DNA of 64,000 bases from an uncultured Bacteroidota bacterium. Its GTDB lineage: Bacteria > Bacteroidota > Rhodothermia > Rhodothermales > DASSAV01. Location of the stretch: the NCBI GenBank assembly GCA_963790965.1, contig CAWBQO010000002.1:1-64000 (forward strand), given 5' to 3'. The position numbers and the translations under genes are program-made. Under the pieces are notes generated by a model, which had not been told where the DNA came from, searched no databases, and saw only the letters and a list, made by a program, of their open reading frames with translations. This document shows positions 1 through 64,000 of this stretch, piece after piece (position 1 is the first letter of the stretch; the number at the start of each line of letters is the position of its first letter).

Positions 1-1
1 A

Positions 2-127
2 ATTGACACTGAGAAGGTCCCGATTGATGTTGGTCGTCCCCGTCTCCGCCTCAAGCTTGGGGATGAACGCCTTCGAGACGCAGAGACAGATCAGCTCGCT
101 AGCGTTGCTCAGAGCCTGTTAGCCTAG
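2..127 (+). other. 3' end of an ORF entering the window (41 codons, stop at 125-127); product unknown
   Basis: Open frame 2 from the window edge to a TAG stop; no recognisable motif. Confidence 0.2.
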
Positions 128-211
128 GTGATGGTGACTACTCCCCTCCCTACTCGCTCCCGTCGGTCGCTCCTTGAGGACGGGGAATTAGTGCCCTAAA
201 CAACAGTTAAG

Positions 212-834
212 ATGGGTCTGCAAGGCCTTTTGGGAAGCATCCTCGCGATTATTGGCAGTCTTCCAGCATTTATCATCGGAGTGGTGATTTTCCTGTTCAC
301 ACTCTTCTATCTCTTACGGGATGGCGACAAATTCATAGCCTGGCTCCGGAATGCTACCCCGCTTGAACCACAGGTAATGAACGAACTGATGGAGCGTATT
401 GACGACCTCCTGTGGGCGGCCATAATCGGCAATGTCATCGTTGCTGGAGTGCAAGCTATACTGACAGTTGTCGCATTCTTTTTCCTTGGATTCGACGACA
501 TCGTCTTCTGGGAGCGTGCTCACGTTCGTTCTGTCGTTGCTCCCCGTGATCGGAGCATCAATAATCTGGATTCCAGCCGTAATATATCTCTTCCTTGTTA
601 ATAACATTTTGGAAGCGGTTGGGCTCTTACTGTACGGTACACTCGTCATCAGTGGATCAGATAATTTTATTAGACCACTTGCGATGCAACGTCGTTCAAA
701 CCTCAATCCAGGACTTCTTGTTCTCAGTATCTTTGGTGTGTCACCGTATTCGGGTTCCTTGGTCTATTCGTTGGTCCAATCTTGATCGGACTGTCGCTAG
801 CCCTCATCGACTTGCTGGTAGAAGAGCGTGGTAG
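212..834 (+). pseudogene. AI-2E family transporter, C-terminal fragment with at least two frameshifts (frame 2 to frame 0 near 480, back to frame 2 near 780)
   Basis: LLRDGDKF motif and hydrophobic segments typical of AI-2E/PerM continue across ORFs 212..601, 468..785 and 595..834 in different frames. The N-terminal ~200 aa are absent. An intact paralog lies at 5201..6397. Confidence 0.5.
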
Positions 835-1232
835 GTCCCGTGATTCGTGACCGTACCCGGAATCGGTCTGACCGAAATCCCGTGGAAGTGCTCACCCGAA
901 GAGGGATAATCACTTCCTGCGAATCGGTTATGGACTACAGACATAATACTCCAGCCGCGGTCGGGATTCTCACACATAGACGTGTAGACAATATCAAGAG
1001 CGATATCGATCCAGATTAGAGAAATATCGGGTCATGTTTTTTCAGAAACACTAATCCCCTTTGCCCGTTTAATTCCTTCGGGTAAGGAATGCGGCGTTCG
1101 TTTCTGTGTCCGCCAGTAGCCCGCTCAAATGAACACCCCATACTAGAGTACGATAATGTTGGACAAGAAATTTAACCTCCAAAAGGACGTTTGTGACCGA
1201 AATAACAAATCGAATCAAAGGGAGCCCATGCT

Positions 1233-1865
1233 GTGGATCTCATAACATATCTCCCGTTAGCTTTCGTGATGATTGCGGGCCCACAGATAATCACTCCCGT
1301 CTTCCTCGCCACAAGCGAGAAGTGGCGAGCAAACTCTACAGCGTACGTTTTCGGCGCAGCCCTCTCGATCAGTCTCGTGGTCGTCATCGCATACCTCCTT
1401 GGGAACAATGTCGAAGGGAGCGGCAACATACTGGGAGCGAATGCAAAAGACCTCCTCTACGTCGTCATCCTCGTCCTCCTGCTCTACGCCGCGATAACAA
1501 CCTACCGAAAGCGAAACGTGTCGGAGCCACCCGAGTGGATGGGCAAGCTAACTAACGCGACGCCACGACGCTCCTTGAAGTTGGGTTTCCTCCTGCTGGG
1601 AGTGTTTCCAACCGACATCGTCACCTCAATTAGCGTCGGAACCTTCCTTGCGGCGAATGGTGAACCGATCACGGACGCGATAGGATTCGTCCTTCTCACG
1701 CTCTTCTTGGTGGCGATTCCGTCGCTCAGCGTATTCGCACTCGGAAAGAGAGCGGAAGCAGCACTCCCGAAAGTTCGCGACTGGATGAATGATAATTCAT
1801 GGATTATCTCCGAGGTGGTAATTGCAATCTTCGTCGTCCTTACGCTTCAGAACCTCCTCGGGTAA
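1233..1865 (+). CDS. GAP-family (DUF2910-like) small membrane protein
   Basis: 210 aa, six hydrophobic segments, N-terminal MDLITYLPLAFVMIAGPQIITPV pattern resembling GAP-family proteins. Confidence 0.4.
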   Translation: MDLITYLPLAFVMIAGPQIITPVFLATSEKWRANSTAYVFGAALSISLVVVIAYLLGNNVEGSGNILGANAKDLLYVVILVLLLYAAITTYRKRNVSEPPEWMGKLTNATPRRSLKLGFLLLGVFPTDIVTSISVGTFLAANGEPITDAIGFVLLTLFLVAIPSLSVFALGKRAEAALPKVRDWMNDNSWIISEVVIAIFVVLTLQNLLG

Positions 1866-1987
1866 GCCTCCCACAATCCATTCCAATGACCATCTCGATT
1901 CAGCGATTACTCGTTGTATTACAAGGTAAGTACTAAATGACCATCAGGAACGCACTACTGAATTGGTGTTCAGAGGTGGTCTGAGCT

Positions 1988-2812
1988 ATGGCGACCGTCG
2001 GATCGCGATTTTTGTCCTTCGTTCAGGTTTTTGTCCGGGAAGTGTCAGATAAAGACATCTCTTTCATTGCGGGGAGTCTCGCATACTATGCGCTTATTTC
2101 GATCATTCCTGTGATAATTCTCTCACTAGTTGCTATTTCGACTTTCGGTGGGCCAGAGTTCGCAGATCGAGTCGTCGATCAACTAAATGCCTTACTCTCC
2201 CCAACTGGGCAAGCCCTCCTGAAAAGTGTGCTCACGAGTCAAAAAGGAGCTGAGAGCGCAACATTAATTAGCGTACTCACACTGATTTGGAGCGCATTTA
2301 GGTTGTTCCGAGGGCTGGATGTGGCTTTCCTGCGTGCCTATGGATTAAATAAGAGTAGCGTTGTGACACAACTCAGACATGGAATCATCACGCTCACTGC
2401 AGGGACTGCTGGCATTATCATTACTGCCGGGATTGGCGTATTCATCACATTCATCCCGTACGACATTACCATTGGCAGCATCTCTGCCCTCGAAACCCTC
2501 GCAACCCTCGTAACGCTGTTTGCGCTGGTGCTGACGCTTCTCCCACCATATTATATTCTCCCCGGTGACGAGGTTACGCTACGTGAAGCACTGCCTGGGA
2601 CACTCTTTGCTGCCGTTGGCTGGACAGTTCTCCAAGTTGGTTTTCGATTTTACACCTCGTATATAAGTAGCTACCAAGCTTACGGTCTCATCGGGTCAGT
2701 ACTGTTACTGGCAATTTTCTTTTATTTTGCTGGATTGATTCTCCTCCTAGGCGTCATTCTTAACGTAGTGCTCTCAAACTCTACCATCAGAAACGATTCA
2801 ATACGCAGGTGA
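1988..2812 (+). CDS. YihY/BrkB family membrane protein
   Basis: 274 aa; FIAGSLAYYALISIIPVIIL and a multi-TM layout characteristic of the YihY/virulence factor BrkB family. Confidence 0.6.
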   Translation: MATVGSRFLSFVQVFVREVSDKDISFIAGSLAYYALISIIPVIILSLVAISTFGGPEFADRVVDQLNALLSPTGQALLKSVLTSQKGAESATLISVLTLIWSAFRLFRGLDVAFLRAYGLNKSSVVTQLRHGIITLTAGTAGIIITAGIGVFITFIPYDITIGSISALETLATLVTLFALVLTLLPPYYILPGDEVTLREALPGTLFAAVGWTVLQVGFRFYTSYISSYQAYGLIGSVLLLAIFFYFAGLILLLGVILNVVLSNSTIRNDSIRR

Positions 2813-2842
2813 AAGTCTGATTGAAATACGGGAACTGGGTAA

Positions 2843-3466
2843 TTACACTCCACGTACGTCAGTGGCCGAACCCGTGTTCGCACGGGCGACGTCACGTCCG
2901 TTCATCGCGACTAACACCATGGAGAGTCCGCTACTGACTAAACCCACTCCAAGGAGCAGGCCGACGGCCCACAATGCCGTCCCCGGGAACCCGATCAGGA
3001 GCAATCCAGCAACGATAATCGAGAGGCCGCCACTAATGACAACCCAAAGCCAGTTCGCATCAGGACGGAGCTGGAAACCCATTCCGATCTCGAAAATCCC
3101 CTCGATGAATAGGTAGCCGATCACTAGCAGCGTGAGGGTTGTAAGCCCGATAACTGGGTTCGCCATCAGGGCGATGCCAGCCACGAAGTACACGATCGCC
3201 AGCGCAACTTCTACGAGACTGCCCCTCCAGTTCTTCGCAGAGAACCCGTGTGCAAGGTTAACGGCCCCTCCGACGATTAAGAGGATGCCAAGTAAGACAG
3301 AGAGCGAGACGCCCGCAGTAAATGGAAAGACGATGGCTAAAATCCCAAGAGCAGAGACTACCGCGCCTCCAATCATGAGAGTTCTCCAACTCTCTGCAGT
3401 ATCGTTTGTTCGTCCGCTTACGGTTCCTTGTGCTCCGGTTTCGGTGCTCATTCGGAATACCCTCAC
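2843..3466 (-). CDS. HdeD/DUF308 family membrane protein
   Basis: 207 aa, repeated glycine-rich TM helices (GILLIVGGAVNLAHGF ... GLLLGVGLVSSGL) as in HdeD-type proteins. Confidence 0.5.
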   Translation of the reverse strand: MRVFRMSTETGAQGTVSGRTNDTAESWRTLMIGGAVVSALGILAIVFPFTAGVSLSVLLGILLIVGGAVNLAHGFSAKNWRGSLVEVALAIVYFVAGIALMANPVIGLTTLTLLVIGYLFIEGIFEIGMGFQLRPDANWLWVVISGGLSIIVAGLLLIGFPGTALWAVGLLLGVGLVSSGLSMVLVAMNGRDVARANTGSATDVRGV

Positions 3467-4048
3467 GCAGATGGAGGCATCCTACAATAATAAATTGCAG
3501 TTCAACTGCTCAGTAAGATCACGTCAACTGCATCGTACGGAGAAATGTCGAATCGATCTGATTTAACACATTCTTGATCGCAGAAGTCGCTTTTACAGCG
3601 TGTTCGAACACTTTTCGACCGGGTTTATAGAACGGTTCACGTCGGAACTGAATAGCTCGGAGATAGTGTCGCGGATGTGATCTGCGAGACGGTCGGTATA
3701 CTGGTCATCACTCTGCCCGGCACGATGTAGCTGATCGAGATTGCAGACAAGTAGCCGAACAGAGTGAAGATTTACTACTTCCTGGTTTCTGATCAAAAAT
3801 CTAATCTCTCTTTGGAGAAGATGACAACAAGAGAGATGTAAAGAGACGCGTAATTCACGATACTATTGGTCGCCCGAGGAAACCCCCTGTTCTGATATAC
3901 CAAGGTACAATATCGGTTTAGGAGATCTATTCCCGTATTCAGATAGAGAGCAGGGAAGACACCAATCACTGTTTAGTGGGATTCCGGAACACCGTATCCA
4001 AGGACGTTTCCATCAATATGACATACTATTCGATCAGACTATAGGTTC

Positions 4049-4624
4049 TTGAGGCTTGCAGACGTCATTACCAGTATGGCTCGAAGAAGAGCGGAACGGC
4101 GAGAGAAGCGTCAGGACCGGCGCGACGGGAAGCGCGAGTGGGAGCGATACAAGATGATCCAGAAGCTCGTGGCTATCGGGGACGATTACTACGTTGAGAA
4201 CGAGGCCGGAAGCCAGGTTTTCAAGATTGATGGGAAGGTACTCCGCGCCCGCGACACCCTGAAGATGGAAGACATGGAGACCGGCGACACCTACCGGATA
4301 CAGGAGAAGGTCGTTCGCGTCAAAGACACGATGACGATTCAAAAGAATGGCACGAAGGCGGCGGCGGTGAAGAAAGCCATCGTCAGTCCCGTCCGCGACC
4401 GATTCTCCATCGCCATCCCGGGAGAGGCGGACCTGAAGCTGAAGGGGAACATCCTCGACCACGAATACAAACTCATGCGGAACGGTGAGCGTGTCGCCGA
4501 AGTCTCGAAAAAGTGGTTCCGGGTCCGAGATAGCTACGGCATCGAGGTGTCGCCAGAACTGGACGCGGGACTCGTTGTGGCCAGTACCGTTGCCCTCGAC
4601 ATGATGACCAGTCCGACTCGCTAG
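4049..4624 (+). CDS. LURP-one-related (DUF567, tubby-like) family protein
   Basis: YYVENEAGSQVFKIDGKVLRARDTL...YRIQEKVVRVKDT...AAVKKAIVSPVRDRFSI pattern typical of haloarchaeal LURP1-like proteins; start may be the internal Met at 4076. Confidence 0.5.
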   Translation: MRLADVITSMARRRAERREKRQDRRDGKREWERYKMIQKLVAIGDDYYVENEAGSQVFKIDGKVLRARDTLKMEDMETGDTYRIQEKVVRVKDTMTIQKNGTKAAAVKKAIVSPVRDRFSIAIPGEADLKLKGNILDHEYKLMRNGERVAEVSKKWFRVRDSYGIEVSPELDAGLVVASTVALDMMTSPTR

Positions 4625-5200
4625 GAGTCAGCGGGGAACGCACCTTTTTGGACGAACGATTTATCTAACTGTCGTCACTGTCCGTAGAGCGAACTCCCAC
4701 GCTTTTTGAGTCGCATGTCGCGGTGATGTCGATCTCGCGGAGCCGACGAGCCTTCTTGCCCTCGTCGGCCCCAGTTCGAGAGGAGTTGGAGAACCGTGAT
4801 GGTATCAGCTTCTATCTCGCAGCTTGGTTCTGGTTCCCTCGGTGGGAAGTACGCTGACCCCGGCATTGAAGACGGCTCCATCAAAGAAGTCGAAGAGGCT
4901 ATCGAGTCCGGACAGTCAGCGCTGATTTCTCCTCGTCACGGCTCTCGAAGAAGAGCGAGTCAGTGACGAGTAGAACTCTACGAGCCGACGGTCCTCCAGA
5001 CGAACCTCTCGACCGATGACGAAGAAAAACTACGTGAGGCCTTCGCCGCACACGAGATTACCGAGTGAGTTCAATCGCCAAGCGGTGTCGATCGCGATGA
5101 CCCTTCGTGATAGTTTTGTTCGAATCGAATCCCCCAATAGAGTAGTATAGCCGGGAAAGTTCATGAGAGTGAAAAAGGATTGAACGTGGTTCCCCCACTC

Positions 5201-6397
5201 TCACAACGGTTGTGCGTCGTCTTGATCATCGCCACCGGCTGCGCCGAACCCCTTCTCACCTGTCGGCGGTTCGATCGATTCCGATTCCGGAGCCGTCTCT
5301 GGTTCGGCAGCACCCTCGCGACCGACGAGCGACGGGAGCACGAACTGGATAAACGGGAAGATAAATGCTAACAATAGCGGCCCGAGGAAGATACCATACC
5401 AGCCGAACAGCGACGGGCCGAGGATGTACGCGAACATGATGAGCGCGAGCGGGAACACTTTCCCCGAAAGGTAAGGTCGGATGTATGTTCGAACGAGATT
5501 GTCGAATGCCCCGACCATTACGAGGAAAAATACGACCGGGAACCAGAGTAGTGTTGGACTGGTCTGGAGCGCTTCTAGAGCTAATAATGCGACGATCGCC
5601 AGGTAAACGACGGACCGTCCGACGAGCGGGATGAGCGTGAAGACCCCGGTGATGACTGCGAACAACACGACATTCGGGATGCTCAGCGCTCCTGGTGCGA
5701 CAAGGTTGAATCCGGTGTAGATGAGCGCCGAGAGAATAATCACGGCGAAGATCGTGAGCGTGTATCCGAAGAAGACGGACGTGAGACCGCGATCCACGGC
5801 GCGAAGGTACTCAGTGGTAAGGTTCTCCTCACCGATGACGTTCGCCTTGAACCACGCTACGAGGCTACGATCGCTGACGAGTAGGAAGAAGCCAAATAAG
5901 AGGGAGAGAAACAGACTAAATAGGGTGCTTGCAGTTCCGCTGACGACGGCACCAAGCGATCCGATTGCGTTGCGTACCGACGGTTCCTGGTAGAGTGACG
6001 AGGCTGTGTTGACGACATCGTTGGGACTGCTCGGGAGTTGCGTCACGCTGACCGGGAGGAGGTTCACGAGCGGCGCGAGGGTGTTACTGGAGAGGAGATT
6101 GTTCACCTGACCAAGTGCCACGAGCAGGATTGCCCCTAAGATGGCGACAATTGGAACGACGAGCAACGCGAGCGTGCTCGCAGCTGCCACCGACGTACGA
6201 CCGGTTCGTCCCTCAATATACCGACTGATAGGTCGCGCTACGTAGTAGACGAACAGACCAAAGACGATCCAAGCGAGGTACTGGGCCCCAATCCACGCGA
6301 CGATGAGGAAGAACGCGAGCCCGAGCAACCACCAGCCGAAATTCAGTTTGTCGAGTTTGGTGCGGATACCGTCGTCTGACGAAGTGCTCTCAACCAT
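5201..6397 (-). CDS. AI-2E family transporter (PerM-like permease)
   Basis: 398 aa, 7-8 TM segments, conserved AI-2E core, acidic C-terminal tail. Confidence 0.7.
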   Translation of the reverse strand: MVESTSSDDGIRTKLDKLNFGWWLLGLAFFLIVAWIGAQYLAWIVFGLFVYYVARPISRYIEGRTGRTSVAAASTLALLVVPIVAILGAILLVALGQVNNLLSSNTLAPLVNLLPVSVTQLPSSPNDVVNTASSLYQEPSVRNAIGSLGAVVSGTASTLFSLFLSLLFGFFLLVSDRSLVAWFKANVIGEENLTTEYLRAVDRGLTSVFFGYTLTIFAVIILSALIYTGFNLVAPGALSIPNVVLFAVITGVFTLIPLVGRSVVYLAIVALLALEALQTSPTLLWFPVVFFLVMVGAFDNLVRTYIRPYLSGKVFPLALIMFAYILGPSLFGWYGIFLGPLLLAFIFPFIQFVLPSLVGREGAAEPETAPESESIEPPTGEKGFGAAGGDDQDDAQPL

Positions 6398-6577
6398 AGA
6401 AGAAATACGACCTAGTTGGACATAAGCAGTAACATATCCACGGAATTTTGATCATATTGTAGTAATATCTTCCCATAGAGAATTTCTGAATTAAATTGGT
6501 AGGTAATCATGATTTCCGGACGTTCCGAGATATCGTCAAAGTAGTTTAATATCTCTCCTGACGTATCTGTTATTGTT

Positions 6578-6982
6578 ATGGCAGAGATTAATTGGCGTGC
6601 GGTTGGAATAGGATTTGTCGTCACCCTAGTCATCGGGCTGATTGGTGGGTTCACAGTTTCCATGACGGACCTCACAATACCGATCATTGGATGGGGACTC
6701 ACGGGTCTCGTCGGCGGCGCGGCTGCTGGCTACGTGGCCGGACACGGGGTGGACAACGGTATTGTCAACGGCATTCTGGGAACGACGATCGGAGCAATCG
6801 TGGTCCTCGGTGCTCTCCTCATCGCCGGAACGCTCCTCTTCGGACTCGTTGGACTCTCGGTGTTCCTCGTTCCGATTCTGCTCCTCGGTCTCTACGCGAT
6901 CCCGGGAGCGGTCGGTGGTGCGATCGGAGCCATGCTGAAGGGAACCGAATCCGCAGAGGCGGGCCAACCCGCGGGTCGCTAA
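6578..6982 (+). CDS. small glycine-rich membrane protein (DUF5518-like)
   Basis: 134 aa, four Gly-rich TM helices; haloarchaeal-type small membrane protein. Confidence 0.4.
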   Translation: MAEINWRAVGIGFVVTLVIGLIGGFTVSMTDLTIPIIGWGLTGLVGGAAAGYVAGHGVDNGIVNGILGTTIGAIVVLGALLIAGTLLFGLVGLSVFLVPILLLGLYAIPGAVGGAIGAMLKGTESAEAGQPAGR

Positions 6983-7317
6983 CCAACCTCACCGTTTTCA
7001 ATCGAAGGCGAGTTGGGTGAAGCCTCGATTTCTATTGTTCGTGACTCCTCTTTTACGCGAGATCTGAACGCTCATTTTTACACATTCTTGAGTCCACAAT
7101 ATTCTCTGTAGGAATAATAGAACCAAAAGGAGAAGAGAACAGCGATTGCTCGCGACGAATGAAGACTGGAGTGTCGGAGTTCCTTTCGGATCCGACAAAC
7201 CGATACTGGGGGGGTGTGACCTCCACTATGAAAAAAAGCATCAGAGAGGCGTGAGCAGATCGTCTTCCACTACGAAAGTGAGTTGATTGGAGTCACTGCC
7301 AGTTAGAGAATATAGAA

Positions 7318-7644
7318 TCAAGAATAGGCACTGACGATATCTGCGATCCGATCGAGGAGGGACTCAATCTGAGGCCGATCAACCTCCCAGTCAGGAGATG
7401 AGTGATGGTACTCAGTAAGAATCTCTTGCAGTGCCTCAAACTGGTCGTTGGTAAAGCGAGTACGACCAGTCTCAAGAATCTCGAATGCTTGATAGATTTC
7501 GACGGCTGGTGGATCTACCGAGGTTGTATCCGGTGCAGTTAGTTCTTGATCGATTCGATCGAGAAGTATGTGATGCAACGTCCACTGCTCACTTCTTGGA
7601 AGTTTTAACGTGATTGACTGTGGGGACCGTGTATGAACCGACAT
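7318..7644 (-). CDS. hypothetical acidic protein
   Basis: 108-aa ORF with acidic composition; no recognised motif. Confidence 0.3.
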   Translation of the reverse strand: MSVHTRSPQSITLKLPRSEQWTLHHILLDRIDQELTAPDTTSVDPPAVEIYQAFEILETGRTRFTNDQFEALQEILTEYHHSSPDWEVDRPQIESLLDRIADIVSAYS

Positions 7645-7689
7645 GGTAATTATAGACAGTTGAGAGTAGGTGATTCTGCTTTATATAGT

Positions 7690-8221
7690 TTACCTAGTGA
7701 TAACACTGCCCATAATGAGCATTGGATTTCGAGTTGAAGCCGTATTCTCTGGCGCGGCAGTTGATGATGGTCGGCGACGGCAACGAGACGAAGCTGTCGC
7801 CGTGGTCAGCAGCGTCACACGGTAACTGAGCGACGTGGCAAGATCGACGCTCTTGACGGCGATATCCTGTTGATAGCAGTTTTGTCCGTCGAAGACGTTT
7901 TCGACTTCGACGGGCTGGAAATAGCTGGATTCGTCGGGGTCAGCGGGGTATCTTCGACGTAGTGAAGGATGAATTCGTGCTTACCAGCGGTTGTGACGGC
8001 TGTGCGGGTATCAGTGCCAGCACGTTAGAAGCGTTGATTACCGACGCCGTGAGCGTGTTCTGGGCACAGAGCGCCTCGACGCGGCTCACGTCGAGGCTCT
8101 CGACGAGTTCTTCCAGAAGGGTGGATTCAACGTTCTGGTCGGTAAGGAACTCAACGAGCGTATCGAGCGGTATCGTTTTGTCGTCGTTGGTGCATCCGTG
8201 TTCGGTTAAGCACTGGATCAC
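7690..8221 (-). pseudogene. ISH-type transposase N-terminal fragment (same family as 22268..23605), frameshifted, with no inverted repeats
   Basis: N-terminus CTNDDKTIPLDTLVEFLTDQNVESTLLEELVESLDVSRVEALC matches the intact copy. Downstream similarity continues in two other frames (…PAQPSQPLVSTNSSFTTSKIP, then …DESSYFQPVE…). Confidence 0.5.
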
Positions 8222-8421
8222 CTCATGAAGGCCTCAGCCACTCGTTCGCTGAGTAAGAGCCGCGATTTCTCTGGTTGGCGGGCGTCACGAAACATCAGTT
8301 TCGACAGGTTCGGCGGTGGATGTCCGAACGACTGTGCCAAGTCTTCGAGGATGAGCTGGGCGAAAGACCGGAAGGTCTTCGCCCAGCGCTCACGGGGGAA
8401 CACCGTCTCTGGGAACAGCTC

Positions 8422-8957
8422 TTAAAACACGCCGAGCAAGGCTCTGCTGACCGTCAGCGTCAGCAGAGCCGCCACCACTAGCAGGTGGACGATTGCTGGA
8501 TCACTCGTCTGGAACTTCTCCAACCCATACAGCGACTTCAATTCCCGGAACAGCAACTCCACTTCCCACCGCAACCCATACAGCGCCGCGACCTGCCTCG
8601 GAGTGAACGCCTCGGGGAGATTTGTGACGTACAGATGGTAGTCGTCGGTGTCCTCATTGCGGACACCGACGACGCGAAACTCCACCGAATCGGTTGACTG
8701 CTTCCCAGCGTATGGTCGCCGCTTGAACGAGATCTCCACGGTCACATCAATGATCTCCCGTGTGAGGTCTCCCAGAACGTCCTGGAGGCGACGTCCTGGT
8801 AAGGAAATGGCGCGGCCGCGCCATTTCCGTCGCTTCCCGACAATTAACGGGTTCGCGTTCGATTTCAGCCGTGTCAGGAAAAAGCCGTTGTTTTCCTCGA
8901 TCAATGCGAACCGGCGGAAACTGTAGAATCCGAGATCGAACAGTAACAACCGACCTC
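8422..8957 (-). pseudogene. IS4-family (ISH-type) transposase, C-terminal half, separated from its N-terminal half by an IS630 insertion
   Basis: DDE_Tnp_1 C-terminal signature YGLRWEVELLFRELKSLYGLEKF. Frame is continuous with 10139..10655 when 8958..10138 is removed. Confidence 0.6.
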
Positions 8958-10138
8958 GCAGCCAGCTCCCCGTAGTGCCTAGCGTAACTTTTGAAGATAG
9001 TTGCCGAGGTGATTGTCGATCCAAGAGGCTGCGAAGCTCAGCTTGGTAGTGAGCTGCTCGAAGAGTTCAGTGAGGAGAGCGCGGTATTCTGCCGCGCTCC
9101 CCACAATCAACGGTGAGGTTTCCCATTTGAGACTCTTCCAGACCTGCTCGATTGGGTTGAGATCCGGTGAGCCAACTGGCAGAAACACCAGATCAATGCC
9201 AAGCTGGTGGGCTCGCTTGCGCGTATACTCGCACACGTGCGACGAGAAGTTGTCCAAGACGAGCAGAATCCGGGCGCCCGGATTCTGCTCGCGGATCCCT
9301 TCGAGACACTCACAGATCCGTTCTTTCTCTTGATTAGTCGGAAACTGAACGACACTCTCACCAGAGAGTGCGTAAAACCCGACCGCTGGTTCGTCTAACT
9401 TCACCAGCGGTCGAGTAATATGCGGATCATCCACGCTATAGAGTCGCTGTGAGTTATCCCACGGTTGTGGATGAGATGTGTCGAGAAATCCAAGGACGGT
9501 TCCGCCGTCCGTCCGGATTTCCGCGTCAACGACCCAGCCTTCCTCGTCGTCTCCGTCGCGTTTGTTGTGCGGCGTTTGGTCCTCGTCGAACGCGTCGCCG
9601 ACGCGTTCGTCGAGAATTTCTTCGGCGTTGTCTGGCCGTGATGGTCGCTTAGTCCGCGGAATTGCGTAGGAGAGACCGAGATCTTCGAGGAAGGTACTGA
9701 GATAGACCGGATGAAATTCAACGCCGAATTCCTCGTTGATGAGATGCTGTATCTCTTGTTTTTTCCACGGTTGGCCGTCGCGAAGCAGCTCGAGAAGGTG
9801 TTTTCGTTGTTCTTCGTCGAGCTTCGGGGGCCTACCGCCCCCGAAGTTCGGCATCAGAAGCCCGAGTCCGCCGTTGTTCCATCGGCGGACCCAGCGGGTT
9901 GCTGTGGCGGAGGACCTGCCGACGTCGTCGGCAGCGTCCTCCAAGGTTGCACCCTTGTAGAGTCGTTTGAGGAAGATTAGCCGCTCAGTGAGTTTCTGAT
10001 TAGTAGACTCCGCAAGGAGTCGATTGAGATCGTCCTCACTGAGGTGACGGACGATCTCTTTGCGGCGATCTCCAGACATACTCTCTCAACAGACTCTATC
10101 TTCATAACTTTCCCTAAGCACTATGCGGAGCTGGCTGC
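8958..10138 (-). mobile_element. IS630-family insertion sequence (~1.18 kb) nested inside an IS4-family transposase gene
   Basis: Imperfect terminal inverted repeats gcagccagctccCcGTAgtgcctagcgtaacttttgaagatag (left) and its reverse complement at the right end. Alternative boundaries 8975..10121 flanked by TA at 8973-74 and 10122-23. Confidence 0.7.
8979..10079 (-). CDS. IS630-family (Tc1/mariner-like, DDE_3) transposase
   Basis: 366 aa; HTH N-terminus, ILLVLDNFSSH…LPVGSPDLNPIEQVWKSLK DDE/D motifs characteristic of IS630. Confidence 0.8.
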   Translation of the reverse strand: MSGDRRKEIVRHLSEDDLNRLLAESTNQKLTERLIFLKRLYKGATLEDAADDVGRSSATATRWVRRWNNGGLGLLMPNFGGGRPPKLDEEQRKHLLELLRDGQPWKKQEIQHLINEEFGVEFHPVYLSTFLEDLGLSYAIPRTKRPSRPDNAEEILDERVGDAFDEDQTPHNKRDGDDEEGWVVDAEIRTDGGTVLGFLDTSHPQPWDNSQRLYSVDDPHITRPLVKLDEPAVGFYALSGESVVQFPTNQEKERICECLEGIREQNPGARILLVLDNFSSHVCEYTRKRAHQLGIDLVFLPVGSPDLNPIEQVWKSLKWETSPLIVGSAAEYRALLTELFEQLTTKLSFAASWIDNHLGNYLQKLR

Positions 10139-10655
10139 TCTCGTGAGTGCATTTGTCGGTGAGCTGGAACTGATCGATCATCTGTGTCGTCGCGTTATGG
10201 ACGAGGTGAAGCTTCGCGCCGGACTGATCCGAGTGAGTCGCCGGGAACTCGCTGAGGAGCCGATGCAACCGGAAGACGGTTGCATCGGCGATCAGCACCT
10301 CACGAAACAACTCGAACCGGGGAGCGATCGTGTGAGGGACCGCGACCTCCTCGAGAGCGTGCTCGAGGAGGTCACTCAACAGTGTCGCAAGTGCTGGTGT
10401 AAACCGGTCGTAAAAACTGGAGCGAGCAACAGTCTGGTTGGTCGCTGCGGAGTAGGCTCGTTGAAACCCGGCGATAGTGCGGGCTTCGCCGCCGACGGCG
10501 AAGCCCATGATGAGTGTCCAGACGAGCATCGTGATGTCGATTGTTCGGTGGCGTTGGACGACATCACGCTCGCGCGCGATGTCTTCGATAAGCGCTGCTG
10601 GAAAGAGGGAAGTCAGCCGCCGTCGAATAAGGTCTGGGGAGAGTTCCGTTAGCAC
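10139..10655 (-). pseudogene. IS4-family (ISH-type) transposase, N-terminal half (interrupted)
   Basis: MLTELSPDLIRRRL… N-terminus; excising 8958..10138 gives …QFQLTDKCTHE joined to RGRLLLFDLGFYSF… in frame. Confidence 0.6.
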
Positions 10656-11697
10656 AACCTCTCCCCACGCGGTCTACAACGATAACTTCGTCAACAGAGC
10701 GCAGTCTCTCGGTTTCTCGGCTTAACCGAACACGGATGGTCGTTGGTGCTAACCGTGAACCGCACGTCGATTGTGGCGTGCATGGGACACCTCTCAGGTT
10801 AGACACCAGAGGCGCCTCCTTCCTCAGGGGAGTCAGTTACTACTGAACTCTAGCGGACTTTGCGACACGACGAATCGGTTGTAGCCCGTGCGACCGCGTG
10901 TATCTATTATGGACAGATCGATAGCATGCTCCTCACCCCATCTACAGCTCCATACCGCTAAATTTTTTCCAGCTGCGGTTATCACCTTAAGTTCATACTT
11001 CTGAGCCTGTGCTGCGATCGTTTTACTCACTTCCTCACACGTGTTCTGAGTTCCTAATAGCGGGATCTCTGTCTCGAAGGTGCAGTAGTGAATCCGAAGT
11101 TCGATCTGCTTCGGTTACTGAGAGGACATGGTGCATCGTATCGAAACCCAAACGTCATTTTGAGAGGTCAAATAGTGGTTGCTTGAGCCCTCCTGCTGTC
11201 TACCACCCGAGTGAGCGTGTCCCTCGGCGTCGGTTAATATATCATCTACAGAATGGGGACAATCCAAGGTGTGATTTACCACCCAGCCAACAAATCTGAG
11301 TCGAATTTTTGAGATGACAAAACTATATTTGTAATGTCATTCATCTAGTTCCGGACAACCTTGATAGAGCAGTGAAATCCTCGTTATAACCTATTAGTTA
11401 CTTCTTTAAATTTAATATTATAAAATTGGATAGGTAGAGTAGCAGTAGACAGAAGTAAGTCCTCACAACCGATAGTGTCGCGCCTGCAGCGAATTACAGA
11501 AGTTTGAACAGAGGACTGAGAGGAACTTAACTCGGTACATGTAGCGGGGTATATATTACCAGCAACCCACAGCGTTCAAACATACACAAAACATTCACAA
11601 AATCGTCTATTTGTCAGCCAAGTTCGCACAGAGAGAAATATTTGATGTAGATTCAAGGAGAAGCCTTATTCAGTTCCCAACCATAGATAGTCATAGT

Positions 11698-13200
11698 ATG
11701 TTCTCAGTACTTCCGTTCCAGATCAGCCTTGGGTTTTCGCTCATTCCGATACTGGTGCTGGCGCTCGCGATCATTACGGTGTACCGCTCGGTTGAAATCG
11801 TCAACGCCTACGAGAGGCGCGTGCTGACTGTCTTCGGCGAGTATCGCAAGCTACTCGAACCTGGTATCAACTTCGTCCCACCGTTCGTTTCTCGAACGTA
11901 CCCGTTCGATCTACGCACGCAGACCCTCGATATTCCACACCAAGAGGCGATCACGCGGGATAATTCGCCCGTGAGAGCAGACGCCATCGTGTACATCCGC
12001 GTAATGGACGCAAAGCGCGCATTTCTCGAGGTCGAAGATTACCACCTGGCAGTTCTAAACCTTGCTCAGACGACGTTGAGAGCGGTACTTGGAGACATGG
12101 AACTCGACGAGACATTGAGCAAACGCTCGGAGATTAATGCGCGTATCCGCCACCAGCTCGACGAACCGACTGACGAGTGGGGAATTCGCGTCGAATCCGT
12201 CGAAGTACGTGAGGTGAGCCCGTCGGAGGACGTTCAGAAGGCGATGGAACAGCAGACAGGTGCGGAACGCCGTCGCCGCGCGACAATCTTAGAAGCCCAG
12301 GGTCAACGCCGCAGCGCTATCGAGCAAGCGGAGGGGAATAAAAAAGCCGCGGTCATCAATGCACAGGGCCAAAAACAGAGTCAGATCTTGGAAGCACAGG
12401 GTGACGCAATCTCGATCGTCCTTCGTGCGCGAGCTGCCGAGTCGATGGGTGAGCGTGCGATCATCGAGAAAGGGATGGAGACGCTTCAATCGATCGGCGA
12501 AAGTGACGCGACGACGTTTGTTCTTCCCCAAGAACTCACTTCGCTGTTCGGCCGGTATGCGAAGCACCTCACCGGTAGCGACCTGCAACAACTGAACGGC
12601 CACGACCTCGACAGCCGGGGATTCGATTCCGAGACGCGCGAACTCCTCGGACTCGACAATATCGCAGGGATCCTTGGTGAAATCGACCAGGAAGCCGAAG
12701 TCGATATTGAGGCGCTAGAAAAGGAGGCTGAAGCAATCAAAACAGGTGGTGAAGTAGACCCAGAGGAAGACAACGCTACTAGGCTGGTAACGAATCGGAG
12801 ACTGAAGCCGTCGATAGGTCCGATGAATTCACTGCCGATACTGGATCCTCTCCAGAGCACGGCGTGGACAGTGATACAACGCGCGAAGAACGCACAAAAC
12901 CAACGGACGAGTCGAGTTCCTCCCACGCTGAACAGTAGGTACGGACTCTCGATAGGAGTGGAACCGATGTGGAGACTGTGTCGAACGAGATGCGGCGCTT
13001 CGTGCCAATTGTGTCTGGAGTGTGTACTTCCACCGTACTCGGAAGCGAATGACTCAGCGTCGTCACCGGAGTTATCCCCCGCTCATTGGAGGGATTACCA
13101 CACAGCGGCCTCCCTCTTATCCGTCGTGTTCGGAGTCGCTACGACGGTGATATTACAGCACCAGTCTGTGAATAGTGATGAATCCGTCTGTCGGTGCTAG
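11698..13200 (+). CDS. SPFH/band-7 (stomatin-like) membrane protein; C-terminal ~140 aa atypical (Cys-rich, possible frameshift read-through)
   Basis: N-terminal TM then SPFH core (RVLTVFGEYRKLLEPGINFVPPF…TRDNSPVRADAIVYIRVMDAKRA…) and EAQG/NAQG coiled-coil repeats. Start taken at the Met just before the TM helix. Confidence 0.6.
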   Translation: MFSVLPFQISLGFSLIPILVLALAIITVYRSVEIVNAYERRVLTVFGEYRKLLEPGINFVPPFVSRTYPFDLRTQTLDIPHQEAITRDNSPVRADAIVYIRVMDAKRAFLEVEDYHLAVLNLAQTTLRAVLGDMELDETLSKRSEINARIRHQLDEPTDEWGIRVESVEVREVSPSEDVQKAMEQQTGAERRRRATILEAQGQRRSAIEQAEGNKKAAVINAQGQKQSQILEAQGDAISIVLRARAAESMGERAIIEKGMETLQSIGESDATTFVLPQELTSLFGRYAKHLTGSDLQQLNGHDLDSRGFDSETRELLGLDNIAGILGEIDQEAEVDIEALEKEAEAIKTGGEVDPEEDNATRLVTNRRLKPSIGPMNSLPILDPLQSTAWTVIQRAKNAQNQRTSRVPPTLNSRYGLSIGVEPMWRLCRTRCGASCQLCLECVLPPYSEANDSASSPELSPAHWRDYHTAASLLSVVFGVATTVILQHQSVNSDESVCRC

Positions 13201-13233
13201 CGCACAGACTTTCGGATAGCCATCCGTGGTAAT

Positions 13234-14490
13234 TCACACCGTCGTCGGAGGCTTACTGCGTCCGCCAGCTGCACCGATTCCCCGCTGGAGTTCGAGCACG
13301 CTCGCGTAATCGGCCTGCGAGAGTACACCCACGACCCTACCGTCTTCTTCGACGAGTGCGTACGACGCCTTCTGGGTACCGAGTTCGACGAGTGTGGCGA
13401 AGGCGTCCGCTGTCGCCTGTACGGTCAGCGTCGTTTCGGACATCACGTCAGTAACTGGAGTAGTGTCGCGATTTCGCTGTCCGACTCCCTTTAGATGTTG
13501 CAGCGAGACAATACCAACGATGGCACCGGTCTCGTCGGTGACGCCATACTCAGTCCGTCGGTCGACAAGCAACTGGTCGACGAAGTCAGCGACTGTCGAA
13601 GTGGTGGAGATGGTTCGTGGATCAAGTGTCATGACATCTGCGACTGTGAGTCCATCGAGTAAGTCTTCGAGTGCTGTCGTACGTGACTCAGATTTCGCTG
13701 CCCCGTAGACGAACAGCGCAACGAGGAGGAGGAGGACATTGAACGTGAATACGCCGACGACGGCGAACAGCAGCGCGAAGATGACGCCAACGCGGGCAGC
13801 AAGCTGCGTCGCCTGCCCGTAGGGGCGCGTTCGTGCGAGCAGTGCTCGGAACACTCGACCGCCATCCATCGGGAACGCTGGAACGAGATTAAAAATCGCG
13901 AGTGTCACGTTCACGATCGCGAGCCAACCGATGATGAATACGATGCTGGGACGATCTGCAACGGGAGTGCGGGGACGCGCCAAGATGGCGAGACCTATGG
14001 TTGGGAGCGATGCTGGGACGATCTGCAACAACCCAAAGCAGCCCAACCCAAGGAGAATACTCGTGATTGGGCCAGCGATGGCGATCCAGAACTCGCGGTT
14101 CCACTCGCGTGGGATGGACGCCATACTCGCAACACCACCGAAGATCCAGAGTGTAATCGACTCGATCGTCAACCCGTATCGTTGCGCGACCCAGGAGTGC
14201 CCCAGCTCGTGGATAGTTACACTCACGAACAACCCGACCGCCGCAACGACCCCGATTACCCAAGGTGTAATGCCCTGGCGGAGGACGGCAATGTCGAGCG
14301 TCGATGTCGACATAGACAACCAGTTGATGAACCCTGCGTAGAGGGTAATCTCTTGGCCGCTCCCGATCAGCCACGCTAGGATCGGGAGGAAGAGTAGCAA
14401 CGAGATGTTGATTTTGATGGCAATACCCCAGACGCTGGTGATTCGATAGCTGCGCATTGCTCTACGAAGAATATCAACGTCGAACCACAT
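13234..14490 (-). CDS. Site-2 protease (M50) family zinc metalloprotease with C-terminal tandem CBS domains
   Basis: HELGHSWVAQRYG HExxH motif inside TM helices, FPMDGGRV motif, then two CBS-like repeats. Confidence 0.7.
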   Translation of the reverse strand: MWFDVDILRRAMRSYRITSVWGIAIKINISLLLFLPILAWLIGSGQEITLYAGFINWLSMSTSTLDIAVLRQGITPWVIGVVAAVGLFVSVTIHELGHSWVAQRYGLTIESITLWIFGGVASMASIPREWNREFWIAIAGPITSILLGLGCFGLLQIVPASLPTIGLAILARPRTPVADRPSIVFIIGWLAIVNVTLAIFNLVPAFPMDGGRVFRALLARTRPYGQATQLAARVGVIFALLFAVVGVFTFNVLLLLVALFVYGAAKSESRTTALEDLLDGLTVADVMTLDPRTISTTSTVADFVDQLLVDRRTEYGVTDETGAIVGIVSLQHLKGVGQRNRDTTPVTDVMSETTLTVQATADAFATLVELGTQKASYALVEEDGRVVGVLSQADYASVLELQRGIGAAGGRSKPPTTV

Positions 14491-15418
14491 ATACCCGCGT
14501 TCGGAAGACTAGATATCGGACGGAAGCAGATACGACCTAATCATCGAGAAGGGTATAGCCGCCCACATGCTATCGAAATCGGTGATGGAGTCATCGGTGT
14601 GGATCTTTCCTCATCCCACGGGTTCTGGAGAGGGCCGTATATAGATCCTGTTTGTGCGTAGTCAGACAAGTCCTTCTATCACCTGACTGAATCGTTGAGG
14701 ACGACTAGAGCAAGTGTGGCAAAGCTCCCCTTCTCTTACTATAGTAGGAGATTACAACTTTCAACCGGGTATCGTTCGAATACCTGATAGCGTCCATTCC
14801 GGTATCTGGCAGGTGAGGAACATCACCCGTACCTCTCACTTTGAATGTTCTGGTGCGGAGGATCCATTTGACTGCATGAGCCACCTCGTCGCAACGGGGG
14901 CGGTCCATTGCGTTGACGGCGGTTACTGCTGCAGTCTCTGAAAGCAACGGGAGTTCGTCGGCCAACTTGTGCTGGGACATGTAGGGCAGGATAGTCATTG
15001 ACTAATACTCGCTGGCGATGTAGTTATGTATGTAGGCAGCTGGTAAGCAACTTTCTCGCTGCAGTACTACCGATATGAAAATAAATCAACCACGGCTGTT
15101 TGACTCGGTGTGTGCTGGTATACAAGAGCGAGGACGCTGACCACGGTCACTGCCTGTGAGCGGCCATCTGCGGCAATCAGTTCGATAGAGTCGCAGTGGT
15201 GAGATGTTTTCGAAATCCGGCGGCGGCCTACTCGCCGCTAAACACATACAATTATTCCCGAATAGACGCTAAAGTAGACAATATTCCAAAGTACCTCCCA
15301 TTAAACGACACAAACATTAAAAATAGTGTCCAAAATAATGATGGCTACGGGAAAGTATATAGCCACTGCAAACGTATCATTAATCTGAAAAAGTGGAGAT
15401 GACTTCAGAGAGAGAATC

Positions 15419-17455
15419 GTGAGCGAATCCGACCGTCGCCGCCAAGAGCAACGGAGAGACATAGCAATGTCAAACACAGGAAACCCAAACGAACACCACG
15501 TGGAAAGTCCGACAGCGCCGACTACGAGAGCGCCGACCGACCGATCGAACGACGAACAGACGACGCAGACGGACCTCCTGGGCGGGTTACAGATCAATTC
15601 GACGGCCGACATACGGGTACCGAAGCGTCTCGTCGATCAGGTCATCGGACAGGAACATGCCCGCGACATCGTCATGAAGGCGGCCAAACAACGGCGCCAC
15701 GTCATGCTGATCGGATCGCCCGGGACGGGGAAATCGATGCTCGGGAAGGCCATGGCCGAACTCCTCCCGAGAGAGGAGCTACAGGACGTTCTCGTCTCGT
15801 ACAACCGTGACGATCCGAACCGACCGCACGTTCGGACGGTTCCGGCGGGTGACGGGAGAGGGATCGTCGAGATCCACAAAAATGAAGCGCGCAAGCGGAG
15901 GGGAACGCGATCAATGATGTTGTGGATACTCCTCATCGCGATTCTGGGGTACGCGCTGCTCATCGCGAACAATCTCCTGATGGGAATGCTGGCTGCCGGA
16001 ATCGTAGTCATCATCTTCGGGCTCAACAACAGCCGACAGACCGTTCTCGTTCCGAATCTTCTGATCAACAACGGGCATCGAAAGACGGCTCCGTTCGAGG
16101 ACGCGACGGGTACCCACGCCGGTGCACTACTCGGTGACGTCCGCCACGACCCGTTTCAGTCCGGCGGGATGGAGACTCCGAGCCACGATCGCGTCGAAGC
16201 TGGTGAGATCCACAAGGCGAACAAAGGCGTGCTGTTCATCGACGAGATCAACACCCTCGACGTCCGCTCGCAACAACACCTGATGACCGTGATTCAGGAG
16301 GGCGAGTTCAGCATCACGGGCCAATCCGAGCGGTCTTCCGGGGCGATGGTCAAGACCGAACCCGTCCCGGCAGATTTCGTCATGATCGCCGCGGGCAACG
16401 TTGATGCGATGGAGAACATGCATCCAGCACTCCGGAGCCGACTCAAGGGATACGGATACGAAGTCTATATGGACGACACGATCCCGGATACATCTGAGAC
16501 GCGCCGGAAGTACGCCCGGTTCATCGCCCAGGAAGTCGTTAAGGACGGTCGAATCCCGCACTTCGATCGACGTGCAGTAAATGAGATACTCCTCGAAGCT
16601 CAGCGACGATCCGGTCGACAGGGGTATCTGACGCTCGAACTACGGGACCTCGGTGGACTTGTCCGCGTCGCTGGAGACATCGCTCGTACTGATGGTTCGG
16701 TGTTCGTTACCCGGGATCACGTCCTGCAGGCGAAGGGTCGCTCGCGCTCCATTGAGCAACAATTCGCCGATGACTACATCGAACGCCACAAAGACTACGA
16801 ACTCGCCGTCAACGAAGGATATGCGGTCGGTCGCGTCAACGGACTTGCTGTCTTGGGCGAAGACTCCGGGATCGTGTTACCGGTGATAGCCGAGGTGACG
16901 CCGTCACAGAGCTCGGGTGATCTCATCGTCACTGGGAGATTACGAGAAATCGCCGTCGAGGCGGTTCAGAACGTCTCGGCGGTCATCAAGAAACTCTCCG
17001 ATGCGGGCCTGAACGAGCAGGATGTGCACGTGCAGTTCCTTCAGACAGGTGCTGGTGTCGACGGCGACTCGGCATCTGTCACGGTCGCCACGGCGGTCAT
17101 TAGCGCGCTCGAAGACGTTGCCGTCGATCAGAGCCTCGCCATGATTGGTTCGCTGTCGGTCCACGGAGACGTCCTCCCCGTCAACGGAGTGACGTACATG
17201 ATCGAGGCTGCCGCGAAAGCTGGATTGAAACGCGTCGTCGTTCCGAGGGCGAACCTCCAAGATGTCCTCATCGAAGACGAATTCCGCGAATTGGTCGAGA
17301 TCATCCCCGTCTCCGATCTCAGCGAAGTTCTCAACGCTGCACTCGAAGGCACACCCGAGAAACGGTCGCTTGTCGGCCGGTTCGACCACCTAACCGATCC
17401 GCCGACTACTCGACCATTCATATTCGACCCTGGACGGAGTCCAAGTCCACGATAG
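15419..17455 (+). CDS. lon: Archaeal-type ATP-dependent Lon protease (LonB, membrane-anchored)
   Basis: Walker A LIGSPGTGKSML, two TM helices inserted in the AAA domain, C-terminal S16 proteolytic domain (DGDSASVTVATAVISAL…LAMIGSLSVHGDVLPVNG). GTG start at 15419; alternative ATG at 15467. Confidence 0.8.
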   Translation: MSESDRRRQEQRRDIAMSNTGNPNEHHVESPTAPTTRAPTDRSNDEQTTQTDLLGGLQINSTADIRVPKRLVDQVIGQEHARDIVMKAAKQRRHVMLIGSPGTGKSMLGKAMAELLPREELQDVLVSYNRDDPNRPHVRTVPAGDGRGIVEIHKNEARKRRGTRSMMLWILLIAILGYALLIANNLLMGMLAAGIVVIIFGLNNSRQTVLVPNLLINNGHRKTAPFEDATGTHAGALLGDVRHDPFQSGGMETPSHDRVEAGEIHKANKGVLFIDEINTLDVRSQQHLMTVIQEGEFSITGQSERSSGAMVKTEPVPADFVMIAAGNVDAMENMHPALRSRLKGYGYEVYMDDTIPDTSETRRKYARFIAQEVVKDGRIPHFDRRAVNEILLEAQRRSGRQGYLTLELRDLGGLVRVAGDIARTDGSVFVTRDHVLQAKGRSRSIEQQFADDYIERHKDYELAVNEGYAVGRVNGLAVLGEDSGIVLPVIAEVTPSQSSGDLIVTGRLREIAVEAVQNVSAVIKKLSDAGLNEQDVHVQFLQTGAGVDGDSASVTVATAVISALEDVAVDQSLAMIGSLSVHGDVLPVNGVTYMIEAAAKAGLKRVVVPRANLQDVLIEDEFRELVEIIPVSDLSEVLNAALEGTPEKRSLVGRFDHLTDPPTTRPFIFDPGRSPSPR

Positions 17456-17697
17456 GCGGTATACATGCGGACCCAATTTGGTCAATGCTTCTTAGTGTGT
17501 GAACGTGCTATAATTGATGTGAGCGTTGACATCCTCCCGCGCCTGAAGACGTCCCCAGAACGCTCCGCGTTCTAGTGTGCGGACGAGACGCAAGAGTAGT
17601 CAGCGTAACCTTTGAACATTAGTCGGAAGCGTCTCTATCCAGTGTCGGCGAGATCGTGTCTAAACGTATTTTGGGTGTCAAACGTTGCGCAGACCAC

Positions 17698-18234
17698 TCA
17701 GGATCTGTTCGTCCTCGTAGATCCTGTTGTCGGCTCTGTCAAAGTCGAACTCACCGAAGCCGTGCCTTCGGGCGAGTTCGACGACCTTGCTGCCGTGCTC
17801 GCGCACGTGTGCGCGAGACAGTGTTTGCTCGTCCTCGTCGTCGGTATCAGTTTCTTCTGGGTCGATAGGAACCAGTGCGTCCGGGATAACGTCGTGATGC
17901 GTGCTTCAAGTGCAATTCCTCGTGCAGCAGCGTCGAGCGTCGTCTTGGTTTGCTCACTGAACTGCTCCCATGCGTAGGAGATATTCTGTTGAGTCGGTAC
18001 TTTGCTCAAACCCAGTCCTTTCAGCAGTGACGGTCGATTCGCAAGCCGATCTGCGACCTCGCTCTGGGCGAGGTCGTAGATCGACTGGTAGATGTAGACC
18101 CGTGCCATCGACTCCGTATCGAAGGTCACCTTGTGCTGCTGGCGGTCATCGGTAAGTGGCTCAGTCGGAATTGAGACATCAGAAATGACACGCCAGAGGT
18201 GATCTGTAGTCTCGCAAAGTTTCTGGTCAACCGC
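17698..18234 (-). pseudogene. IS4-family transposase N-terminal fragment (related to 34057..35733), 3' truncated
   Basis: …FDTESMARVYIYQSIYDLAQSEVADRLANRPSLLKGLGLSKVPTQQNISYAWEQF aligns with YEMDTLFRLFVLKELHGWDHETALVEYLKRRSVIREQLGIELIPDQSTLWRSW of the intact copy. The N-terminal part of the ORF as called by the track is a shadow of the opposite-strand fragment. Confidence 0.4.
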
Positions 18235-19128
18235 CGAGTCCGTGAGTACGGTAGCAAACTCGGTGACTTCGTTCGTGATCGTCTTTCCGGGATTAACGCA
18301 GACACTGTCGTTCCTGACGGAACGAAGTGTCATAGCCAGCAAGACCACTGCTCCTACCACGATATCAATATCACCCTCGGACAAACGACCAAGAGTGACG
18401 ACACAGAAACCACACTCTTAGACGTCAACGTCAACGAATCATGGGAGGAGACAGTGAAAACGCTTGAAGAGACTGAGGCAGTCACTGACGACGCAACGGT
18501 CGTCAGTGACGCCGAGGAGGCTCTCGTCGATGCGTTCGAGAGTGACGACCGATCTCACCAGCTCGACCTTGTTCACGTCGGCCGAACGCTTGGGTACAAG
18601 CTCTGGGAAGACGATACATTTCCGCTCAGGGAGCGGAAAGCGATCGTCTCTGGGGTCATGAGCGATCTGTTTCACCTGAAGAACTCGGTGGCGCTGCACG
18701 CACCGAAGAACGAGCGTTTGGCGATCCGCTCACGGATCGACCAAACGCTGGAGAACCTCCAGAAGGAAGCTTGGCGGTTAGAGCGTCAAAAGTCCCCGAA
18801 AGCTGCAGCGTATCTACGAGATTGGGCAAAAGCAACGGTGACGTTCGCGGAACTTACGCTTGAGCACCAGCAGGTCCCGTGGACGTCGAACGTGGTCGAA
18901 CGAGCCATGGGTGAAGTTTCAAAACGGTGTAAGAATCAGTGGATGCGGTGGTCAGAATCTGGGTTAGAGTCGCTTCTCTGGTTGAATCTCGTGAGATACG
19001 CCAATCCCGAGCAGTTCGCGGCGTTCGCCGACGAACTGCTCGAGCGCTCAGCCAAAACAGCCATCACAATGGAGGTGTCAGTTGAGGCTACCAGAGGCGA
19101 ACTCTAGACGACTTTGAGACGGGACCAA
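18232..19128 (+). pseudogene. ISH-type transposase C-terminal fragment (same family as 22268..23605), 5' truncated, right inverted repeat retained
   Basis: Collinear similarity from RRVREYGSKL to the C-terminus (…VPWTSNVVERAMGEVSKRCKNQWMRW…EATRGEL). Right inverted-repeat-like ctctagacgactttgagacgggacc at ~19104..19128. Confidence 0.6.
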
Positions 19129-19715
19129 TTATTCTGAAGTTCTTGACGAAGTTCGTGCAGCTTTTCTGGGGCTTTCCTCGCTTTGTTAATTCGATCCAAA
19201 GACTGGATGACTGAATCAACTACGAGTCGATCTGTTGGATCATGAACTAAGGAATTTCGGGTTTTCCGAACGTCGTGGATCAGACCGTGAGTACCTGATT
19301 CAATCAGCCCCATGTCATAGGCGAGTTCGATTTTCTCGTTAAATGAATACTTTCCAATCCAGTCATCAGCTTGATCTCGACTCCGGTATGGTTCAGCAAT
19401 AATATTATCTCGTAGAATCACATGTAACTGCTCATCCATAATTCCAGAGCTGATTATAAACAAGGCAACCAGTTTCTGAGTGAGTGGGCGCGGTAGAATA
19501 TCAATCTCTGGTACTTCTTCACCTTCAATCTCAAACTCACTTTCTCTTTCTCGTCGTTCTTCTACTTGCTTTTGAACCTGGCTTATCCCTTCACGGATTT
19601 CTTGTGTAAGCTCTTTTAATTCACCACGATGCGAATGGTGAACTGTTTTCGAACCATGAGCACCCCGATATCTCAGTAGGACGTTTTCCCATAAATCATT
19701 CTCAAGAGATTCCAT
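19104..19715 (-). CDS. hypothetical protein with a HEPN-like R-x4-H motif (VRKTRNSLVHD) and an N-terminal coiled coil
   Basis: 203 aa; coiled-coil acidic N-terminus; C-terminal helical region with RNSLVH matching the HEPN Rx4-6H signature; low-GC island. Confidence 0.3.
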   Translation of the reverse strand: MESLENDLWENVLLRYRGAHGSKTVHHSHRGELKELTQEIREGISQVQKQVEERRERESEFEIEGEEVPEIDILPRPLTQKLVALFIISSGIMDEQLHVILRDNIIAEPYRSRDQADDWIGKYSFNEKIELAYDMGLIESGTHGLIHDVRKTRNSLVHDPTDRLVVDSVIQSLDRINKARKAPEKLHELRQELQNNWSRLKVV

Positions 19716-20017
19716 ATTTGCTCTATTAGAGAGAAGTCAACTCACATTAACTTAACTAATAGAATATAATCGGATGTGACAATACACAATATACATCGTG
19801 ATGGTGTCAATAGAAAGGATACAGCCACGAAATAGTGATATAAAATTAATCCACCAATGAGGGGCTCTCAGGCATAGTGATTTGTCTGTACCTAGCGCGA
19901 GAGTACAATATGCGTAGCGATCACAAGAAGTCACCTTCTGCTGAGTTCTAAGCCGGCGATAGAACAACTACGCTCAGGGACATACATTATTGAGTTAAAT
20001 ATAATCATTGCTCCCAA

Positions 20018-21190
20018 TCAGTATCCAGTATAAAATTGGATATTTGCTTGATTGGACATCTTATATGCCGGCCATCCTATCCCATAATTGTATAAATTGT
20101 TGTTACAAGCTGTGCCAATTTTGGAACCATTGGGAGTCTGAGTAGCTATGCTAACCATATAGCATTTAGGTGGGTCTCCGTTAGACACAAAGTGAAATAC
20201 TGGTGCTCCCGAATCACCATCTGCTTGATTATTAGTGACTTTTACGCCAGCACCATCCATACTAATACAATTTGATCCGTTACTAACATTACTATTCGTA
20301 CTCGCAACTCTGCCAGTTGTTTTCCCGGATGATATTCCAATTTTCGTTACTTGTTCATAGGAAGTAACCATCCGATTAATTTTATACTCAGTATAATGAC
20401 CACCAATTCCATATCGACTCCCGTCCGGGAATTGAATCCGTCCATTGTAGTTAATCCCATTTGAATTATTTTTGGCTACAATACACCAATCATGGACATT
20501 GTTCCATCGTGCTGGCTCACCATACTTCCGATTTGAATGGTCATTCATACTTTGATAAGCGGTATGTCCTCCTAATCCTTCACATGACCCATTACCACCA
20601 CCATTGAAAAATACATGAGCGCAATTTAACATATAGAAGTTCCCATTTCGCTTTACCCGACAACTAGTAGTCGAGTGATATATTTTTCCACCTCCGGCAT
20701 GTGAATTGGCGATTCCACCAGACATACTACTATAGGTCCCTCGATTCGCACACGTTGAACGGGTTTCTTCTGCTTCAATTATCCTAATTGGTACTCCGTT
20801 CGAACTTGAGGGGTGACGATCCGCTGCTGCTGATTGGTTGTGCGCACCAATACGGATCTCGAACCCTCTAACATCATCTTCAATATAATCAGATGATGCC
20901 CCGATCTCAACATGAGATATGTTCTCATCAACTGCTGTCTTTTTCTGTAGATGATGAGTGACTTCTTTAGCAGTATTATACATATTGTACCACTTCTTCG
21001 ATACTTTTTCTGTTTCTATAACTTCTGTCCCTCTCTTTGCAGTGGGAATCTTAACATAATTTCCACTTCCGGTTGCAGAGGCGACCGTCACGTTCAGACC
21101 TCCTATACTTGTGATCCCGGAACCTGCTCCAACTGCTTTTAGAAAACTTCGTTTGCTAATTTTCCTATGATTATTCTGGTCGTCAACCAT
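20018..21190 (-). CDS. Secreted trypsin-like (S1 family) serine protease candidate with Tat-type signal
   Basis: N-terminal KRSFLKAVGAG Tat-like signal; candidate catalytic triad contexts LNCAHVF (His), DWCIVA (Asp), GDSGAPVF (Ser); Asn/Gly/Ser-rich; low-GC region. Confidence 0.45.
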   Translation of the reverse strand: MVDDQNNHRKISKRSFLKAVGAGSGITSIGGLNVTVASATGSGNYVKIPTAKRGTEVIETEKVSKKWYNMYNTAKEVTHHLQKKTAVDENISHVEIGASSDYIEDDVRGFEIRIGAHNQSAAADRHPSSSNGVPIRIIEAEETRSTCANRGTYSSMSGGIANSHAGGGKIYHSTTSCRVKRNGNFYMLNCAHVFFNGGGNGSCEGLGGHTAYQSMNDHSNRKYGEPARWNNVHDWCIVAKNNSNGINYNGRIQFPDGSRYGIGGHYTEYKINRMVTSYEQVTKIGISSGKTTGRVASTNSNVSNGSNCISMDGAGVKVTNNQADGDSGAPVFHFVSNGDPPKCYMVSIATQTPNGSKIGTACNNNLYNYGIGWPAYKMSNQANIQFYTGY

Positions 21191-21448
21191 ATCTATTCAT
21201 ACAGTCAACAGTTATATAATATTATTTAATTGAATAATATATTCTGCTAACAGGAATTGCAGCCTTATATAATAATATGCCAATTCAGTACCAATATATG
21301 TGGCAGGTGGCCTATACCATGCGCTTAATTCATAACAATAAAACTGTAAATTCCCACCAATAATATCATTTTGGTTGTGAATTTAAAAGGGTCAAACACG
21401 CATTTGTGTTACCACAATTCATATGCTCTATGTATCCCTATTATATCC

Positions 21449-22087
21449 ATGAAACGACGTACTGCATTGAAATTACTAAGCGTATCATCAGTGGGACTAG
21501 CTGGGTGTATTGCAAATGGAGCAGTGAACAGCGACTCGAATGACTCTCAATCAAACACTCAGAGTCCGCCTACTAAAGAGACAAACACTACAATAGAAAA
21601 AAGTGATGCAACTATGGATATCTCCAAATCAATTGAGATTGTAAACACCAATTCAGCACCATCTTCGTTCGGCATTTCATTCACTATTAAACCAGTTATT
21701 GAGACGATTACTCCAAAACATACCCCACAAGTGGAAGTCACTATGGAAAACGAGACTAATCATAAATTAAAATTGAATAGTGGTTCTCTCACACAAACTA
21801 GTACAAATAGTAACGGAGCAGGCCTTCTTATTGTCGAGGGTGATACTATTCAAGCACCTGATTGTAGCCATTATGAGGCATCAATTTCACCCGATTCAGT
21901 TACACAAACGTTTAGCAGTAATGAAAAAAGTTCAACGATCTATACGTTAAAAAACGACCCTAGTTCAAATGGCTGTTTTGAAACAGGAACTTACCGATTC
22001 TCGAATACGTACACAAAGAGCGGAAGCGGAAATCGTCGCGCCTTTAAGTGGTATTTTTCGATCAAAGTCAAAAAAACTCATCAGTGA
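21449..22087 (+). CDS. Tat-lipoprotein (lipobox LAGC) of unknown function, Ser/Thr/Asn-rich
   Basis: MKRRTALKLLSVSSVGLAGC signal with RR and lipobox cysteine; an inverted-repeat hairpin (atagaca…tgtctat) lies at 22110..22140 just downstream. Confidence 0.45.
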   Translation: MKRRTALKLLSVSSVGLAGCIANGAVNSDSNDSQSNTQSPPTKETNTTIEKSDATMDISKSIEIVNTNSAPSSFGISFTIKPVIETITPKHTPQVEVTMENETNHKLKLNSGSLTQTSTNSNGAGLLIVEGDTIQAPDCSHYEASISPDSVTQTFSSNEKSSTIYTLKNDPSSNGCFETGTYRFSNTYTKSGSGNRRAFKWYFSIKVKKTHQ

Positions 22088-22176
22088 TGTTGTGTCAGTC
22101 AAATAGACAATCTCAAAGGCACTGTCTATTGGTGCTTCAATCATCAACTGAGACGGGATAGAGCCTACGCAATTTA

Positions 22177-23626
22177 ACGGTCGTGTCTCAAAGTCGTCTA
22201 GAGTTTAGTAGCAACTGACTCCCGTAAGGACGGGGTCACCTCTGGTGTCCAACCCACGAGGTACCCCATGCACGCCACAATCGACGTGCGGTTCACGATT
22301 AGCATCGACGACCACAAAACGATACCGCTCGCCACCCTCGCTGAGTTCCTTACCGACCAGAACGTTGAATCCGTTCTTCTTGAAGAACTCGTCGAGAGCC
22401 TCGACGCGAGTCGCGTCGAGGCGCTCTGTGGCCAGAAACACGCCCACGGCAACGGGAATCAACGCTTCCAACGCGCCGGCACCGATACCCGCACAGCCGT
22501 CACAACCGCCGGTGAACACGAATTCACCCTTCACTACGTCGAAGATACCGCCGCAGACCACGATGAATCCAGCTATTTCCGGCCCGTCGAAGACGTTCTC
22601 GGCTTCGACGGGCAAAACCGCTATCAACAGGATATTGCCGCCAAGAGCGTCGATCTCGCTACTTCGCTCAGCTACCGTGACGCTGCCGATCACGGCGACG
22701 GCATCGGGCCGATGCCGTCGCCGACCACCATCAACCGCCGCGCCAGAGAATACGGCAGCAAGCTCAAGCAGTTCCTTCCGGAGTGTGTCGCTGGCACAGA
22801 CACTGACGCCGTCATTGCTGACGTCACGAAGTGTCACAGCCAAGACGACGACCGCTCGTACCACTCCGCCCAAGCCACACTCGGCGAAGACACCGCCGAA
22901 GAATCTCGCTCTCTGCTGGATCTGTCGGTTAACACTGACTGGGACGAGACAGCTGCCGATCTCGATGACATCAATGCAGTCACTGACGACGCCACGGTCG
23001 TCAGTGACGCTGATGAGGGCATCGTTACGGCGTTTACCGACGAAACTCGTGATCACCAACTCGATCTCGTCCACGTCGGTCGGACGCTAGATTACAACCT
23101 CTGGGATGATGGCGTGTTCTCCTTGGACCGCCGCAACAAGATCGTCTCTGAGGTGATCGACGAGGTATTTCATCTGAAGAACTCGGTCACCAAGCACCGT
23201 CCAGAAGAAGAGTTCGCGGCGATCCACGAGCGGATCGCGCGAACGACCGAGCGTATCGAGAAGACAGCGTGGCAACTGGAGCAGTTCGGGTCAGAGAAGG
23301 CTGCAGGGTACCTTCGGCGGTGGTTGCCGTCAATTGTGACGTTCGCCGAGCATGCCGTCAAGGGGTTCGAGGTGCCGTGGACCTCGAACCCCGTTGAACG
23401 GCTGATGGGCGAGGTCAGCAAGCGATGCAAGAATCAGTGGATGCGCTGGACAGCGGATGGATTAAAGGCGTTGCTCCAGCTTCGGCTGGTGAAGTACGCT
23501 GATCCAGCGTACTACCAGTTGTTCTTCGACGGCCTTCTCCAGCGATCGACCAAAACAGCAATGAGCTGTGACCTCTCAATTGAGAGTACCAGAGGCAAAC
23601 TCTAGACCGCTTTGCAACACGACCAA
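22177..23626 (+). mobile_element. Intact ISH-type insertion sequence (~1.45 kb; size and 25-bp inverted repeats reminiscent of the ISH6 family)
   Basis: Inverted repeats ggtcgtgtctcaaagtcgtctagag (22179..22203) and ctctagaccgctttgcaacacgacc (23600..23624); single 445-aa transposase ORF inside. Confidence 0.7.
22268..23605 (+). CDS. ISH-type transposase (445 aa)
   Basis: Full-length ORF; two truncated paralogs in this window (7690..8221 minus strand, 18232..19107 plus strand); conserved C-terminal VPWTSNPVERLMGEVSKRCKNQWMRW. Confidence 0.7.
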   Translation: MHATIDVRFTISIDDHKTIPLATLAEFLTDQNVESVLLEELVESLDASRVEALCGQKHAHGNGNQRFQRAGTDTRTAVTTAGEHEFTLHYVEDTAADHDESSYFRPVEDVLGFDGQNRYQQDIAAKSVDLATSLSYRDAADHGDGIGPMPSPTTINRRAREYGSKLKQFLPECVAGTDTDAVIADVTKCHSQDDDRSYHSAQATLGEDTAEESRSLLDLSVNTDWDETAADLDDINAVTDDATVVSDADEGIVTAFTDETRDHQLDLVHVGRTLDYNLWDDGVFSLDRRNKIVSEVIDEVFHLKNSVTKHRPEEEFAAIHERIARTTERIEKTAWQLEQFGSEKAAGYLRRWLPSIVTFAEHAVKGFEVPWTSNPVERLMGEVSKRCKNQWMRWTADGLKALLQLRLVKYADPAYYQLFFDGLLQRSTKTAMSCDLSIESTRGKL

Positions 23627-23713
23627 AAAATCATCGATACGATTGGTACTGCGACAGGAAAGGGCGATTGAGAGGTAATCTGAAGCAGTACCCAATCACG
23701 GATACGTTCGATA

Positions 23714-23756
23714 TCACACATTACAGGCTCTCTAAACCCGTTATAGTCTCAGCTTC
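23714..23756 (+). repeat. Copy 1 of a 43-bp intergenic repeat (tcacacattacagNNNNNctaaacccNNNNtagtctcaNcttc)
   Basis: 36/43 identity with 35888..35930; both copies lie 90-150 bp downstream of a plus-strand transposase gene. Confidence 0.5.
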
Positions 23757-24131
23757 CGACGATGCGCAGAAGTTGAGACCGATCTTCTCAATGCATGCGT
23801 TCGGTTCAGCCTCCATGACGTGTTAGCACTGCACAGCAGCTACACAGTTGGCGAACCACTCTGGAACGACATCACTCGGATTCAGTTCAGATAGGGCCGT
23901 CACCTCAGCCGGCGCGTTCGTTGAGCGGACTGCTGGGAGAACAGGTGACTCCCCCACCCCACGTCACCCCGGGAAGCGGGCACGGCTACGGCGCGCCCGA
24001 CGAACGCAGAGTGAGATTGCGCTCTATAACCGCACAACCAATCAGCCCCTGATTTACTTCTCATCACGTCATTCACTCCCATTGCCGGGAGACAGGCATA
24101 ACCGCCTAGCCCTCCTCTACTAGAGTTACTC

Positions 24132-25340
24132 ATGGATATCTCCGAGATCCTCTTCACGAAGTTCACCGAGTTCGATATTGGGACGCCGCTCTCGAAGGTC
24201 GCCGGCGCATTCGAGAATCAAGAACTCAATGCCGTCGTGGTGACTGACGGTGACGAGTATCGTGGTGTCGTCAGCCGCCGACAGTTGGCTTCCTCGTCCA
24301 ATCAACCCTCTGCAAAGGTCGGCTCACAAGCCCAGCACGTCCCGACCGTCGACCGCACAGAGGACGTTCGGGAGGTTGCGCGGCTCATGATTGGTAGCGA
24401 CGCCAAAACGCTTCCCGTGCTGGATAACGACCGTCTCGTCGGTGTGGTGACCGCAGATGCTGTCCTTGAGGCTGTCCGCCCCTTCCTCAACGCGGTGACT
24501 GTCAAGGACGCGTATTCATCGAAGTTAGTCAGTGCGACCCCCAAGACGACAATCGGAAAAGCCCTCCACATGCTTCGGGAATCCGGTATCGCCCACCTCC
24601 CTGTTATCGACGGAGACGACCTCGCGGGGATCGTAAGCCTGTACGACGTTATCGAGTTTACGACGCGAGGCGGTAGTAAGAGCCAGGGTGGATCGTCGGG
24701 GAGTTTCGGTGGCCGCGGACGCTCTAAGAGGAGTCACGGTGGATTCGGTGCCCGTGAGGGCGACTCCGACCGGATGCTCGATCTGCCGGTCCGGAACCTG
24801 ATGTCTGATGCAGTTGTGACGGTCCGGCGAAGCGCCCCGCTCGACGAGGTCGTCGAAACGATGTTCGAACGTGAGATCTCCTCGCTTGTCGTCACAGCCG
24901 ACCAAACAGGCGACCCAGTCGGTATCATCACAAAGACGGACGTCATTGAGGCGCTTACCTGGGAACGCGACGACCGGAACGCCGTGCAAGTGTTCGGACT
25001 CGACTTGCTAGAGGGAATGGACTACGACGACGTCTCCGCGTTGATCGAGAGTGTAACCTCGAAGTACGGCGAGATGAGCGTCATCCAGGCCAGTATCGAA
25101 CTGCAGGAGCATAAGGAACAGAGCCGGGGCGTACCATTAGTGCTGGCACGGATTCGGCTGGTCACCGACCGTGGCTACTTCACGGCCGATGGCGAAGGCT
25201 ACGGTGCCTCCCATGCCCTCCGACTCGCCGCGAACGCGATCGAACGCCAACTCCTCAAGGGGAAGACGTACGGCCAATCGAAGAAGCAATCCGACCCCGA
25301 GGCTCAAGAGCACCTCTACGGGTGGTGGCTCGGCGGGTAA
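24132..25340 (+). CDS. CBS-domain protein (two CBS pairs) with a C-terminal alpha/beta domain
   Basis: Four CBS-like repeats (…VVVTDGDEYRGVVSRRQL…, …LPVLDNDRLVGVVTADAVL…, …LPVIDGDDLAGIVSLYDVI…, …LVVTADQTGDPVGIITKTDVI…). Confidence 0.6.
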   Translation: MDISEILFTKFTEFDIGTPLSKVAGAFENQELNAVVVTDGDEYRGVVSRRQLASSSNQPSAKVGSQAQHVPTVDRTEDVREVARLMIGSDAKTLPVLDNDRLVGVVTADAVLEAVRPFLNAVTVKDAYSSKLVSATPKTTIGKALHMLRESGIAHLPVIDGDDLAGIVSLYDVIEFTTRGGSKSQGGSSGSFGGRGRSKRSHGGFGAREGDSDRMLDLPVRNLMSDAVVTVRRSAPLDEVVETMFEREISSLVVTADQTGDPVGIITKTDVIEALTWERDDRNAVQVFGLDLLEGMDYDDVSALIESVTSKYGEMSVIQASIELQEHKEQSRGVPLVLARIRLVTDRGYFTADGEGYGASHALRLAANAIERQLLKGKTYGQSKKQSDPEAQEHLYGWWLGG

Positions 25341-25448
25341 CGGACTCTATTCTCCCACAGAGAAAGGTGGAAGGAGTCGATCGAAAGACGACCAGTGTGC
25401 GTCGATTGGTAGGTAGTCTGTGAGAGACTGATTGCACCAATGGCGGAT

Positions 25449-26084
25449 CTAGTGATACTGTTGTTCGACCTCGAGCGCCTCGCGGACGGCGTCGTCGAAA
25501 TGTGTCCGTAGTTCGTCGCTGAACGCCTGGACGTGTGAATCCTGCTGTACAACTTCTAGCGAACCCCAGTCACCGGCATCGGTTGCCGCATACAATTGTG
25601 TGAACTTCTCCCCATTGTTGCCGTACGCAATGACAACGACAGACGGCTTCACCTCTTCAGCACCTTTGGGGGAGTGCCTCCCGCCCCACTCATCGATTTC
25701 GGTGACACTCACCCGATCGAACGTCGCAAGTTCTGCGCTGAATTCACCGGCCCCAAAGCGCTGAATCAGCTGTTCGCGAGCCCATTTCCGTGTCTCGTTA
25801 GTTTCGGTATCCCTCCCTATTACGGTCTCTTCGGTGATCAATTCGATGACCCAGTGTGTGAGTAGCGGCCCGGTCATCTCAGCAGTTGACTGAGTACCGA
25901 CGTCGCCTTCTTGGATACGATCGCCGTCCTGAACGCGGATATACCGTGGATTCGACGCGGGGAGATCGATGAAAATTTCTCCCGGATCTACGTTGACCAG
26001 TGCTTCGACGCCGTCGATCGTTCGTGTTTCTATTGTTTTCTTTGTATGTTCATTCATAATTGGTGGCTCTGGCGTACCGGACAC
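25449..26084 (-). CDS. hypothetical protein
   Basis: 211-aa acidic ORF with haloarchaeal composition; no motif recognised. Confidence 0.35.
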   Translation of the reverse strand: MSGTPEPPIMNEHTKKTIETRTIDGVEALVNVDPGEIFIDLPASNPRYIRVQDGDRIQEGDVGTQSTAEMTGPLLTHWVIELITEETVIGRDTETNETRKWAREQLIQRFGAGEFSAELATFDRVSVTEIDEWGGRHSPKGAEEVKPSVVVIAYGNNGEKFTQLYAATDAGDWGSLEVVQQDSHVQAFSDELRTHFDDAVREALEVEQQYH

Positions 26085-26729
26085 AGCGAGCAGAAGGTGG
26101 GTCGACCTGACGTCCGTTCAATCGGGTGATCCACATCCATCTGGCAGACACAGACTGCGTCGACGAACGCCGTCACCGATTCGGCAAGAGAGTTACTGTT
26201 TGATATACGCCGGCAAGATGGTTTACCCTGTCGTCCGTTCTCACAGTACGGACACAATGTCCGCACTCCTGAACAGATATTCGTCAAAATACGCTCATAC
26301 CTCGAATCGCAGCCAGTAACTCGGTGCTGCCGAGGAAGCGATATCGAGTCCTATTCGAGGAGTTCAACAACGCTGATCAACCGTGCTTCCGTGAACAAAC
26401 GACCAATCAGGAGGTGGAAACTAATAGCGGGGCCACCGTTCCCAACAGACAATGCGGTCACACCATCATGGAACGAAGTCATTCATCGATTTCATGAGCA
26501 CATACATATAGGACCATCCCAAACGCTGTCCAAGGTGAGGGGAACGAAGCTCGTACCCAGTCGGAATGGCAGATCGAAAAGCGCGATGAGGACGGTCTCA
26601 ACTTCATACGCGCCTGTCCGGAGTGATGGGCCGAGGAAGACGTATTTTTAAATCACACACCGGAACACGAGCGACCCAGACGGTAGTTGTACACCGAGAG
26701 CGGTCTGGCAGAAGAGGCGAGACGAATCG

Positions 26730-27158
26730 TCAGCTCTGTGTTTGACGGATGAACTCGTCGAGTGCTTCTTCGATGAGCGTCGCAACCCGTTCACTATATT
26801 GCCAGAGTGCTGCGTTGAGTCGCTCTTCGGTCTCGTCTTCCAGTTCGTCTGGCCCACGAAGAACGGAGTCTTTGGTTATCTGGGGGTGGTACACACAGAC
26901 CACGCCGAGTGAGATATCCGAACTCGAGGTTCCTGCCGTGTGGATTCCATACTGATCGGTTCCCCAGACACCATCGCCGCCCTCTCGCTCCAGTTCGGAG
27001 TCGAGCGCATCGAGCAGTTGTATCTCTTTAGGGGAGAGGATGGGATCGCCACCTTCGAACAGTTCAGTGTACGCCTCCATCCGGGCACTTTTCGTCCACT
27101 GGTCCAATTGGGAACGCGCTCGTAGTACGAGTTGTCGTTCGTCTGGGAATTCAGCCAT
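26730..27158 (-). CDS. hypothetical protein
   Basis: 142-aa acidic ORF; no motif recognised. Confidence 0.35.
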   Translation of the reverse strand: MAEFPDERQLVLRARSQLDQWTKSARMEAYTELFEGGDPILSPKEIQLLDALDSELEREGGDGVWGTDQYGIHTAGTSSSDISLGVVCVYHPQITKDSVLRGPDELEDETEERLNAALWQYSERVATLIEEALDEFIRQTQS

Positions 27159-27342
27159 GGTCCTAGAAGGGGTGCAAGGCGAATGAACGTTTGTACAACG
27201 TCCTCGGATGGTGGGTGTGTCAGTGGCGGCGGTGTACCCAACACCGGGTACGACGAGAATGACCGTGAAGAACTTGGGGGGGACGCTGGCTGAGTTACGA
27301 CTGAAATTGTATGGCTCTCTCGGTGACGGGTGTTCTGCGAGC

Positions 27343-27582
27343 TCAGTTCTCGAATTCGTCGTCGTATTGTTCGTAGGTAATCGTCAGCTTGCCTGCTGTT
27401 GGACGTTTCGCTGCATCTCGAAGCGTTTTGAACGATTCAAGGAGTTCGCTTGTGTTGACTGAGTCCTCTAAGACACTCGATGACTCTTCCCGAATCGTAT
27501 CGTATACTCGCTCCAGAATGCGCCGAGCGGCGTACGAATCGGTTTTTGAGTCAATCTCGAATGAAGCCACGTATCGCGACAT
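27343..27582 (-). CDS. small hypothetical protein
   Basis: 79-aa ORF, acidic, immediately upstream of pyrH on the same strand. Confidence 0.25.
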   Translation of the reverse strand: MSRYVASFEIDSKTDSYAARRILERVYDTIREESSSVLEDSVNTSELLESFKTLRDAAKRPTAGKLTITYEQYDDEFEN

Positions 27583-27623
27583 ACTCAGATGTCGTTCTCC
27601 ACCAGGTTAACAGCCGTCATGTT

Positions 27624-28325
27624 TCAGCGGGAGTTGTCATCGTCTCCGTCCGAGATGATTCTCGTCCCCTCGAATTTGCCGGTTCGGACAGCGGTGAGGA
27701 TGCACTCTGGATCGGTTCCGTCGATAACCACTGTTTCGCAGTGTGCACGTTGGATTATCTTCGCGGCGAGAAGGTCGATCGGTACACTTCTCCCGGCAGT
27801 GCTGTCGATATCGAGGATGAGGGTAATGAGTTGGCTCGCGCGTAACTCGCCGAATGGTTCTGCGTCTGGGTGAGTGTGGGGATCCGCGCTAAAGACGCCA
27901 GGCACGTTCGTCGCATAGATGAGACGTTCTGCGTTGATGTATTCAGCAAGTAGTGCGCTCACTGCATCAGTAGTTTGACCGGGTGCTGATCCACCCATGA
28001 CGACGATGTCGCCACAGCGGAGCGCTCTGCCCGCCGCTTCGTAGTCTGTAGATGGCGTCAAGACGGCATCGTCGCCGATTGCCGCGATGAGAAGCCGGGC
28101 GTTTAGCCGAGTAACCCCGATACCGATTTGATCAAGTTCGACTTCGTTCGCACCGATAGCTCGCCCCACATCGATGAATTCACGCGCAGGAGATCCACCT
28201 CCGGTAACGACACAGACGTTGTGCTCCTCGGCGAGTGTTGTGATGACGGCTGCGTACTCTCGAAACTGTTCTGGGTCAAGCGTCGGCACGAGGAGACTCC
28301 CGCCGAGTGCGAGTACGATGCGCAT
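27624..28325 (-). CDS. pyrH: Uridylate (UMP) kinase, archaeal type
   Basis: MRIVLALGGSLL amino-acid-kinase N-terminus, VVTGGGSPARE, GDIVVMGGSAPGQTTDAV motifs; ~230 aa as in archaeal PyrH. Confidence 0.8.
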   Translation of the reverse strand: MRIVLALGGSLLVPTLDPEQFREYAAVITTLAEEHNVCVVTGGGSPAREFIDVGRAIGANEVELDQIGIGVTRLNARLLIAAIGDDAVLTPSTDYEAAGRALRCGDIVVMGGSAPGQTTDAVSALLAEYINAERLIYATNVPGVFSADPHTHPDAEPFGELRASQLITLILDIDSTAGRSVPIDLLAAKIIQRAHCETVVIDGTDPECILTAVRTGKFEGTRIISDGDDDNSR

Positions 28326-29742
28326 GATACTCTATAGATTGTAGGACAGCGTCGAAGAATAATCTATGCACCTCTTAGTGAACCCGCCACGTTTTGGACG
28401 CAGACCGCCGACTGTCGTCCATGGCGACGATTGTCTATCAGGCGTAGATGACACTATCTCGGAAGAAATCGACGATGAGAAACTGAACTATCGAGAGGAC
28501 CACCGGCAGATTCATCACGGCGATGATGAGTACACGCACATTCCCAAGAGAACGCGTCTATACGGTGACAATGGCGGATCCACACTTCGAAAACGAGTAA
28601 GGCGATTCACTCGGTCATGGTGTGTGCTGTGCAACAGCTTTATCAACAGCTTGGGGGTCAGGTGGCTCGAGAGAGCGTCGCTCTCTCGTCATTGCGGGGG
28701 GCACTGTCTAGTTAACCTCCTGCGCTGGCGTTCTTCAATCAAGCGATCGGTGCGGTCGCTGAACGTTGTAATAACGCACAAACATCGCAAGCCATCGGCA
28801 GACGCTCAACCGACTGCCCATCCATAAGTTGTGGAACGATTGACCTTCATCTTCGATAGCGCTGGTTAAGTTACGAACGACACGAAACGTCCACAAGTTC
28901 TCGTCATCGATTGTGAATAACGAATTAACTCACAGTGTTCTGCCTCATCCGATTTCAGCATGGACTCCTCCTGAATACCTCTGATTTGTGCGATTTGAGC
29001 CAAACTAGTATGGTATAGATACGCTTCTGAACTGGCGGTTGATTGTCGAGCGCTTGACACAGTCGGTGAACTCAAACACAGAACGACTGTGTGGGTCTTC
29101 ACTCGGACAGCTATCCTGACGGATGACACTTGCCAGTATATTAATGCACCAGTCGTATCTCGTTGGATATACATCTCTGTGATGACGGGAAAACGAAGAG
29201 ACGGCCCTGAATGAGAGGCGTTGACTGCCGGAATGTTAGAATCCAAATCGCAATCTCGTCACCCCCGGTTCTGCAAGAGAGCAGGATTGCAACTAGTTTC
29301 TACGGAGGTCTATAGATAATAAATGACGTTCGAAAACGCCGGGTTATTTTAACAGCAAACGAAACATCCACTGCTGCCACTTCTATTTCGGGTTCGCCTG
29401 TATCACCTACAATCTCTGGCTGTTGACTGACTTCCTCGTCCAAGAGCGGATCGGCGTGATCGAGACGCGGATGAAACCACGAACCACGCTGAAACGGTTC
29501 CTTCGGTGGCTTGATCGGGCGATTCAACGAGTCCTGTAGACTCGCTCCGGGCTCGCCCCTTGGAGAGGCGTCACTTTTCTGGCGGTCGAAATTTGTCGTA
29601 GAATGATAACTTTTGAGAGATGATTTGATTATTCTGGAGTGGAATCAGTTATTTTCACTGGATGATCTGAGTAAGACACTGTGAAACTAGCCGACCTCGT
29701 GAACGCGAGGGCCCTCATTCGCAACTCCCACTGCGCGACAAT

Positions 29743-29761
29743 TTGAGACTGGTCGTCTCAA
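29743..29761. repeat. Near-perfect palindrome ttgagac-tggtc-gtctcaa resembling the abutted termini of the ISH-type inverted repeat
   Basis: 7-bp arms identical to the outer inverted-repeat motif (…gtctcaaag… and ttgagac). A related motif, ttgagaccgatcttctcaatgcat, occurs at 23776..23799. Confidence 0.35.
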
Positions 29762-29821
29762 TGCATATGGCATTCTGACGAAGTTCATAAATAGTATGAA
29801 AACGTAGTCCCGGATAGAACG

Positions 29822-30190
29822 ATGGCACGAATCACCGGGTCCTACCCAGATGACCTTGACCTCCTCATCGAGGGTGCTGTCGAGGCTGGTGTCTTCGGGG
29901 GCAAGAGCGATGCGTTGCGCGAGTTCGTGCGTGAATACTTCGAGGACCACGAGAACGAACGTATTGCAGCTGCGGTGGCCCTCTACGAACGCGAGCGGAT
30001 CACACTCGGTGATGCCGCGAGACTCGCTGATGTCGACCGCTGGACGATGCGTGACATCCTCCGTGAGCACGGTGTTGAACTTCGCCTCGGGCTCGTTGAC
30101 GAAGACGACGCAGCCTACGAGGTAGAGGCAGCACGCGAACTCGAATTCGATGATGAGGACTCGTCTGATGAGGAGTCATGTGTTAAATGA
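29822..30190 (+). CDS. UPF0175-family antitoxin
   Basis: 122 aa; C-terminal ITLGDAARLADVDRWTMRDILREHGVEL HTH-like signature of UPF0175; acidic tail; 4-nt overlap with the downstream PIN gene. Confidence 0.6.
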   Translation: MARITGSYPDDLDLLIEGAVEAGVFGGKSDALREFVREYFEDHENERIAAAVALYERERITLGDAARLADVDRWTMRDILREHGVELRLGLVDEDDAAYEVEAARELEFDDEDSSDEESCVK

Positions 30191-30693
30191 CAGGTGACGA
30201 TCTACCAGCGAACCCGAGCGTCTTGAACACGACTGTCCTCTCGAATTTTGCGTACATCGATCAGCTGTGGGTAGTTGCTTCCCTCTCTGGAATCTGTACG
30301 GTACCAGTCGTCCGTGAGGAGCTTGAACACGGCATTGATAACCATCCATATCTCCAGAAAGCACTCGATACACTTGATGACGAAATCCCAGTCGCGACTA
30401 TTTCGGATACTGTCGCAAACAGAGAAGCCGTTGTTGGTGGGCATCTCGACCCTGGGGAAGCACAGGCGTTCGCCCTCGCCGACGCACACGACGGTCGGCT
30501 GCTGACAGACGACGGAGATGCCCGGTCGTTTGCGAAAGACCAGGGTGTGACCGTTGTCGGGTCGGTTGGCGTTCTGTTGGCTGCAATCGATGCTGGGAAA
30601 ATCGATGAAGCCACTGCTGACGAGTGGCTGTCGACGTGGATCGATGAGATTGGCTACTACGTCCCGTATCGAACGATCGCCGAGTATCGGTGA
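30187..30693 (+). CDS. PIN-like nuclease toxin (DUF3368 family)
   Basis: VLNTTVLSNFAYIDQLWVV N-terminal motif and acidic residues typical of DUF3368 PIN-fold proteins, the cognate partner of UPF0175. Confidence 0.6.
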   Translation: MTGDDLPANPSVLNTTVLSNFAYIDQLWVVASLSGICTVPVVREELEHGIDNHPYLQKALDTLDDEIPVATISDTVANREAVVGGHLDPGEAQAFALADAHDGRLLTDDGDARSFAKDQGVTVVGSVGVLLAAIDAGKIDEATADEWLSTWIDEIGYYVPYRTIAEYR

Positions 30694-30752
30694 CGGGCTT
30701 GCTCGGAGTTCGAAACGCCTGATTAGTGTGACCGTGAACACGTCTATTACCA

Positions 30753-31658
30753 ATGAGTGAAGCCGACAGACGGCTGTCCGAAGAGAGCGAACAACGGTTT
30801 CTGGATCTGTACGCTCATCTATTAGTGTATGTCAACGACCGATTCGATGTCATCGAAGAGATCGAAACGGTCGCTGATCTTGAACAGCACTATACTGACG
30901 AGCTTCTCCCGCTCCGAAACACGCTGTACAACGAGTCGACGACAGACCTGATAGAGGACTTCGTTGAACAGAACCCTCCCGACCTGTCGGAGGCTAATCT
31001 CGAACAGGTCGCAGCGTGGACTGACTTCGTCGCCGGTGAGTTCGTCGTCCGCTATCGCGAGGACGACGCGATCTTCCTCGATTGGACAGAACCGCCGAAA
31101 GCATATGCAGTCCGCCCGGCTCGACTTCCGTTCGCCGAAGTGTGGGACGAGTCCGCACTTCCAGTCCCAGTTTCGAGTGTCGTCCTATTGCCGTTCGAGG
31201 ACCAGATCGTCTACGACGGCTGGATCGGGGTCAAGAACATCATCTTCGGGGGTTCCCTCAGTACTGACATCGATGACGAGTACGAAGAGGCCAAACATCG
31301 CTTCGGCATCATCGACTCGCTTCCAGTACCCGAGGAAGACGAAAAGACGGACGCCGAGGAGTTGCGCTTCTACATGAAGAACAAGCGCAACCGAGAGCGA
31401 TACGCGTCGGAGATCGAGCAGTTGCGGGAGAAAACCGACGAACTGGAGCGGATTTACCACCAGGAAATGGGGAAGGCCCGAGCCCGCAGCTTGGGTCACG
31501 AACTGCGCGAGTTGGGACTCAACGAAGCCTATGTAGCGATCTACGATGATCGGATCATCACTAGTGCCCCCTCCGAATCCGAGGTTCGCAAGCTACTCGA
31601 AGAGATTATGCCCGCTGGGAAGGCTGATCACCCCTACATCTACCACTTCGATCCCTGA
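30753..31658 (+). CDS. hypothetical protein (301 aa), acidic, C-terminal coiled coil
   Basis: Long ORF with consistent haloarchaeal codon and amino-acid usage; no known motif. Confidence 0.4.
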   Translation: MSEADRRLSEESEQRFLDLYAHLLVYVNDRFDVIEEIETVADLEQHYTDELLPLRNTLYNESTTDLIEDFVEQNPPDLSEANLEQVAAWTDFVAGEFVVRYREDDAIFLDWTEPPKAYAVRPARLPFAEVWDESALPVPVSSVVLLPFEDQIVYDGWIGVKNIIFGGSLSTDIDDEYEEAKHRFGIIDSLPVPEEDEKTDAEELRFYMKNKRNRERYASEIEQLREKTDELERIYHQEMGKARARSLGHELRELGLNEAYVAIYDDRIITSAPSESEVRKLLEEIMPAGKADHPYIYHFDP

Positions 31659-31672
31659 CCGAGAGTCCACAG

Positions 31673-32032
31673 CTACGACTGGAGTTGCGTGACAGTCGAC
31701 GCGATTTCGCTTTTGGTCGGTACGCCGGAGAACTCGAACATTCTGTCCCCGACACCGAAGGCATATCTCTGGTAGGAGACGTCGACGTGAATCCAGCATT
31801 CGACATCGCTGTCTGTCGCCTCAGACTCGGCTTCACCTGTATTCTCTCCGTGCTTCAGCACGTCGAGCAGGTACTCTTCGATACGTGGCGCATTTGCGAT
31901 TCGCAAGAGATGATCGGCAGCGACGTTGTCCAACACGTCTGCTGGGGTCCCGTACCCTTCGCCAACGAGATAGAACTCGCCGTCGTATTCGTGTGACTCG
32001 ACCTGGACACAGAGTGCGTACGTCTCAGCCAT
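31673..32032 (-). CDS. small hypothetical protein
   Basis: ORF 31673..32107; likely start at the internal Met (MAETYALCV…); acidic. Confidence 0.3.
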   Translation of the reverse strand: MAETYALCVQVESHEYDGEFYLVGEGYGTPADVLDNVAADHLLRIANAPRIEEYLLDVLKHGENTGEAESEATDSDVECWIHVDVSYQRYAFGVGDRMFEFSGVPTKSEIASTVTQLQS

Positions 32033-32139
32033 ATCGGTAGTTCCGAAGTACCACCTATCAGACTGTCTGTTGAAGAGACGACCCGCCAGTGGCCGCGTCG
32101 TGAACAAGATTTAGTCGGAATGGCTCGCAACCACTGTAT

Positions 32140-33111
32140 ATGTCTTTCACTGCCAGCTGGCACACGCTTCTCGATGAACTTGACGACCTCCCCGAGAGTG
32201 CGACGCTCATCACGCCGCTCTCCCATCAGCGATTTCGTATTGCTGACGTGCAGGACGCTCGCGTCATCATTCAGTTCGAAGACAGAGATGAGACGCGGCC
32301 GCTCCAGCGCGACCAGTTCGAAACGCTCTATCGACGAATCGAGGACGCTCCCGACGGGTTTGACCTTGACCGTCTCCCGCCGGATGCCGATCCGTACCCG
32401 ACGGTGTGGAGTGTCCATCCACGATTCGAGATCGATGAGGACGCTGGCATCATCACACAATCAGCGGTTGCGACGGCAACGCAGGTGATGGGTGCAGAGC
32501 AGGAACCAACGGACGAGGAACGAACTGAACCCGACGGACTTGATGTGTACTCGGACACGCTCCTCCTCATCGATGCACTCGAACGTCACGATGTGACTGA
32601 CCTCTCCGAACTGGAGACGGACGCGTTGGTGAATCTCTACACCCTGCTTTCGGATGTCCAGCGAGATGCTAACGAATTCCGCAAGGAGATCGCGGATGTC
32701 CTCCTCGCTCGACTCCATCATGACCGTCCGGTTTCCGGGCAGTATGGCTCCGTCCAACGGACGAGTCGCCGTAACCGCTCGCTCAAAGACGACGAGGAGG
32801 TGCTGGAACGCCTTGAGAACGCTGGCATCGACCGCGAACGTGTGCTGAGCGTCGACCGCTCGAAAGTCGATGAAGCGCTTGAAGTCACCACACTCTCCGA
32901 ATCCGATGTGTATGAGGTCGAAGAAAGCGAATACGTTCGCAAAGCAGAGGTCGATGAAGACGTCAAAGAGTCCCGATTGCAGGGGTTGAAAGACCGCCTT
33001 GCTGTCAGCGAGGACGACGAGGCGAACCAGCTCCGAGCGGAGATCGAGGAGCTCGAACAGCGTATCAACGATCTCACCAGCTTCCGCACGGGAGCGGAGA
33101 TGCAGGGATGA
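32140..33111 (+). CDS. hypothetical protein (323 aa), acidic, C-terminal coiled coil; 4-nt overlap with the downstream gene
   Basis: ATGA overlap with 33108 start suggests translational coupling; no recognised domain. Confidence 0.4.
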   Translation: MSFTASWHTLLDELDDLPESATLITPLSHQRFRIADVQDARVIIQFEDRDETRPLQRDQFETLYRRIEDAPDGFDLDRLPPDADPYPTVWSVHPRFEIDEDAGIITQSAVATATQVMGAEQEPTDEERTEPDGLDVYSDTLLLIDALERHDVTDLSELETDALVNLYTLLSDVQRDANEFRKEIADVLLARLHHDRPVSGQYGSVQRTSRRNRSLKDDEEVLERLENAGIDRERVLSVDRSKVDEALEVTTLSESDVYEVEESEYVRKAEVDEDVKESRLQGLKDRLAVSEDDEANQLRAEIEELEQRINDLTSFRTGAEMQG

Positions 33112-33992
33112 CTGCCTACCGCTTTCGCGTCAAGTTCGACCCCGATCCGACGTCACTGTGGCGGGATATCGTCGTCGGCGCGGACAGAACGATCGCCGAG
33201 TTCCAGTCGGCTATCAACCCTGCGGTCGGGCTCGATCAGGGCCACCTCTGGTTCGTCGGCGACGACGAGGACTACTGGGACAGCGCTGTCAAATACCAGT
33301 GTCCACAGGAGTACGAGGAGTCGCCTGGTGGCGATCCGGTATTGCGTACCGAGCGGATCGAGAACGCAGGCGACGTGACGGTCGGTGAGATGACCCGCCA
33401 GCTCGGACTCGAACAGTACGATCGCATCTGCTATCTCTACGACTACGGCGACGAATGGCGGTTCTACGCCATCTTGAAGGAGATTCTCAGCGACGAGCCG
33501 AGCGATAAAAACCCGGAGGTCCTGAAAGAGAAAGGCGAGTCCATCGGCGACCAGTACGACGCGTCAGGAACCGCTGAAAGTGATTCGCCACTTCCAGATC
33601 CACTCTATTCAGTGCTTCCTGAAACAGCGGTTCCCGTTGCGGATCTTCGTGAGTTGGAGAAGCGAGATGATATCGTCCACGTCATTCCATTACTCAGTCT
33701 CGAAACGGGGTTCGGGGCGGTCTGCGAGCGGTTCGCGATTCAGTTCGAAGAGAGGGGATACGTCCTCGAAAACTTCCAGCCGGGGTGGCAGGTCGTCGAG
33801 GAGGTTGACGGAGCAGACAAGACGGAGGAAGAACTCCTCGCGGCCCTTGCGGACGCAGTGCGCGAGTGGCACGCTGAAATCGCGGAGATCTCGGGAGCGA
33901 TGACGGGACAGCATTTCGACGAGGAGACTGTCGAAGCGATGCACGTCGAACTGGAAGCGGAACTCGAACGCAAGGGATACGGCCACCTGTAA
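33108..33992 (+). CDS. pRiA4b ORF-3-like (PF07929-type) domain protein
   Basis: YRFRVKFDPDPTSLWRDIVVGADRTIAEFQSAI…GHLWFV and YLYDYGDEWRFY motifs, the hallmarks of the plasmid pRiA4b ORF3-like fold. Confidence 0.55.
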   Translation: MTAYRFRVKFDPDPTSLWRDIVVGADRTIAEFQSAINPAVGLDQGHLWFVGDDEDYWDSAVKYQCPQEYEESPGGDPVLRTERIENAGDVTVGEMTRQLGLEQYDRICYLYDYGDEWRFYAILKEILSDEPSDKNPEVLKEKGESIGDQYDASGTAESDSPLPDPLYSVLPETAVPVADLRELEKRDDIVHVIPLLSLETGFGAVCERFAIQFEERGYVLENFQPGWQVVEEVDGADKTEEELLAALADAVREWHAEIAEISGAMTGQHFDEETVEAMHVELEAELERKGYGHL

Positions 33993-34030
33993 TTTATCTC
34001 GCAACGGTCTATCGAAGAGAACGAGTTCTT

Positions 34031-35902
34031 GGCTGTGAAATGTCCAGTGTCTCGCAGTGGCACCAACCAGTGAGTCTCGCCGGAGTGTCTTTCGTCGGAT
34101 CGCTCGGAAATCGCACGTCGAGTGGCCGGCGTATGACTCGACCCCGTTGTATGACCGGAGTTCGCTAACTGGACTGGAGTCGGACCTTCGTACTGTGTCG
34201 GAAGCGTGGTTCGATCACGACGCCCATACCTCCGTTGAGCTGTTCGTCTGTACGGTTCCGCTGGCCTACTTTCGATTCGATCCTCACGATCGCTACGCGA
34301 ACTCGACACGCTACGAGATGGACACGCTCTTTCGCCTGTTCGTGCTGAAAGAACTCCACGGGTGGGACCACGAGACAGCACTCGTTGAGTACCTCAAACG
34401 TCGATCTGTTATCCGTGAGCAACTGGGTATCGAATTGATTCCCGATCAGTCGACGCTGTGGCGAAGCTGGAACACACGCTTCACGAAAGAGCTCCGCGAG
34501 ACTATCGAAACGGTTGCTCGAACGATCCTCATCACCGCTCAGAACGCGGGTATCACGGTCCCGCGTGAACCGGACCGGACGCTCCGGCACCACGATACTG
34601 AATCCGATCAGTCCAACCCAGACAATAGGATCGTTCTCGACCAAGCGAGCGAGATCACTGACCACGTCTGTCGCATCATCTTCCCCACGTTCTCGCTTAA
34701 TCGTAGTGAGGGCTGTGAGATCCCCGAAAATGCGTATTGGGATTTGCAAACGTATCTCGGGTTGCGAGAGAATCTCGCCGTGAACGAAGGAGCTCGAAGT
34801 TTCATCCACGAGTCAACTCGCGACCGGACTCCAATGGGACACGCACATCGTGACCATCTTCGTGATCTTTCGATCGAACAGATTCGAGAGATGTATCGGC
34901 AAGCGGTAGGCCGCCTCTTAGAAGAGGTCGCCGCGACGGAGGCGTTCTATCGTGCCGGAATCGTAGCGATCGATATCACTGAAGACGATCCCTTCACAGG
35001 TGACCGCACCGGCCACGAAGACGAGATCATCGGGACGAAGGAGAAGAACGACGAGTACGCCTACCAGTGGGCGACAGTTCAGTTGGTCGGGAATGCCGTC
35101 CCAATGGTGCTGGACGCACGTCCGGTCCGAAAGGGTGAGACACGATTAGAAATCGTCGAGGATCTGCTCGACTCTGCCGAGGACCTCGTTCATGTGGATA
35201 ACGTGCTGATGGACCGGGAGTTCGATAGTCAGCACGTTCTGGAGATGATCAGCCAGCGCGGGCTCTCGTATGTCGTGCCCAAGCGGATGCAGACAAGTGA
35301 GAGGGCTCAGGCCAAGCGGTTGCTTCGATATGATCAGGATCGGTACGAGACCGACCGCAAACTCCATCTCGGCGACAACGAGTGGCACTCAACGACGCTG
35401 ATATACCGTCGAAAGGAGAACTCCGAGCACAACGATCATCGGCAGTATTCAGTGTTCATGACGAATTGCGGGAGTGGTCTCCTCACGGAGTACGGCTACA
35501 GGTGGGAGATCGAGAGCGGCTACAGATCAATAAAGCGGTTCATGGCGGCGACGACGTCGAAGGATTTCGGGCTTCGATTCTTCTACTTCGCGTTTGCGTG
35601 TCTGCTGTACTCGATCTGGCGCGCCGTCGATTTACTCGTCCAGGTTGAGTTAACTGGTGAGTACGAGCACTCGCCCTTGGTGACGGCAGATAATACACTG
35701 ACGCTGCTGAAGAAGGAGACAGGAATCGGGTAGAGAGACGCTCAGCCTGGGTAGCGCGCCGTCTGAGTGGCTACACTGTTGGTACACTGTTGGATGTCTC
35801 GAAAATTCGCCCTTACAATTGGAAGTATGACAAGAATGGTCGCTTGGAGAGATTTGAGGTAGTTTCCGCTGACCGAATCGGCCAAATTCACACATTACAG
35901 CC
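34031..35902 (+). mobile_element. IS4-family element; boundaries tentative
   Basis: Weak terminal similarity ggctgtgaaatgt (34031) versus the reverse complement of cacacattacagcc (35889..35902). Not conclusive, because the right motif is also part of a 43-bp repeat shared with 23714..23756. Confidence 0.3.
34057..35733 (+). CDS. IS4-family (ISH-type) transposase, 558 aa, GTG start
   Basis: DDE_Tnp_1-type C-terminus YGYRWEIESGYRSIKRF; DDE candidates in …IVAIDITE… and …VHVDNVLMDREFD…. Confidence 0.7.
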   Translation: MAPTSESRRSVFRRIARKSHVEWPAYDSTPLYDRSSLTGLESDLRTVSEAWFDHDAHTSVELFVCTVPLAYFRFDPHDRYANSTRYEMDTLFRLFVLKELHGWDHETALVEYLKRRSVIREQLGIELIPDQSTLWRSWNTRFTKELRETIETVARTILITAQNAGITVPREPDRTLRHHDTESDQSNPDNRIVLDQASEITDHVCRIIFPTFSLNRSEGCEIPENAYWDLQTYLGLRENLAVNEGARSFIHESTRDRTPMGHAHRDHLRDLSIEQIREMYRQAVGRLLEEVAATEAFYRAGIVAIDITEDDPFTGDRTGHEDEIIGTKEKNDEYAYQWATVQLVGNAVPMVLDARPVRKGETRLEIVEDLLDSAEDLVHVDNVLMDREFDSQHVLEMISQRGLSYVVPKRMQTSERAQAKRLLRYDQDRYETDRKLHLGDNEWHSTTLIYRRKENSEHNDHRQYSVFMTNCGSGLLTEYGYRWEIESGYRSIKRFMAATTSKDFGLRFFYFAFACLLYSIWRAVDLLVQVELTGEYEHSPLVTADNTLTLLKKETGIG

Positions 35903-35930
35903 CCGCTAAACCCAGTGTAGTCTCAACTTC
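35888..35930 (+). repeat. Copy 2 of the 43-bp intergenic repeat
   Basis: See 23714..23756; flanking similarity extends ~15 bp upstream. Confidence 0.5.
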
Positions 35931-37086
35931 ACACCGAAGAAATTGTCTATCGCAATATACAGTATATAGAATCGGATTACAGTGGCTTCGTGCTCATAAC
36001 CTATGAATTCGGCCATATTCGAGTTTAGCCAATCACTATGTATTACCCCTGTTGTACACAGTAGATTTAGGTGGGTCCCCGCTGTCGGTCACTCACGAAC
36101 GATGGAACCCACTGAAGACGACTCTACCCCAAGGGAAAATCCGAATCAAGACCGCCATCTAGCAGTATCTCGACAGCGTAGAGGCTGGCAACTCTCGGAA
36201 GAACTTCTAATCTACGCTGGTAGCGTGGCAGCACCTTTACATTAAGAATATGAAATGATGATCTTCTAAAATTTGGATATTTGTTAATATCTACGGTGCG
36301 TTCAGGACCATAATAGTTTTTTAACGGTTTCTAATTGGAAATGAGTTCTTAAGTGTACAAAAATGGATGCTTATATACATTACAACTTTGTCTGGCTGAG
36401 GAGTTCCTTGAGACAAATCCAACGAAGGAAATGTGGGCCACGGACGAAATCTCAAAAGACCTTGACGATGCAGATCGTCAGTTCTGGTAGCAAGAGGGAC
36501 GGCCCCAATCCTGTATGATATAGACAAGAATACACAATATCGTAAGGTGAAAATACAAACATAACAAATACAATATAATTCTTGATCGGTCAATTATCTA
36601 TTTCTAGCCCCTCAGGTACCCAGGGAATAGAGGTGTTCGAAGGACCCTCAGATTAAAATCAGACTAGCATCTCAGGGGTAATTTGGAACATGATATCGGT
36701 GCCTTTTGGTCTTCTTTCTTCACCGACGAGTGGCCAGTCTCTCCGAGTGCACACACGCATCCAGTATCGTGCCGTACGCATTCACCGGTCCCAACAGGTG
36801 TTCTGAATGAGAAGGTTGAGAGAATTATCAATAATTAGTAAATAGAGGTTATGATGTGAAAGCACAATATTACCTCACCGAACAGCACTCGGAACCTTAT
36901 TAGGACTACTCCAATCATCTGAGGAGCAATGAACGATGTCAGACGCCATATATTTCGAACAAATTTCCGATATTAGGGCCAAAATTGTGGACAATAACGA
37001 GGTTAACAAGACTATTTGAGGTGATATTTTGATTTCCAAGCGGTTGGGCATCAATTTAAGGGTGAAACATCACTTGAACCAGACTA

Positions 37087-38361
37087 CTAGTATTCAATGC
37101 GGGTGATCTCTTCGACAGGCCATTCGCTGAGGATCTCAACGCCGTTCTCTCGGACGACAACCATCTCTTCGACGCGGACCCCCTGACGATCGGCTGGTTG
37201 CATTGTCTCAACGGCCATTGTCATGCCTTCCTCAATTTCGATAGGGTGTTCAGGTGAGAGACCACGCCAGATGAGTGGTTCCTCGTAAAGTTGGAGACCA
37301 AGCCCGTGCGCCCAATGATTAGTAGTCATTTGCCAGAATTCGTCGGCATCATACCACTCCATGTGTTCACCCTCTTCGTCTGGGAATCCTTGAGAGATCT
37401 CATCCGTAGTCGCTCCGGGTTCAATCCGTTCGAGAACGTTATAGAGATCATTCCGAGCGGTCTCGTATGCATCCTTTTGGGCTTGGGTGGGTTCGCCGAT
37501 ACTAAATGTGCGATAGTAGCACGAGCGGTAGCCGAGGTAGCCGATGTTGTAGAAGTCAGCGTAGACCAGATCACCGGGTCGGATCATCCGGTCGGTCGTG
37601 TTCGCCTGGTGTTTCGGCCACGTGTTCGGCCCCGATGTAAGGTAACCGCCCTGCACCATCGCGCCGTGTCGCCAGAGTTCACGCGTCGCCTCGCCCCACA
37701 CCTCTGACTCGCGCATGCCGGGCTTGGCTCCGTCTTTGATGGCCTGGAAGCCGGCCTCACAAATCGCTGCGACCATCCGAAGACATTCAATTTCGTCACG
37801 GGTTTTGATCTTACGAGCATCGTGCATCAGATCAATGCACTCGGTCGTTTGGATCTCGATATCATTCTTCCCGAAGGCATTGATCAGGCCCTGATTTCCG
37901 ACATCAAGTCCTAGGGGTTCTTTTCCGACGCCGTACTCTACCATAGCCTCAGTGACAATATCAGCCATCTTCTGTTTCAACCAACTCCGAGCAGAATCAC
38001 GTCCACTGGCGCGTGGTACATTGCCGAGTCCAGGTACGGCATATCGGATGTCGGTGAGCCATGGACAATTGAACCGCTGATTACTTGCATGGTCTGCTGT
38101 GTCCCAGTGGACAATGTCCCCGTTCTCCGTGAGTAAGGTGTAATGATCCGCGCCTGACCCACCAGTCATCGCGAGTCCTGTGACATACCTGATGTTCGGA
38201 TCAGAAACGAGCAATAGGCTCCCAAGATCAGAATCTTGTAGTCGCGAGAGAATCTTCTCATAACGCTCCTCCCGGAGGCGTTTCACATTGATTCGTTCCT
38301 CCCAATCGACAGCCTGCATGCCGCGTGTTCCTTCCATGAAGGATCTCTGATAGAAACTCAT
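37087..38361 (-). CDS. M24-family metallopeptidase (creatinase/prolidase-type, with creatinase-like N-domain)
   Basis: 424 aa; N-terminal creatinase_N-like region; pita-bread fold motifs (…DFYNIGYLGYRS…, HGLGLQLYEEPLI…, …EEGMTMAVE…). Confidence 0.7.
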   Translation of the reverse strand: MSFYQRSFMEGTRGMQAVDWEERINVKRLREERYEKILSRLQDSDLGSLLLVSDPNIRYVTGLAMTGGSGADHYTLLTENGDIVHWDTADHASNQRFNCPWLTDIRYAVPGLGNVPRASGRDSARSWLKQKMADIVTEAMVEYGVGKEPLGLDVGNQGLINAFGKNDIEIQTTECIDLMHDARKIKTRDEIECLRMVAAICEAGFQAIKDGAKPGMRESEVWGEATRELWRHGAMVQGGYLTSGPNTWPKHQANTTDRMIRPGDLVYADFYNIGYLGYRSCYYRTFSIGEPTQAQKDAYETARNDLYNVLERIEPGATTDEISQGFPDEEGEHMEWYDADEFWQMTTNHWAHGLGLQLYEEPLIWRGLSPEHPIEIEEGMTMAVETMQPADRQGVRVEEMVVVRENGVEILSEWPVEEITRIEY

Positions 38362-38541
38362 ACATGATTAAAGAGTGTGAACACCCATAAATTACCACTG
38401 GTACCGGCGGTTCGCTCATAGAGTCGCTAACTTTTCTATCAGGCTGTTCAGCAAGTCAGCACCTATTCAGTCTATTTGAACTCTCAAATATTATTAAGAC
38501 CTTAGTTTTATTACTTCGTAGGACTCTACAGTATTTGTCAT

Positions 38542-39276
38542 ATGTTCAAGCACGTTGCACTGTTAGTGCGACAGAGAGGGATGACTCATAACGAGTTCAT
38601 CGACCACTGGCAAGATACTCATACTCCTATTGCACGAGAGATAGAGGGCGTCGTTCGATACCAGCAGGTCCTTCCCACCGAACCAGACCATGCCGAGTTC
38701 GACGGGCTTGCAGAGCTCTACTTCGAGACGCTTGATGACCTCCATGAAGCATTAGGTTCAGAGGGCTCTCGGGACTACGATCCGACAAAGGAGGTCGCTG
38801 CAGAGGCTCGTCGGGATGTAGACAATTTTCTTGATGTCGAACAACGTCCCCGCCTCATTGGTGAGGAACGTGTTGTCAAAGATACTGTCAATGGTGATAC
38901 TGACGGGCTCTACAAGCACTCTGCCTTCTTAGTTCGTAAAGAAGGAATGACGCATGAGGAGTTCCTCGATCATTGGCAGAATACTCATACCCCCATTGCC
39001 AAGGAAATTGAGGGTGTAGTCCGATACTGCCAAGTTGTACCGACCAATCCCGAATATGCAGAATTCGATGGTATCGCAGAGCTATATTTCGAGGATTTGG
39101 ATAAACTCTATGATGCACTTGGCTCGGAGGGTTCGCGAGACTACGAAGCAAAGGGCGGTAAAGGAGAAGAAGCTCGAGAAGACGTAGATAATTTCCTTGC
39201 GATTAAGGATCGACCGCGGTTTATTGGCCGTGAACAGCTCGTCAAAAACGGAATCGAGAACGTCATTGGTTATTGA
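38542..39276 (+). CDS. Tandem double EthD-domain protein
   Basis: Two ~115-aa repeats, each with FIDHWQDTHTPIA(R/K)EIEGVVRY…AEFDG(L/I)AELYFE…GSEGSRDY. Confidence 0.55.
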   Translation: MFKHVALLVRQRGMTHNEFIDHWQDTHTPIAREIEGVVRYQQVLPTEPDHAEFDGLAELYFETLDDLHEALGSEGSRDYDPTKEVAAEARRDVDNFLDVEQRPRLIGEERVVKDTVNGDTDGLYKHSAFLVRKEGMTHEEFLDHWQNTHTPIAKEIEGVVRYCQVVPTNPEYAEFDGIAELYFEDLDKLYDALGSEGSRDYEAKGGKGEEAREDVDNFLAIKDRPRFIGREQLVKNGIENVIGY

Positions 39277-39374
39277 GAAGTGAGCCCCAGAGTACGACTC
39301 AGGAGTTAAGTTTCCAATAGATGGTGCCCGTAAAGTACTGAAAATTAGTCAGAAGCGGCCATCAGAGTGGAGAA

Positions 39375-40358
39375 TTAGACTGATTTTAGTCCTTGCTCTT
39401 GGCGTAGGGTATTGATATAGTCTCTAAAACCAGATTGAAGATCATACTCTGGTTCATAACCCAGATCTTCTTTCGCCTTGGTCATATCGAGCCGTTGTGT
39501 CCAGGGAAGTTCCCCTTCATTACTGACTTGAATATCAGCATCCGGTAAAATCTTCTCAACGGTCTCTGCAGCTTTTCGAACAGTAGCTAGTTCACCACGA
39601 ACATTGTAGATCCGTTGAGTCAGATCGGAGTCAGGCGTCACTGCAGCTCGATAGAAGCCCTGTGCGATGTCTGCCACATGTTGCCAATTGATTTCTTGGT
39701 CGCCATAATCCACGGAGAACGACTCACCGAGTGCTGGCTTTTCAACGATGTTCGCAAGGAAAGCCGATCCCCCAGTTTTTCGATAGGGTCCATATGCCAC
39801 GGTGGGTCGAATTGCAACATGAGAGATACCAAATTCCTCCCGATATACGCGTGCTTGGTGTTCGTTGTACTCCTTACTCGCCCCATAGAGGGTGTCGGGA
39901 TAGACAAGATCATCCTCGGTAACCCACCAATCGTTACAGCTGGCATAATTTGAGGGAGGTGCATACACCGCTGCCGATGAAGCCCATGCAACCCGTTTAA
40001 CTTGATCATTGAGGGTTCGTGCCGCTTCAAAGACATTATTGGTCCCTTCAACGTTCACCTGTAGAGCAGATCGTGGGTTGCTCCGAGCGGTGTTGGTTAG
40101 CAGCGCTGCCAAATGGACAATGTGCGTAGCACCAGTTTCTTTGACGGCTCGAATGACATCAGACGAATCACTCACATCACCATGGCGAACTTCGATATCT
40201 GAGGAAACATTAAGCTTCTCTAGGATATCTGTATCAGTCGAGAGATCGTACGCAACAACATCAGCACCCTCTTCGACAAATCTCTTAGCAGTGTATGAGC
40301 CAATGAATCCGGTCCCTCCAGTGATGAGTACAGTAGCGTTCTCCATCGTCGAGTACAC
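39375..40358 (-). CDS. NAD-dependent epimerase/dehydratase (extended SDR) family protein
   Basis: VLITGGTGFIGSY Rossmann motif; ~327 aa as in UDP-sugar 4-epimerase-like enzymes. Confidence 0.7.
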   Translation of the reverse strand: MYSTMENATVLITGGTGFIGSYTAKRFVEEGADVVAYDLSTDTDILEKLNVSSDIEVRHGDVSDSSDVIRAVKETGATHIVHLAALLTNTARSNPRSALQVNVEGTNNVFEAARTLNDQVKRVAWASSAAVYAPPSNYASCNDWWVTEDDLVYPDTLYGASKEYNEHQARVYREEFGISHVAIRPTVAYGPYRKTGGSAFLANIVEKPALGESFSVDYGDQEINWQHVADIAQGFYRAAVTPDSDLTQRIYNVRGELATVRKAAETVEKILPDADIQVSNEGELPWTQRLDMTKAKEDLGYEPEYDLQSGFRDYINTLRQEQGLKSV

Positions 40359-40406
40359 TTTCGGATGAATTCAAGAAAAGTATTGTGCTAAAACGAGATC
40401 TGTTGG

Positions 40407-42095
40407 CTACTCATGGAGTCCACCGACTTTACTATAGAACGATGACTGTAGTGTCTCAGCCATATTCGTCTCACGGTCAATGCGTACATCTACAACTGTG
40501 GGAATATCTGTTGCTTTTGCTTGAGCGAGCTCGTCACTGATCGAATCTGGATCGGTGACGCGTATTCCATTTGCTCCAAAACCTTTGGCGATTTTAACCA
40601 AATCTGTATCGTGGAACTCGACGCCGGGGATATTATTATCCATCTGACGCACCATACCCAACGAAGTGTCATTGAGCACAACGAAAGTGGGTGCAACCCC
40701 ATACTCAACAGCAGTTTCGATACAGGTCATCGTCATTGTGAAACCACCATCACCAGCAACAGCGATAACATCTTTTTCGGTCGTAATGGCCGCTGAGACT
40801 GCAGCCGGACCTGCCCACCCCATCCCACCCACACCACCGGATCCAAAGTATGTTCGAATAGCAGGAGTTTGTAAATAATTCAGTAGCCAGAATCGGTTGT
40901 TGCCTGAGTCAGCTGTAATGATAGTGTCCTCGTCCACAAGGCGACTGATCTCTTTGACAGCGCGTTGTGGGAGAATAGGGACTGCATCAGACATGCAGTC
41001 GGGAGTCGTGAAGTCCTCACGGGCAGCGGCCGCACGATCAAGTGCCCAATCGTTTGAGCCGGATTCTTCGACTGCAAGAGCAGTTAGTGTCTCAGTTGCG
41101 TCACCAATGAGACCTATATCAGCTGGATAGACCCAACCAGCATTCCGAGTGTCAATATCGGCATGAATTATTGTCTGGTCACCAGGACGAATGAAGGACG
41201 CTTCCTGCCAATTCGTATCCATTGGGTTCATTCGGCACCCAACGATAAGCAGAACATCTGCTTCACTCACTGCCCGGTTCGCTCCCTCGTGACCAAATGA
41301 CCCGATCACGCCTGCAGCGCGTTCATTGGTTTCGGGAAAAGTCGACTTTCCAAGATAGGAAGTAGTCACGACAGCGTCATAAGTTTCGGCGACTGCTTGT
41401 AGTTCACTGTAGCATTGAGACGCATGAACACCATTCCCGGCAATAATGACTGGCCGTGAAGCATTTGCAAGAGCCTCCGCTGCAGCCTCTACCTCCTGGG
41501 TTGTCGGTGAGGTCTTCCAGTTTTTTGTCTGTTTTTCTGGTGTCCAAATCGGGGGCACTGTTGGCTTAGGTACTTCATCAGTGATTGCATCACCATCAAG
41601 GATAACAGCAGTTGGCCCCGGACGGCTCGCTGTGGCGTGCTTAAAGGCTAGTTGGACACTCCGCAAAGTCTCATTCGCCGACCGAGGGAACCACCACTCC
41701 TTGGTGATGCTATCCAGTATCTTTGGGAGTGAAAGTCCTCCATAATCACCTCGGGCTTGCTGATAAGGTGCGAGAGTTGAGTAATCACCACGCTCTGAGG
41801 CTTCTGTAAGTACAACCATCGGTGATGAGCCAAGACGAGCTTCCATCTGACCGATAGCACCAAGACTGCCAATCCAAGGTCCCTGTCCGGTGAGAATTCC
41901 TGGAGATTGATGGTATCGACCATACATCTCTGCCATCACGCTCGCTTCACGCTCATCCCGCGGTCGAACGATCTCGATGTCTGATTCTGCAAGTGATTCA
42001 AACAATTCGATGGCCCGACCACCAGGGTACCCAAAGAGATAACTAACATCCAGGTCTTCGAGCACATTGACAATTTCCGTAACACAGTTAGTCAT
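40407..42095 (-). CDS. Thiamine-pyrophosphate-dependent enzyme (acetolactate synthase / sulfoacetaldehyde acetyltransferase-like)
   Basis: Three-domain TPP enzyme architecture; GDGGF TPP-binding motif region (…AVAGDGGFTMTM…). ORF in the track extends to 42149; start chosen at the Met preceding the conserved N-domain. Confidence 0.7.
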   Translation of the reverse strand: MTNCVTEIVNVLEDLDVSYLFGYPGGRAIELFESLAESDIEIVRPRDEREASVMAEMYGRYHQSPGILTGQGPWIGSLGAIGQMEARLGSSPMVVLTEASERGDYSTLAPYQQARGDYGGLSLPKILDSITKEWWFPRSANETLRSVQLAFKHATASRPGPTAVILDGDAITDEVPKPTVPPIWTPEKQTKNWKTSPTTQEVEAAAEALANASRPVIIAGNGVHASQCYSELQAVAETYDAVVTTSYLGKSTFPETNERAAGVIGSFGHEGANRAVSEADVLLIVGCRMNPMDTNWQEASFIRPGDQTIIHADIDTRNAGWVYPADIGLIGDATETLTALAVEESGSNDWALDRAAAAREDFTTPDCMSDAVPILPQRAVKEISRLVDEDTIITADSGNNRFWLLNYLQTPAIRTYFGSGGVGGMGWAGPAAVSAAITTEKDVIAVAGDGGFTMTMTCIETAVEYGVAPTFVVLNDTSLGMVRQMDNNIPGVEFHDTDLVKIAKGFGANGIRVTDPDSISDELAQAKATDIPTVVDVRIDRETNMAETLQSSFYSKVGGLHE

Positions 42096-42792
42096 ATTTC
42101 TTGATCTTGAGGACATTACTTTGAGTTGATGAAAACGATTCATCTGCAACCATGAATCGATTCTAAGTCCTCTAGCTCTTATGTCTATTATTGATCCTAC
42201 TTTGGTTTATCGGTGAAATCGTCAATAATTCACCCCTAGGAGAGATTGCGGCTATTTAGTCAATATCCGAATAACTCGGATCAGAGCTATTGACCTTGGC
42301 TTTATTTGGGAGATCACACCGTCAAAAAATCCTTAGCAAGAAGAGACTGGAGCACTTGATAGCAGGACCAAAAGCATCTCAGGCCCCTTCTTCTCACTTG
42401 AAATTGAGTCACCCATTAATAGATAAATCCAGAAATCAGTGATCTTATTCATTGACCGGGAGTATTTTCAGCATATTTTACTCAATGTAATAGAGTCAGA
42501 TTAGGTAGAATTCGGTATTAACACCATTGGTCAGCCAATCCGAATAATTCGGATGATAATTGCTAGGTATATTGGTCTTCGTTACATATCTATACGTGTA
42601 ACGGGACGTGATACGTTAACAATCGAGGAGCAAAAGGCGGCGATAAAGTAAACTTTGGAATCACAAATGAAATAAGTCTAGTTGACTTCCGAATCCGAAT
42701 ATATGGGACTCAAGAGAAATTTAAATTGATCTCAATTTCATTGGTCGCTCCGAGGAGTAAATTAGGGAATTGGTCCCTGAGGAGATCACCCT

Positions 42793-43500
42793 TTACTCGA
42801 TTTGATGGGCCGGAAATGCTGATGGCACCAATAGCGGTACCATTGGTATCCGTAATGGGGACTCCAACTCCATTAAGTCGTTGAACAGATTCCTCAAGAT
42901 TGAACGCATACCCCGTTCGGCGATTTGGTCCAGTTCTTCGAACAGCTGCTCCTGATCGATGATTGTTTCTCCGGTTTGGGGAGGGAGACCATACTTTCTA
43001 ACAATCTCACTCACACGTTCTCGCGAAAAAGTTGAGAGAATTGCCTTACCGGCGGCGAGCTGATGGAGATAGCCGAACTGCCCCTCCCGTGCATTGGTCT
43101 GAACAGAGTGACGACCGGATGCACCGTAGAGATGGATACTCCGACCGTGTTCCTCGGTCACACACCAGACCTTTTCATTTGTTTCCTTAGCTAACTCGTC
43201 TACCTTTGGTACTGCAACATGATAGAGGTCGCATTGTCGCCGAGAATGCAAGCCAAAATCCAGCATTCGAAGCCCAATCCGATATCGTCCATTGTCAACC
43301 GTTACGAGATCAAGATCCTCTAAGGTGTGTAGGTGACGGTGGATAGTGCTCCGAGAGGGATCTAGCGCTCCAGCTAATTCAGCTAGCGTGACTTCATCGC
43401 GCTTCTTGATCTCAGTGAGAATTTTGTTTGCGGTTTCGACTGTCTTTACAGGTCGGGACGGAGTGGTTGGCATATATTGACAGTCATTTTGCTTCTTCAT
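42793..43500 (-). CDS. IclR-family transcriptional regulator
   Basis: N-terminal wHTH (LAELAGALDPSRSTIHRHLHTLEDLDLV) plus C-terminal IclR effector domain; alternative start at 43473. Confidence 0.7.
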   Translation of the reverse strand: MKKQNDCQYMPTTPSRPVKTVETANKILTEIKKRDEVTLAELAGALDPSRSTIHRHLHTLEDLDLVTVDNGRYRIGLRMLDFGLHSRRQCDLYHVAVPKVDELAKETNEKVWCVTEEHGRSIHLYGASGRHSVQTNAREGQFGYLHQLAAGKAILSTFSRERVSEIVRKYGLPPQTGETIIDQEQLFEELDQIAERGMRSILRNLFNDLMELESPLRIPMVPLLVPSAFPAHQIE

Positions 43501-43795
43501 AAGCTGTTCGAATTATTCGGATAGATTTCAAGGGCTCTAAGTAATATGTGCTGATTATTGAATGTGGAATGCGGATACATGAAAGACAGGATTCATATAG
43601 ACGTTTACAAGGTCAATTACTGCTGTCAGAGCTTCTAAGAGAGAACTAATCAACTATAACGACAAAAGATTTAAGAATACTCTTGATATTGTAGTAATGT
43701 ATGTTATTCGATAGAGCATGCCACGGTGATAGCAATAAGTCAGATGTTATAACTGAAGAGTATTTATTGCGACTCCTTCTGGAGGTACTTCCCAA

Positions 43796-43954
43796 ATGAG
43801 CTATCTCTTCGGATTTCCAACACCAGTTGTTGAAGTGCTCTTAGTCATGTTATGTATTATCCTCTCTTCAGCGATCTACTTCGGACTTCAATTCGAGCCG
43901 GTAGAAACGATTGAAGAAGAAACGATAACAGCAGGTACGGAGGCATCCGAATGA
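43796..43954 (+). CDS. Small single-TM protein (52 aa) translationally coupled to the SSS symporter; DUF3311/YhdT-like accessory subunit candidate
   Basis: Not in the ORF track (<60 aa): MSYLFGFPTPVVEVLLVMLCIILSSAIYFGLQFEPVETIEEETITAGTEASE; ATGA overlap with the 43951 start. Confidence 0.4.
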   Translation: MSYLFGFPTPVVEVLLVMLCIILSSAIYFGLQFEPVETIEEETITAGTEASE

Positions 43955-45354
43955 CACTAGCCTTAGCACTATATCCGTTACAAGCATGGGGAGAAAATAT
44001 AGGAGTTCATTATTCATCACCGATCGCAATTATCTTCATCATCGTATTTTCAGTCTTAATGATCGGTATCGGTATTTACGCCGGGAGGCGTCAATCAAAT
44101 GAAGAGGACTATTTTGCAGCAGGACGGAGTGGAGGTATAATCGTTGTTTCATTAGCGATCTTTGCTTCTATTCAAAGCGGATGGGGGATGGTTGGGGTGA
44201 CTGGTACTGGGTATGAAATTGGCGTAGAATATCTTCTAATAACAGGGACTCTCGTCCCATTAGGATTTGTCATATCATACTGGCTACTTGGGCGAAAGAT
44301 GCGGATATTAGGAGAAACGCATGACGCGATTACGGTCCCAGATGCAATGTTCTATCAATTTAACGATGAGCGTGTTCGGCTACTGGGATCGATATCGGTC
44401 TTATTGGGTTGTATAGGATATCTAGCAGCCCAGTATGCAGCCTTAGGAATTATTGGGTCACTCATTCTCCCAGTGAATTTCCTTGAAGCACTCCTCTTAG
44501 GACTAATCGTTGTGGGATTTTATACAGTCATTGGAGGGATGCTTGCAGCCATCTGGTCTGACGCCGTTCAAGGAATAGTAATGATCATTGGTGCGTTGCT
44601 CACTGCTTTCTTCCTTATTACAAATTATCCAGGTGGTACAAGTGGGATGATATCAGATATTATGGCACACAATCCAGGGTATTTCAATTTCTCATTACTA
44701 GGGATGAATGGCACCGCCGCGATAGGACTGCTGCTCTCGGTCGTCATCATCAATCTCACAGTAGCTGGGCAGCCACATGCGATAACGAAATTCTATATGA
44801 TTAGGGATGTCTCGCTCCTACGTTGGGGGCCACTTCTCACCGCTGTAGGCTATGCAGTGACTGCGTTGTACTGGGTCGCTGCTCCCTTCGCTCGAGCTGC
44901 AGTTACTGCGGGACATGTTCCGAACCCAGGTACCCCTGACGCTGCCCTCCCACTCGCTGTTATTGAATATTCTCCAGATGTAGTCGTTGCGTTTGTTCTG
45001 ACAGCAGTAATCGCCGCAATTATGTCCACAAGTAATTCATTCTTGAATATGGGCGCTTCGGCCGTCGTCCACGATTACTTCATTAAATACTCAGACAAGG
45101 AACTGTCTGACAAGGAAGAAGTTCGGTATGCACGTCTCACTACATTCGGCATTCTTGTAGTTGCGTTCATTCTAGTCTGCCTAGTTTCCCAGGTCTCATA
45201 TTTGTATAGGAGCTGCTGGTTGGGCGATTTTCGCAGCGGTCATTTTTCCCTGCGTTGCGATTGCATACAATTGGAAAGGGGCTACCACGGAAGGCGCACT
45301 TGCCGGTGGCAGTGTCGGCCTTATCCTCGCTATAGCTTGGGCATATGCTGCTAA
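43951..45354 (+). CDS. Sodium:solute symporter (SSS) family transporter. Apparent frameshift near 45190, with the C-terminal part continuing in another frame to ~45500 and then reading into foreign high-GC sequence
   Basis: Multi-TM SSS architecture (…AAGRSGGIIVVSLAIFASIQSGWGMVGVTGTGY…). The last ~50 aa of the called ORF are non-protein-like, while frame 45404.. continues with TM-like sequence (QAAMVIGYVVFIIVSLGTST…). Confidence 0.6.
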   Translation: MTLALALYPLQAWGENIGVHYSSPIAIIFIIVFSVLMIGIGIYAGRRQSNEEDYFAAGRSGGIIVVSLAIFASIQSGWGMVGVTGTGYEIGVEYLLITGTLVPLGFVISYWLLGRKMRILGETHDAITVPDAMFYQFNDERVRLLGSISVLLGCIGYLAAQYAALGIIGSLILPVNFLEALLLGLIVVGFYTVIGGMLAAIWSDAVQGIVMIIGALLTAFFLITNYPGGTSGMISDIMAHNPGYFNFSLLGMNGTAAIGLLLSVVIINLTVAGQPHAITKFYMIRDVSLLRWGPLLTAVGYAVTALYWVAAPFARAAVTAGHVPNPGTPDAALPLAVIEYSPDVVVAFVLTAVIAAIMSTSNSFLNMGASAVVHDYFIKYSDKELSDKEEVRYARLTTFGILVVAFILVCLVSQVSYLYRSCWLGDFRSGHFSLRCDCIQLERGYHGRRTCRWQCRPYPRYSLGICC

Positions 45355-45519
45355 GTATCTTGGAGTAAGTCTGCCATATGGTATTCTTGGAGGACAAGCG
45401 GCGATGGTCATCGGTTATGTCGTCTTCATCATTGTTTCGCTCGGCACTTCCACGAGCGCATATGACGAACTCAGTGAGGAGATGCAGCAGATTATGGATC
45501 TTGGGAGAGTCAGAGGAGG

Positions 45520-47907
45520 TCATGTGGATAATCTTACCATCACTACTGACGGTGGTAGTGAACCAGGTTCGGCAGCAACCGAGCCGGCAGCCGCTGAGTC
45601 GGCGGCGGCCAGGGGCAAGAGATCGGCGGTCGACGGATCGCCGGTGGCCGTGTGCGGCGAAGCGTAAACGGTATCGGGACTGATAGCAAGAACGGCCGGC
45701 CGGAGGGTGTCCGCCACCGGTTCAATTCCAAAGGCGCGCAGGAGCGAATCCGCGACGGAGACCGGCACGGGATCATAGAGACTGAGGCTGTCCGCTCGCG
45801 CCCAATCAGTCAACGCAGATGCGGCGGCCATGAGGGCCTTCGGTGCGGCGGGCGTCTCACGATAATCGGCTGCGAGAGACATAAAAGCCGAAAAGCCTTC
45901 CTGCGGATGGCCCTGTTGCCACTGCTCGTAGGCGCGCGCGTAAAGCCGCTCCGCCTGTGCAACGGAATCGGCATCCACCACGTGCACGGGAGCCGCGCCG
46001 AGGCGCTCGCGAATGAGATTTGCGAACTCCGACTCCGGGAAGGACTCAACGACGTGGCGGTAGAGCCGGTTGGCCGTGGTCGAATCGCCAAGAGCGCGCT
46101 GCACCTCGGCGAGGGCGTAGTAGGCGCGCTGCGAGACCGGAAGGGTTTCGTTCTCGTCGATGACCATGCGGTACCAGGTGGCGGCCGAGTCCGCCCGGTT
46201 CATGGCCAGAAATAGGACATTGCCGAGTTCGTACCGAGCCATCGCTCGTTCGTTGATCACGCGCGTTCGGGAAACGATGTCTCTCGGAATGCCGGACACG
46301 TCAACGACGGGCAGCTGTTCGTCTGCGGTGGCGAGGGATCCGGTGAGGGTGGCTCCAGGAACGGCAATGTCCGCGCCCGCTCCTTCGTCTGCCGCCAGGC
46401 GCGTGATCGCTTCCTTGCGTCGCCAGTTCGGGACCAGCGGCCGTTCGCCCCACCGGTCCACGAAAACCATCCACCCTTCTTGCACCCGCAACGGGTCATC
46501 GAAAGACAGGAAGGAGGCCCCTTCCCGTGCGGCGGTCGCGCCGGGCGAGCGCTGGTCGACGACAGCTCCCCGCGTGTTGCGGAATCCTTCCTCCGCCTGC
46601 CGACGCTCCAGATCGCGCTCTTGCTGCTTCAGTTCGTCCCTGCGAGCTTCCCGTAGCCGGAGAACGAAGGCTTCATACGCTTCGTCATCGAGGCTGCCGA
46701 CGTACAGCAGCGAATCGAGCAAAGCAACGCGCTGCCTCACCTCGGCGAATCGCCGGAACGTCTCGGCCTGCCTGCCGGCATCCGTCAGCGCTTCAGGTGC
46801 CCACTGCTTTTTGAGCGTCCCGGGCGCATCGCTTTTCTGGCCCAGCGCGGACGCCGCCGTATCAAAGTGAGCCGCTGCGAAAACGTAGTCGTGGTAAACG
46901 TCCCGGTAGAGTTCCGCGAGGGCGTAGTGGACGGGTCCGCGAATGGCCGAAATGTTGGCATCTGAGCCGTAGAGGACCTCGTCGAAGGTCAGAAAGGCTT
47001 CGTCGGCTTCGCCCTGCGCCTGCAAGATGCGGCCGCGGGTGAAGAGCAGTTCGCCCCGGTTGGCGTAGTGGTTGTCGTCGCGCTCCATCTTGCGCAGCGA
47101 CTGCATCGCCCATTCCGGATTCGTGTGCTGCCCCGCCACGCGAATGGCGCTCAGCTGGGCGGCGTACGAGAGTTCGTAAAGCGGCTTGTGGCGTTCAACG
47201 GACCGGTACGCCTCAACGGCATCGGCGTAGCGACCCATCTTCTCGTAAACTTGTCCGAGCAAAAAGCGGGCGCGGGCGGCGATGTCGTTGTCGCGGACGT
47301 GCTCCAGGCCGAGCACCAGTTCGTCAGAAGCAGGCGTCCACTGCTCCTGCCGCACGTATAGTTCGCCGAGAGCGAGGTGCAGCATGGAGGCCCACTTCTT
47401 CGAGAGTCCTTCTTCTTGCAGGCTGAGCGTCAGGTGGTCGACCGCCTCCGCGTAGGCCTCGCGGGCAATCAGCGTGCGCGCAAGCCAGAAAGTAGCTTCG
47501 TCCTGAAGCGGGCCTTCATCAAAGAGGACTTCCCGGAATTTCTGCTCGGCTCCGAAGTAGTTCTTCTGGTAGAAATAGGATTTGCCAATCAGCAGCAGCG
47601 CGTCGTCGATCCACTTGGACGAGGCGTGGTCGCGCAGCACGTCGGCGCTCTTCTTGATCGCGTTCTCGAAGTCCTGCTGATTCCCCGATCCGGCGGGGAC
47701 GGAGAAGACGGGCAGATAGGTCGTTCTATCAACGGGCTGATTCGTCTTTTCAAGCGCCTTCAGGCCCTTATCGTATGATTTTCGGGCGTTATAGAACGTG
47801 TTGTAATAGGCCGTGAAGTTGTCCACCCGTTTGCCCACGAAGGAGGACGACTTGCACCCGGAGAGCAGGATGATCCCGAGCAACAAGAGAAGGCTGCGGC
47901 GCATCAC
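45520..47907 (-). CDS. TPR-repeat lipoprotein (Bacteroidota-like), 795 aa; C-terminus possibly truncated by the composition junction
   Basis: MMRRSLLLLLGIILLSGCKSS lipoprotein signal; multiple TPR-like helical repeats; the last ~15 codons lie in low-GC sequence. Confidence 0.6.
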   Translation of the reverse strand: MMRRSLLLLLGIILLSGCKSSSFVGKRVDNFTAYYNTFYNARKSYDKGLKALEKTNQPVDRTTYLPVFSVPAGSGNQQDFENAIKKSADVLRDHASSKWIDDALLLIGKSYFYQKNYFGAEQKFREVLFDEGPLQDEATFWLARTLIAREAYAEAVDHLTLSLQEEGLSKKWASMLHLALGELYVRQEQWTPASDELVLGLEHVRDNDIAARARFLLGQVYEKMGRYADAVEAYRSVERHKPLYELSYAAQLSAIRVAGQHTNPEWAMQSLRKMERDDNHYANRGELLFTRGRILQAQGEADEAFLTFDEVLYGSDANISAIRGPVHYALAELYRDVYHDYVFAAAHFDTAASALGQKSDAPGTLKKQWAPEALTDAGRQAETFRRFAEVRQRVALLDSLLYVGSLDDEAYEAFVLRLREARRDELKQQERDLERRQAEEGFRNTRGAVVDQRSPGATAAREGASFLSFDDPLRVQEGWMVFVDRWGERPLVPNWRRKEAITRLAADEGAGADIAVPGATLTGSLATADEQLPVVDVSGIPRDIVSRTRVINERAMARYELGNVLFLAMNRADSAATWYRMVIDENETLPVSQRAYYALAEVQRALGDSTTANRLYRHVVESFPESEFANLIRERLGAAPVHVVDADSVAQAERLYARAYEQWQQGHPQEGFSAFMSLAADYRETPAAPKALMAAASALTDWARADSLSLYDPVPVSVADSLLRAFGIEPVADTLRPAVLAISPDTVYASPHTATGDPSTADLLPLAAADSAAAGSVAAEPGSLPPSVVMVRLST

Positions 47908-48311
47908 GAAGAGTAGGTCTGGGAGACAGGAAAGGGCACGCTGCCGCCGAGGCGCGCCATCGCGGCACCCGGTTAACCGTACCTGAACTCGTATCAGTCG
48001 CCCATATATCGTTGAATTAGGAGGCTGTTGAAATAAAGCAAATCCAGACCAGACATGGCAGGTTATTTAAATAGAATCAACAGCGAACTAAAGAAACGCT
48101 GAGATGCTTCGCTTCGCCGGCAGGACTCGGGCAGGATGTTCTGCTTTAGGTGTGCGCCGCCCTATTTAGCCTTCTCCGGCATCCCCGCTTGTCATCCTGA
48201 ACAGAGTGAAGGATCTACCCCTCCAGACTACTAAGAGGCTGTTGATTTACTATTGATGGGATGTATCGCAGATATTCTGGTCCGCGTCTATGACTGGAAT
48301 GCTGCCTAACA

Positions 48312-48350
48312 CCCCCTTGAATCCCCCTCAAGGGGGACGTTGCGTTTTTA
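48312..48350 (+). terminator. Candidate intrinsic terminator hairpin (9-bp perfect stem cccccttga/tcaaggggg, 7-nt loop) followed by a T-run
   Basis: Read directly from the sequence; oriented for a plus-strand transcript although no plus-strand gene lies upstream. Confidence 0.3.
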
Positions 48351-48363
48351 CTTCGGTCCTTAT

Positions 48364-48405
48364 CGCCAGCTACATACAGCGTCTGCTAATTTTTTAACGG
48401 CCTCC
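48364..48405 (+). repeat. Bacterial intergenic ~42-nt motif, copy 1 (cgNcagctacatacagcg..tNctgNtaNtttttaacNgNctc)
   Basis: Strong similarity to 61574..61615. Confidence 0.4.
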
Positions 48406-48557
48406 TAAATAGCGCCCCCGCCACTTACCCGGCGACGAGGACAAGGCGCGTGTTCTTCAGCATTCGAGCGGTGCACCCCTTCAGATCAACCTTTGTTTAT
48501 CCAGCGGACTAAGAAATAGCAGCCTCTTAAAGCGCCCGGGGGCAGCGGCCGCTGCCG

Positions 48558-49991
48558 CTACTCCATGCGGCTAACCTGAACCATGTTAGTCTGGCCCTTA
48601 GACGGAAGCGGCATTCCGGCCGTGATCACGATGAGGTCACCCGGCTCGGCCAGACCGTGCTCGGAAAGTGTTCTTCTTACAGTGTTTACACCCTGGTCGG
48701 TGTCCGCTTGGAAAGGTATGGCGAAGGCTTTTGTTCCCCAGAGGATACCGAGATGGCCCACCACACGCGGGTCGTCCGTGAAGGCAAAGACGGGCATATT
48801 GGGCCGGTGGCGGGCGATCGCTTTGGCAGTCGTGCCGGATGCCGTGAGGCACGCGATGGCGCGGGCGCTGACCTGCTCGGCCAGCTGCACGGCCGTGAAG
48901 GAGACGGCTCCGGTCACTTCTTCATAGCGCGTCACGCGAGGCGGCCGCAGCTCCGCGCGGGGATGGGTCAGCCGCTGGTAATTCTCGGCTTGTTGGATGA
49001 TCTGCGACATGACTTCGACCACGCGGACGGGGTACTTGCCCGTCGCGGTCTCTGCCGAGAGCATGAGCGCGTCGCTGCCGTCGAGCACGGCGTTGGCCAC
49101 GTCCGTTGCCTCCGCGCGGGTCGGACGGGGATTTTCGATCATGCTTTCGAGCATCTGCGTCGCTGTGATGACGGGCTTTGCGGCTGCGAGGCACTCTTCG
49201 ATGATCATTTTTTGCGCGGGCGGGACCTCTTCGAGCGGCATTTCGATGCCGAGATCGCCGCGGGCCACCATGATGCCGTCGGCCTCATGGAGGATGTCGT
49301 CGATGTCGAGAACGGCTTCCGGCTTTTCGATCTTCGCGATGACGCCGGTTCGCCGGCCGGACGCGCGCACGCGGCGCACGAGGTCGATCACGTCGGCCTC
49401 GCTGCGGACGAAGGAGAGGGCGATCATGTCCACCTCCGACTCCAGCCCGAACTCGAGGTCCTCGATGTCCTTGCCGGTAAGCGAGGGCGTGTTGGTGCGA
49501 ATGTGCGGCAGATTGACGCCTTTGCGTGGCCGAAGCGTCCCGCCGACCACAACTTCGGTCACCACGTCCGACCCGATAATGTCCGTGATTTCCAGTTCGA
49601 TGTGCCCGTCGTCCACGAGGATGCGGCGGCCCACCTCGACGTCCTGCGCGAGCGTCAGGTAGTCGATGTAGACCCGGTCGGCCGTCCCTTCGATCTCGTC
49701 GGTGGTAAGCGTGAGGCGCTGCCCTTTGTGCAGGAGCACGCCGCCGTTGCGGATCTGCCCGACCCGAATCTTCGGGCCTTGCAGGTCTTGCAGGATGGAC
49801 ACGGTGCGCCCGAGACGATGGGCCTCTTCGCGCACGAAACGCATCATCTGGAGATGGCTTTCGTGCGTGCCATGTGAAAAGTTTAGCCGTGCCACATCCA
49901 TGCCCGCGGCAATCAAGGCCGCAATCGCCTCGCGATCCGAACTTGCCGGGCCAAGCGTGCAAACGATCTTTGTCCGCCTTGTACTCTCCAT
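48558..49991 (-). CDS. pyk: Pyruvate kinase
   Basis: MESTRRTKIVCTLGPAS…ARLNFSHG…; 477 aa with canonical PK barrel and C-terminal domains. Confidence 0.85.
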   Translation of the reverse strand: MESTRRTKIVCTLGPASSDREAIAALIAAGMDVARLNFSHGTHESHLQMMRFVREEAHRLGRTVSILQDLQGPKIRVGQIRNGGVLLHKGQRLTLTTDEIEGTADRVYIDYLTLAQDVEVGRRILVDDGHIELEITDIIGSDVVTEVVVGGTLRPRKGVNLPHIRTNTPSLTGKDIEDLEFGLESEVDMIALSFVRSEADVIDLVRRVRASGRRTGVIAKIEKPEAVLDIDDILHEADGIMVARGDLGIEMPLEEVPPAQKMIIEECLAAAKPVITATQMLESMIENPRPTRAEATDVANAVLDGSDALMLSAETATGKYPVRVVEVMSQIIQQAENYQRLTHPRAELRPPRVTRYEEVTGAVSFTAVQLAEQVSARAIACLTASGTTAKAIARHRPNMPVFAFTDDPRVVGHLGILWGTKAFAIPFQADTDQGVNTVRRTLSEHGLAEPGDLIVITAGMPLPSKGQTNMVQVSRME

Positions 49992-50277
49992 AAAGTGCGC
50001 TACGCTGTGGTTGCGGGCCTATGACACCCTGTTTGCTGCCATTGCCGGTTCAACGTTGCCGTTCCGAGCAGCAAAGGTACGACAGAGGCACGATCCGGCT
50101 GCAGGCGCTTTGGCTTCGATACGGTGAATTCCGGAAGCGCAAGCGCTCTGCAGGCGTTGGGGAGCGGAAACGCTGCGGCGCAAAGGTGGTTCGCTATTTG
50201 CAGAGTCCCTTCTAACAACCGGTTCATTGCCATTGTCACTGGTACCATTCATGTTCGTTCTCAGCCGAACGGGGCGC

Positions 50278-50682
50278 ATGTTCGCTTTGTTCGTGACCTT
50301 AATCATCATTCTGAGCGCTTCTGTGCCGTCCGCCTCGGCGCAGGAGAGTCCGAAGAAAATGCTCGACTCCATTCAAGCCGCTTTTTCGAAGGGCGAAAGC
50401 AGGACGTTGATGGACTACACGTCCGAACGAATGGACATGGCGCTGTTTGACAAGCGTGCGCTGGTAAGCCGTGGGCAGGCGGCGTATGTTATGGAAGAGT
50501 TCTTTCGTGCCTTCCCGCCCCTGAGCTGCACCTTCGAAGAACCGACGCGCACGCCGAACGCGTGGTTCGTAGGCGGTCTGTACCGGCACCGCGTCAGCGC
50601 GGACACATTCAACGTCTACGTCGGACTGCGGCGGAAAGGGGAAGCATGGGAACTGCGGGAGATCCGAATCAATAAGCCCTGA
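50278..50682 (+). CDS. Small secreted protein (signal peptide, NTF2-like/DUF4783-like)
   Basis: MFALFVTLIIILSASVPSASAQ signal peptide; ~135 aa; ORF in the track begins at 50227. Confidence 0.4.
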   Translation: MFALFVTLIIILSASVPSASAQESPKKMLDSIQAAFSKGESRTLMDYTSERMDMALFDKRALVSRGQAAYVMEEFFRAFPPLSCTFEEPTRTPNAWFVGGLYRHRVSADTFNVYVGLRRKGEAWELREIRINKP

Positions 50683-50746
50683 TCTACTCTCGGCAGAGTG
50701 GCCTTTGCCGCCCGCCTGATGCCGCTACCGTTCTTCTTGTCTCACC

Positions 50747-53700
50747 TTGCTCAATCCGCCCGCCCCTGACCGCCGCCGCCTCGCCGTTCGGTTTCTCGCT
50801 ATGGCGGCTGCGCTGGCGCTCCTGATTCCGGCCACTTGGGGCATCTATGGACGCTACGCGGACCGCGTAGCCGGGCGACCGGGAGATCATCAAAGCGCGG
50901 CCGTCAACGCCGCGTTCGCGCAGATCGAGCGCAGTTTCGATGCGCTGCAGCAGTCGATGATGGCTTCCGCGCGCGCGCTCGCTGAGGAAAAAGCCCTGCA
51001 GGAAGGGCTTGTGCTCCCGCCGTCTCAGGCGCGCGAACGGGTTGTCCGCTTCGCAGCTTCGCTTTCGCTCGAAGAGAAGACGGCCGCCGAGTTCTATACC
51101 GCCGAAGGCACACTTGCGGGCTGGACAGGCTTCGGAATGCCCCTCGACCGGGAGCCGGGTTCTTTGGACCCGAACCGGGTCAGCATAGGAATCGCCGACG
51201 CCGCCGGGCGCGAGCAGGCGCTGGTCGTCTGGTGGCCGGTGCGCAAGGGCGACCGAACCGTGGGGTTTGTACGCTTTATGCGGCTGGTGGTCCGGAGCGC
51301 GCCGGTCGAGAACCAGTATCTGCAGAGTTTCAGTCTGGCCGAGGAGTGGCAGGCGCTGGTGGGGATGCCGGTGTCGCTCGCGCTTGGAGCGGCCGCGGCG
51401 GACCCGGGCACGCCCTTGTATCGCGAGCCGCTCGAGGGCGCTGACGGATCGCGCCTCGGGCTGGTGGTTCTTCAGCCGCCGACACCCGCGGCATTGCGCT
51501 CGATCTTGCGAACCCGCTATGCCGACGTAGCGCTCTTCTGGACGACGCTCTTGTTCGCGTGGCTTCTGTACGGCCTCTGGCTGTGGTACCGAGAGCAGGT
51601 TCGGACCCTGTCCATGGAGGCCTCGCCGGACCGCAAGCGTTCCCGTTGGTCGGCGGTACTCCGGTTTCTGGTGCTGGGCGTTGCGTGGTGGGGCGTCCGT
51701 TTTGCGCTTGTGGTGATGCAGGTCCCGGCGCGATGGCAGACGAATACGGGCGCACTTGCCCCGCTGTTCGACCCGGCGCATCTGGCTTCTCTCTACGGTT
51801 TCGGCATGATGCGCTCGGCCGGCGACCTCCTGATCACCGCGATCTTCGCCGTGCTTTTCGGGGCGGCCCTGCTGGACCTGCTCAGCCGCTTTCGCGATGC
51901 CGAGCGCAGGCTCATCGGGCCTTCCGCACCACACGGGAGCGCGCAAGATGAAGGCTGCACGGTTTGCTTCTTCGTCATATCCGTCCTCGCCGCCCTCGCG
52001 ACGCTCACTTCGGTGGCGGCGATGTCGGCGCTGACCGAGCACGCCGTGCTCGACAGCACCCTTGACTTTTTCGCTCGAACCGGGCTGGTGCCGGATCGTC
52101 CGGAGCGGCTGGTTCTCGTTGTCTACGTGTCTCTGGTGCTTTTGAGCGCCGCCACCATGATGGTCTCCATTGGCGTGCTGTGGGTGGCGATCACACTGCT
52201 TCTGCGCCACCGGCCGGAGCGGTGGTCGTTGGTCTTAGCGGCGGCGGTTGCCGCCGGCTGCGGCGCGGCCGCGCTGCTCGGCGTGTACGTCGCGGGCGCA
52301 TCGACGCTCGTGCCGGTGGTCGAGGGAACGGCCTTCCTGCTCACGGCGGCCGGCGTGGCGGCCTACGCGCGCATCCAGCTCGACCGAGGGGCGCGGCTCC
52401 TCACGGTTCGTACGCTGCTCCTGAGCGCGTTTGCCCTGAGCGTTCTGCTCTACCCGCTCCTGTACAACGGAATGGACGAGCGGCAGCGAATGCAGATTGT
52501 AGAAGCGGCAGATTCTTTCCTTGAGGAACGCGACCCGCGTATCGTTTTTGCCATCGAACAGGTTCTGGAACAGTCAAGAACCCACGCGCATCTGCCCGAT
52601 ATCCGCCGCAGTCTGGAAAAGGCGGACACGAGCCGGGCCACCCGGCACGCCCTCGACTCGCTGGCCGCATCGCTGCTGCGCGGGTCTCTTCTGTCCGAAC
52701 TCGGTCCGTACGACGTAAGCCTCGCGATTCTTGACACCGGCGGAAAGCCGCTCGGAAGATACCAGGAGTCGGAGAGCATCCCGGCGGGCATGGCCGTTCA
52801 GATGATCGATTCCACCGAGTTCGACATCTTGCTCGAAATGTTTTCGGAGGTGCAGCCGGGCGAGGTCATGGTTGAGCAGGTGACGGGGCGGCATGAGCGC
52901 GACCGGTTTCAGTACGTTGGCATTGTGCCCATCGCCGGCGCTTCGGCGGAGGAGCCGCTGGGATGGATCATGGCGCGGGCCGAATCGCGCTCGTTGCAGG
53001 AGTTCAATGAGACGCCTTTCCCGCGCGTGCTCCTGCCGAGCGGCTACTTCCGCACGGTTCGGGCGAACGTCTCCCTGGCGGGCTTTCGCAACGGAGTGCT
53101 CGTGCGAAGCCTCGGCCGCGATTTCGGGCAGTTCATGCTCGATCCCGCCGTCCGCGCCGCGCTGCTGCTTCAGCCCGAAGTCTGGGTGGTCCAGCGCATG
53201 GAGGGAGAGCGCTACCTGACCTACTACCGCCGCGAGTTGCCGGACGCGAGCGCCGGCGGGGCCGACCTCCTCGGGCAGCGGCCGCTCGTCGTGGCGGCGC
53301 GGGTGCCGGCCACGTACCTCTTCGACCACCTTTACTATCTGCTGCGCCTGATCGTTGCCGCGCTCATCGTGGGCCTTCCGATCTACCTCGTCGGCCTCTA
53401 CTTCGGGCGACAGGCGGGGAAACTACCGGCGCAGAACGTGCGATTCCGCGAAAAGGTGCTCAATGCCTTTCTGGTCGTCGGCATTATATCGGTGGCGGCG
53501 GTAGGGTTCGTCGGGCAGGATGTCGTGCGGGAGGAGACGCAGAACGCCGTTAGAACAGGCATTCGGCGGAGCCTGGAGGACGTCGAGCGCATCCTTACGC
53601 TTCAGGCGCGCGGGAGCGAGTTGCCCTATCAGGTGCTCCGGCGGACGCCAATCGATTCGCTTGCCGCCGTGGCGGGCGTGGATTTGAACGTGTATGTGGA

Positions 53701-54952
53701 CGGCTCTCTCGTGCAGACGACCCGGCCGCAGCTCGTCCGCGACAGGCTGCTCGACGAGCGTCTATCCGCCGAGGCCTACCGATCGATCTACCTGGACGGG
53801 CAGCGTACGACTTTCGTGCCGGAGCGCGTCGGGAGCTTTGAGTACATTGTCGGGCACCACGCCTTGCTGGACGAGCAGGGTGCGCCGCGGTATGTCGTTT
53901 CCGTGCCGGCGCTGCAAGAACAGGAGCAGATACAGGACGAACGCGCCCGCACGACGGCGTACTTTTTCGGTGCCCTTCTGCTGCTGCTGCTCGTGATTAT
54001 GCTGACGGCCTCGGTCGTTGCAAACGCGCTCACCCGCCCTATTGCGCGGCTGCGTCTGGGTCTCGAGCAGGTGGCGCGCGGACGCTTTGAACAGTCCATT
54101 CCCGTGACCTCGCGAGATGAAATTGGCGATCTCGTGCAGACGTTCAATGAAATGCAGGAGCAGCTTGCCGAAAGCCGCCGTCAGCTTGCGCAGCAGGAAC
54201 GCCAGCTCGCCTGGCGCGAGATGGCCCGGCAGGTTGCCCACGAGATCAAGAATCCCTTGACGCCGATGAAGCTCTCCGTTCAGCATCTTCAGCGGGCATT
54301 TACTATGTCGCGTGCCGCGCAGGTGGAGGAAGACGCGCCCGTTGGAAAGGACTTCAAGACGCTCTTCCGTCGGATCACAGCGACGCTTGTCGAGCAGATC
54401 GACACGCTCGCGCGCATTGCGAACGAGTTTCATTCGTTTGCGCGGATGCCGACGCGCATGGAAGAGCGGCTGGACATGAACGCGGTCGTGAGCGAAGCCG
54501 TCGCCCTGATGCAGGAGGAGACGAGCACGGAGGTGCTGCTCACGCTCTACCGCGACGCGCTCATCGTGCAGGCGGATCGTGAGGAACTGCGCCGGGCATT
54601 TATCAACCTGATCAAGAACGCCCTGCAGGCCGTGCCCGACGGAACGGAAGGGCTGGTGCAGGTAGAGACGGGTCTTACGCCGGGCGTCGACGGCCGACCT
54701 GCACTGGCCATGTGCCGTGTCACGGACAATGGCACCGGCATTTCAGAGGAGCTGCGCGAGAAGATCTTTCAGCCAAACTTCTCGACCAAGACCAGCGGAA
54801 CCGGGCTGGGACTTGCCATCGCGCGCAAGAGCATCGAGGAGTCCGGGGGCGAGATCGACTTCGATCCCGAAGTTGCCGACGGTGCCTCATTCTGGGTCAA
54901 ACTCCCGCTTTGCGACGCCGAACCGGAGGGTGCGCCGGCTATGAGCCGCTAA
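50747..54952 (+). CDS. Large membrane sensor histidine kinase (HAMP-HisKA-HATPase_c), 1401 aa, no adjacent response regulator
   Basis: HAMP (…LRLGLEQVARGRFEQSIPVTSRDEIGDLVQTFNEM…), H-box (ARQVAHEIKNPLTPM), G-boxes (…DNGTGISEE…, GTGLGLAIARKSIEESGGEI); long N-terminal multi-TM/periplasmic region. Confidence 0.75.
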   Translation: MLNPPAPDRRRLAVRFLAMAAALALLIPATWGIYGRYADRVAGRPGDHQSAAVNAAFAQIERSFDALQQSMMASARALAEEKALQEGLVLPPSQARERVVRFAASLSLEEKTAAEFYTAEGTLAGWTGFGMPLDREPGSLDPNRVSIGIADAAGREQALVVWWPVRKGDRTVGFVRFMRLVVRSAPVENQYLQSFSLAEEWQALVGMPVSLALGAAAADPGTPLYREPLEGADGSRLGLVVLQPPTPAALRSILRTRYADVALFWTTLLFAWLLYGLWLWYREQVRTLSMEASPDRKRSRWSAVLRFLVLGVAWWGVRFALVVMQVPARWQTNTGALAPLFDPAHLASLYGFGMMRSAGDLLITAIFAVLFGAALLDLLSRFRDAERRLIGPSAPHGSAQDEGCTVCFFVISVLAALATLTSVAAMSALTEHAVLDSTLDFFARTGLVPDRPERLVLVVYVSLVLLSAATMMVSIGVLWVAITLLLRHRPERWSLVLAAAVAAGCGAAALLGVYVAGASTLVPVVEGTAFLLTAAGVAAYARIQLDRGARLLTVRTLLLSAFALSVLLYPLLYNGMDERQRMQIVEAADSFLEERDPRIVFAIEQVLEQSRTHAHLPDIRRSLEKADTSRATRHALDSLAASLLRGSLLSELGPYDVSLAILDTGGKPLGRYQESESIPAGMAVQMIDSTEFDILLEMFSEVQPGEVMVEQVTGRHERDRFQYVGIVPIAGASAEEPLGWIMARAESRSLQEFNETPFPRVLLPSGYFRTVRANVSLAGFRNGVLVRSLGRDFGQFMLDPAVRAALLLQPEVWVVQRMEGERYLTYYRRELPDASAGGADLLGQRPLVVAARVPATYLFDHLYYLLRLIVAALIVGLPIYLVGLYFGRQAGKLPAQNVRFREKVLNAFLVVGIISVAAVGFVGQDVVREETQNAVRTGIRRSLEDVERILTLQARGSELPYQVLRRTPIDSLAAVAGVDLNVYVDGSLVQTTRPQLVRDRLLDERLSAEAYRSIYLDGQRTTFVPERVGSFEYIVGHHALLDEQGAPRYVVSVPALQEQEQIQDERARTTAYFFGALLLLLLVIMLTASVVANALTRPIARLRLGLEQVARGRFEQSIPVTSRDEIGDLVQTFNEMQEQLAESRRQLAQQERQLAWREMARQVAHEIKNPLTPMKLSVQHLQRAFTMSRAAQVEEDAPVGKDFKTLFRRITATLVEQIDTLARIANEFHSFARMPTRMEERLDMNAVVSEAVALMQEETSTEVLLTLYRDALIVQADREELRRAFINLIKNALQAVPDGTEGLVQVETGLTPGVDGRPALAMCRVTDNGTGISEELREKIFQPNFSTKTSGTGLGLAIARKSIEESGGEIDFDPEVADGASFWVKLPLCDAEPEGAPAMSR

Positions 54953-55466
54953 AGTCCCGGTGGCCAAAGTAGTGCAGGACGTACCGCAGCTTCCTGGTTT
55001 TGTCCTTGCCGAAGCCGGGCAGGGCGAGAACCCGCGTCGCGACAACCTCGAAGGGCACATCGCCGCTCCATAGCCTGTCGGCGCGGCCCTCGTATTGATC
55101 CACCAGAAGGCGGGCGACTTCGTGCGTGGTATCCGCCATCTTATTCGTAAACCGGTGGACGGCGGGCTTCTCCGCAAAGATCTCGCGAAGCCGTTCCGGT
55201 GTCATCACCGCAATCTGCGCAAGGTCGAGATGCCCAAGCCGGTCGCGGAGCCGGTGCGGACCGGTAAAAGCATATTCCGCTCGGACGCGCTGATCGTAGA
55301 GCAGCCCCAGCAGGGCGGCATTGCCGTCCTGCCGGAGAAAATCGTCTGCCTCTGCGTCGCCGGTCAGGGTGCCTTCTTCCCGGAAGCGGTCCAGCATTCG
55401 GGCCAGGCCGCCTTCAAGGTCGCTATAGTCCAGCTCTACGATCCGCACGCGCACCGGATCAACCAT
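54939..55466 (-). CDS. HhH-motif (HhH-GPD-like) putative DNA glycosylase/base-excision repair protein
   Basis: 175 aa; helix-hairpin-helix-like LALPGFGKDKT; assignment tentative. Confidence 0.3.
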   Translation of the reverse strand: MVDPVRVRIVELDYSDLEGGLARMLDRFREEGTLTGDAEADDFLRQDGNAALLGLLYDQRVRAEYAFTGPHRLRDRLGHLDLAQIAVMTPERLREIFAEKPAVHRFTNKMADTTHEVARLLVDQYEGRADRLWSGDVPFEVVATRVLALPGFGKDKTRKLRYVLHYFGHRDFSGS

Positions 55467-55485
55467 TTGCTTTCGGGTTCAAAGC

Positions 55486-56502
55486 TCAGCCTTCGCGCAG
55501 CCAGGTGGCGGCTTTCTTGGCGAAGTACGTGAAGATAACGTCGGCCCCGGCGCGCTTGATGGCCGTGAGCGTTTCCATGGCAGCCTGCCGCTCGTCGAGC
55601 CAGCCGTTCAGGGCGGCGGCCTGCAGCATGGCGTACTCGCCGCTCACGTGGTAAGCAGCGACCGGTACGCTCGACATTTCGCGCACGCGGTAGATCACGT
55701 CGAGGTAGCTGACGGCGGGTTTGACCATAACCATGTCCGCCCCCTCCTCGAGGTCTAGCATCAGCTCCCGCAACGCTTCCCGGGCATTGGACGGGTCCAT
55801 CTGATAGGTCTTTTTGTCCTTCGGGATGTCCGCGCCCTCGCGGGGTGCGGAGTCCAGCGCGTCGCGGAAGGGGCCGTAGTAGGCCGATGCGTACTTGGCG
55901 GTATAAGAGAGAATGGCAACATCCTCCAGCCCGTGCGCGTCGAGCGCGTCGCGAATGGCAGCTACGCGGCCGTCCATCATGTCCGAGGGCGAGATCACGT
56001 CGGCCCCGGCCTGCGCGTGGACGACGGCCATGGCGGAGAGCACCTCGAGCGACTCATCGTTCACGATACGGCCTCCCCGAACGATGCCGTCGTGCCCGTC
56101 GATGTTGTACGGATCGAGGGCCACGTCGGTCATGACGAGCAAGTCCGGCACGGCTTCTTTGACGGCGCGAATGGCCCGCGGATAAAGCCCGTCGGCTTTC
56201 AGCGACTCGGTGCCACGCTTGTCTTTGAACTTTTCTTCGATCGCCGGGAAGAGATCGACGGCGGGGACGCCGAGTTCGAAAAGCTCCTGCGCCTCCTCGA
56301 CCAGCCGGTCGATGCTGAAGCGGTACTGCCCCGGCATGGAACCGACTTCATCGCGAATGCCCTGCCCTTCCACGACAAAAAGGGGCGCAACGAGGTTGTC
56401 GATGCTCAGGCGCGTCTCGCGCACGAGGCGTCTCATTCCGGCCGACCGCCGCAGACGGCGGGGGCGCTGGATCATGTCATATGCTGTTTCTATAACTTGC
56501 AT
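55486..56502 (-). CDS. hemB: Porphobilinogen synthase (delta-aminolevulinic acid dehydratase)
   Basis: IQRPRRLRRS N-terminus, active-site lysines context (…MVKPA…), 338 aa; start may be the Met at 56475. Confidence 0.85.
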   Translation of the reverse strand: MQVIETAYDMIQRPRRLRRSAGMRRLVRETRLSIDNLVAPLFVVEGQGIRDEVGSMPGQYRFSIDRLVEEAQELFELGVPAVDLFPAIEEKFKDKRGTESLKADGLYPRAIRAVKEAVPDLLVMTDVALDPYNIDGHDGIVRGGRIVNDESLEVLSAMAVVHAQAGADVISPSDMMDGRVAAIRDALDAHGLEDVAILSYTAKYASAYYGPFRDALDSAPREGADIPKDKKTYQMDPSNAREALRELMLDLEEGADMVMVKPAVSYLDVIYRVREMSSVPVAAYHVSGEYAMLQAAALNGWLDERQAAMETLTAIKRAGADVIFTYFAKKAATWLREG

Positions 56503-56634
56503 GTTCTACCTGACAATAGAGGGCGAACGCCCGTCTGTGATTCGATAGCCACAGCGTCGCTGCGGCACCGGTAAAGACGCCGGGCACTCGGGGGCGTTCC
56601 GCTATTATTGCGCGAAGGGACGGTCGCTGTTCTC

Positions 56635-58149
56635 TCAGATGGCCGCGCGTTTCCGCCACTTCGTGCCCTCGGGCGAATCCATGACTTCGACGCCAAGGCT
56701 ATCGATGGCTGCGCGGATGGCATCTGCGCGCGTAAAGTCGCGGGCGCGGCGCGCTTCGGCGCGCTCGGCGAGCAGTCGATCCACTTCGGCGGCAAGCTCC
56801 GACGATGCTTCACTCTGAAGTGTGTCCTCAGAAGGCTGCGCCGCGTCGTGCGCAATGATGCCGAGCAGGGCGTTCGTCTTTTCCAGCCATGCCGCCGCGC
56901 TGCGCGCCGTTGCGCCGTTGAGATCGCCCATGCCGTGGATGAGCTTGGCACCTTGCAAGGCGGCGGCGAGCGCGACGGGGGTGTTCAGGTCGTCCAGCAT
57001 CGCCGCCAGCGTTTCCTCGTACACCACGGCGAGGCGGGTGCCGGCAAAATCCTCCCCCGGCCGATCCGCGTCAATGGCCGCTGCCACCAGCTCCGCTGCC
57101 AGCTTGTACCTCGCCACGATCTTGGCGCTGTCGGAAAGGTGCTTCAGCGTAAAATTAAACTTGTCCCGGTACTTGCCGGAAATCAGCGCGTAGCGAAGCG
57201 CAAGCGGATCGACGCCGCGACCCTCCGGGGGCGGCGCAATCAGGTCGCGCACGGTGTAGAAGTTGCCCTTGCTTTTGGACATCTTCTCGCCCTCGACTTG
57301 CAGAAAGCGGGTGTGAACCCAGTGCCGAACGAACGGCTTGCCGGTCAGACTCTCCGACTGCGCCACTTCGCACTCATGGTGCGGAAAGATGAGGTCCTCC
57401 CCTCCCCCGTGAAGATCGATGGTCTCGCCCAGGTAGGCCATCGACATGACGGAGCACTCGATGTGCCATCCGGGAAAGCCGCGCCCGAAGGGGCTGTACC
57501 ACTGCATGAGGTGGCCGGGGTCGCTCTTCCAGAGGGCGAAGTCGCGCGGGTCCCGTTTCTCGGGGTCCACCACTACGTCCCGCACGGCGGCCGCAAGCTC
57601 GTCGGCTGCATCATTGCCTGAGAGGGAGCCGTATCCCGGAAAGGTGTTCACGGCGAAGTAGACGCCCTTTGCCGTGGCATAGGCATGTCCGCCCTCGATA
57701 AGCCGCTCTATGGCCTCGATCTGCCCCGTCACGTGCTCGGTCGCTCGCGGACGGACAGACGGCTCCATGAGGTTGAGGGCCTTCCAGTCGTCCTGCAGCG
57801 CGTCCGCGTAGAAGCGGGCCAGATCCCAAACATTCGAGAACCGGCGGCCGTCTTTCGAAGCGAGCGCCTTCTCCATCTTGTCCTCGCCGCCGGCATCGGC
57901 TACGTCGTCCTCCGTAAGGTGCCCGACGTCCGTAATGTTGGTAACATACGACACCCGCAGTCCGACCGCGCGCGCGAGGCGAACGATCAGGTCTGCCGTG
58001 AGGAAGGTGCGGAAGTTGCCGATGTGGGCAAAGGAATAAACCGTAGGACCGCAGTTGTAAAAACGGAGGTGCCCTTCTTCGGCAGGGACTACGGGTTCAA
58101 CGGCGCGAGTGGCCGTGTTGTAAAGGCGAATGGTTCGGTCGGCTGACAT
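56635..58149 (-). CDS. cysS: Cysteine--tRNA ligase
   Basis: Class I HIGH (AHIGN) and KMSKS (KMSKSKGN) motifs; Cys-binding region; 504 aa. Confidence 0.85.
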   Translation of the reverse strand: MSADRTIRLYNTATRAVEPVVPAEEGHLRFYNCGPTVYSFAHIGNFRTFLTADLIVRLARAVGLRVSYVTNITDVGHLTEDDVADAGGEDKMEKALASKDGRRFSNVWDLARFYADALQDDWKALNLMEPSVRPRATEHVTGQIEAIERLIEGGHAYATAKGVYFAVNTFPGYGSLSGNDAADELAAAVRDVVVDPEKRDPRDFALWKSDPGHLMQWYSPFGRGFPGWHIECSVMSMAYLGETIDLHGGGEDLIFPHHECEVAQSESLTGKPFVRHWVHTRFLQVEGEKMSKSKGNFYTVRDLIAPPPEGRGVDPLALRYALISGKYRDKFNFTLKHLSDSAKIVARYKLAAELVAAAIDADRPGEDFAGTRLAVVYEETLAAMLDDLNTPVALAAALQGAKLIHGMGDLNGATARSAAAWLEKTNALLGIIAHDAAQPSEDTLQSEASSELAAEVDRLLAERAEARRARDFTRADAIRAAIDSLGVEVMDSPEGTKWRKRAAI

Positions 58150-58687
58150 AACTTGGCGTTTCTTAACAGAGCCGTCTTCTTTTCACAGACCCGCGGCGCG
58201 AGGGGTTAGAGGCGGGCTAATCGCCCGTTGTGGGCGCAACGGAAAACCCTCTTTACCTCTTCGAGCGAAGGTGTCTCTTTGAGCGAAGGTGCGGTGGCGC
58301 TTTGCCGCAGTGCTTTCACCGCACGCGCGCGTTTTCTCGACTGCCAGGCTCTTCGGAGACCCGGAATATAACCACTGCGGCCCTGCACCGGTAAACCGCC
58401 TGGTAAAGAGCCAAAGTTCGACGCGGATGGGAAGCGCTGTTGACGGACGGGAACGCGGAACGAGAAGGCTCTTAAAACTGGATACGCAATTCAAATCCAC
58501 CAGGCTGCTGATCAACCATGGACGAACCGCGCGGATGTGCGACAAGGGCGATTCAGGTCGCCTCGACGCGGTAACATACCCGGTCTCGTCCTCTTGCGAG
58601 AGCGTGGCGGTGGCACATCGAACGACGATCTCTGCCCGTTCCCGCTCATTCTCTCCTTTCAACAGCCGCCTAACACTGCTTAACACC

Positions 58688-58984
58688 ATGCCTTCCTGGA
58701 GCAAGAAAGACCGCCGCATGTACGAGCACATCAAGGATAGCAGCGAGGATCGCGGGAAGAGTGAGGAGCGCGCCGAAGAAATTGCGGCGCGCACCGTCAA
58801 CAAGAATCGGCGTGAAGAGGGGCGTACGCCGAACAAGACGACGCAGGGAACCGGCAACCCGAACACCTCGCTCGACGACCGCACGAAGGACGAGCTTTAC
58901 AACCGCGCGAAAGAAATGAACATCTCCGGGCGGAGTAAGATGAACAAGCAGGAACTCGTTGAGGCAATTCGCAGCAAACGCTGA
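58688..58984 (+). CDS. Small basic protein with a Rho termination factor N-terminal-like (SAP-like) domain
   Basis: 98 aa; C-terminal LYNRAKEMNISGRSKMNKQELVEAIRSK resembles the Rho_N domain; real start chosen at an internal Met of track ORF 58289..58984. Confidence 0.5.
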   Translation: MPSWSKKDRRMYEHIKDSSEDRGKSEERAEEIAARTVNKNRREEGRTPNKTTQGTGNPNTSLDDRTKDELYNRAKEMNISGRSKMNKQELVEAIRSKR

Positions 58985-58993
58985 CCGGGTGCC

Positions 58994-59458
58994 TCATCGT
59001 CGCCGAAGCGTCCCGGGGTTGATCGGCACGCTGTCCGCCGCGCCGCGCCCGAAGAGCACCGAATCGACGGAATAGCGCCCCGGGCCGACGAGCACAAAGA
59101 GCACGGCGACGGTGAGGTAAACCAGTGCGAGTTCGTACGACGGTCCGCCGCTACCCACGAAAGGGTGCCGGGCCGGCAAGTGCGTTATGGAAAGGGCACC
59201 GAGCATGACGGCGGCGAGCCATACACCGGCGAGCGGCGTGAGCAGGCCGAGCAGCAACATGCCGCCACCGGCAAACTCGCCGAACGCCGCCAGTGCCTGC
59301 ATCACTGCAGGCGTGCCGGCGTCCGGCCCCATCCAGCCGAATGGATTCTGCACCTTGCCCCACCCGTGGAGCATAAAAGCGAGTCCAACGGTGAGGCGAA
59401 CCAGGAGCAAGCCAACGCCGCCGGCTCCGGAGATAAAGGGAGGAAAGAGTCGGTTCAT
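58994..59458 (-). CDS. DoxX-family membrane protein
   Basis: LLLVRLTVGLAFMLHGWGKV DoxX signature, four TM helices, 154 aa. Confidence 0.6.
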   Translation of the reverse strand: MNRLFPPFISGAGGVGLLLVRLTVGLAFMLHGWGKVQNPFGWMGPDAGTPAVMQALAAFGEFAGGGMLLLGLLTPLAGVWLAAVMLGALSITHLPARHPFVGSGGPSYELALVYLTVAVLFVLVGPGRYSVDSVLFGRGAADSVPINPGTLRRR

Positions 59459-59478
59459 GCGAGGCCATCTCCAGAGCC

Positions 59479-60054
59479 TTAGCTCAGTTTCTGTCCGGTT
59501 TCAATCTTAACGTCGGTAAACTCAACCCGGACCGGATCGGCGTAGCGGAGGCCGTTCTTTTTATCATGCCTTGGGAAGTTCGGCGCTTCGATATCGACGC
59601 GGAGCGTGTACTTACCGTCTCCGGGCACCTTCCAGTTGCGGCCGTAGTGGTAGAGCCACGGGTGCCAGAGGTACGGCTGCAAGTGCGTCCCGGCTTCCTT
59701 GCCGTCCTCGTCGACCAGCGTGGCGTGTACGGTCAGCGCAGGTATGAAGCGCCGGTCCGATCCGTCGCGGACGAGGATCTCGACGTGGCAGTTCTCGTCG
59801 GTCGGGTTGTGCCAGACGAGTTTGCCGCCTTCCATCTGGTACATCCCCTCGGCATGTTCGATGGCAAAGGCGACGAGGTAATCGCCGGCGCGTTTTTCCT
59901 TGCCGTGGGCTTCCTTTTTGAGCATATGCTCCGCTGCTTTTTCCAGCGCGTCGCCCTGATCTTTGGCCAGCTTGAGCTGTTTCTTATCGGATTCGTCGCT
60001 CGTCTCCATGGGAGGGCGGCGGGTGGCTTCTTCGCTTTTCGTATGGTCAGCCAT
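59479..60054 (-). CDS. hypothetical conserved protein (His/Trp/Tyr-rich beta domain; possible metal-binding)
   Basis: 191 aa; HVEILV…HATLVDEDGKEAGTHLQPYLWHPWLYHYGRNW; no signal peptide recognised. Confidence 0.35.
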   Translation of the reverse strand: MADHTKSEEATRRPPMETSDESDKKQLKLAKDQGDALEKAAEHMLKKEAHGKEKRAGDYLVAFAIEHAEGMYQMEGGKLVWHNPTDENCHVEILVRDGSDRRFIPALTVHATLVDEDGKEAGTHLQPYLWHPWLYHYGRNWKVPGDGKYTLRVDIEAPNFPRHDKKNGLRYADPVRVEFTDVKIETGQKLS

Positions 60055-60169
60055 AGTTGCGAGTCTATCTAAATGAAGAAGGTCTTTGGGTACTGTCTTT
60101 ACGGGCAGACGGGAAGAGCGGGTCCCCCGGCGATGTATCTAAGCTGTGCCGAGAACGCGGCCGCCCGAC

Positions 60170-61351
60170 TCAGTCTGCGTGTGACCCTCCTTCAATTTCT
60201 CCCACCTCGACCCATCCGCCCCGCGCGCCGCTTTCCATGACCGCTTCAATGAGGCAGCAGGACCGGTATCCGTCTTCGAAAGTCGGGTACGGTGCCTCGC
60301 CGCGGGCGGGCACACGGCCGGAGCGAATCTGCGAGTAGACGGCATCCATGAGGTTTCGGAAGGCGTCCGACCAGCCCTCCGGATGGCCGCCCGGCAGGAC
60401 GGTCATGGCGCGGGCGGACGCATCGAGAAGCGACGGATCGCGTGGGAGGACGCGATTTGCCTGGTCCCTGTAGCCCACCCAGAGACTGTTCGGCTCTTCC
60501 TGCCGCCATGCGAGGGAGGCTTTGCTGCCGTTGACCTCCACCCGCTGATCGTTGTCATGGCCGGCGCAGACCTGTCCGACGGCAAAGACGCCGCGGCCTC
60601 CACCCTCAAAGCGCACGAGAACCGTGGCAAGGTCGTCCATTTGCACTTCGACCGGCTCGGCAGCCTCCTCGTCCGCAGCAGCCTGGAAGGCGTGCCGGCT
60701 GCCGCTGGGCTTCATGCGGACGGGTACTGCCGTGGTAAGCTCCGCCAGTACCATTTCGATGCGCAAGCCGGAAATGAACTGAGCGGTGTCCATCCAGTGC
60801 GAGCCGATGTCCCCGATGGCTCCGGCTGCGCCGCCTTTCTCCGTCTCAACCCGCCATGAGTAGTCCGTGTCGTAGAGCAGCCAGTCCTGGAGATACTGGC
60901 CGTGAACAAACCGGACGGTGCCCACGTCGCCACGCGCAATCATGGCGCGCGCCTGCTGAACCATGGGGTTGAAGCGGTAATTGTAGGTGACGGCGTGAAC
61001 GACGCCGGCCTCTTCGGCGGCGTCGCGCATCTGCCGGGCCTCCCGCGCGGTCGTCGCGAGCGGCTTGTCACAGATGACGTGTTTGCCCGCCGCGATGGCG
61101 GCCAGAGCCACCGGCAGATGCAGGTGATTGGGCGTGCAGACGTGGACCACGTCGATGTCGGGGTCCTGCATCATAGCCTCGTAGCTGCCGTAGGAGCGTT
61201 CGAGGCCGAGTTCGGCGGCTTTTTGCCTTGCGGAAGTCTCGTCGCGCTGCGCCACGCCGATGACGTCGGCATAGCCGAGTCTCCGAACAGCGTCGAGGTG
61301 TAAAGGCCCCACGAACCCCGCTCCGACGATTCCTGCCTGAATCCTTTTCAT
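60170..61351 (-). CDS. Gfo/Idh/MocA-family NAD(P)-dependent oxidoreductase
   Basis: MKRIQAGIVGAGFVGPLH Rossmann N-terminus; ~393 aa; the ORF in the track extends upstream to 61420. Confidence 0.7.
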   Translation of the reverse strand: MKRIQAGIVGAGFVGPLHLDAVRRLGYADVIGVAQRDETSARQKAAELGLERSYGSYEAMMQDPDIDVVHVCTPNHLHLPVALAAIAAGKHVICDKPLATTAREARQMRDAAEEAGVVHAVTYNYRFNPMVQQARAMIARGDVGTVRFVHGQYLQDWLLYDTDYSWRVETEKGGAAGAIGDIGSHWMDTAQFISGLRIEMVLAELTTAVPVRMKPSGSRHAFQAAADEEAAEPVEVQMDDLATVLVRFEGGGRGVFAVGQVCAGHDNDQRVEVNGSKASLAWRQEEPNSLWVGYRDQANRVLPRDPSLLDASARAMTVLPGGHPEGWSDAFRNLMDAVYSQIRSGRVPARGEAPYPTFEDGYRSCCLIEAVMESGARGGWVEVGEIEGGSHAD

Positions 61352-61573
61352 TGGTCTCGTTTCCGGCTCGATGAATGAGTGCTCAGGCTCGAATGTACGC
61401 CATCGTCGGTTTTGATGCATCGGGGCAGGATGTACTGCGCCTTTGGAGGCTGAAAGTCGGGATCGATGAGAAGCATCACAGATTTGCGGGGCGATGTACG
61501 TGACTGCAATGCCGTCTAACGCTTCCTTGAATCACTCTCAAGCGGGAGGTTGCGTCGGTGCTTTGGTCCATAT

Positions 61574-61615
61574 CGTCAGCTACATACAGCGCGTTCTGAT
61601 ATTTTAACAGGCTCT
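61574..61615 (+). repeat. Bacterial intergenic ~42-nt motif, copy 2, in the divergent promoter region between the oxidoreductase gene and uvrC
   Basis: Matches 48364..48405. Confidence 0.4.
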
Positions 61616-61729
61616 TTGGTTCGGACGCTCGTGAGGGAATAGGAGCGCAAGTGCGGGTTTGTGGCGAACCAGATCTGCTCCCGCGGGGTTCTTACCGCCC
61701 CGTCCCCGCGCTGCCGCCTTACTCTCTTT

Positions 61730-63607
61730 ATGAACGACGTCCTACAGGAGAAACTCGCCAATCTGCCCACGGGGCCGGGCGTCTATCAGCACAAGGATGC
61801 CGAGGGCACCGTGCTTTACGTGGGGAAGGCGCGCAATCTGCGCAGCCGCGTCCGTTCGTACTTCCAGGAGAGCCGTCCGCGCGAGGGACGCCTGCAAGTG
61901 CTCGTGAGCAAGATCGAGGACCTTGAAGTCATCGTCACGGACACGGAGGCCGAGGCGCTGATTCTCGAAAACAACCTCATCAAACGCCTCAAGCCGCGCT
62001 ACAATGTCAACCTGCGCGACGACAAGACGTACCCGTACATCTGCATCAAGAATGAGCGTTTCCCGCGCGTTTTCCCCACGCGCCGCGTGCGCCGGGACGG
62101 ATCGCGGTACTTCGGCCCGTACACGGATGTAAAGAGCATGAAGCTGATGCTCCGCACCATCCGTTCGATCTTCAAGCTGCGAACGTGCAACCTCAATCTC
62201 GCGCCCGAACCGATCGCCGCCGGCAAGTACCAGCCCTGCCTCGAGTATCACATCAAGAAGTGCGCCGCCCCCTGCGTGGCGCTGCAGGATGAGTCGTCTT
62301 ATATGCAGACCATCCGCCAGATCGAGAAGCTGCTTAACGGCCACACGAAGGAACTCTCGGACCTGCTCAAGGACGAGATGAAGCGCCTCGCGGGCACGAT
62401 GCACTTCGAGGAAGCGGCGGAGATTCGCGACCAGTTGCTTGCCGTCGAGAAGTACCACGAGAAGCAAAAAGTGGTAAGCCTCGACGAGACGGACCGCGAC
62501 CTCTTTGCACTCGCGGCCGACCGGGAGCACGATGTCGCTTGCGGTGTCATCTTCAAGGTCCGTGAAGGCAAGGTCATCGGACGGCAGCACAAGTACCTCC
62601 GCCGGATCGAGGGGATTGAAGAGCCGGAGTTGATGCAGAAGCTCCTGGAGAACTACTATACCGAGGCGACTTTCTACCCGGACGAGGTGCTGCTTTCGAC
62701 GGACGTGCTCGATTCCAATCCTTTGGAGGAGTTTCTGCGGCAGGCCAAAGGTCGGAAGGTGATGTTGAGGGTGCCGGAGCGCGGCGACAAGGCGGGGCTG
62801 ATGCGGATGGCGGAAGCCAACGCCCGTTTGCTGGTCGAAGAGTGGAAAGCGCAAAAGGCCAAACAGGACGAAGAGCGCGTGCCCCACGCCGTCAAGGCGC
62901 TGCAGCGAGATTTGCAGCTCAAGCACCTCCCGCGCCGCATCGAATGCCTCGACATTTCGCACCTCTCCGGGACCGGAACGGTCGCGTCGTGCATCGTTTT
63001 CGAGGATGGTAAGCCCAAGAAGAGCGAGTATCGTACCTACAAGGTGCGCACGGTCGAGGAAGGTCAGATCGACGACTTCCGCTCTATGAAGGAAGTCGTT
63101 GGGCGGCGCTATGGGCGGGTCATGCAAGAGAATGGCCCCTGGCCGGACCTCGTCGTCGTCGATGGAGGCAAGGGGCAGCTCTCGAGCGCTGTCGAGGCGC
63201 TTAAGCTCGCAGAGGTTTACGGGCGGTTCCCGGTCGTCGGACTGGCAAAAAGGCTGGAAGAAGTCTTCTTCCCCGGCGACTCCGAATCGGTGCTGATCCC
63301 GCGCACCTCGTCGTCGCTGCAGCTCATGCAGCGGACGCGCAACGAGGCGCACCGCTTCGCGATCACGTTCCAGCGGAAGCAGCGGCAGCTAAAGACGCTG
63401 CATTCAGAGCTGATGGACATTCCGGGCATCGGCCCAAAAAGCGTTCGCAAGCTGCTGAAGACGTTCGGTTCCGTGAAGCGCGTTCGGGAAGCCTCTCGCG
63501 AGGCGCTCATCGAGGTCATGGGGGTCTCTTACGCTTCGCGCGTCTACGGGCACCTCCACCCGGAGGCGGTGCCGCCGGCGGAAGAGCCGGCCTCCGGGGG
63601 CGAGTAA
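61730..63607 (+). CDS. uvrC: Excinuclease ABC subunit C
   Basis: GIY-YIG N-terminus (GPGVYQHKDAEGTVLYVGKARNLRSRVRSYF), UvrBC-interaction and RNaseH-like/HhH C-terminal regions; start chosen at the Met 23 codons into the ORF called by the track. Confidence 0.85.
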   Translation: MNDVLQEKLANLPTGPGVYQHKDAEGTVLYVGKARNLRSRVRSYFQESRPREGRLQVLVSKIEDLEVIVTDTEAEALILENNLIKRLKPRYNVNLRDDKTYPYICIKNERFPRVFPTRRVRRDGSRYFGPYTDVKSMKLMLRTIRSIFKLRTCNLNLAPEPIAAGKYQPCLEYHIKKCAAPCVALQDESSYMQTIRQIEKLLNGHTKELSDLLKDEMKRLAGTMHFEEAAEIRDQLLAVEKYHEKQKVVSLDETDRDLFALAADREHDVACGVIFKVREGKVIGRQHKYLRRIEGIEEPELMQKLLENYYTEATFYPDEVLLSTDVLDSNPLEEFLRQAKGRKVMLRVPERGDKAGLMRMAEANARLLVEEWKAQKAKQDEERVPHAVKALQRDLQLKHLPRRIECLDISHLSGTGTVASCIVFEDGKPKKSEYRTYKVRTVEEGQIDDFRSMKEVVGRRYGRVMQENGPWPDLVVVDGGKGQLSSAVEALKLAEVYGRFPVVGLAKRLEEVFFPGDSESVLIPRTSSSLQLMQRTRNEAHRFAITFQRKQRQLKTLHSELMDIPGIGPKSVRKLLKTFGSVKRVREASREALIEVMGVSYASRVYGHLHPEAVPPAEEPASGGE

Positions 63608-63725
63608 TTCCGAGGGATTGCGGAGGTCGCGCGTCAACGCTTGTCAGCTTTATTGCCATTGCGCCCGGGCGCGTCGGCTATATTCGCCGTGCAGCTATTC
63701 TCCACCGGCCGAACTCCGACCACGT

Positions 63726-64000
63726 ATGCTGAACTACATCTGGGCCGGGCTGATCATCCTCAGCCTGGTGTTTGCCCTTGCTTCCGACGTGACCAACGAG
63801 GTGCGAGACACCTACCGGAACGATCAAGCGCTTCCCATTACCCTTCACTTTCCCGGCGGAATCGACGAGAGCGCCCGTTCCTCTCCCGTGGACATCCGCC
63901 TCGATCCGGCAGTTTACCGCTCCTTCTACGGAACGGACGTAAAGCCGGACTCCGCCTATACCGGGACGCTCGTCCGAACGAAGCGCGGCCTTCAGCTACG
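63726..64000 (+). CDS. Nucleoside-recognition-domain (SpmA/SpmB-like) membrane protein, 5' partial (runs off the window)
   Basis: MLNYIWAGLIILSLVFALASDV N-terminus typical of this family. Confidence 0.4.
   Translation, partial: MLNYIWAGLIILSLVFALASDVTNEVRDTYRNDQALPITLHFPGGIDESARSSPVDIRLDPAVYRSFYGTDVKPDSAYTGTLVRTKRGLQL

What the first reader, a model, noticed from the sequence alone, without database searches (positions are those of the whole stretch)
19104..22176. Low-GC island carrying a Tat-secreted S1-like serine protease, a Tat lipoprotein and a HEPN-like protein, bracketed by two same-family insertion sequences
GC here drops visibly to roughly 40% by eye against ~48% in the surroundings. 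The 390-aa protein has a twin-arginine-like signal (KRSFLKAVGAG) and sequence contexts matching the chymotrypsin-fold triad (LNCAHVF, DWCIVA, GDSGAPVF), with a long N-terminal pro-region. Secreted S1-type proteases are unusual in haloarchaea, where halolysin-type subtilases dominate. Immediately upstream and divergent is a Tat lipoprotein (lipobox LAGC) of unknown function that could be a cognate inhibitor, immunity or anchoring partner. The third gene has a coiled coil plus an Rx4H HEPN-like motif. The composition and insertion-sequence bracketing indicate horizontal acquisition. This could be a secreted antagonistic or digestive module with a defence-type RNase.
Basis: partly seen in the sequence, partly recalled or inferred. 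Interest (0 to 1): 0.6.

Follow-up and report, generated by a model that had tools for sequence, protein, structure and literature searches.

The report
Haloarchaeal S1 protease with lipoprotein partner
A 3-kb AT-rich piece of foreign DNA wedged between two insertion sequences in a haloarchaeal replicon carries a secreted chymotrypsin-fold serine protease and a membrane-anchored lipoprotein that repeatedly sits beside such proteases elsewhere; the protease identity is solid, while the partner's role and the third 'HEPN-like' gene remain unproven.

Summary
Window 19127-22178 is a 39.7% GC island in 55% GC flanks, bounded exactly by the inward-facing ends of two ISH6-family insertion sequences.

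- **Lipoprotein.** The divergent gene is a true Tat lipoprotein (RR plus LAGC). Homologues flank related proteases in 6 further places, and other lipoproteins flank more distant ones, about 10 of 17 loci in total. A functional pair is therefore supported, but its role as inhibitor, anchor or substrate is only inferred.
- **Third gene.** It is a strict orphan. Its Rx4H motif is expected by chance (57% of shuffles), its DUF4145/HEPN match is sub-threshold, and its last 7 codons lie inside the IS end.
- **Mobility.** The IS pair is not a functional composite transposon.

This is a new variant of a known kind, of moderate interest.

The parts
17698..18384 (-). Fragmentary IS5-like (DUF772) transposase ORF abutting and overlapping the truncated 5' side of the left ISH6 copy. 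It is IS debris marking a rearranged region.
   Evidence: Pfam DUF772 E 0.0015, below threshold. Similarity between the two ISH6 copies begins only at 18227.
18199..19126 (+). Left ISH6-family insertion sequence, 5'-truncated. The transposase ORF 18199-19107 covers profile positions 149-412 of 414. The right terminal inverted repeat is at 19102-19126.
   Evidence: NCBIfam NF041731 ISH6 transposase, 255 bits against a cut-off of 240. The IR match has 2 mismatches to the right copy's IRL. DNA identity to the right copy is 70-77%.
19104..19715 (-). Gene A: an orphan 203-aa acidic cytoplasmic protein with an N-terminal charged helical region and a C-terminal segment with weak DUF4145/HEPN-like similarity. 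Codons 197-203 and the stop codon lie inside the IS inverted repeat, so the native 3' end has been replaced.
   Evidence: Only itself in 5.8 billion proteins. No hit in plasmids, viral contigs or metagenome contigs. DUF4145 E 0.19 and phrog_5483 E 0.002, both on residues 122-179. PADLOC none. GC1/2/3 of 0.61/0.31/0.36 is a coding-like pattern. IS end at 19126.
20018..21190 (-). Gene B: a 390-aa Tat-exported chymotrypsin-fold (S1, streptogrisin/alpha-lytic-like) serine protease precursor.
21074..21190 (-). Tat signal peptide of B (residues 1-39): S-K-R-S-F-L-K motif, a weakly hydrophobic h-region, and ASA at 37-39 as the likely signal-peptidase site.
   Evidence: The family N-terminal consensus is RRxxL. 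112 of 130 near-full-length members have RR, and this is the only KR. pLDDT is below 50 for residues 1-40. The cleavage site is inferred by eye.
20777..21058 (-). N-terminal domain of B (residues about 45-138): beta-beta-long helix-beta-beta, then a short helix and strand. It is either a pro-region-like or a NAL1-like accessory domain. A low-confidence linker follows at residues 139-155.
   Evidence: Model secondary structure, with pLDDT 85-96 here and below 50 at residues 140-145. Foldseek aligns NAL1 over about 370 columns. NAL1 domain description from PMC12012508. No PDB or Pfam sequence relatives. A stand-alone copy exists in L007.
20021..20725 (-). Catalytic double-beta-barrel domain of B (residues 156-390). 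Catalytic codons are His192 at 20615-20617, Asp234 at 20489-20491 and Ser327 at 20210-20212.
21191..21448 (.). 258-bp very AT-rich divergent intergenic region between B and C, presumed to hold both promoters. A TTATATAA lies about 21-29 nt upstream of B's ATG.
   Evidence: Sequence read directly. The promoter assignment is inference only.
21449..22087 (+). Gene C: a 212-aa Tat lipoprotein with RR at residues 3-4, lipobox LAGC with Cys20 (codon 21506-21508), a Ser/Thr/Asn-rich linker, and a domain of about 150 aa with two invariant cysteines (C139, C176). It belongs to an uncharacterised family that recurrently neighbours the protease family.
   Evidence: Homologue P0152 at 51% identity. Family alignments A3 and A6. 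Adjacency census. No PDB or Pfam match.
22172..23631 (+). Right ISH6-family insertion sequence, complete. IRL 22172/22179-22206, transposase 22268-23605, IRR 23597-23631. There is no matching target-site duplication.
   Evidence: NCBIfam NF041731, 376 bits, profile positions 2-412. Inverted repeat pair I1. Flanking 8-mers differ.

Best explanation
Window 19127-22178 is horizontally acquired, AT-rich accessory DNA in a haloarchaeal secondary replicon. It is bounded by two ISH6-family elements and carries a two-gene module.

**Gene B** encodes the precursor of a secreted chymotrypsin-fold serine protease of the streptogrisin/alpha-lytic type. The proposed mechanism has these steps:
1. The protein folds in the cytoplasm with its N-terminal domain (residues about 45-138) attached. 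[shown: fold and domain layout]
2. It is exported already folded by the Tat pathway through an S-K-R-S-F-L-K signal. [inferred from the motif and from RR in 112 of 130 relatives]
3. The signal is removed near Ala39. [inferred]
4. The N-terminal domain acts as folding helper and/or inhibitor, and is cut off at the flexible junction (residues 139-155). This releases a catalytic domain of about 235 residues that hydrolyses peptide bonds with His192/Asp234/Ser327. [triad shown by conservation and alignment; processing inferred by analogy with S1E enzymes]

**Gene C**, transcribed divergently, encodes a Tat lipoprotein anchored on the outer face of the membrane. Homologous or analogous lipoprotein genes sit next to related proteases in many independent loci and in every orientation. 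It is therefore a functional partner. [association shown] It most likely binds the protease at the producer's surface as a self-protecting inhibitor or immunity factor. [inferred, low confidence]

**Gene A** is an orphan whose 3' end was replaced by the IS. It is not shown to belong to the module.

The module probably arrived, or was rearranged, by IS-mediated recombination rather than by transposition of a composite transposon.
For: **Composition and boundaries.** The island is 39.7% GC against 55.2% in the flanks, and GC3 is 0.31-0.36 against about 0.70. IS ends lie exactly at both borders. The right IS has no target-site duplication.

**Protease.**
- 381 family clusters by exhaustive HMMER.
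- H192 and S327 invariant and D234 in at least 90% across 124 sequences, with consensus YMLTAxH / DxA / GDSGGP.
- 51 of 124 members hit Pfam Trypsin_2 and 19 hit Trypsin.
- The family profile hits streptogrisin B/A, S. fradiae protease and Glu-specific protease at E about 2e-9. The alignments begin at mature residue 1 and align the catalytic motifs.
- The MSA-based model has pLDDT 85 and pTM 0.81.
- RefSeq names relatives 'S1 family peptidase' and 'trypsin-like peptidase domain-containing protein'.

**Tat.** RR in 112 of 130 relatives.

**Partner.**
- C-like genes are adjacent to proteases in the window, L005 (twice), L009, L025 and L027, with a weak one in L011.
- Unrelated lipoproteins are adjacent in L014, L029 and L030.
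- In total that is about 10 of 17 loci.
- Four of the five informative nearest relatives carry the pair.
- Paired C-like genes share the protease's low GC, whereas unpaired ones have host-like GC.
Against: **Function in this host is uncertain.**
- The window protein itself gets no Pfam or NCBIfam protease hit.
- Its Tat motif is KR, the only such case in 130.
- It is the least halophile-like member of its family: D+E 7.7% (rank 2 of 142) and net basic.

**Processing is unproven.**
- The N-terminal domain has no sequence similarity to the alpha-lytic pro-region or any propeptide family.
- Its best structural match, NAL1, keeps the equivalent domain.

**The partner's role is open.**
- 7 plasmid C-like genes have no protease within 4 kb, and several proteases have no lipoprotein neighbour.
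- Nothing identifies C as an inhibitor. There is no PDB hit, and BsuPI appears only at E 0.15 in one member.
- A metagenome variant has a 5-bp deletion in C's lipobox next to an intact protease gene. That is awkward for an essential immunity role.

Confidence: 0.6

Rival explanations
1. The lipoprotein is not an inhibitor. It is instead a surface anchor or maturation factor for the protease, or its dedicated substrate: a precursor that the protease cleaves to release an active fragment, as in the halolysin-HapP protease-precursor antagonism system.
For: The adjacency evidence shows association, not direction of effect. Proteolytic activation of secreted precursors into antagonistic peptides is documented in haloarchaea for halolysin HlyR4 and HFX_0892 (PMC12893001). 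Gene C has a long Ser/Thr/Asn-rich linker that would be protease-accessible.
Against: The HapP effector is an alpha-helical N-terminal peptide, whereas C is lipid-anchored and appears beta-rich, with two invariant cysteines. Partner lipoproteins at different loci are non-homologous. That pattern is more typical of rapidly diversifying inhibitor or immunity proteins than of a conserved foldase or anchor.
Confidence: 0.25
2. The N-terminal domain is not a cleaved pro-region. It is a permanent regulatory or oligomerisation domain, as in plant NAL1. On this reading the enzyme works as a cell-associated, possibly caged oligomeric protease with restricted substrates, rather than as a freely diffusing digestive enzyme.
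Against: S1E homologues with which the catalytic domain aligns from mature residue 1 are all made as pre-pro-enzymes (established knowledge of alpha-lytic protease and streptogrisins). The linker at residues 140-145 is the only low-confidence internal segment, as expected for an exposed processing site. Tat export of an already folded protease requires some means of keeping it inactive in the cytoplasm. NAL1 is a cytoplasmic/nuclear ATP-binding hexamer, and none of those properties was tested here.
Confidence: 0.3
3. The island is decaying cargo with no current function. On this reading it is AT-rich junk trapped between IS elements, whose genes are drifting towards pseudogenes in this host.
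For: Gene A is truncated by the IS. B has a KR Tat motif and a non-acidic, FYMINK-rich composition that is extreme for its family. A natural 5-bp frameshift variant of C exists. The closest protease homologue, P0002, is itself 5'-truncated by an IS. The region is full of IS debris.
Against: B and C are intact full-length ORFs that retain every invariant family residue: H192, D234, S327, G328 and the conserved cysteines in B, and RR, the lipobox, C139 and C176 in C. Identical copies of B occur in two further sequencing runs. Low GC is a general property of this gene family, in 12 of 16 loci, and not a sign of local decay.
Confidence: 0.15
4. This is the first reader's three-gene module: a secreted antagonistic protease, its immunity lipoprotein and a HEPN-type defence RNase acting together.
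For: The three genes share low GC and lie within one IS-bounded segment. DUF4145 is a recognised HEPN family (PMC3710099). Two independent weak hits, DUF4145 at E 0.19 and phrog_5483 at E 0.002, fall on the segment that holds RNSLVH.
Against: Gene A has no homologue in any collection searched. It therefore never co-occurs with the B-C pair in any of the other 16 loci. The Rx4H motif is expected by chance in 57% of shuffles. There is no PADLOC hit. A lacks a signal peptide and is truncated by the IS, and no known mechanism links a cytoplasmic RNase to a secreted protease.
Confidence: 0.05

Closest known systems
Streptogrisin A/B, Streptomyces fradiae protease, alpha-lytic protease, Lysobacter L1/L5, NAPase (MEROPS family S1, subfamily S1E; bacterial secreted pre-pro serine proteases)
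   Different: Sequence identity is only 13-19%. The catalytic domain is about 40 residues longer, with insertions (residues 195-222). The cysteine pattern differs: there is no Cys after the catalytic His, and the conserved cysteines are C147, C203 and C308. Export is by Tat rather than Sec. The N-terminal domain has no detectable similarity to the alpha-lytic pro-region. The family is archaeal (Halobacteria) and mostly plasmid-borne.
Rice NARROW LEAF 1 (NAL1) serine protease (PDB 7y77, 8pn2, 8has and others)
   Different: NAL1 is an intracellular plant protein that binds ATP in the equivalent domain and forms a hexameric cage (PMC12012508). It has additional N- and C-terminal regions and no signal peptide. 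The ATP-binding residues and oligomerisation were not tested here. Overall rmsd is high (4-8 A).
Halolysins (subtilisin-like S8 proteases such as SptA and HlyR4), the characterised extracellular proteases of haloarchaea
   Same: Both are Tat-exported serine protease precursors of Halobacteria with an N-terminal extension that must keep the folded enzyme silent before export. Both have a plausible role in nutrition or antagonism (PMC6085418 and PMC12893001).
   Different: The fold and clan are unrelated (subtilisin SB against chymotrypsin PA), so this is functional analogy only. In the papers I searched here I did not see halolysins described with an adjacent lipoprotein partner.
Protease-inhibitor gene pairs with compartment-anchored inhibitors (for example ecotin, Streptomyces subtilisin inhibitor, Bacillus BsuPI)
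   Same: A small secreted or anchored beta-rich protein with a disulfide is encoded in genomes that make or meet serine proteases. The partner lipoproteins here are diverse and non-homologous between loci, as immunity or inhibitor proteins often are.
   Different: There is no significant sequence match to any inhibitor family: BsuPI at E 0.15 in 1 of 12 members, and no PDB hit. Inhibition is untested. This comparison rests on my own knowledge of those systems and is a lead, not a test.

Membership tests
MEROPS S1 (clan PA) chymotrypsin-fold serine peptidase, S1E-like | Two six-stranded beta-barrels of the chymotrypsin fold | tested here: met
MEROPS S1 (clan PA) chymotrypsin-fold serine peptidase, S1E-like | Catalytic triad in the order His, Asp, Ser, within conserved motifs | tested here: met
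   H192 and S327 are invariant and D234 is present in at least 90% of 124 sequences. G325-D326-S327-G328 is conserved. The HMM alignment places these on TAGH, D and GDSGG of 2sfa and streptogrisin B.
MEROPS S1 (clan PA) chymotrypsin-fold serine peptidase, S1E-like | Spatial juxtaposition of the three catalytic side chains and the oxyanion hole | not testable with these tools
   The model coordinates were not exposed to scripts. Only indirect support is available, from the 2.0 A superposition on active enzymes.
MEROPS S1 (clan PA) chymotrypsin-fold serine peptidase, S1E-like | Match to curated sequence models (Pfam Trypsin or Trypsin_2) at gathering score | tested here: inconclusive
   The window protein has no hit even at E of 1 or below. 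Among relatives, 51 of 124 hit Trypsin_2 and 19 of 124 hit Trypsin at E of 0.01 or below. The family profile reaches PDB S1E enzymes at E 2e-9.
MEROPS S1 (clan PA) chymotrypsin-fold serine peptidase, S1E-like | Serine-dependent proteolytic activity | not testable with these tools
   Requires expression and assay.
Alpha-lytic protease-type pro-region (Pfam PF02983 Pro_Al_protease) | Sequence-detectable homology of the N-terminal domain to the S1E propeptide | tested here: not met
   No PF02983 hit in 124 full-length members or in 27 isolated N-domains. The N-domain profile finds no pro-region chain in the PDB.
Alpha-lytic protease-type pro-region (Pfam PF02983 Pro_Al_protease) | Removal of the domain on maturation | not testable with these tools
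   The only evidence is a low-confidence linker at residues 140-145, and catalytic-domain alignments that begin at the mature N-terminus of S1E enzymes.
Tat (twin-arginine) substrate, protease B | S/T-R-R-x-F-L-K motif followed by a mildly hydrophobic h-region | tested here: inconclusive
   The window protein has S-K-R-S-F-L-K, with the first Arg replaced by Lys. 112 of 130 relatives have RR, and only this one has KR. Pfam TAT_signal is sub-threshold at 12 bits against 22.7.
Tat lipoprotein, gene C | Twin arginine plus a lipobox [LVI][ASTVI][GAS]C at the end of the h-region | tested here: met
   The N-terminus is MKRRTALKLLSVSSVGLAGC. R3/R4 are nearly invariant or invariant, and the lipobox Cys is present in 10 of 12 family members. 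Lipidation itself was not tested.
HEPN superfamily (DUF4145-like), gene A | Significant profile match to a HEPN family | tested here: not met
   DUF4145 at E 0.19, 12.2 bits against a cut-off of 23.1. No PADLOC hit and no PDB hit.
HEPN superfamily (DUF4145-like), gene A | Rx4-6H catalytic motif | tested here: inconclusive
   RNSLVH is present at residues 153-158, inside the weak DUF4145 and phrog_5483 match. However, 57% of composition-preserving shuffles contain an Rx4H and 92% contain an Rx4-6H.
HEPN superfamily (DUF4145-like), gene A | Four-helix up-down bundle fold | not tested
With no homologues, a single-sequence model would probably be unreliable.
ISH6-family insertion sequences | ISH6 transposase above the curated cut-off, plus terminal inverted repeats | tested here: met
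   NF041731 scores 376 bits (right copy, full length) and 255 bits (left copy, positions 149-412) against a cut-off of 240. Inverted repeats.
Composite transposon | Two copies of one IS with intact outer ends, flanked by one target-site duplication | tested here: not met
   The left copy lacks about 560 bp including its outer inverted repeat. The two copies are only 70-77% identical. The right copy has no target-site duplication.
NAL1-like proteases | Whole-chain structural similarity, including the domain preceding the protease domain | tested here: met
NAL1-like proteases | ATP binding by the preceding domain and a hexameric cage assembly | not tested
   Described for NAL1 in PMC12012508.

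The most novel reading that the evidence does not exclude
The protease and lipoprotein form a mobile effector-immunity pair. On this reading, a Tat-secreted S1 protease attacks the proteinaceous S-layer or surface proteins of competing haloarchaea. The producer is shielded by a membrane-anchored cognate inhibitor, and the pair spreads among haloarchaeal plasmids as low-GC cargo. It would be a protein-weapon system analogous to bacterial toxin-immunity modules but built on an alpha-lytic-type protease. A corollary is that the shared N-domain-plus-protease architecture marks a prokaryotic lineage from which plant NAL1 descends.
Probability: 0.15. Interest if true: 0.7.

Novelty: new variant of a known kind. 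Interest (0 to 1): 0.45.

Why it matters
Work on haloarchaeal extracellular proteolysis has centred on subtilisin-like halolysins. This locus exposes a large, mostly plasmid-borne and consistently AT-rich family: 381 clusters at 50% identity.

The family consists of Tat-exported chymotrypsin-fold proteases with three unusual features:
- The N-terminal domain is new at the sequence level.
- The closest whole-chain structural relative is the plant yield gene product NAL1.
- The family repeatedly travels with small membrane-anchored lipoproteins of unknown function.

If the lipoproteins are cognate inhibitors or immunity factors, this would be a new class of protease-inhibitor or antagonism module in archaea. 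It would also be a source of salt-active S1 proteases and matching inhibitors.

Even on the plain reading, the result gives database curators a family to model. The window protein currently matches no Pfam or NCBIfam protease model.

Tried and rejected
- **Single-sequence AlphaFold of the protease** gave pLDDT 31 and was discarded.
- **Word-indexed homology search** found only the protein itself, so it looked like an orphan until the exhaustive HMMER search.
- **The search for related loci** could not use any of three family alignments, because no stretch back-translated tightly enough. The single-protein genome scan found nothing, so the window's genome is not among the GTDB representatives.
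- **The AFDB50 fold library** was unavailable.
- **DUF7983 neighbour of P0152 in L003** was tested as a possible protease and rejected.
- **Partner lipoprotein family.** Profiles of 5 and then 12 members found no PDB chain and no significant Pfam family. PADLOC and PHROGs gave nothing for B or C.
- **N-terminal domain alone** has no PDB or Pfam relatives. The dihydroneopterin aldolase hits at E about 0.6 were judged to be noise.
- **Gene A.** There were no relatives in the protein database, plasmids, viral contigs or metagenome contigs. The PDB hits to exosome Csl4 at E 0.08 fall on the low-complexity charged region and were rejected.
- **Composite-transposon reading** was rejected (see the membership test).
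- **tRNA or structured-RNA landmarks** for integration: none found.
- **A second shared partner family** among the 127-aa neighbours of L012 and L030: the two are unrelated to each other.

Full report
**1. The observation**

A composition profile shows three consecutive 1-kb windows at 0.43, 0.41 and 0.37 GC (19001-22000), between windows at 0.55-0.59.

Measured exactly between the IS ends, 19127-22178 is 39.7% GC against 55.2% for the 10 kb on each side. Third-position GC of the three island genes is 0.31-0.36, against 0.69-0.72 in the neighbouring LonB, CBS-domain and transposase genes.

The three ORFs exist as described. One correction applies: the lipoprotein starts at the ATG at 21449 (MKRRTALKLL...LAGC) and not at the upstream TTG. 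The public record of this protein is the 212-aa form.

**2. The bracketing elements**

Both flanking ORFs pass the curated NCBIfam cut-off for ISH6-family transposases.

- **Right copy.** It is complete: inverted repeats at 22172-22206 and 23597-23631, transposase at 22268-23605.
- **Left copy.** It retains only transposase positions 149-412 and its right inverted repeat (19102-19126). Its first 560 bp or so are replaced by other IS debris, including a DUF772-like ORF at 17698-18384.
- **The IR 25-mer.** It occurs only at these two inward-facing positions in the window, with none expected by chance.
- **Relationship between the copies.** They are 70-77% identical in DNA, so they are different members of the family.
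- **Target-site duplication.** The right copy has no matching one.

So the 'bracketing' is real, but this is not a functional composite transposon. The missing duplication suggests IS-mediated recombination, although preferential IS insertion into AT-rich DNA cannot be excluded.

Gene A's native 3' end has therefore been replaced.

**3. The protease (gene B, 20018-21190, minus strand)**

Curated libraries do not recognise it. A word-indexed search of 5.8 billion proteins returned only itself, and phmmer against the PDB found nothing.

An exhaustive HMMER scan of 1.84 billion cluster representatives changed the picture:
- 381 proteins at E of 1e-3 or below, and 200 at 1e-10 or below.
- Most are 350-390 aa and match end to end.

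In an alignment of 124 of them:
- His192, Ser327, Gly328 and Gly224 are invariant.
- Asp234, Gly325, Asp326 and three cysteines are present in at least 90%.
- The consensus motifs YMLTAxH, DxA and GDSGGP appear in the canonical His-Asp-Ser order.

Further support for the fold:
- 51 of 124 members reach Pfam Trypsin_2 and 19 reach Trypsin.
- The family profile hits streptogrisins A and B, the S. fradiae protease and the Glu-specific protease at E of about 1e-9 to 1e-5, and alpha-lytic protease at 9e-4.
- Those alignments start at residue 1 of the mature crystallised enzymes and superpose the catalytic motifs.
- A single-sequence AlphaFold model was useless (pLDDT 31), but with the alignment the model reached pLDDT 85 and pTM 0.81.

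The fold and triad are therefore established as far as computation allows. I could not measure triad distances, because the coordinates are not exposed.

**4. Signal and N-terminal domain**

The family N-terminus carries RRxxL. 112 of 130 near-full-length members have a twin arginine, as expected for haloarchaeal Tat substrates. The window protein has S-K-R-S-F-L-K, which is the canonical motif with the first Arg replaced by Lys. It is the only KR case among the 130. Residues 1-40 are disordered in the model, and ASA at 37-39 is a plausible cleavage site (inference).

Residues 45-138 form a confident beta-beta-long-helix-beta-beta unit. A linker follows (140-145, pLDDT below 50), ahead of the catalytic domain.

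This domain has no sequence relative in Pfam or the PDB, whether searched within the full-length proteins or alone. In particular, it does not match the alpha-lytic pro-region.

It is not demonstrated, and a retained NAL1-like domain is a serious rival. A stand-alone copy of the domain sits next to a family protease in L007 (E 7e-10), which shows that it is an autonomous module.

**5. The lipoprotein (gene C, 21449-22087, plus strand) and the pairing**

C has RR at residues 3-4, a lipobox LAGC with Cys20, a Ser/Thr/Asn-rich linker, and a domain of about 150 residues with invariant Cys139 and Cys176.

Its one database homologue, P0152 (51% identity), lies on the same 75.8-kb metagenome contig as the closest protease homologue P0002, but 39 kb away.

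tblastn and HMM searches of all fetched loci then showed C-like genes directly beside protease homologues:

| Locus | Arrangement |
|---|---|
| L005, first pair | divergent, as in the window |
| L005, second pair | tandem downstream of P0002 |
| L009 (Haladaptatus sp. DYF46) | convergent, 34 bp apart |
| L025 | tandem, 54 bp apart |
| L027 | tandem, in a 70% GC context |
| L011 | a weak C-like Tat lipoprotein 739 bp downstream |

Of the window protein's six nearest relatives, four of the five informative loci carry the pair.

More distant proteases have other lipoproteins beside them:
- a 308-aa Tat lipoprotein 37 bp downstream in L014;
- a 264-aa Tat lipoprotein, convergent, in L029;
- a 127-aa lipoprotein 6 bp downstream in L030.

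Altogether about 10 of 17 loci have a lipoprotein gene within 750 bp. From general knowledge, lipoproteins make up only a few percent of haloarchaeal genes, so this is a strong enrichment. I did not compute a formal background.

Against a strict coupling, seven plasmid-borne C-like genes have no protease within 4 kb, and several proteases have no lipoprotein neighbour.

The paired C-like genes share the protease's low GC (0.38-0.44), whereas the unpaired ones have host-like GC (0.50-0.67). The pair therefore behaves as a compositional unit.

What C does is unknown. Profiles of 5 and of 12 members hit nothing in the PDB. Pfam gives only isolated sub-threshold hits: DUF4232 at 0.007 and BsuPI proteinase inhibitor at 0.15, each in one member.

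I favour a surface-anchored inhibitor or immunity role, for two reasons:
- The partners are diverse and non-homologous between loci.
- A cell whose envelope is a protein S-layer has an obvious need for self-protection.

This is inference. Anchor, maturation-factor and substrate or precursor roles remain open; for the last, compare the halolysin-HapP system in PMC12893001. A metagenome variant with a 5-bp deletion in the lipobox codons, next to an identical protease gene, argues that C is not strictly essential wherever B is present.

**6. Gene A (19104-19715, minus strand)**

Gene A is acidic, has no signal peptide, and shows a coding-like GC1/2/3 pattern.

It has no homologue in the 5.8-billion-protein database, in PLSDB plasmids, in viral contigs or in JGI metagenome contigs.

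Pfam DUF4145 (E 0.19) and phrog_5483 (E 0.002) both touch residues 122-179, which include RNSLVH. DUF4145 is a recognised HEPN family (PMC3710099). However, an Rx4H motif appears in 57% of shuffles of this sequence. PADLOC finds nothing, and the PDB hits are low-complexity noise.

The HEPN label is therefore possible but unsupported. Because A never accompanies the pair elsewhere and is truncated by the IS, I do not count it as part of the module.

**7. Host, distribution and composition**

The flanking DNA matches plasmids and secondary replicons of Halomarina, Haladaptatus, Salinigranum, Natribaculum and others at 86-92% identity. No PLSDB record matches the island itself.

The protease family occurs on plasmids of Halobacterium, Halomontanus, Halorussus, Salinigranum, Halorubrum and Haloarcula. 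It also occurs in Haladaptatus and Halobaculum genomes, where RefSeq names relatives 'S1 family peptidase', 'trypsin-like peptidase domain-containing protein' or 'hypothetical protein'. Every named relative is a member of Halobacteria.

In 12 of 16 loci the protease gene is at least 5 GC points below its surroundings. Low GC is thus a family trait and consistent with a mobile accessory gene.

The window copy is the compositional extreme of its family. It has D+E of 7.7% (rank 2 of 142), is net basic, and has the highest FYMINK and N+S+T content. That is odd for a protein meant to work in saturated brine, and it raises the possibility of poor function in this host.

I found no paper combining haloarchaea with alpha-lytic-type proteases in the searchable library. 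Reviews of haloarchaeal secreted proteases centre on S8 halolysins.

**8. Verdict**

This is a horizontally acquired, IS-flanked island carrying a Tat-exported S1 (streptogrisin/alpha-lytic-like) serine protease precursor, together with a Tat lipoprotein that is a recurrent and probably functional partner.

Three parts of the interpretation are not supported:
- the HEPN/defence component;
- the three-gene 'module';
- the implied composite transposon.

Relative to what is known, the protease is a divergent member of clan PA family S1. Three features qualify it as a new variant of a known kind rather than something categorically new:
- a sequence-novel, NAL1-like N-terminal domain;
- Tat export;
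- a recurrent lipoprotein neighbour.

Interest is moderate at 0.45. The pairing and the NAL1 link are worth following up, but the core finding is a secreted protease of a recognisable fold.

Noticed in passing
L002:230-420 (metagenome run ERR11594398), equivalent to window 21500-21512: There is a 5-bp deletion plus one substitution exactly in the lipobox codons of gene C (CTAGCTGGGTGT becomes CTA-----GTGC). It frameshifts the lipoprotein, while the adjacent protease gene is 100% identical. It is either a natural loss-of-function variant or an assembly error.
   Followed up: partly
L007:6684-7307 (-): A 207-aa protein with no signal peptide contains a stand-alone copy of the protease family's N-terminal domain (profile positions 36-136, E 7e-10). 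It is convergent with the family protease P0003. It could be a trans-acting pro-domain or inhibitor.
   Followed up: partly
window 20018-21190 and 21449-22087: Both secreted proteins are non-acidic (D+E 7-9%, K+R 10%) and very rich in Asn/Ser/Thr (27-36%). That is the opposite of the usual acidic signature of haloarchaeal extracellular proteins. The protease is the compositional extreme of its 142-member family.
   Followed up: partly
L005:4716-6993: The closest protease homologue, P0002, lacks the signal peptide and the first strands. Similarity to the window protein runs 42 nt upstream of its called start, into the 3' end of a DDE_Tnp_1 transposase gene. That copy was therefore 5'-truncated by an IS insertion.
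   Followed up: partly
L007:3613-3924, L011:5129-5734, L015:5205-6161: Winged-helix (ArsR/MarR/HVO_A0261-type) transcription regulators lie beside family proteases in three loci. Two of them are mutually similar (E 4e-25), so they may be dedicated regulators.
   Followed up: no
window 1-64000: The window crosses a compositional boundary. Positions 1-45000 average about 0.50-0.58 GC, with further AT-rich patches at 11001-12000 (0.47), 36001-37000 (0.43) and 42001-45000 (0.42-0.47). Positions 46000-64000 are 0.60-0.67 GC. The other AT-rich patches may be further accessory islands.
   Followed up: no
window 15419-17455 (+): A 678-aa archaeal LonB-type protease gene lies directly left of the IS debris. 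It is a host housekeeping gene, with no synteny across the island to the CBS-domain gene at 24132-25340 in any related plasmid found.
   Followed up: no
window 20829-20844 and 24031-24046: A perfect 16-nt inverted repeat (GCTGATTGGTTGTGCG / CGCACAACCAATCAGC) links the protease coding region to the region just upstream of the CBS-domain gene. It is probably chance.
   Followed up: no
L021:5251-6648: In Haladaptatus halobius, an unpaired C-like lipoprotein gene is followed 640 bp downstream by an M14 zinc carboxypeptidase gene. This is a single case of a C-like protein beside a different protease class.
   Followed up: no

Follow-up and report, generated by a model that had tools for sequence, protein, structure and literature searches.

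A junction between haloarchaeal and Rhodothermales DNA inside a public 561-kb contig is very probably an artefactual join

Chimeric contigs that combine several phyla or even domains have been documented in metagenome assemblies produced with metaFlye, metaMDBG and hifiasm-meta (bioRxiv 10.1101/2025.04.22.649783). Such contigs show a sudden shift of GC and gene taxonomy at a single breakpoint, place organisms of different domains on one long contig and carry spurious ORFs across the breakpoint. The same traits were found at the locus described here. The published chimeras were diagnosed by 100% read clipping and a coverage step, whereas the present one was recognized from sequence alone. A second point of comparison is offered by genomic islands and other horizontally transferred segments, such as the haloarchaeal-type genes of Salinibacter ruber, in which DNA of foreign composition likewise lies beside native DNA; the archaeal side here is IS-rich and megaplasmid-like. 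Unlike such islands, the archaeal DNA is not bounded by an integrase, tRNA, att site or repeat, shows no amelioration, exceeds 45 kb and includes archaeal housekeeping genes. Moreover, no second boundary is visible in the window (the whole 64-kb stretch that was analyzed), and the remainder of the cut host gene is missing.

The gene cut on the bacterial side encodes a member of the PorW/SprE family. With the systems represented by NF052312 it shares a lipoprotein signal (…LLSGC), TPR architecture and pyk upstream. It differs from them in lacking 120 to >350 C-terminal residues and the downstream ftsH, and in an ORF end that is antisense archaeal sequence. The features of the locus are collected in Table 1.

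Table 1. Positions of the two segments and of the genes used to characterize the junction
Feature	Position	Strand	Evidence or description
Haloarchaeal segment	1..45565		GC ~0.37–0.59; IS-rich; LonB and archaeal PyrH
Archaeal membrane protease LonB (archaeal housekeeping marker)	15419..17455	+	TIGR00764, 853 bits
Archaeal-type UMP kinase PyrH	27624..28325	-	TIGR02076 pyrH_arch, 248 bits (cut-off 158)
M24 peptidase–EthD–SDR–TPP enzyme–IclR cluster	37087..43500		Haloarchaeal; pHV4 synteny
Haloarchaeal sodium:solute (SSS) symporter gene, without its last few codons and stop	43951..45561	+	NCBIfam SSS/PutP matches
Spurious PorW ORF tail (…PPSVVMVRLST and stop)	45520..45565	-	Antisense strand of symporter gene
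Spurious 3′ extension of symporter frame into bacterial DNA	45562..45667	+	~35 codons to TAA stop
5′ part (~780 codons) of type IX secretion lipoprotein gene porW/sprE, C-terminal module missing	45566..47907	-	NF052312
Rhodothermales segment	45566..64000		GC 0.57–0.67; PorW, pyk, 1401-aa histidine kinase, HemB, CysS, UvrC
Bacterial pyruvate kinase, conserved upstream neighbor of porW	48558..49991	-	TIGR01064, 554 bits

The original prediction described an abrupt switch of composition and taxonomy within a few tens of bp. In agreement with it, GC, tetranucleotide usage, CTAG frequency and gene taxonomy were all seen to change at one point. GC in 1-kb windows was 0.37–0.59 on the left (mean ~0.52) and 0.57–0.67 on the right, and in 200-bp windows it stepped from 0.50–0.53 to 0.63–0.68 between 45,400 and 45,700. 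A strand-symmetric third-order Markov log-likelihood placed the change-point between 45,565 and 45,566 (score 210–313 nats); the junction zone of 45,548–45,584 is the 3-nat support interval of this change-point (~±18 bp). The recommended checks of sliding-window GC and tetranucleotide frequencies both separated the two sides at the junction. With GC-normalized tetranucleotides, all 10 left chunks were nearer the left centroid (correlation 0.54–0.89 vs 0.24–0.59) and all 4 right chunks nearer the right centroid (0.88–0.89 vs 0.46–0.60). For CTAG, the left side had 62 occurrences against 83 expected, and the right side a single one against 18 expected. Since each side retains its own composition, neither shows amelioration.

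The junction at 45,565 was the single taxonomic break in the 64 kb. Further composition shifts, at 19–22 kb and 36–37 kb, were IS-bounded or intergenic and archaeal throughout. The shift near 36 kb was considered as another chimeric break and rejected: it corresponds to AT-rich intergenic DNA that follows an ISH3-type element, with haloarchaeal DNA beyond it.

The original prediction had also proposed comparing the two halves, and their best taxonomy differed at the domain level, the left half being haloarchaeal and the right half belonging to the Rhodothermales. The archaeal LonB, PyrH and ISH elements read from the left side were confirmed by matches to TIGR00764, TIGR02076 and ISH6/ISH3; an IS630 transposase was found there as well. 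PyrH reached only 51 bits against the bacterial model. Homologues of LonB and of the symporter were haloarchaeal in every case. The best non-self match of LonB, at 87% identity, was on an ENA metagenome contig. Its identity was 72–74% to Haloplanus, Halobium and Halegenticoccus and 68% to Haloquadratum sp. J07HQX50, so that the proposed resemblance to square haloarchaea did not hold. An origin from Haloquadratum was taken to mean closest relatives in that genus and a GC of ~48%; the relatives and the mean GC of the left side both departed from this. The archaeon represents a new Haloferacales-like lineage. Its closest archaeal relative (L003) has a LonB gene of 83% nucleotide identity; no shared synteny around LonB was found, so this relative is no guide to the expected continuation. 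ORFs of the low-GC island had no match in PADLOC, Pfam or NCBIfam.

Closer to the junction, the cluster from the M24 peptidase to IclR resembles a described one on H. volcanii pHV4 and H. mediterranei pHM500 in gene content and order, with 67–71% nucleotide identity over ~4.4 kb. All plasmid records matching the cluster were haloarchaeal (33/33), and the 8 kb left of the junction matched haloarchaeal megaplasmids only. In contrast to the megaplasmid clusters, the SSS symporter gene lies 3′ of IclR here, both of these genes are frameshifted and there is no counterpart of the HD and cupin genes found on pHV4.

On the right side, homologues were Rhodothermales, and the first 8 kb beyond the junction gave matches to bacterial pyk only. 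The Bacteroidota- or Rhodothermia-like character ascribed to the downstream genes was confirmed for the PorW lipoprotein, UvrC, CysS and HemB. CysS had its best match at 67% in Roseithermus sacchariphilus, with 61–67% to Rhodothermales or Bacteroidota MAGs. The named matches of PorW were Rhodothermales, Rhodothermaceae and Rhodocaloribacter, the closest being 52–55% identical. The proteins of this side have a pI of 5.0–5.9, like those of non-halophilic relatives, and are not unusually acidic. A Salinibacter-like bacterium was expected to have its closest relatives in the Salinibacteraceae and a salt-in proteome of strongly acidic proteins; with Roseithermus as the best CysS match and with these pI values, that part of the original prediction is unsupported below the order level. 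The bacterium is assigned to the Rhodothermales by protein similarity, a placement that holds at the level of the order only.

Both convergent genes at the junction are truncated and their 3′ ends run across it, as had been noticed originally. Nevertheless, the extent of the loss is unequal (~2–12 codons for the symporter, at least 123 residues for PorW). Homologues of the symporter, which are haloarchaeal, 66–72% identical and 531–547 aa long, terminate 4–12 residues beyond a conserved TDGG, and the loss here amounts to ~2–12 codons and the stop.

PorW scored 313 bits against NF052312 (cut-off 250) over profile positions 3–684 of 716, and its N-terminus, MRRSLLLLLGIILLSGC, is a lipoprotein signal. 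Assignment to PorW/SprE thus rests on a whole-protein score above the curated cut-off together with this signal. Homologues run 123–356 residues further, indicating a loss of at least ~120 C-terminal residues. A second LYxxI..YPxSPYA motif, which 115 of the 120 homologues carry, is missing here; it was counted per domain, since an internal paralogous motif confounds a simple search. The motif is also missing in 3 of 118 full-length homologues (831–857 aa), and for this reason a short PorW alone is no proof of truncation. The continuation of the ORF into archaeal DNA, which supplies a tail of 14–15 residues, is the stronger argument.

The gene order pyk–PorW–FtsH–rpsL–rpsG–fusA is conserved in four Rhodothermales lineages and is broken here inside PorW. 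Adjacency of pyk and PorW was seen in L002, L004, L006 and L009. Neither the PorW C-terminus nor FtsH, S12, S7 or EF-G is encoded within 1–45,565. The native continuation on each side is inferred from relatives that are distant (LonB 87%, symporter 72%, PorW 52–55%).

None of the marks of an integrated-island boundary (integrase or recombinase, tRNA or att site, direct repeats, IS ends) was found. Scans of the whole 64-kb window for tRNAs and for Rfam RNAs gave no hits. No integrase or IS end was located at the junction, the nearest transposase gene being ~10 kb away. Searches for repeats around the junction returned short chance-level matches only, with no direct or inverted repeat, and no microhomology could be shown at the junction. 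It was also free of ONT, Illumina, Nextera and PacBio adapters and of N-runs. A 50-mer spanning the junction was absent from GTDB representative genomes, and the 33-mer just right and the 34-mer just left of it were absent from JGI metagenome contigs. Exact-product look-ups with the PorW ORF, pyruvate kinase and P0001 (the public copy of the PorW ORF) likewise returned no record.

A composition break, a switch in gene taxonomy, truncated genes at the breakpoint and interrupted synteny, the marks by which a chimeric contig is recognized, were all found. In addition, intact housekeeping genes of both domains occur on one molecule (archaeal LonB and PyrH; bacterial CysS, UvrC, HemB and pyk). The junction is very probably an artefactual inter-domain join, made at the assembly or read level, inside a public contig of 561,156 bp. 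The mis-join of haloarchaeal and bacterial contigs favored by the original prediction has thus had every one of its sequence-level expectations borne out. The join would have arisen in silico or in vitro and not in a cell. DNA of an uncultured haloarchaeon (1–45,565) would have been linked end to end to that of an uncultured Rhodothermales bacterium (45,566–64,000), most likely during metagenome assembly. Candidate causes are a wrong path taken through the assembly graph and a chimeric read that acted as a bridge. The breakpoints would then be arbitrary positions within two unrelated genes, from which a gene caller would produce two spurious ORF ends, namely the PorW tail of 14–15 residues and the symporter frame running ~35 codons into bacterial DNA.

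Could the join have been made outside the assembly itself? Concatenation of two unrelated sequences when the 64-kb window was prepared would account for the abruptness of the switch, and for nothing else. This explanation is refuted by the public record. LonB (P0241), the symporter ORF (P0121) and the chimeric PorW ORF (P0001) all reside on one NCBI/ENA contig of 561,156 bp, and P0001 (794 aa) has exactly the sequence of the PorW ORF that crosses the junction, its archaeal-encoded tail included. The presence of the three on the same contig means that the join was already in the deposited assembly. A step between assembly and deposition, in which contigs of a contaminated bin were concatenated or scaffolded without N spacers, would agree with the blunt join, with two genes that end as they do at contig ends and with the failure to demonstrate microhomology. 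Such a step is nevertheless improbable: there is just one taxonomic break in 64 kb, the shifts at 19–22 and 36–37 kb staying archaeal, and contigs with GC of ~0.52 and ~0.63 are rarely co-binned by composition or coverage. It would in any case be a sub-type of artefact and would leave the biological conclusion unchanged.

A genuine, very recent inter-domain recombinant is a still more remote prospect and is considered highly unlikely. It could take two forms. Either illegitimate recombination of the end-joining type inserted >45 kb of DNA from a haloarchaeon into the Rhodothermales porW, or a haloarchaeal replicon acquired >18 kb from a bacterial chromosome. The seamless junction without Ns or adapters, its position within a long (561 kb) contig and the megaplasmid-like, IS-rich and mobile-prone nature of the archaeal DNA beside it are all compatible with such an event. 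The literature describes exchange of single genes, for example those of rhodopsins, between haloarchaea and salt-loving Bacteroidota including Salinibacter, which also speaks for a recombinant. Known inter-domain transfers, however, comprise single genes or small clusters and not tens of kb of an IS-laden chromosome. Against a recombinant also stand the lack of amelioration on either side, the intact housekeeping genes of both domains on one molecule and a boundary with no integrase, att site, tRNA, IS end or target duplication. Moreover, porW would have been inactivated and a conserved essential neighborhood (ftsH and the str operon) severed, the rest of porW is not encoded in the 45.5 kb of archaeal DNA, and the junction had no independent occurrence among GTDB representatives or JGI metagenomes. 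If illegitimate recombination had taken place in a cell very recently, the sequence pattern would nevertheless be identical, and the caveat originally attached to the mis-join, that a genuine recent inter-domain transfer is a residual possibility, stands on that account.

As biology the junction is most likely unimportant, while as a matter of data quality it is important. With an artefactual join, a public contig of 561 kb mixes two domains of life, and at least one spurious protein is already present in public collections (P0001, the PorW with an antisense-archaeal tail). Bins, taxonomic assignments, pangenomes and screens for horizontal transfer that use the contig would wrongly report that housekeeping genes had been transferred between domains. 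Once the breakpoint at ~45,565 is flagged, the contig can be split there. Were the junction real, it would represent an exceptional bulk transfer of DNA from archaeon to bacterium or the reverse, and a snapshot of such a transfer preceding any selection or decay.

Three 1-nt frameshifts, the only ones established, were identified near the junction by comparison with homologues. Two are in the symporter gene (~45,172–45,185 and 45,204–45,211) and one is in the IclR gene (~42,908–42,915). Nanopore errors caused by CTAG methylation were considered as their source; this would suit two of the three sites, whereas the one in IclR is a G-run, which is too thin a basis for a claim. The frameshifts fall in the two archaeal genes that lie nearest the junction, and none was found in the genes of the 18.4 kb of bacterial DNA. 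As a weak clue, such clustering would fit a poorly supported consensus beside the join.

The DNA changes from archaeal to bacterial at a junction near 45,565. GC content, 0.37–0.59 before 45 kb and 0.57–0.67 beyond it in 1-kb windows, rises from 0.50–0.53 to 0.63–0.68 between 45,400 and 45,700 (200-bp windows). Strand-symmetric third-order Markov models, one trained per flank and compared by log-likelihood, placed the change-point at 45,565/45,566, with a 3-nat support interval of 45,548–45,584 and a score of 210–313 nats. By correlation of base-composition-normalised tetranucleotide vectors, all ten 4.5-kb chunks of the left side were closer to the left centroid and all four chunks of the right side to the right one; the mean r was 0.68 within left, 0.83 within right and 0.44 between them. 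The difference between the sides goes beyond GC. Windowed GC and tetranucleotides thus both separate left from right, and with the change-point they confirm the sharp compositional switch of the original prediction. CTAG is nearly missing from the right side (45,566–64,000; one site against 18 expected under a second-order model) and mildly depleted on the left (1–45,565; 62 against 83).

Features of the window on the two sides of the junction
Feature	Side	Position	Strand	Details
Insert splitting an ISH6-family copy	left	8,194–10,736		DDE_Tnp_1 gene 8,422–9,024; IS630-family transposase gene 8,979–10,079
Low-GC island	left	19,104–22,087		GC 0.37–0.43; ORFs of 203, 390 and 238 aa
Very acidic ORF run	left	30,202–33,992		301, 323 and 294 aa; D+E 0.22–0.25
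M24 peptidase–EthD–SDR–TPP enzyme–IclR cluster	left	37,087–43,500		compared with H. volcanii pHV4, 524,803–544,437
IclR frameshift	left	~42,908–42,915	minus	in G-run, between CGGGG and TAT
SSS symporter	left	start 43,951	plus	
SSS symporter frameshifts	left	~45,172–45,185; ~45,204–45,211	plus	
LonB, archaeal	left			TIGR00764, 853 bits
UMP kinase, archaeal-type	left			TIGR02076, 248 bits; bacterial model 51
Transposases	left			ISH6, ISH3 and IS630 families
M50 protease; HflK-like protein; haloarchaeal domains of unknown function	left			
PorW/SprE, type IX secretion lipoprotein	right	47,907 to 45,520	minus	NF052312, 313 bits (cut-off 250); aligns with homologues to ~residue 780
Pyruvate kinase; 1401-aa histidine kinase	right			
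HemB; CysS; Gfo/Idh/MocA oxidoreductase; UvrC	right			

The best non-self match of LonB was on an ENA metagenome contig (87% identity). Identity was 72–74% to the named haloarchaea Haloplanus, Halobium and Halegenticoccus and only 68% to Haloquadratum sp. J07HQX50, so the label of a square haloarchaeon was rejected for the left side. As judged by sequence, the archaeon represents a new Haloferacales-like lineage. At the nucleotide level, the LonB region (15,303–17,451) is 83% identical to positions 9,836–11,979 of the metagenome contig. The 20 kb around LonB in that contig (Orc/Cdc6, integrase, PadR, SMC-like gene) has nothing in common with the window, so the genes around LonB are not conserved across this pair of related archaea. 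The 8 kb immediately left of the junction matched 33 plasmid records, all haloarchaeal. The M24–EthD–SDR–TPP–IclR cluster matched H. volcanii pHV4 and H. mediterranei pHM500 at 67–71% nucleotide identity. It is common to several haloarchaeal megaplasmids, and its GC content of 0.46–0.50 is below that of the remaining archaeal segment, which suggests a plasmid-derived or transferred island inside the archaeal genome.

On the right side, PorW homologues belong to Rhodothermales, Rhodothermaceae and Rhodocaloribacter, with identities of at most 55%. The best CysS matches, from Roseithermus sacchariphilus and Rhodothermales MAGs, reach 67% identity, and right-side proteins are no more acidic than orthologues in non-halophilic relatives. 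The label "Salinibacter-like" therefore holds for the order, Rhodothermales, and fails below it. To the right of the junction, the adjoining 8 kb matched nothing in the plasmid collection but bacterial pyk genes. The two halves do not share a best taxonomic hit: on the left, LonB, symporter and plasmid matches are haloarchaeal, and on the right those of PorW and CysS are Rhodothermales, confirming the inter-domain chimerism.

The convergent symporter and PorW genes meet at the junction, and both proved to be cut there, as predicted. Haloarchaeal symporter homologues (66–72% identity, 531–547 aa) end 4–12 residues beyond a conserved TDGG. The symporter frame reads TDGGSE up to 45,561 and stays open for ~35 further codons of GC-rich DNA; only the last few codons and the stop have therefore been lost. 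PorW lacks at least 123 residues: in a 40-sequence alignment, all 37 homologues not labelled partial extend 123–356 residues further. A second LYxxI..YPxSPYA motif in this C-terminal extension, present in 115 of 120 listed proteins, is missing. The final 14–15 residues of the ORF (…PPSVVMVRLST) come from symporter-gene DNA read in antisense. Four Rhodothermales lineages share the order (HemB–CysS–…)–pyk–PorW–FtsH–rpsL–rpsG–fusA. The window has HemB, CysS, pyk and PorW, where the conserved order ends; neither the PorW C-terminus nor FtsH, S12, S7 or EF-G is encoded anywhere in the left-side 45.5 kb.

A public 794-aa protein, P0001, shows complete identity with the PorW ORF, down to the archaeal-DNA-encoded tail, so creation of the junction by cutting the window was rejected. 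Two further public proteins correspond to the frameshifted symporter ORF (P0121) and LonB (P0241). NCBI and ENA records place all three on one 561,156-bp contig, and the chimera is therefore present in the deposited assembly. The tail of P0001 is a database artefact of this contig. The junction 50-mer was not found among GTDB representative genomes, nor were the junction-flanking 33- and 34-mers in JGI metagenomes, and neither population was represented by an independent assembly in the collections searched. What natively follows on each side is predicted from relatives.

The junction is very probably an artefactual join. Both sides are unameliorated, each with intact housekeeping genes of its own domain. 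The break is blunt, falls at arbitrary points inside two unrelated genes and cuts a conserved essential bacterial neighbourhood. No integration machinery, meaningful direct or inverted repeats, adapters or N-runs were found at the junction, scans of the whole window detected neither tRNA nor Rfam RNA, and the closest transposase gene is 10 kb away. Own signatures, blunt break, severed neighbourhood and bare boundary are those of a textbook chimeric contig, and support the original preference for mis-assembly or concatenation. The join may have arisen in the assembly graph or from a chimeric read; post-assembly concatenation would be less likely. Multi-phylum and multi-domain chimeric contigs from metaFlye, metaMDBG and hifiasm-meta, recognised by abrupt changes of GC, coverage and gene-level taxonomy, have been described in a preprint (10.1101/2025.04.22.649783); the GC and gene-taxonomy shifts here are alike.

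An identical sequence pattern would result if DNA of the two domains had genuinely recombined very recently. Such an event is nevertheless highly improbable. Either an IS-laden stretch of archaeal DNA exceeding 45 kb, archaeal housekeeping genes included, would have to have been transferred in bulk, or an archaeal replicon would have to have taken up more than 18 kb of a bacterial chromosome; amelioration and boundary features would both have to be lacking, and porW would have to have been inactivated. The junction is very probably no feature of biology, and it is useful as a quality flag for the public contig and the spurious proteins derived from it.

Three 1-nt frameshifts lie in the last two archaeal genes ahead of the junction, IclR and the symporter, and none was seen in the bacterial genes of the 18.4 kb to its right. 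One symporter site lies between two CTAG motifs, the other between GTA and TAGGA, where the homologue reads V-L-G. As a weak clue, the frameshifts fit a thinly supported long-read consensus by the join; real decay in an IS-ridden region is equally possible.

The left side also contains nested IS elements. An ISH6-family copy (7,739–8,193 and 10,737–10,871, minus strand), interrupted by a 2.5-kb insert, is 85–87% identical to an intact copy at 22,180–22,756. The low-GC island is flanked by ISH6-family transposase genes (partial, 18,199–19,107; intact, 22,268–23,605) in a composite-transposon-like layout, and its three ORFs had no match in Pfam, NCBIfam or PADLOC. The acidic ORFs are without family match save a PRiA4_ORF3 domain in the last, and the run is closely followed by an ISH3-type transposase gene (34,057–35,733).
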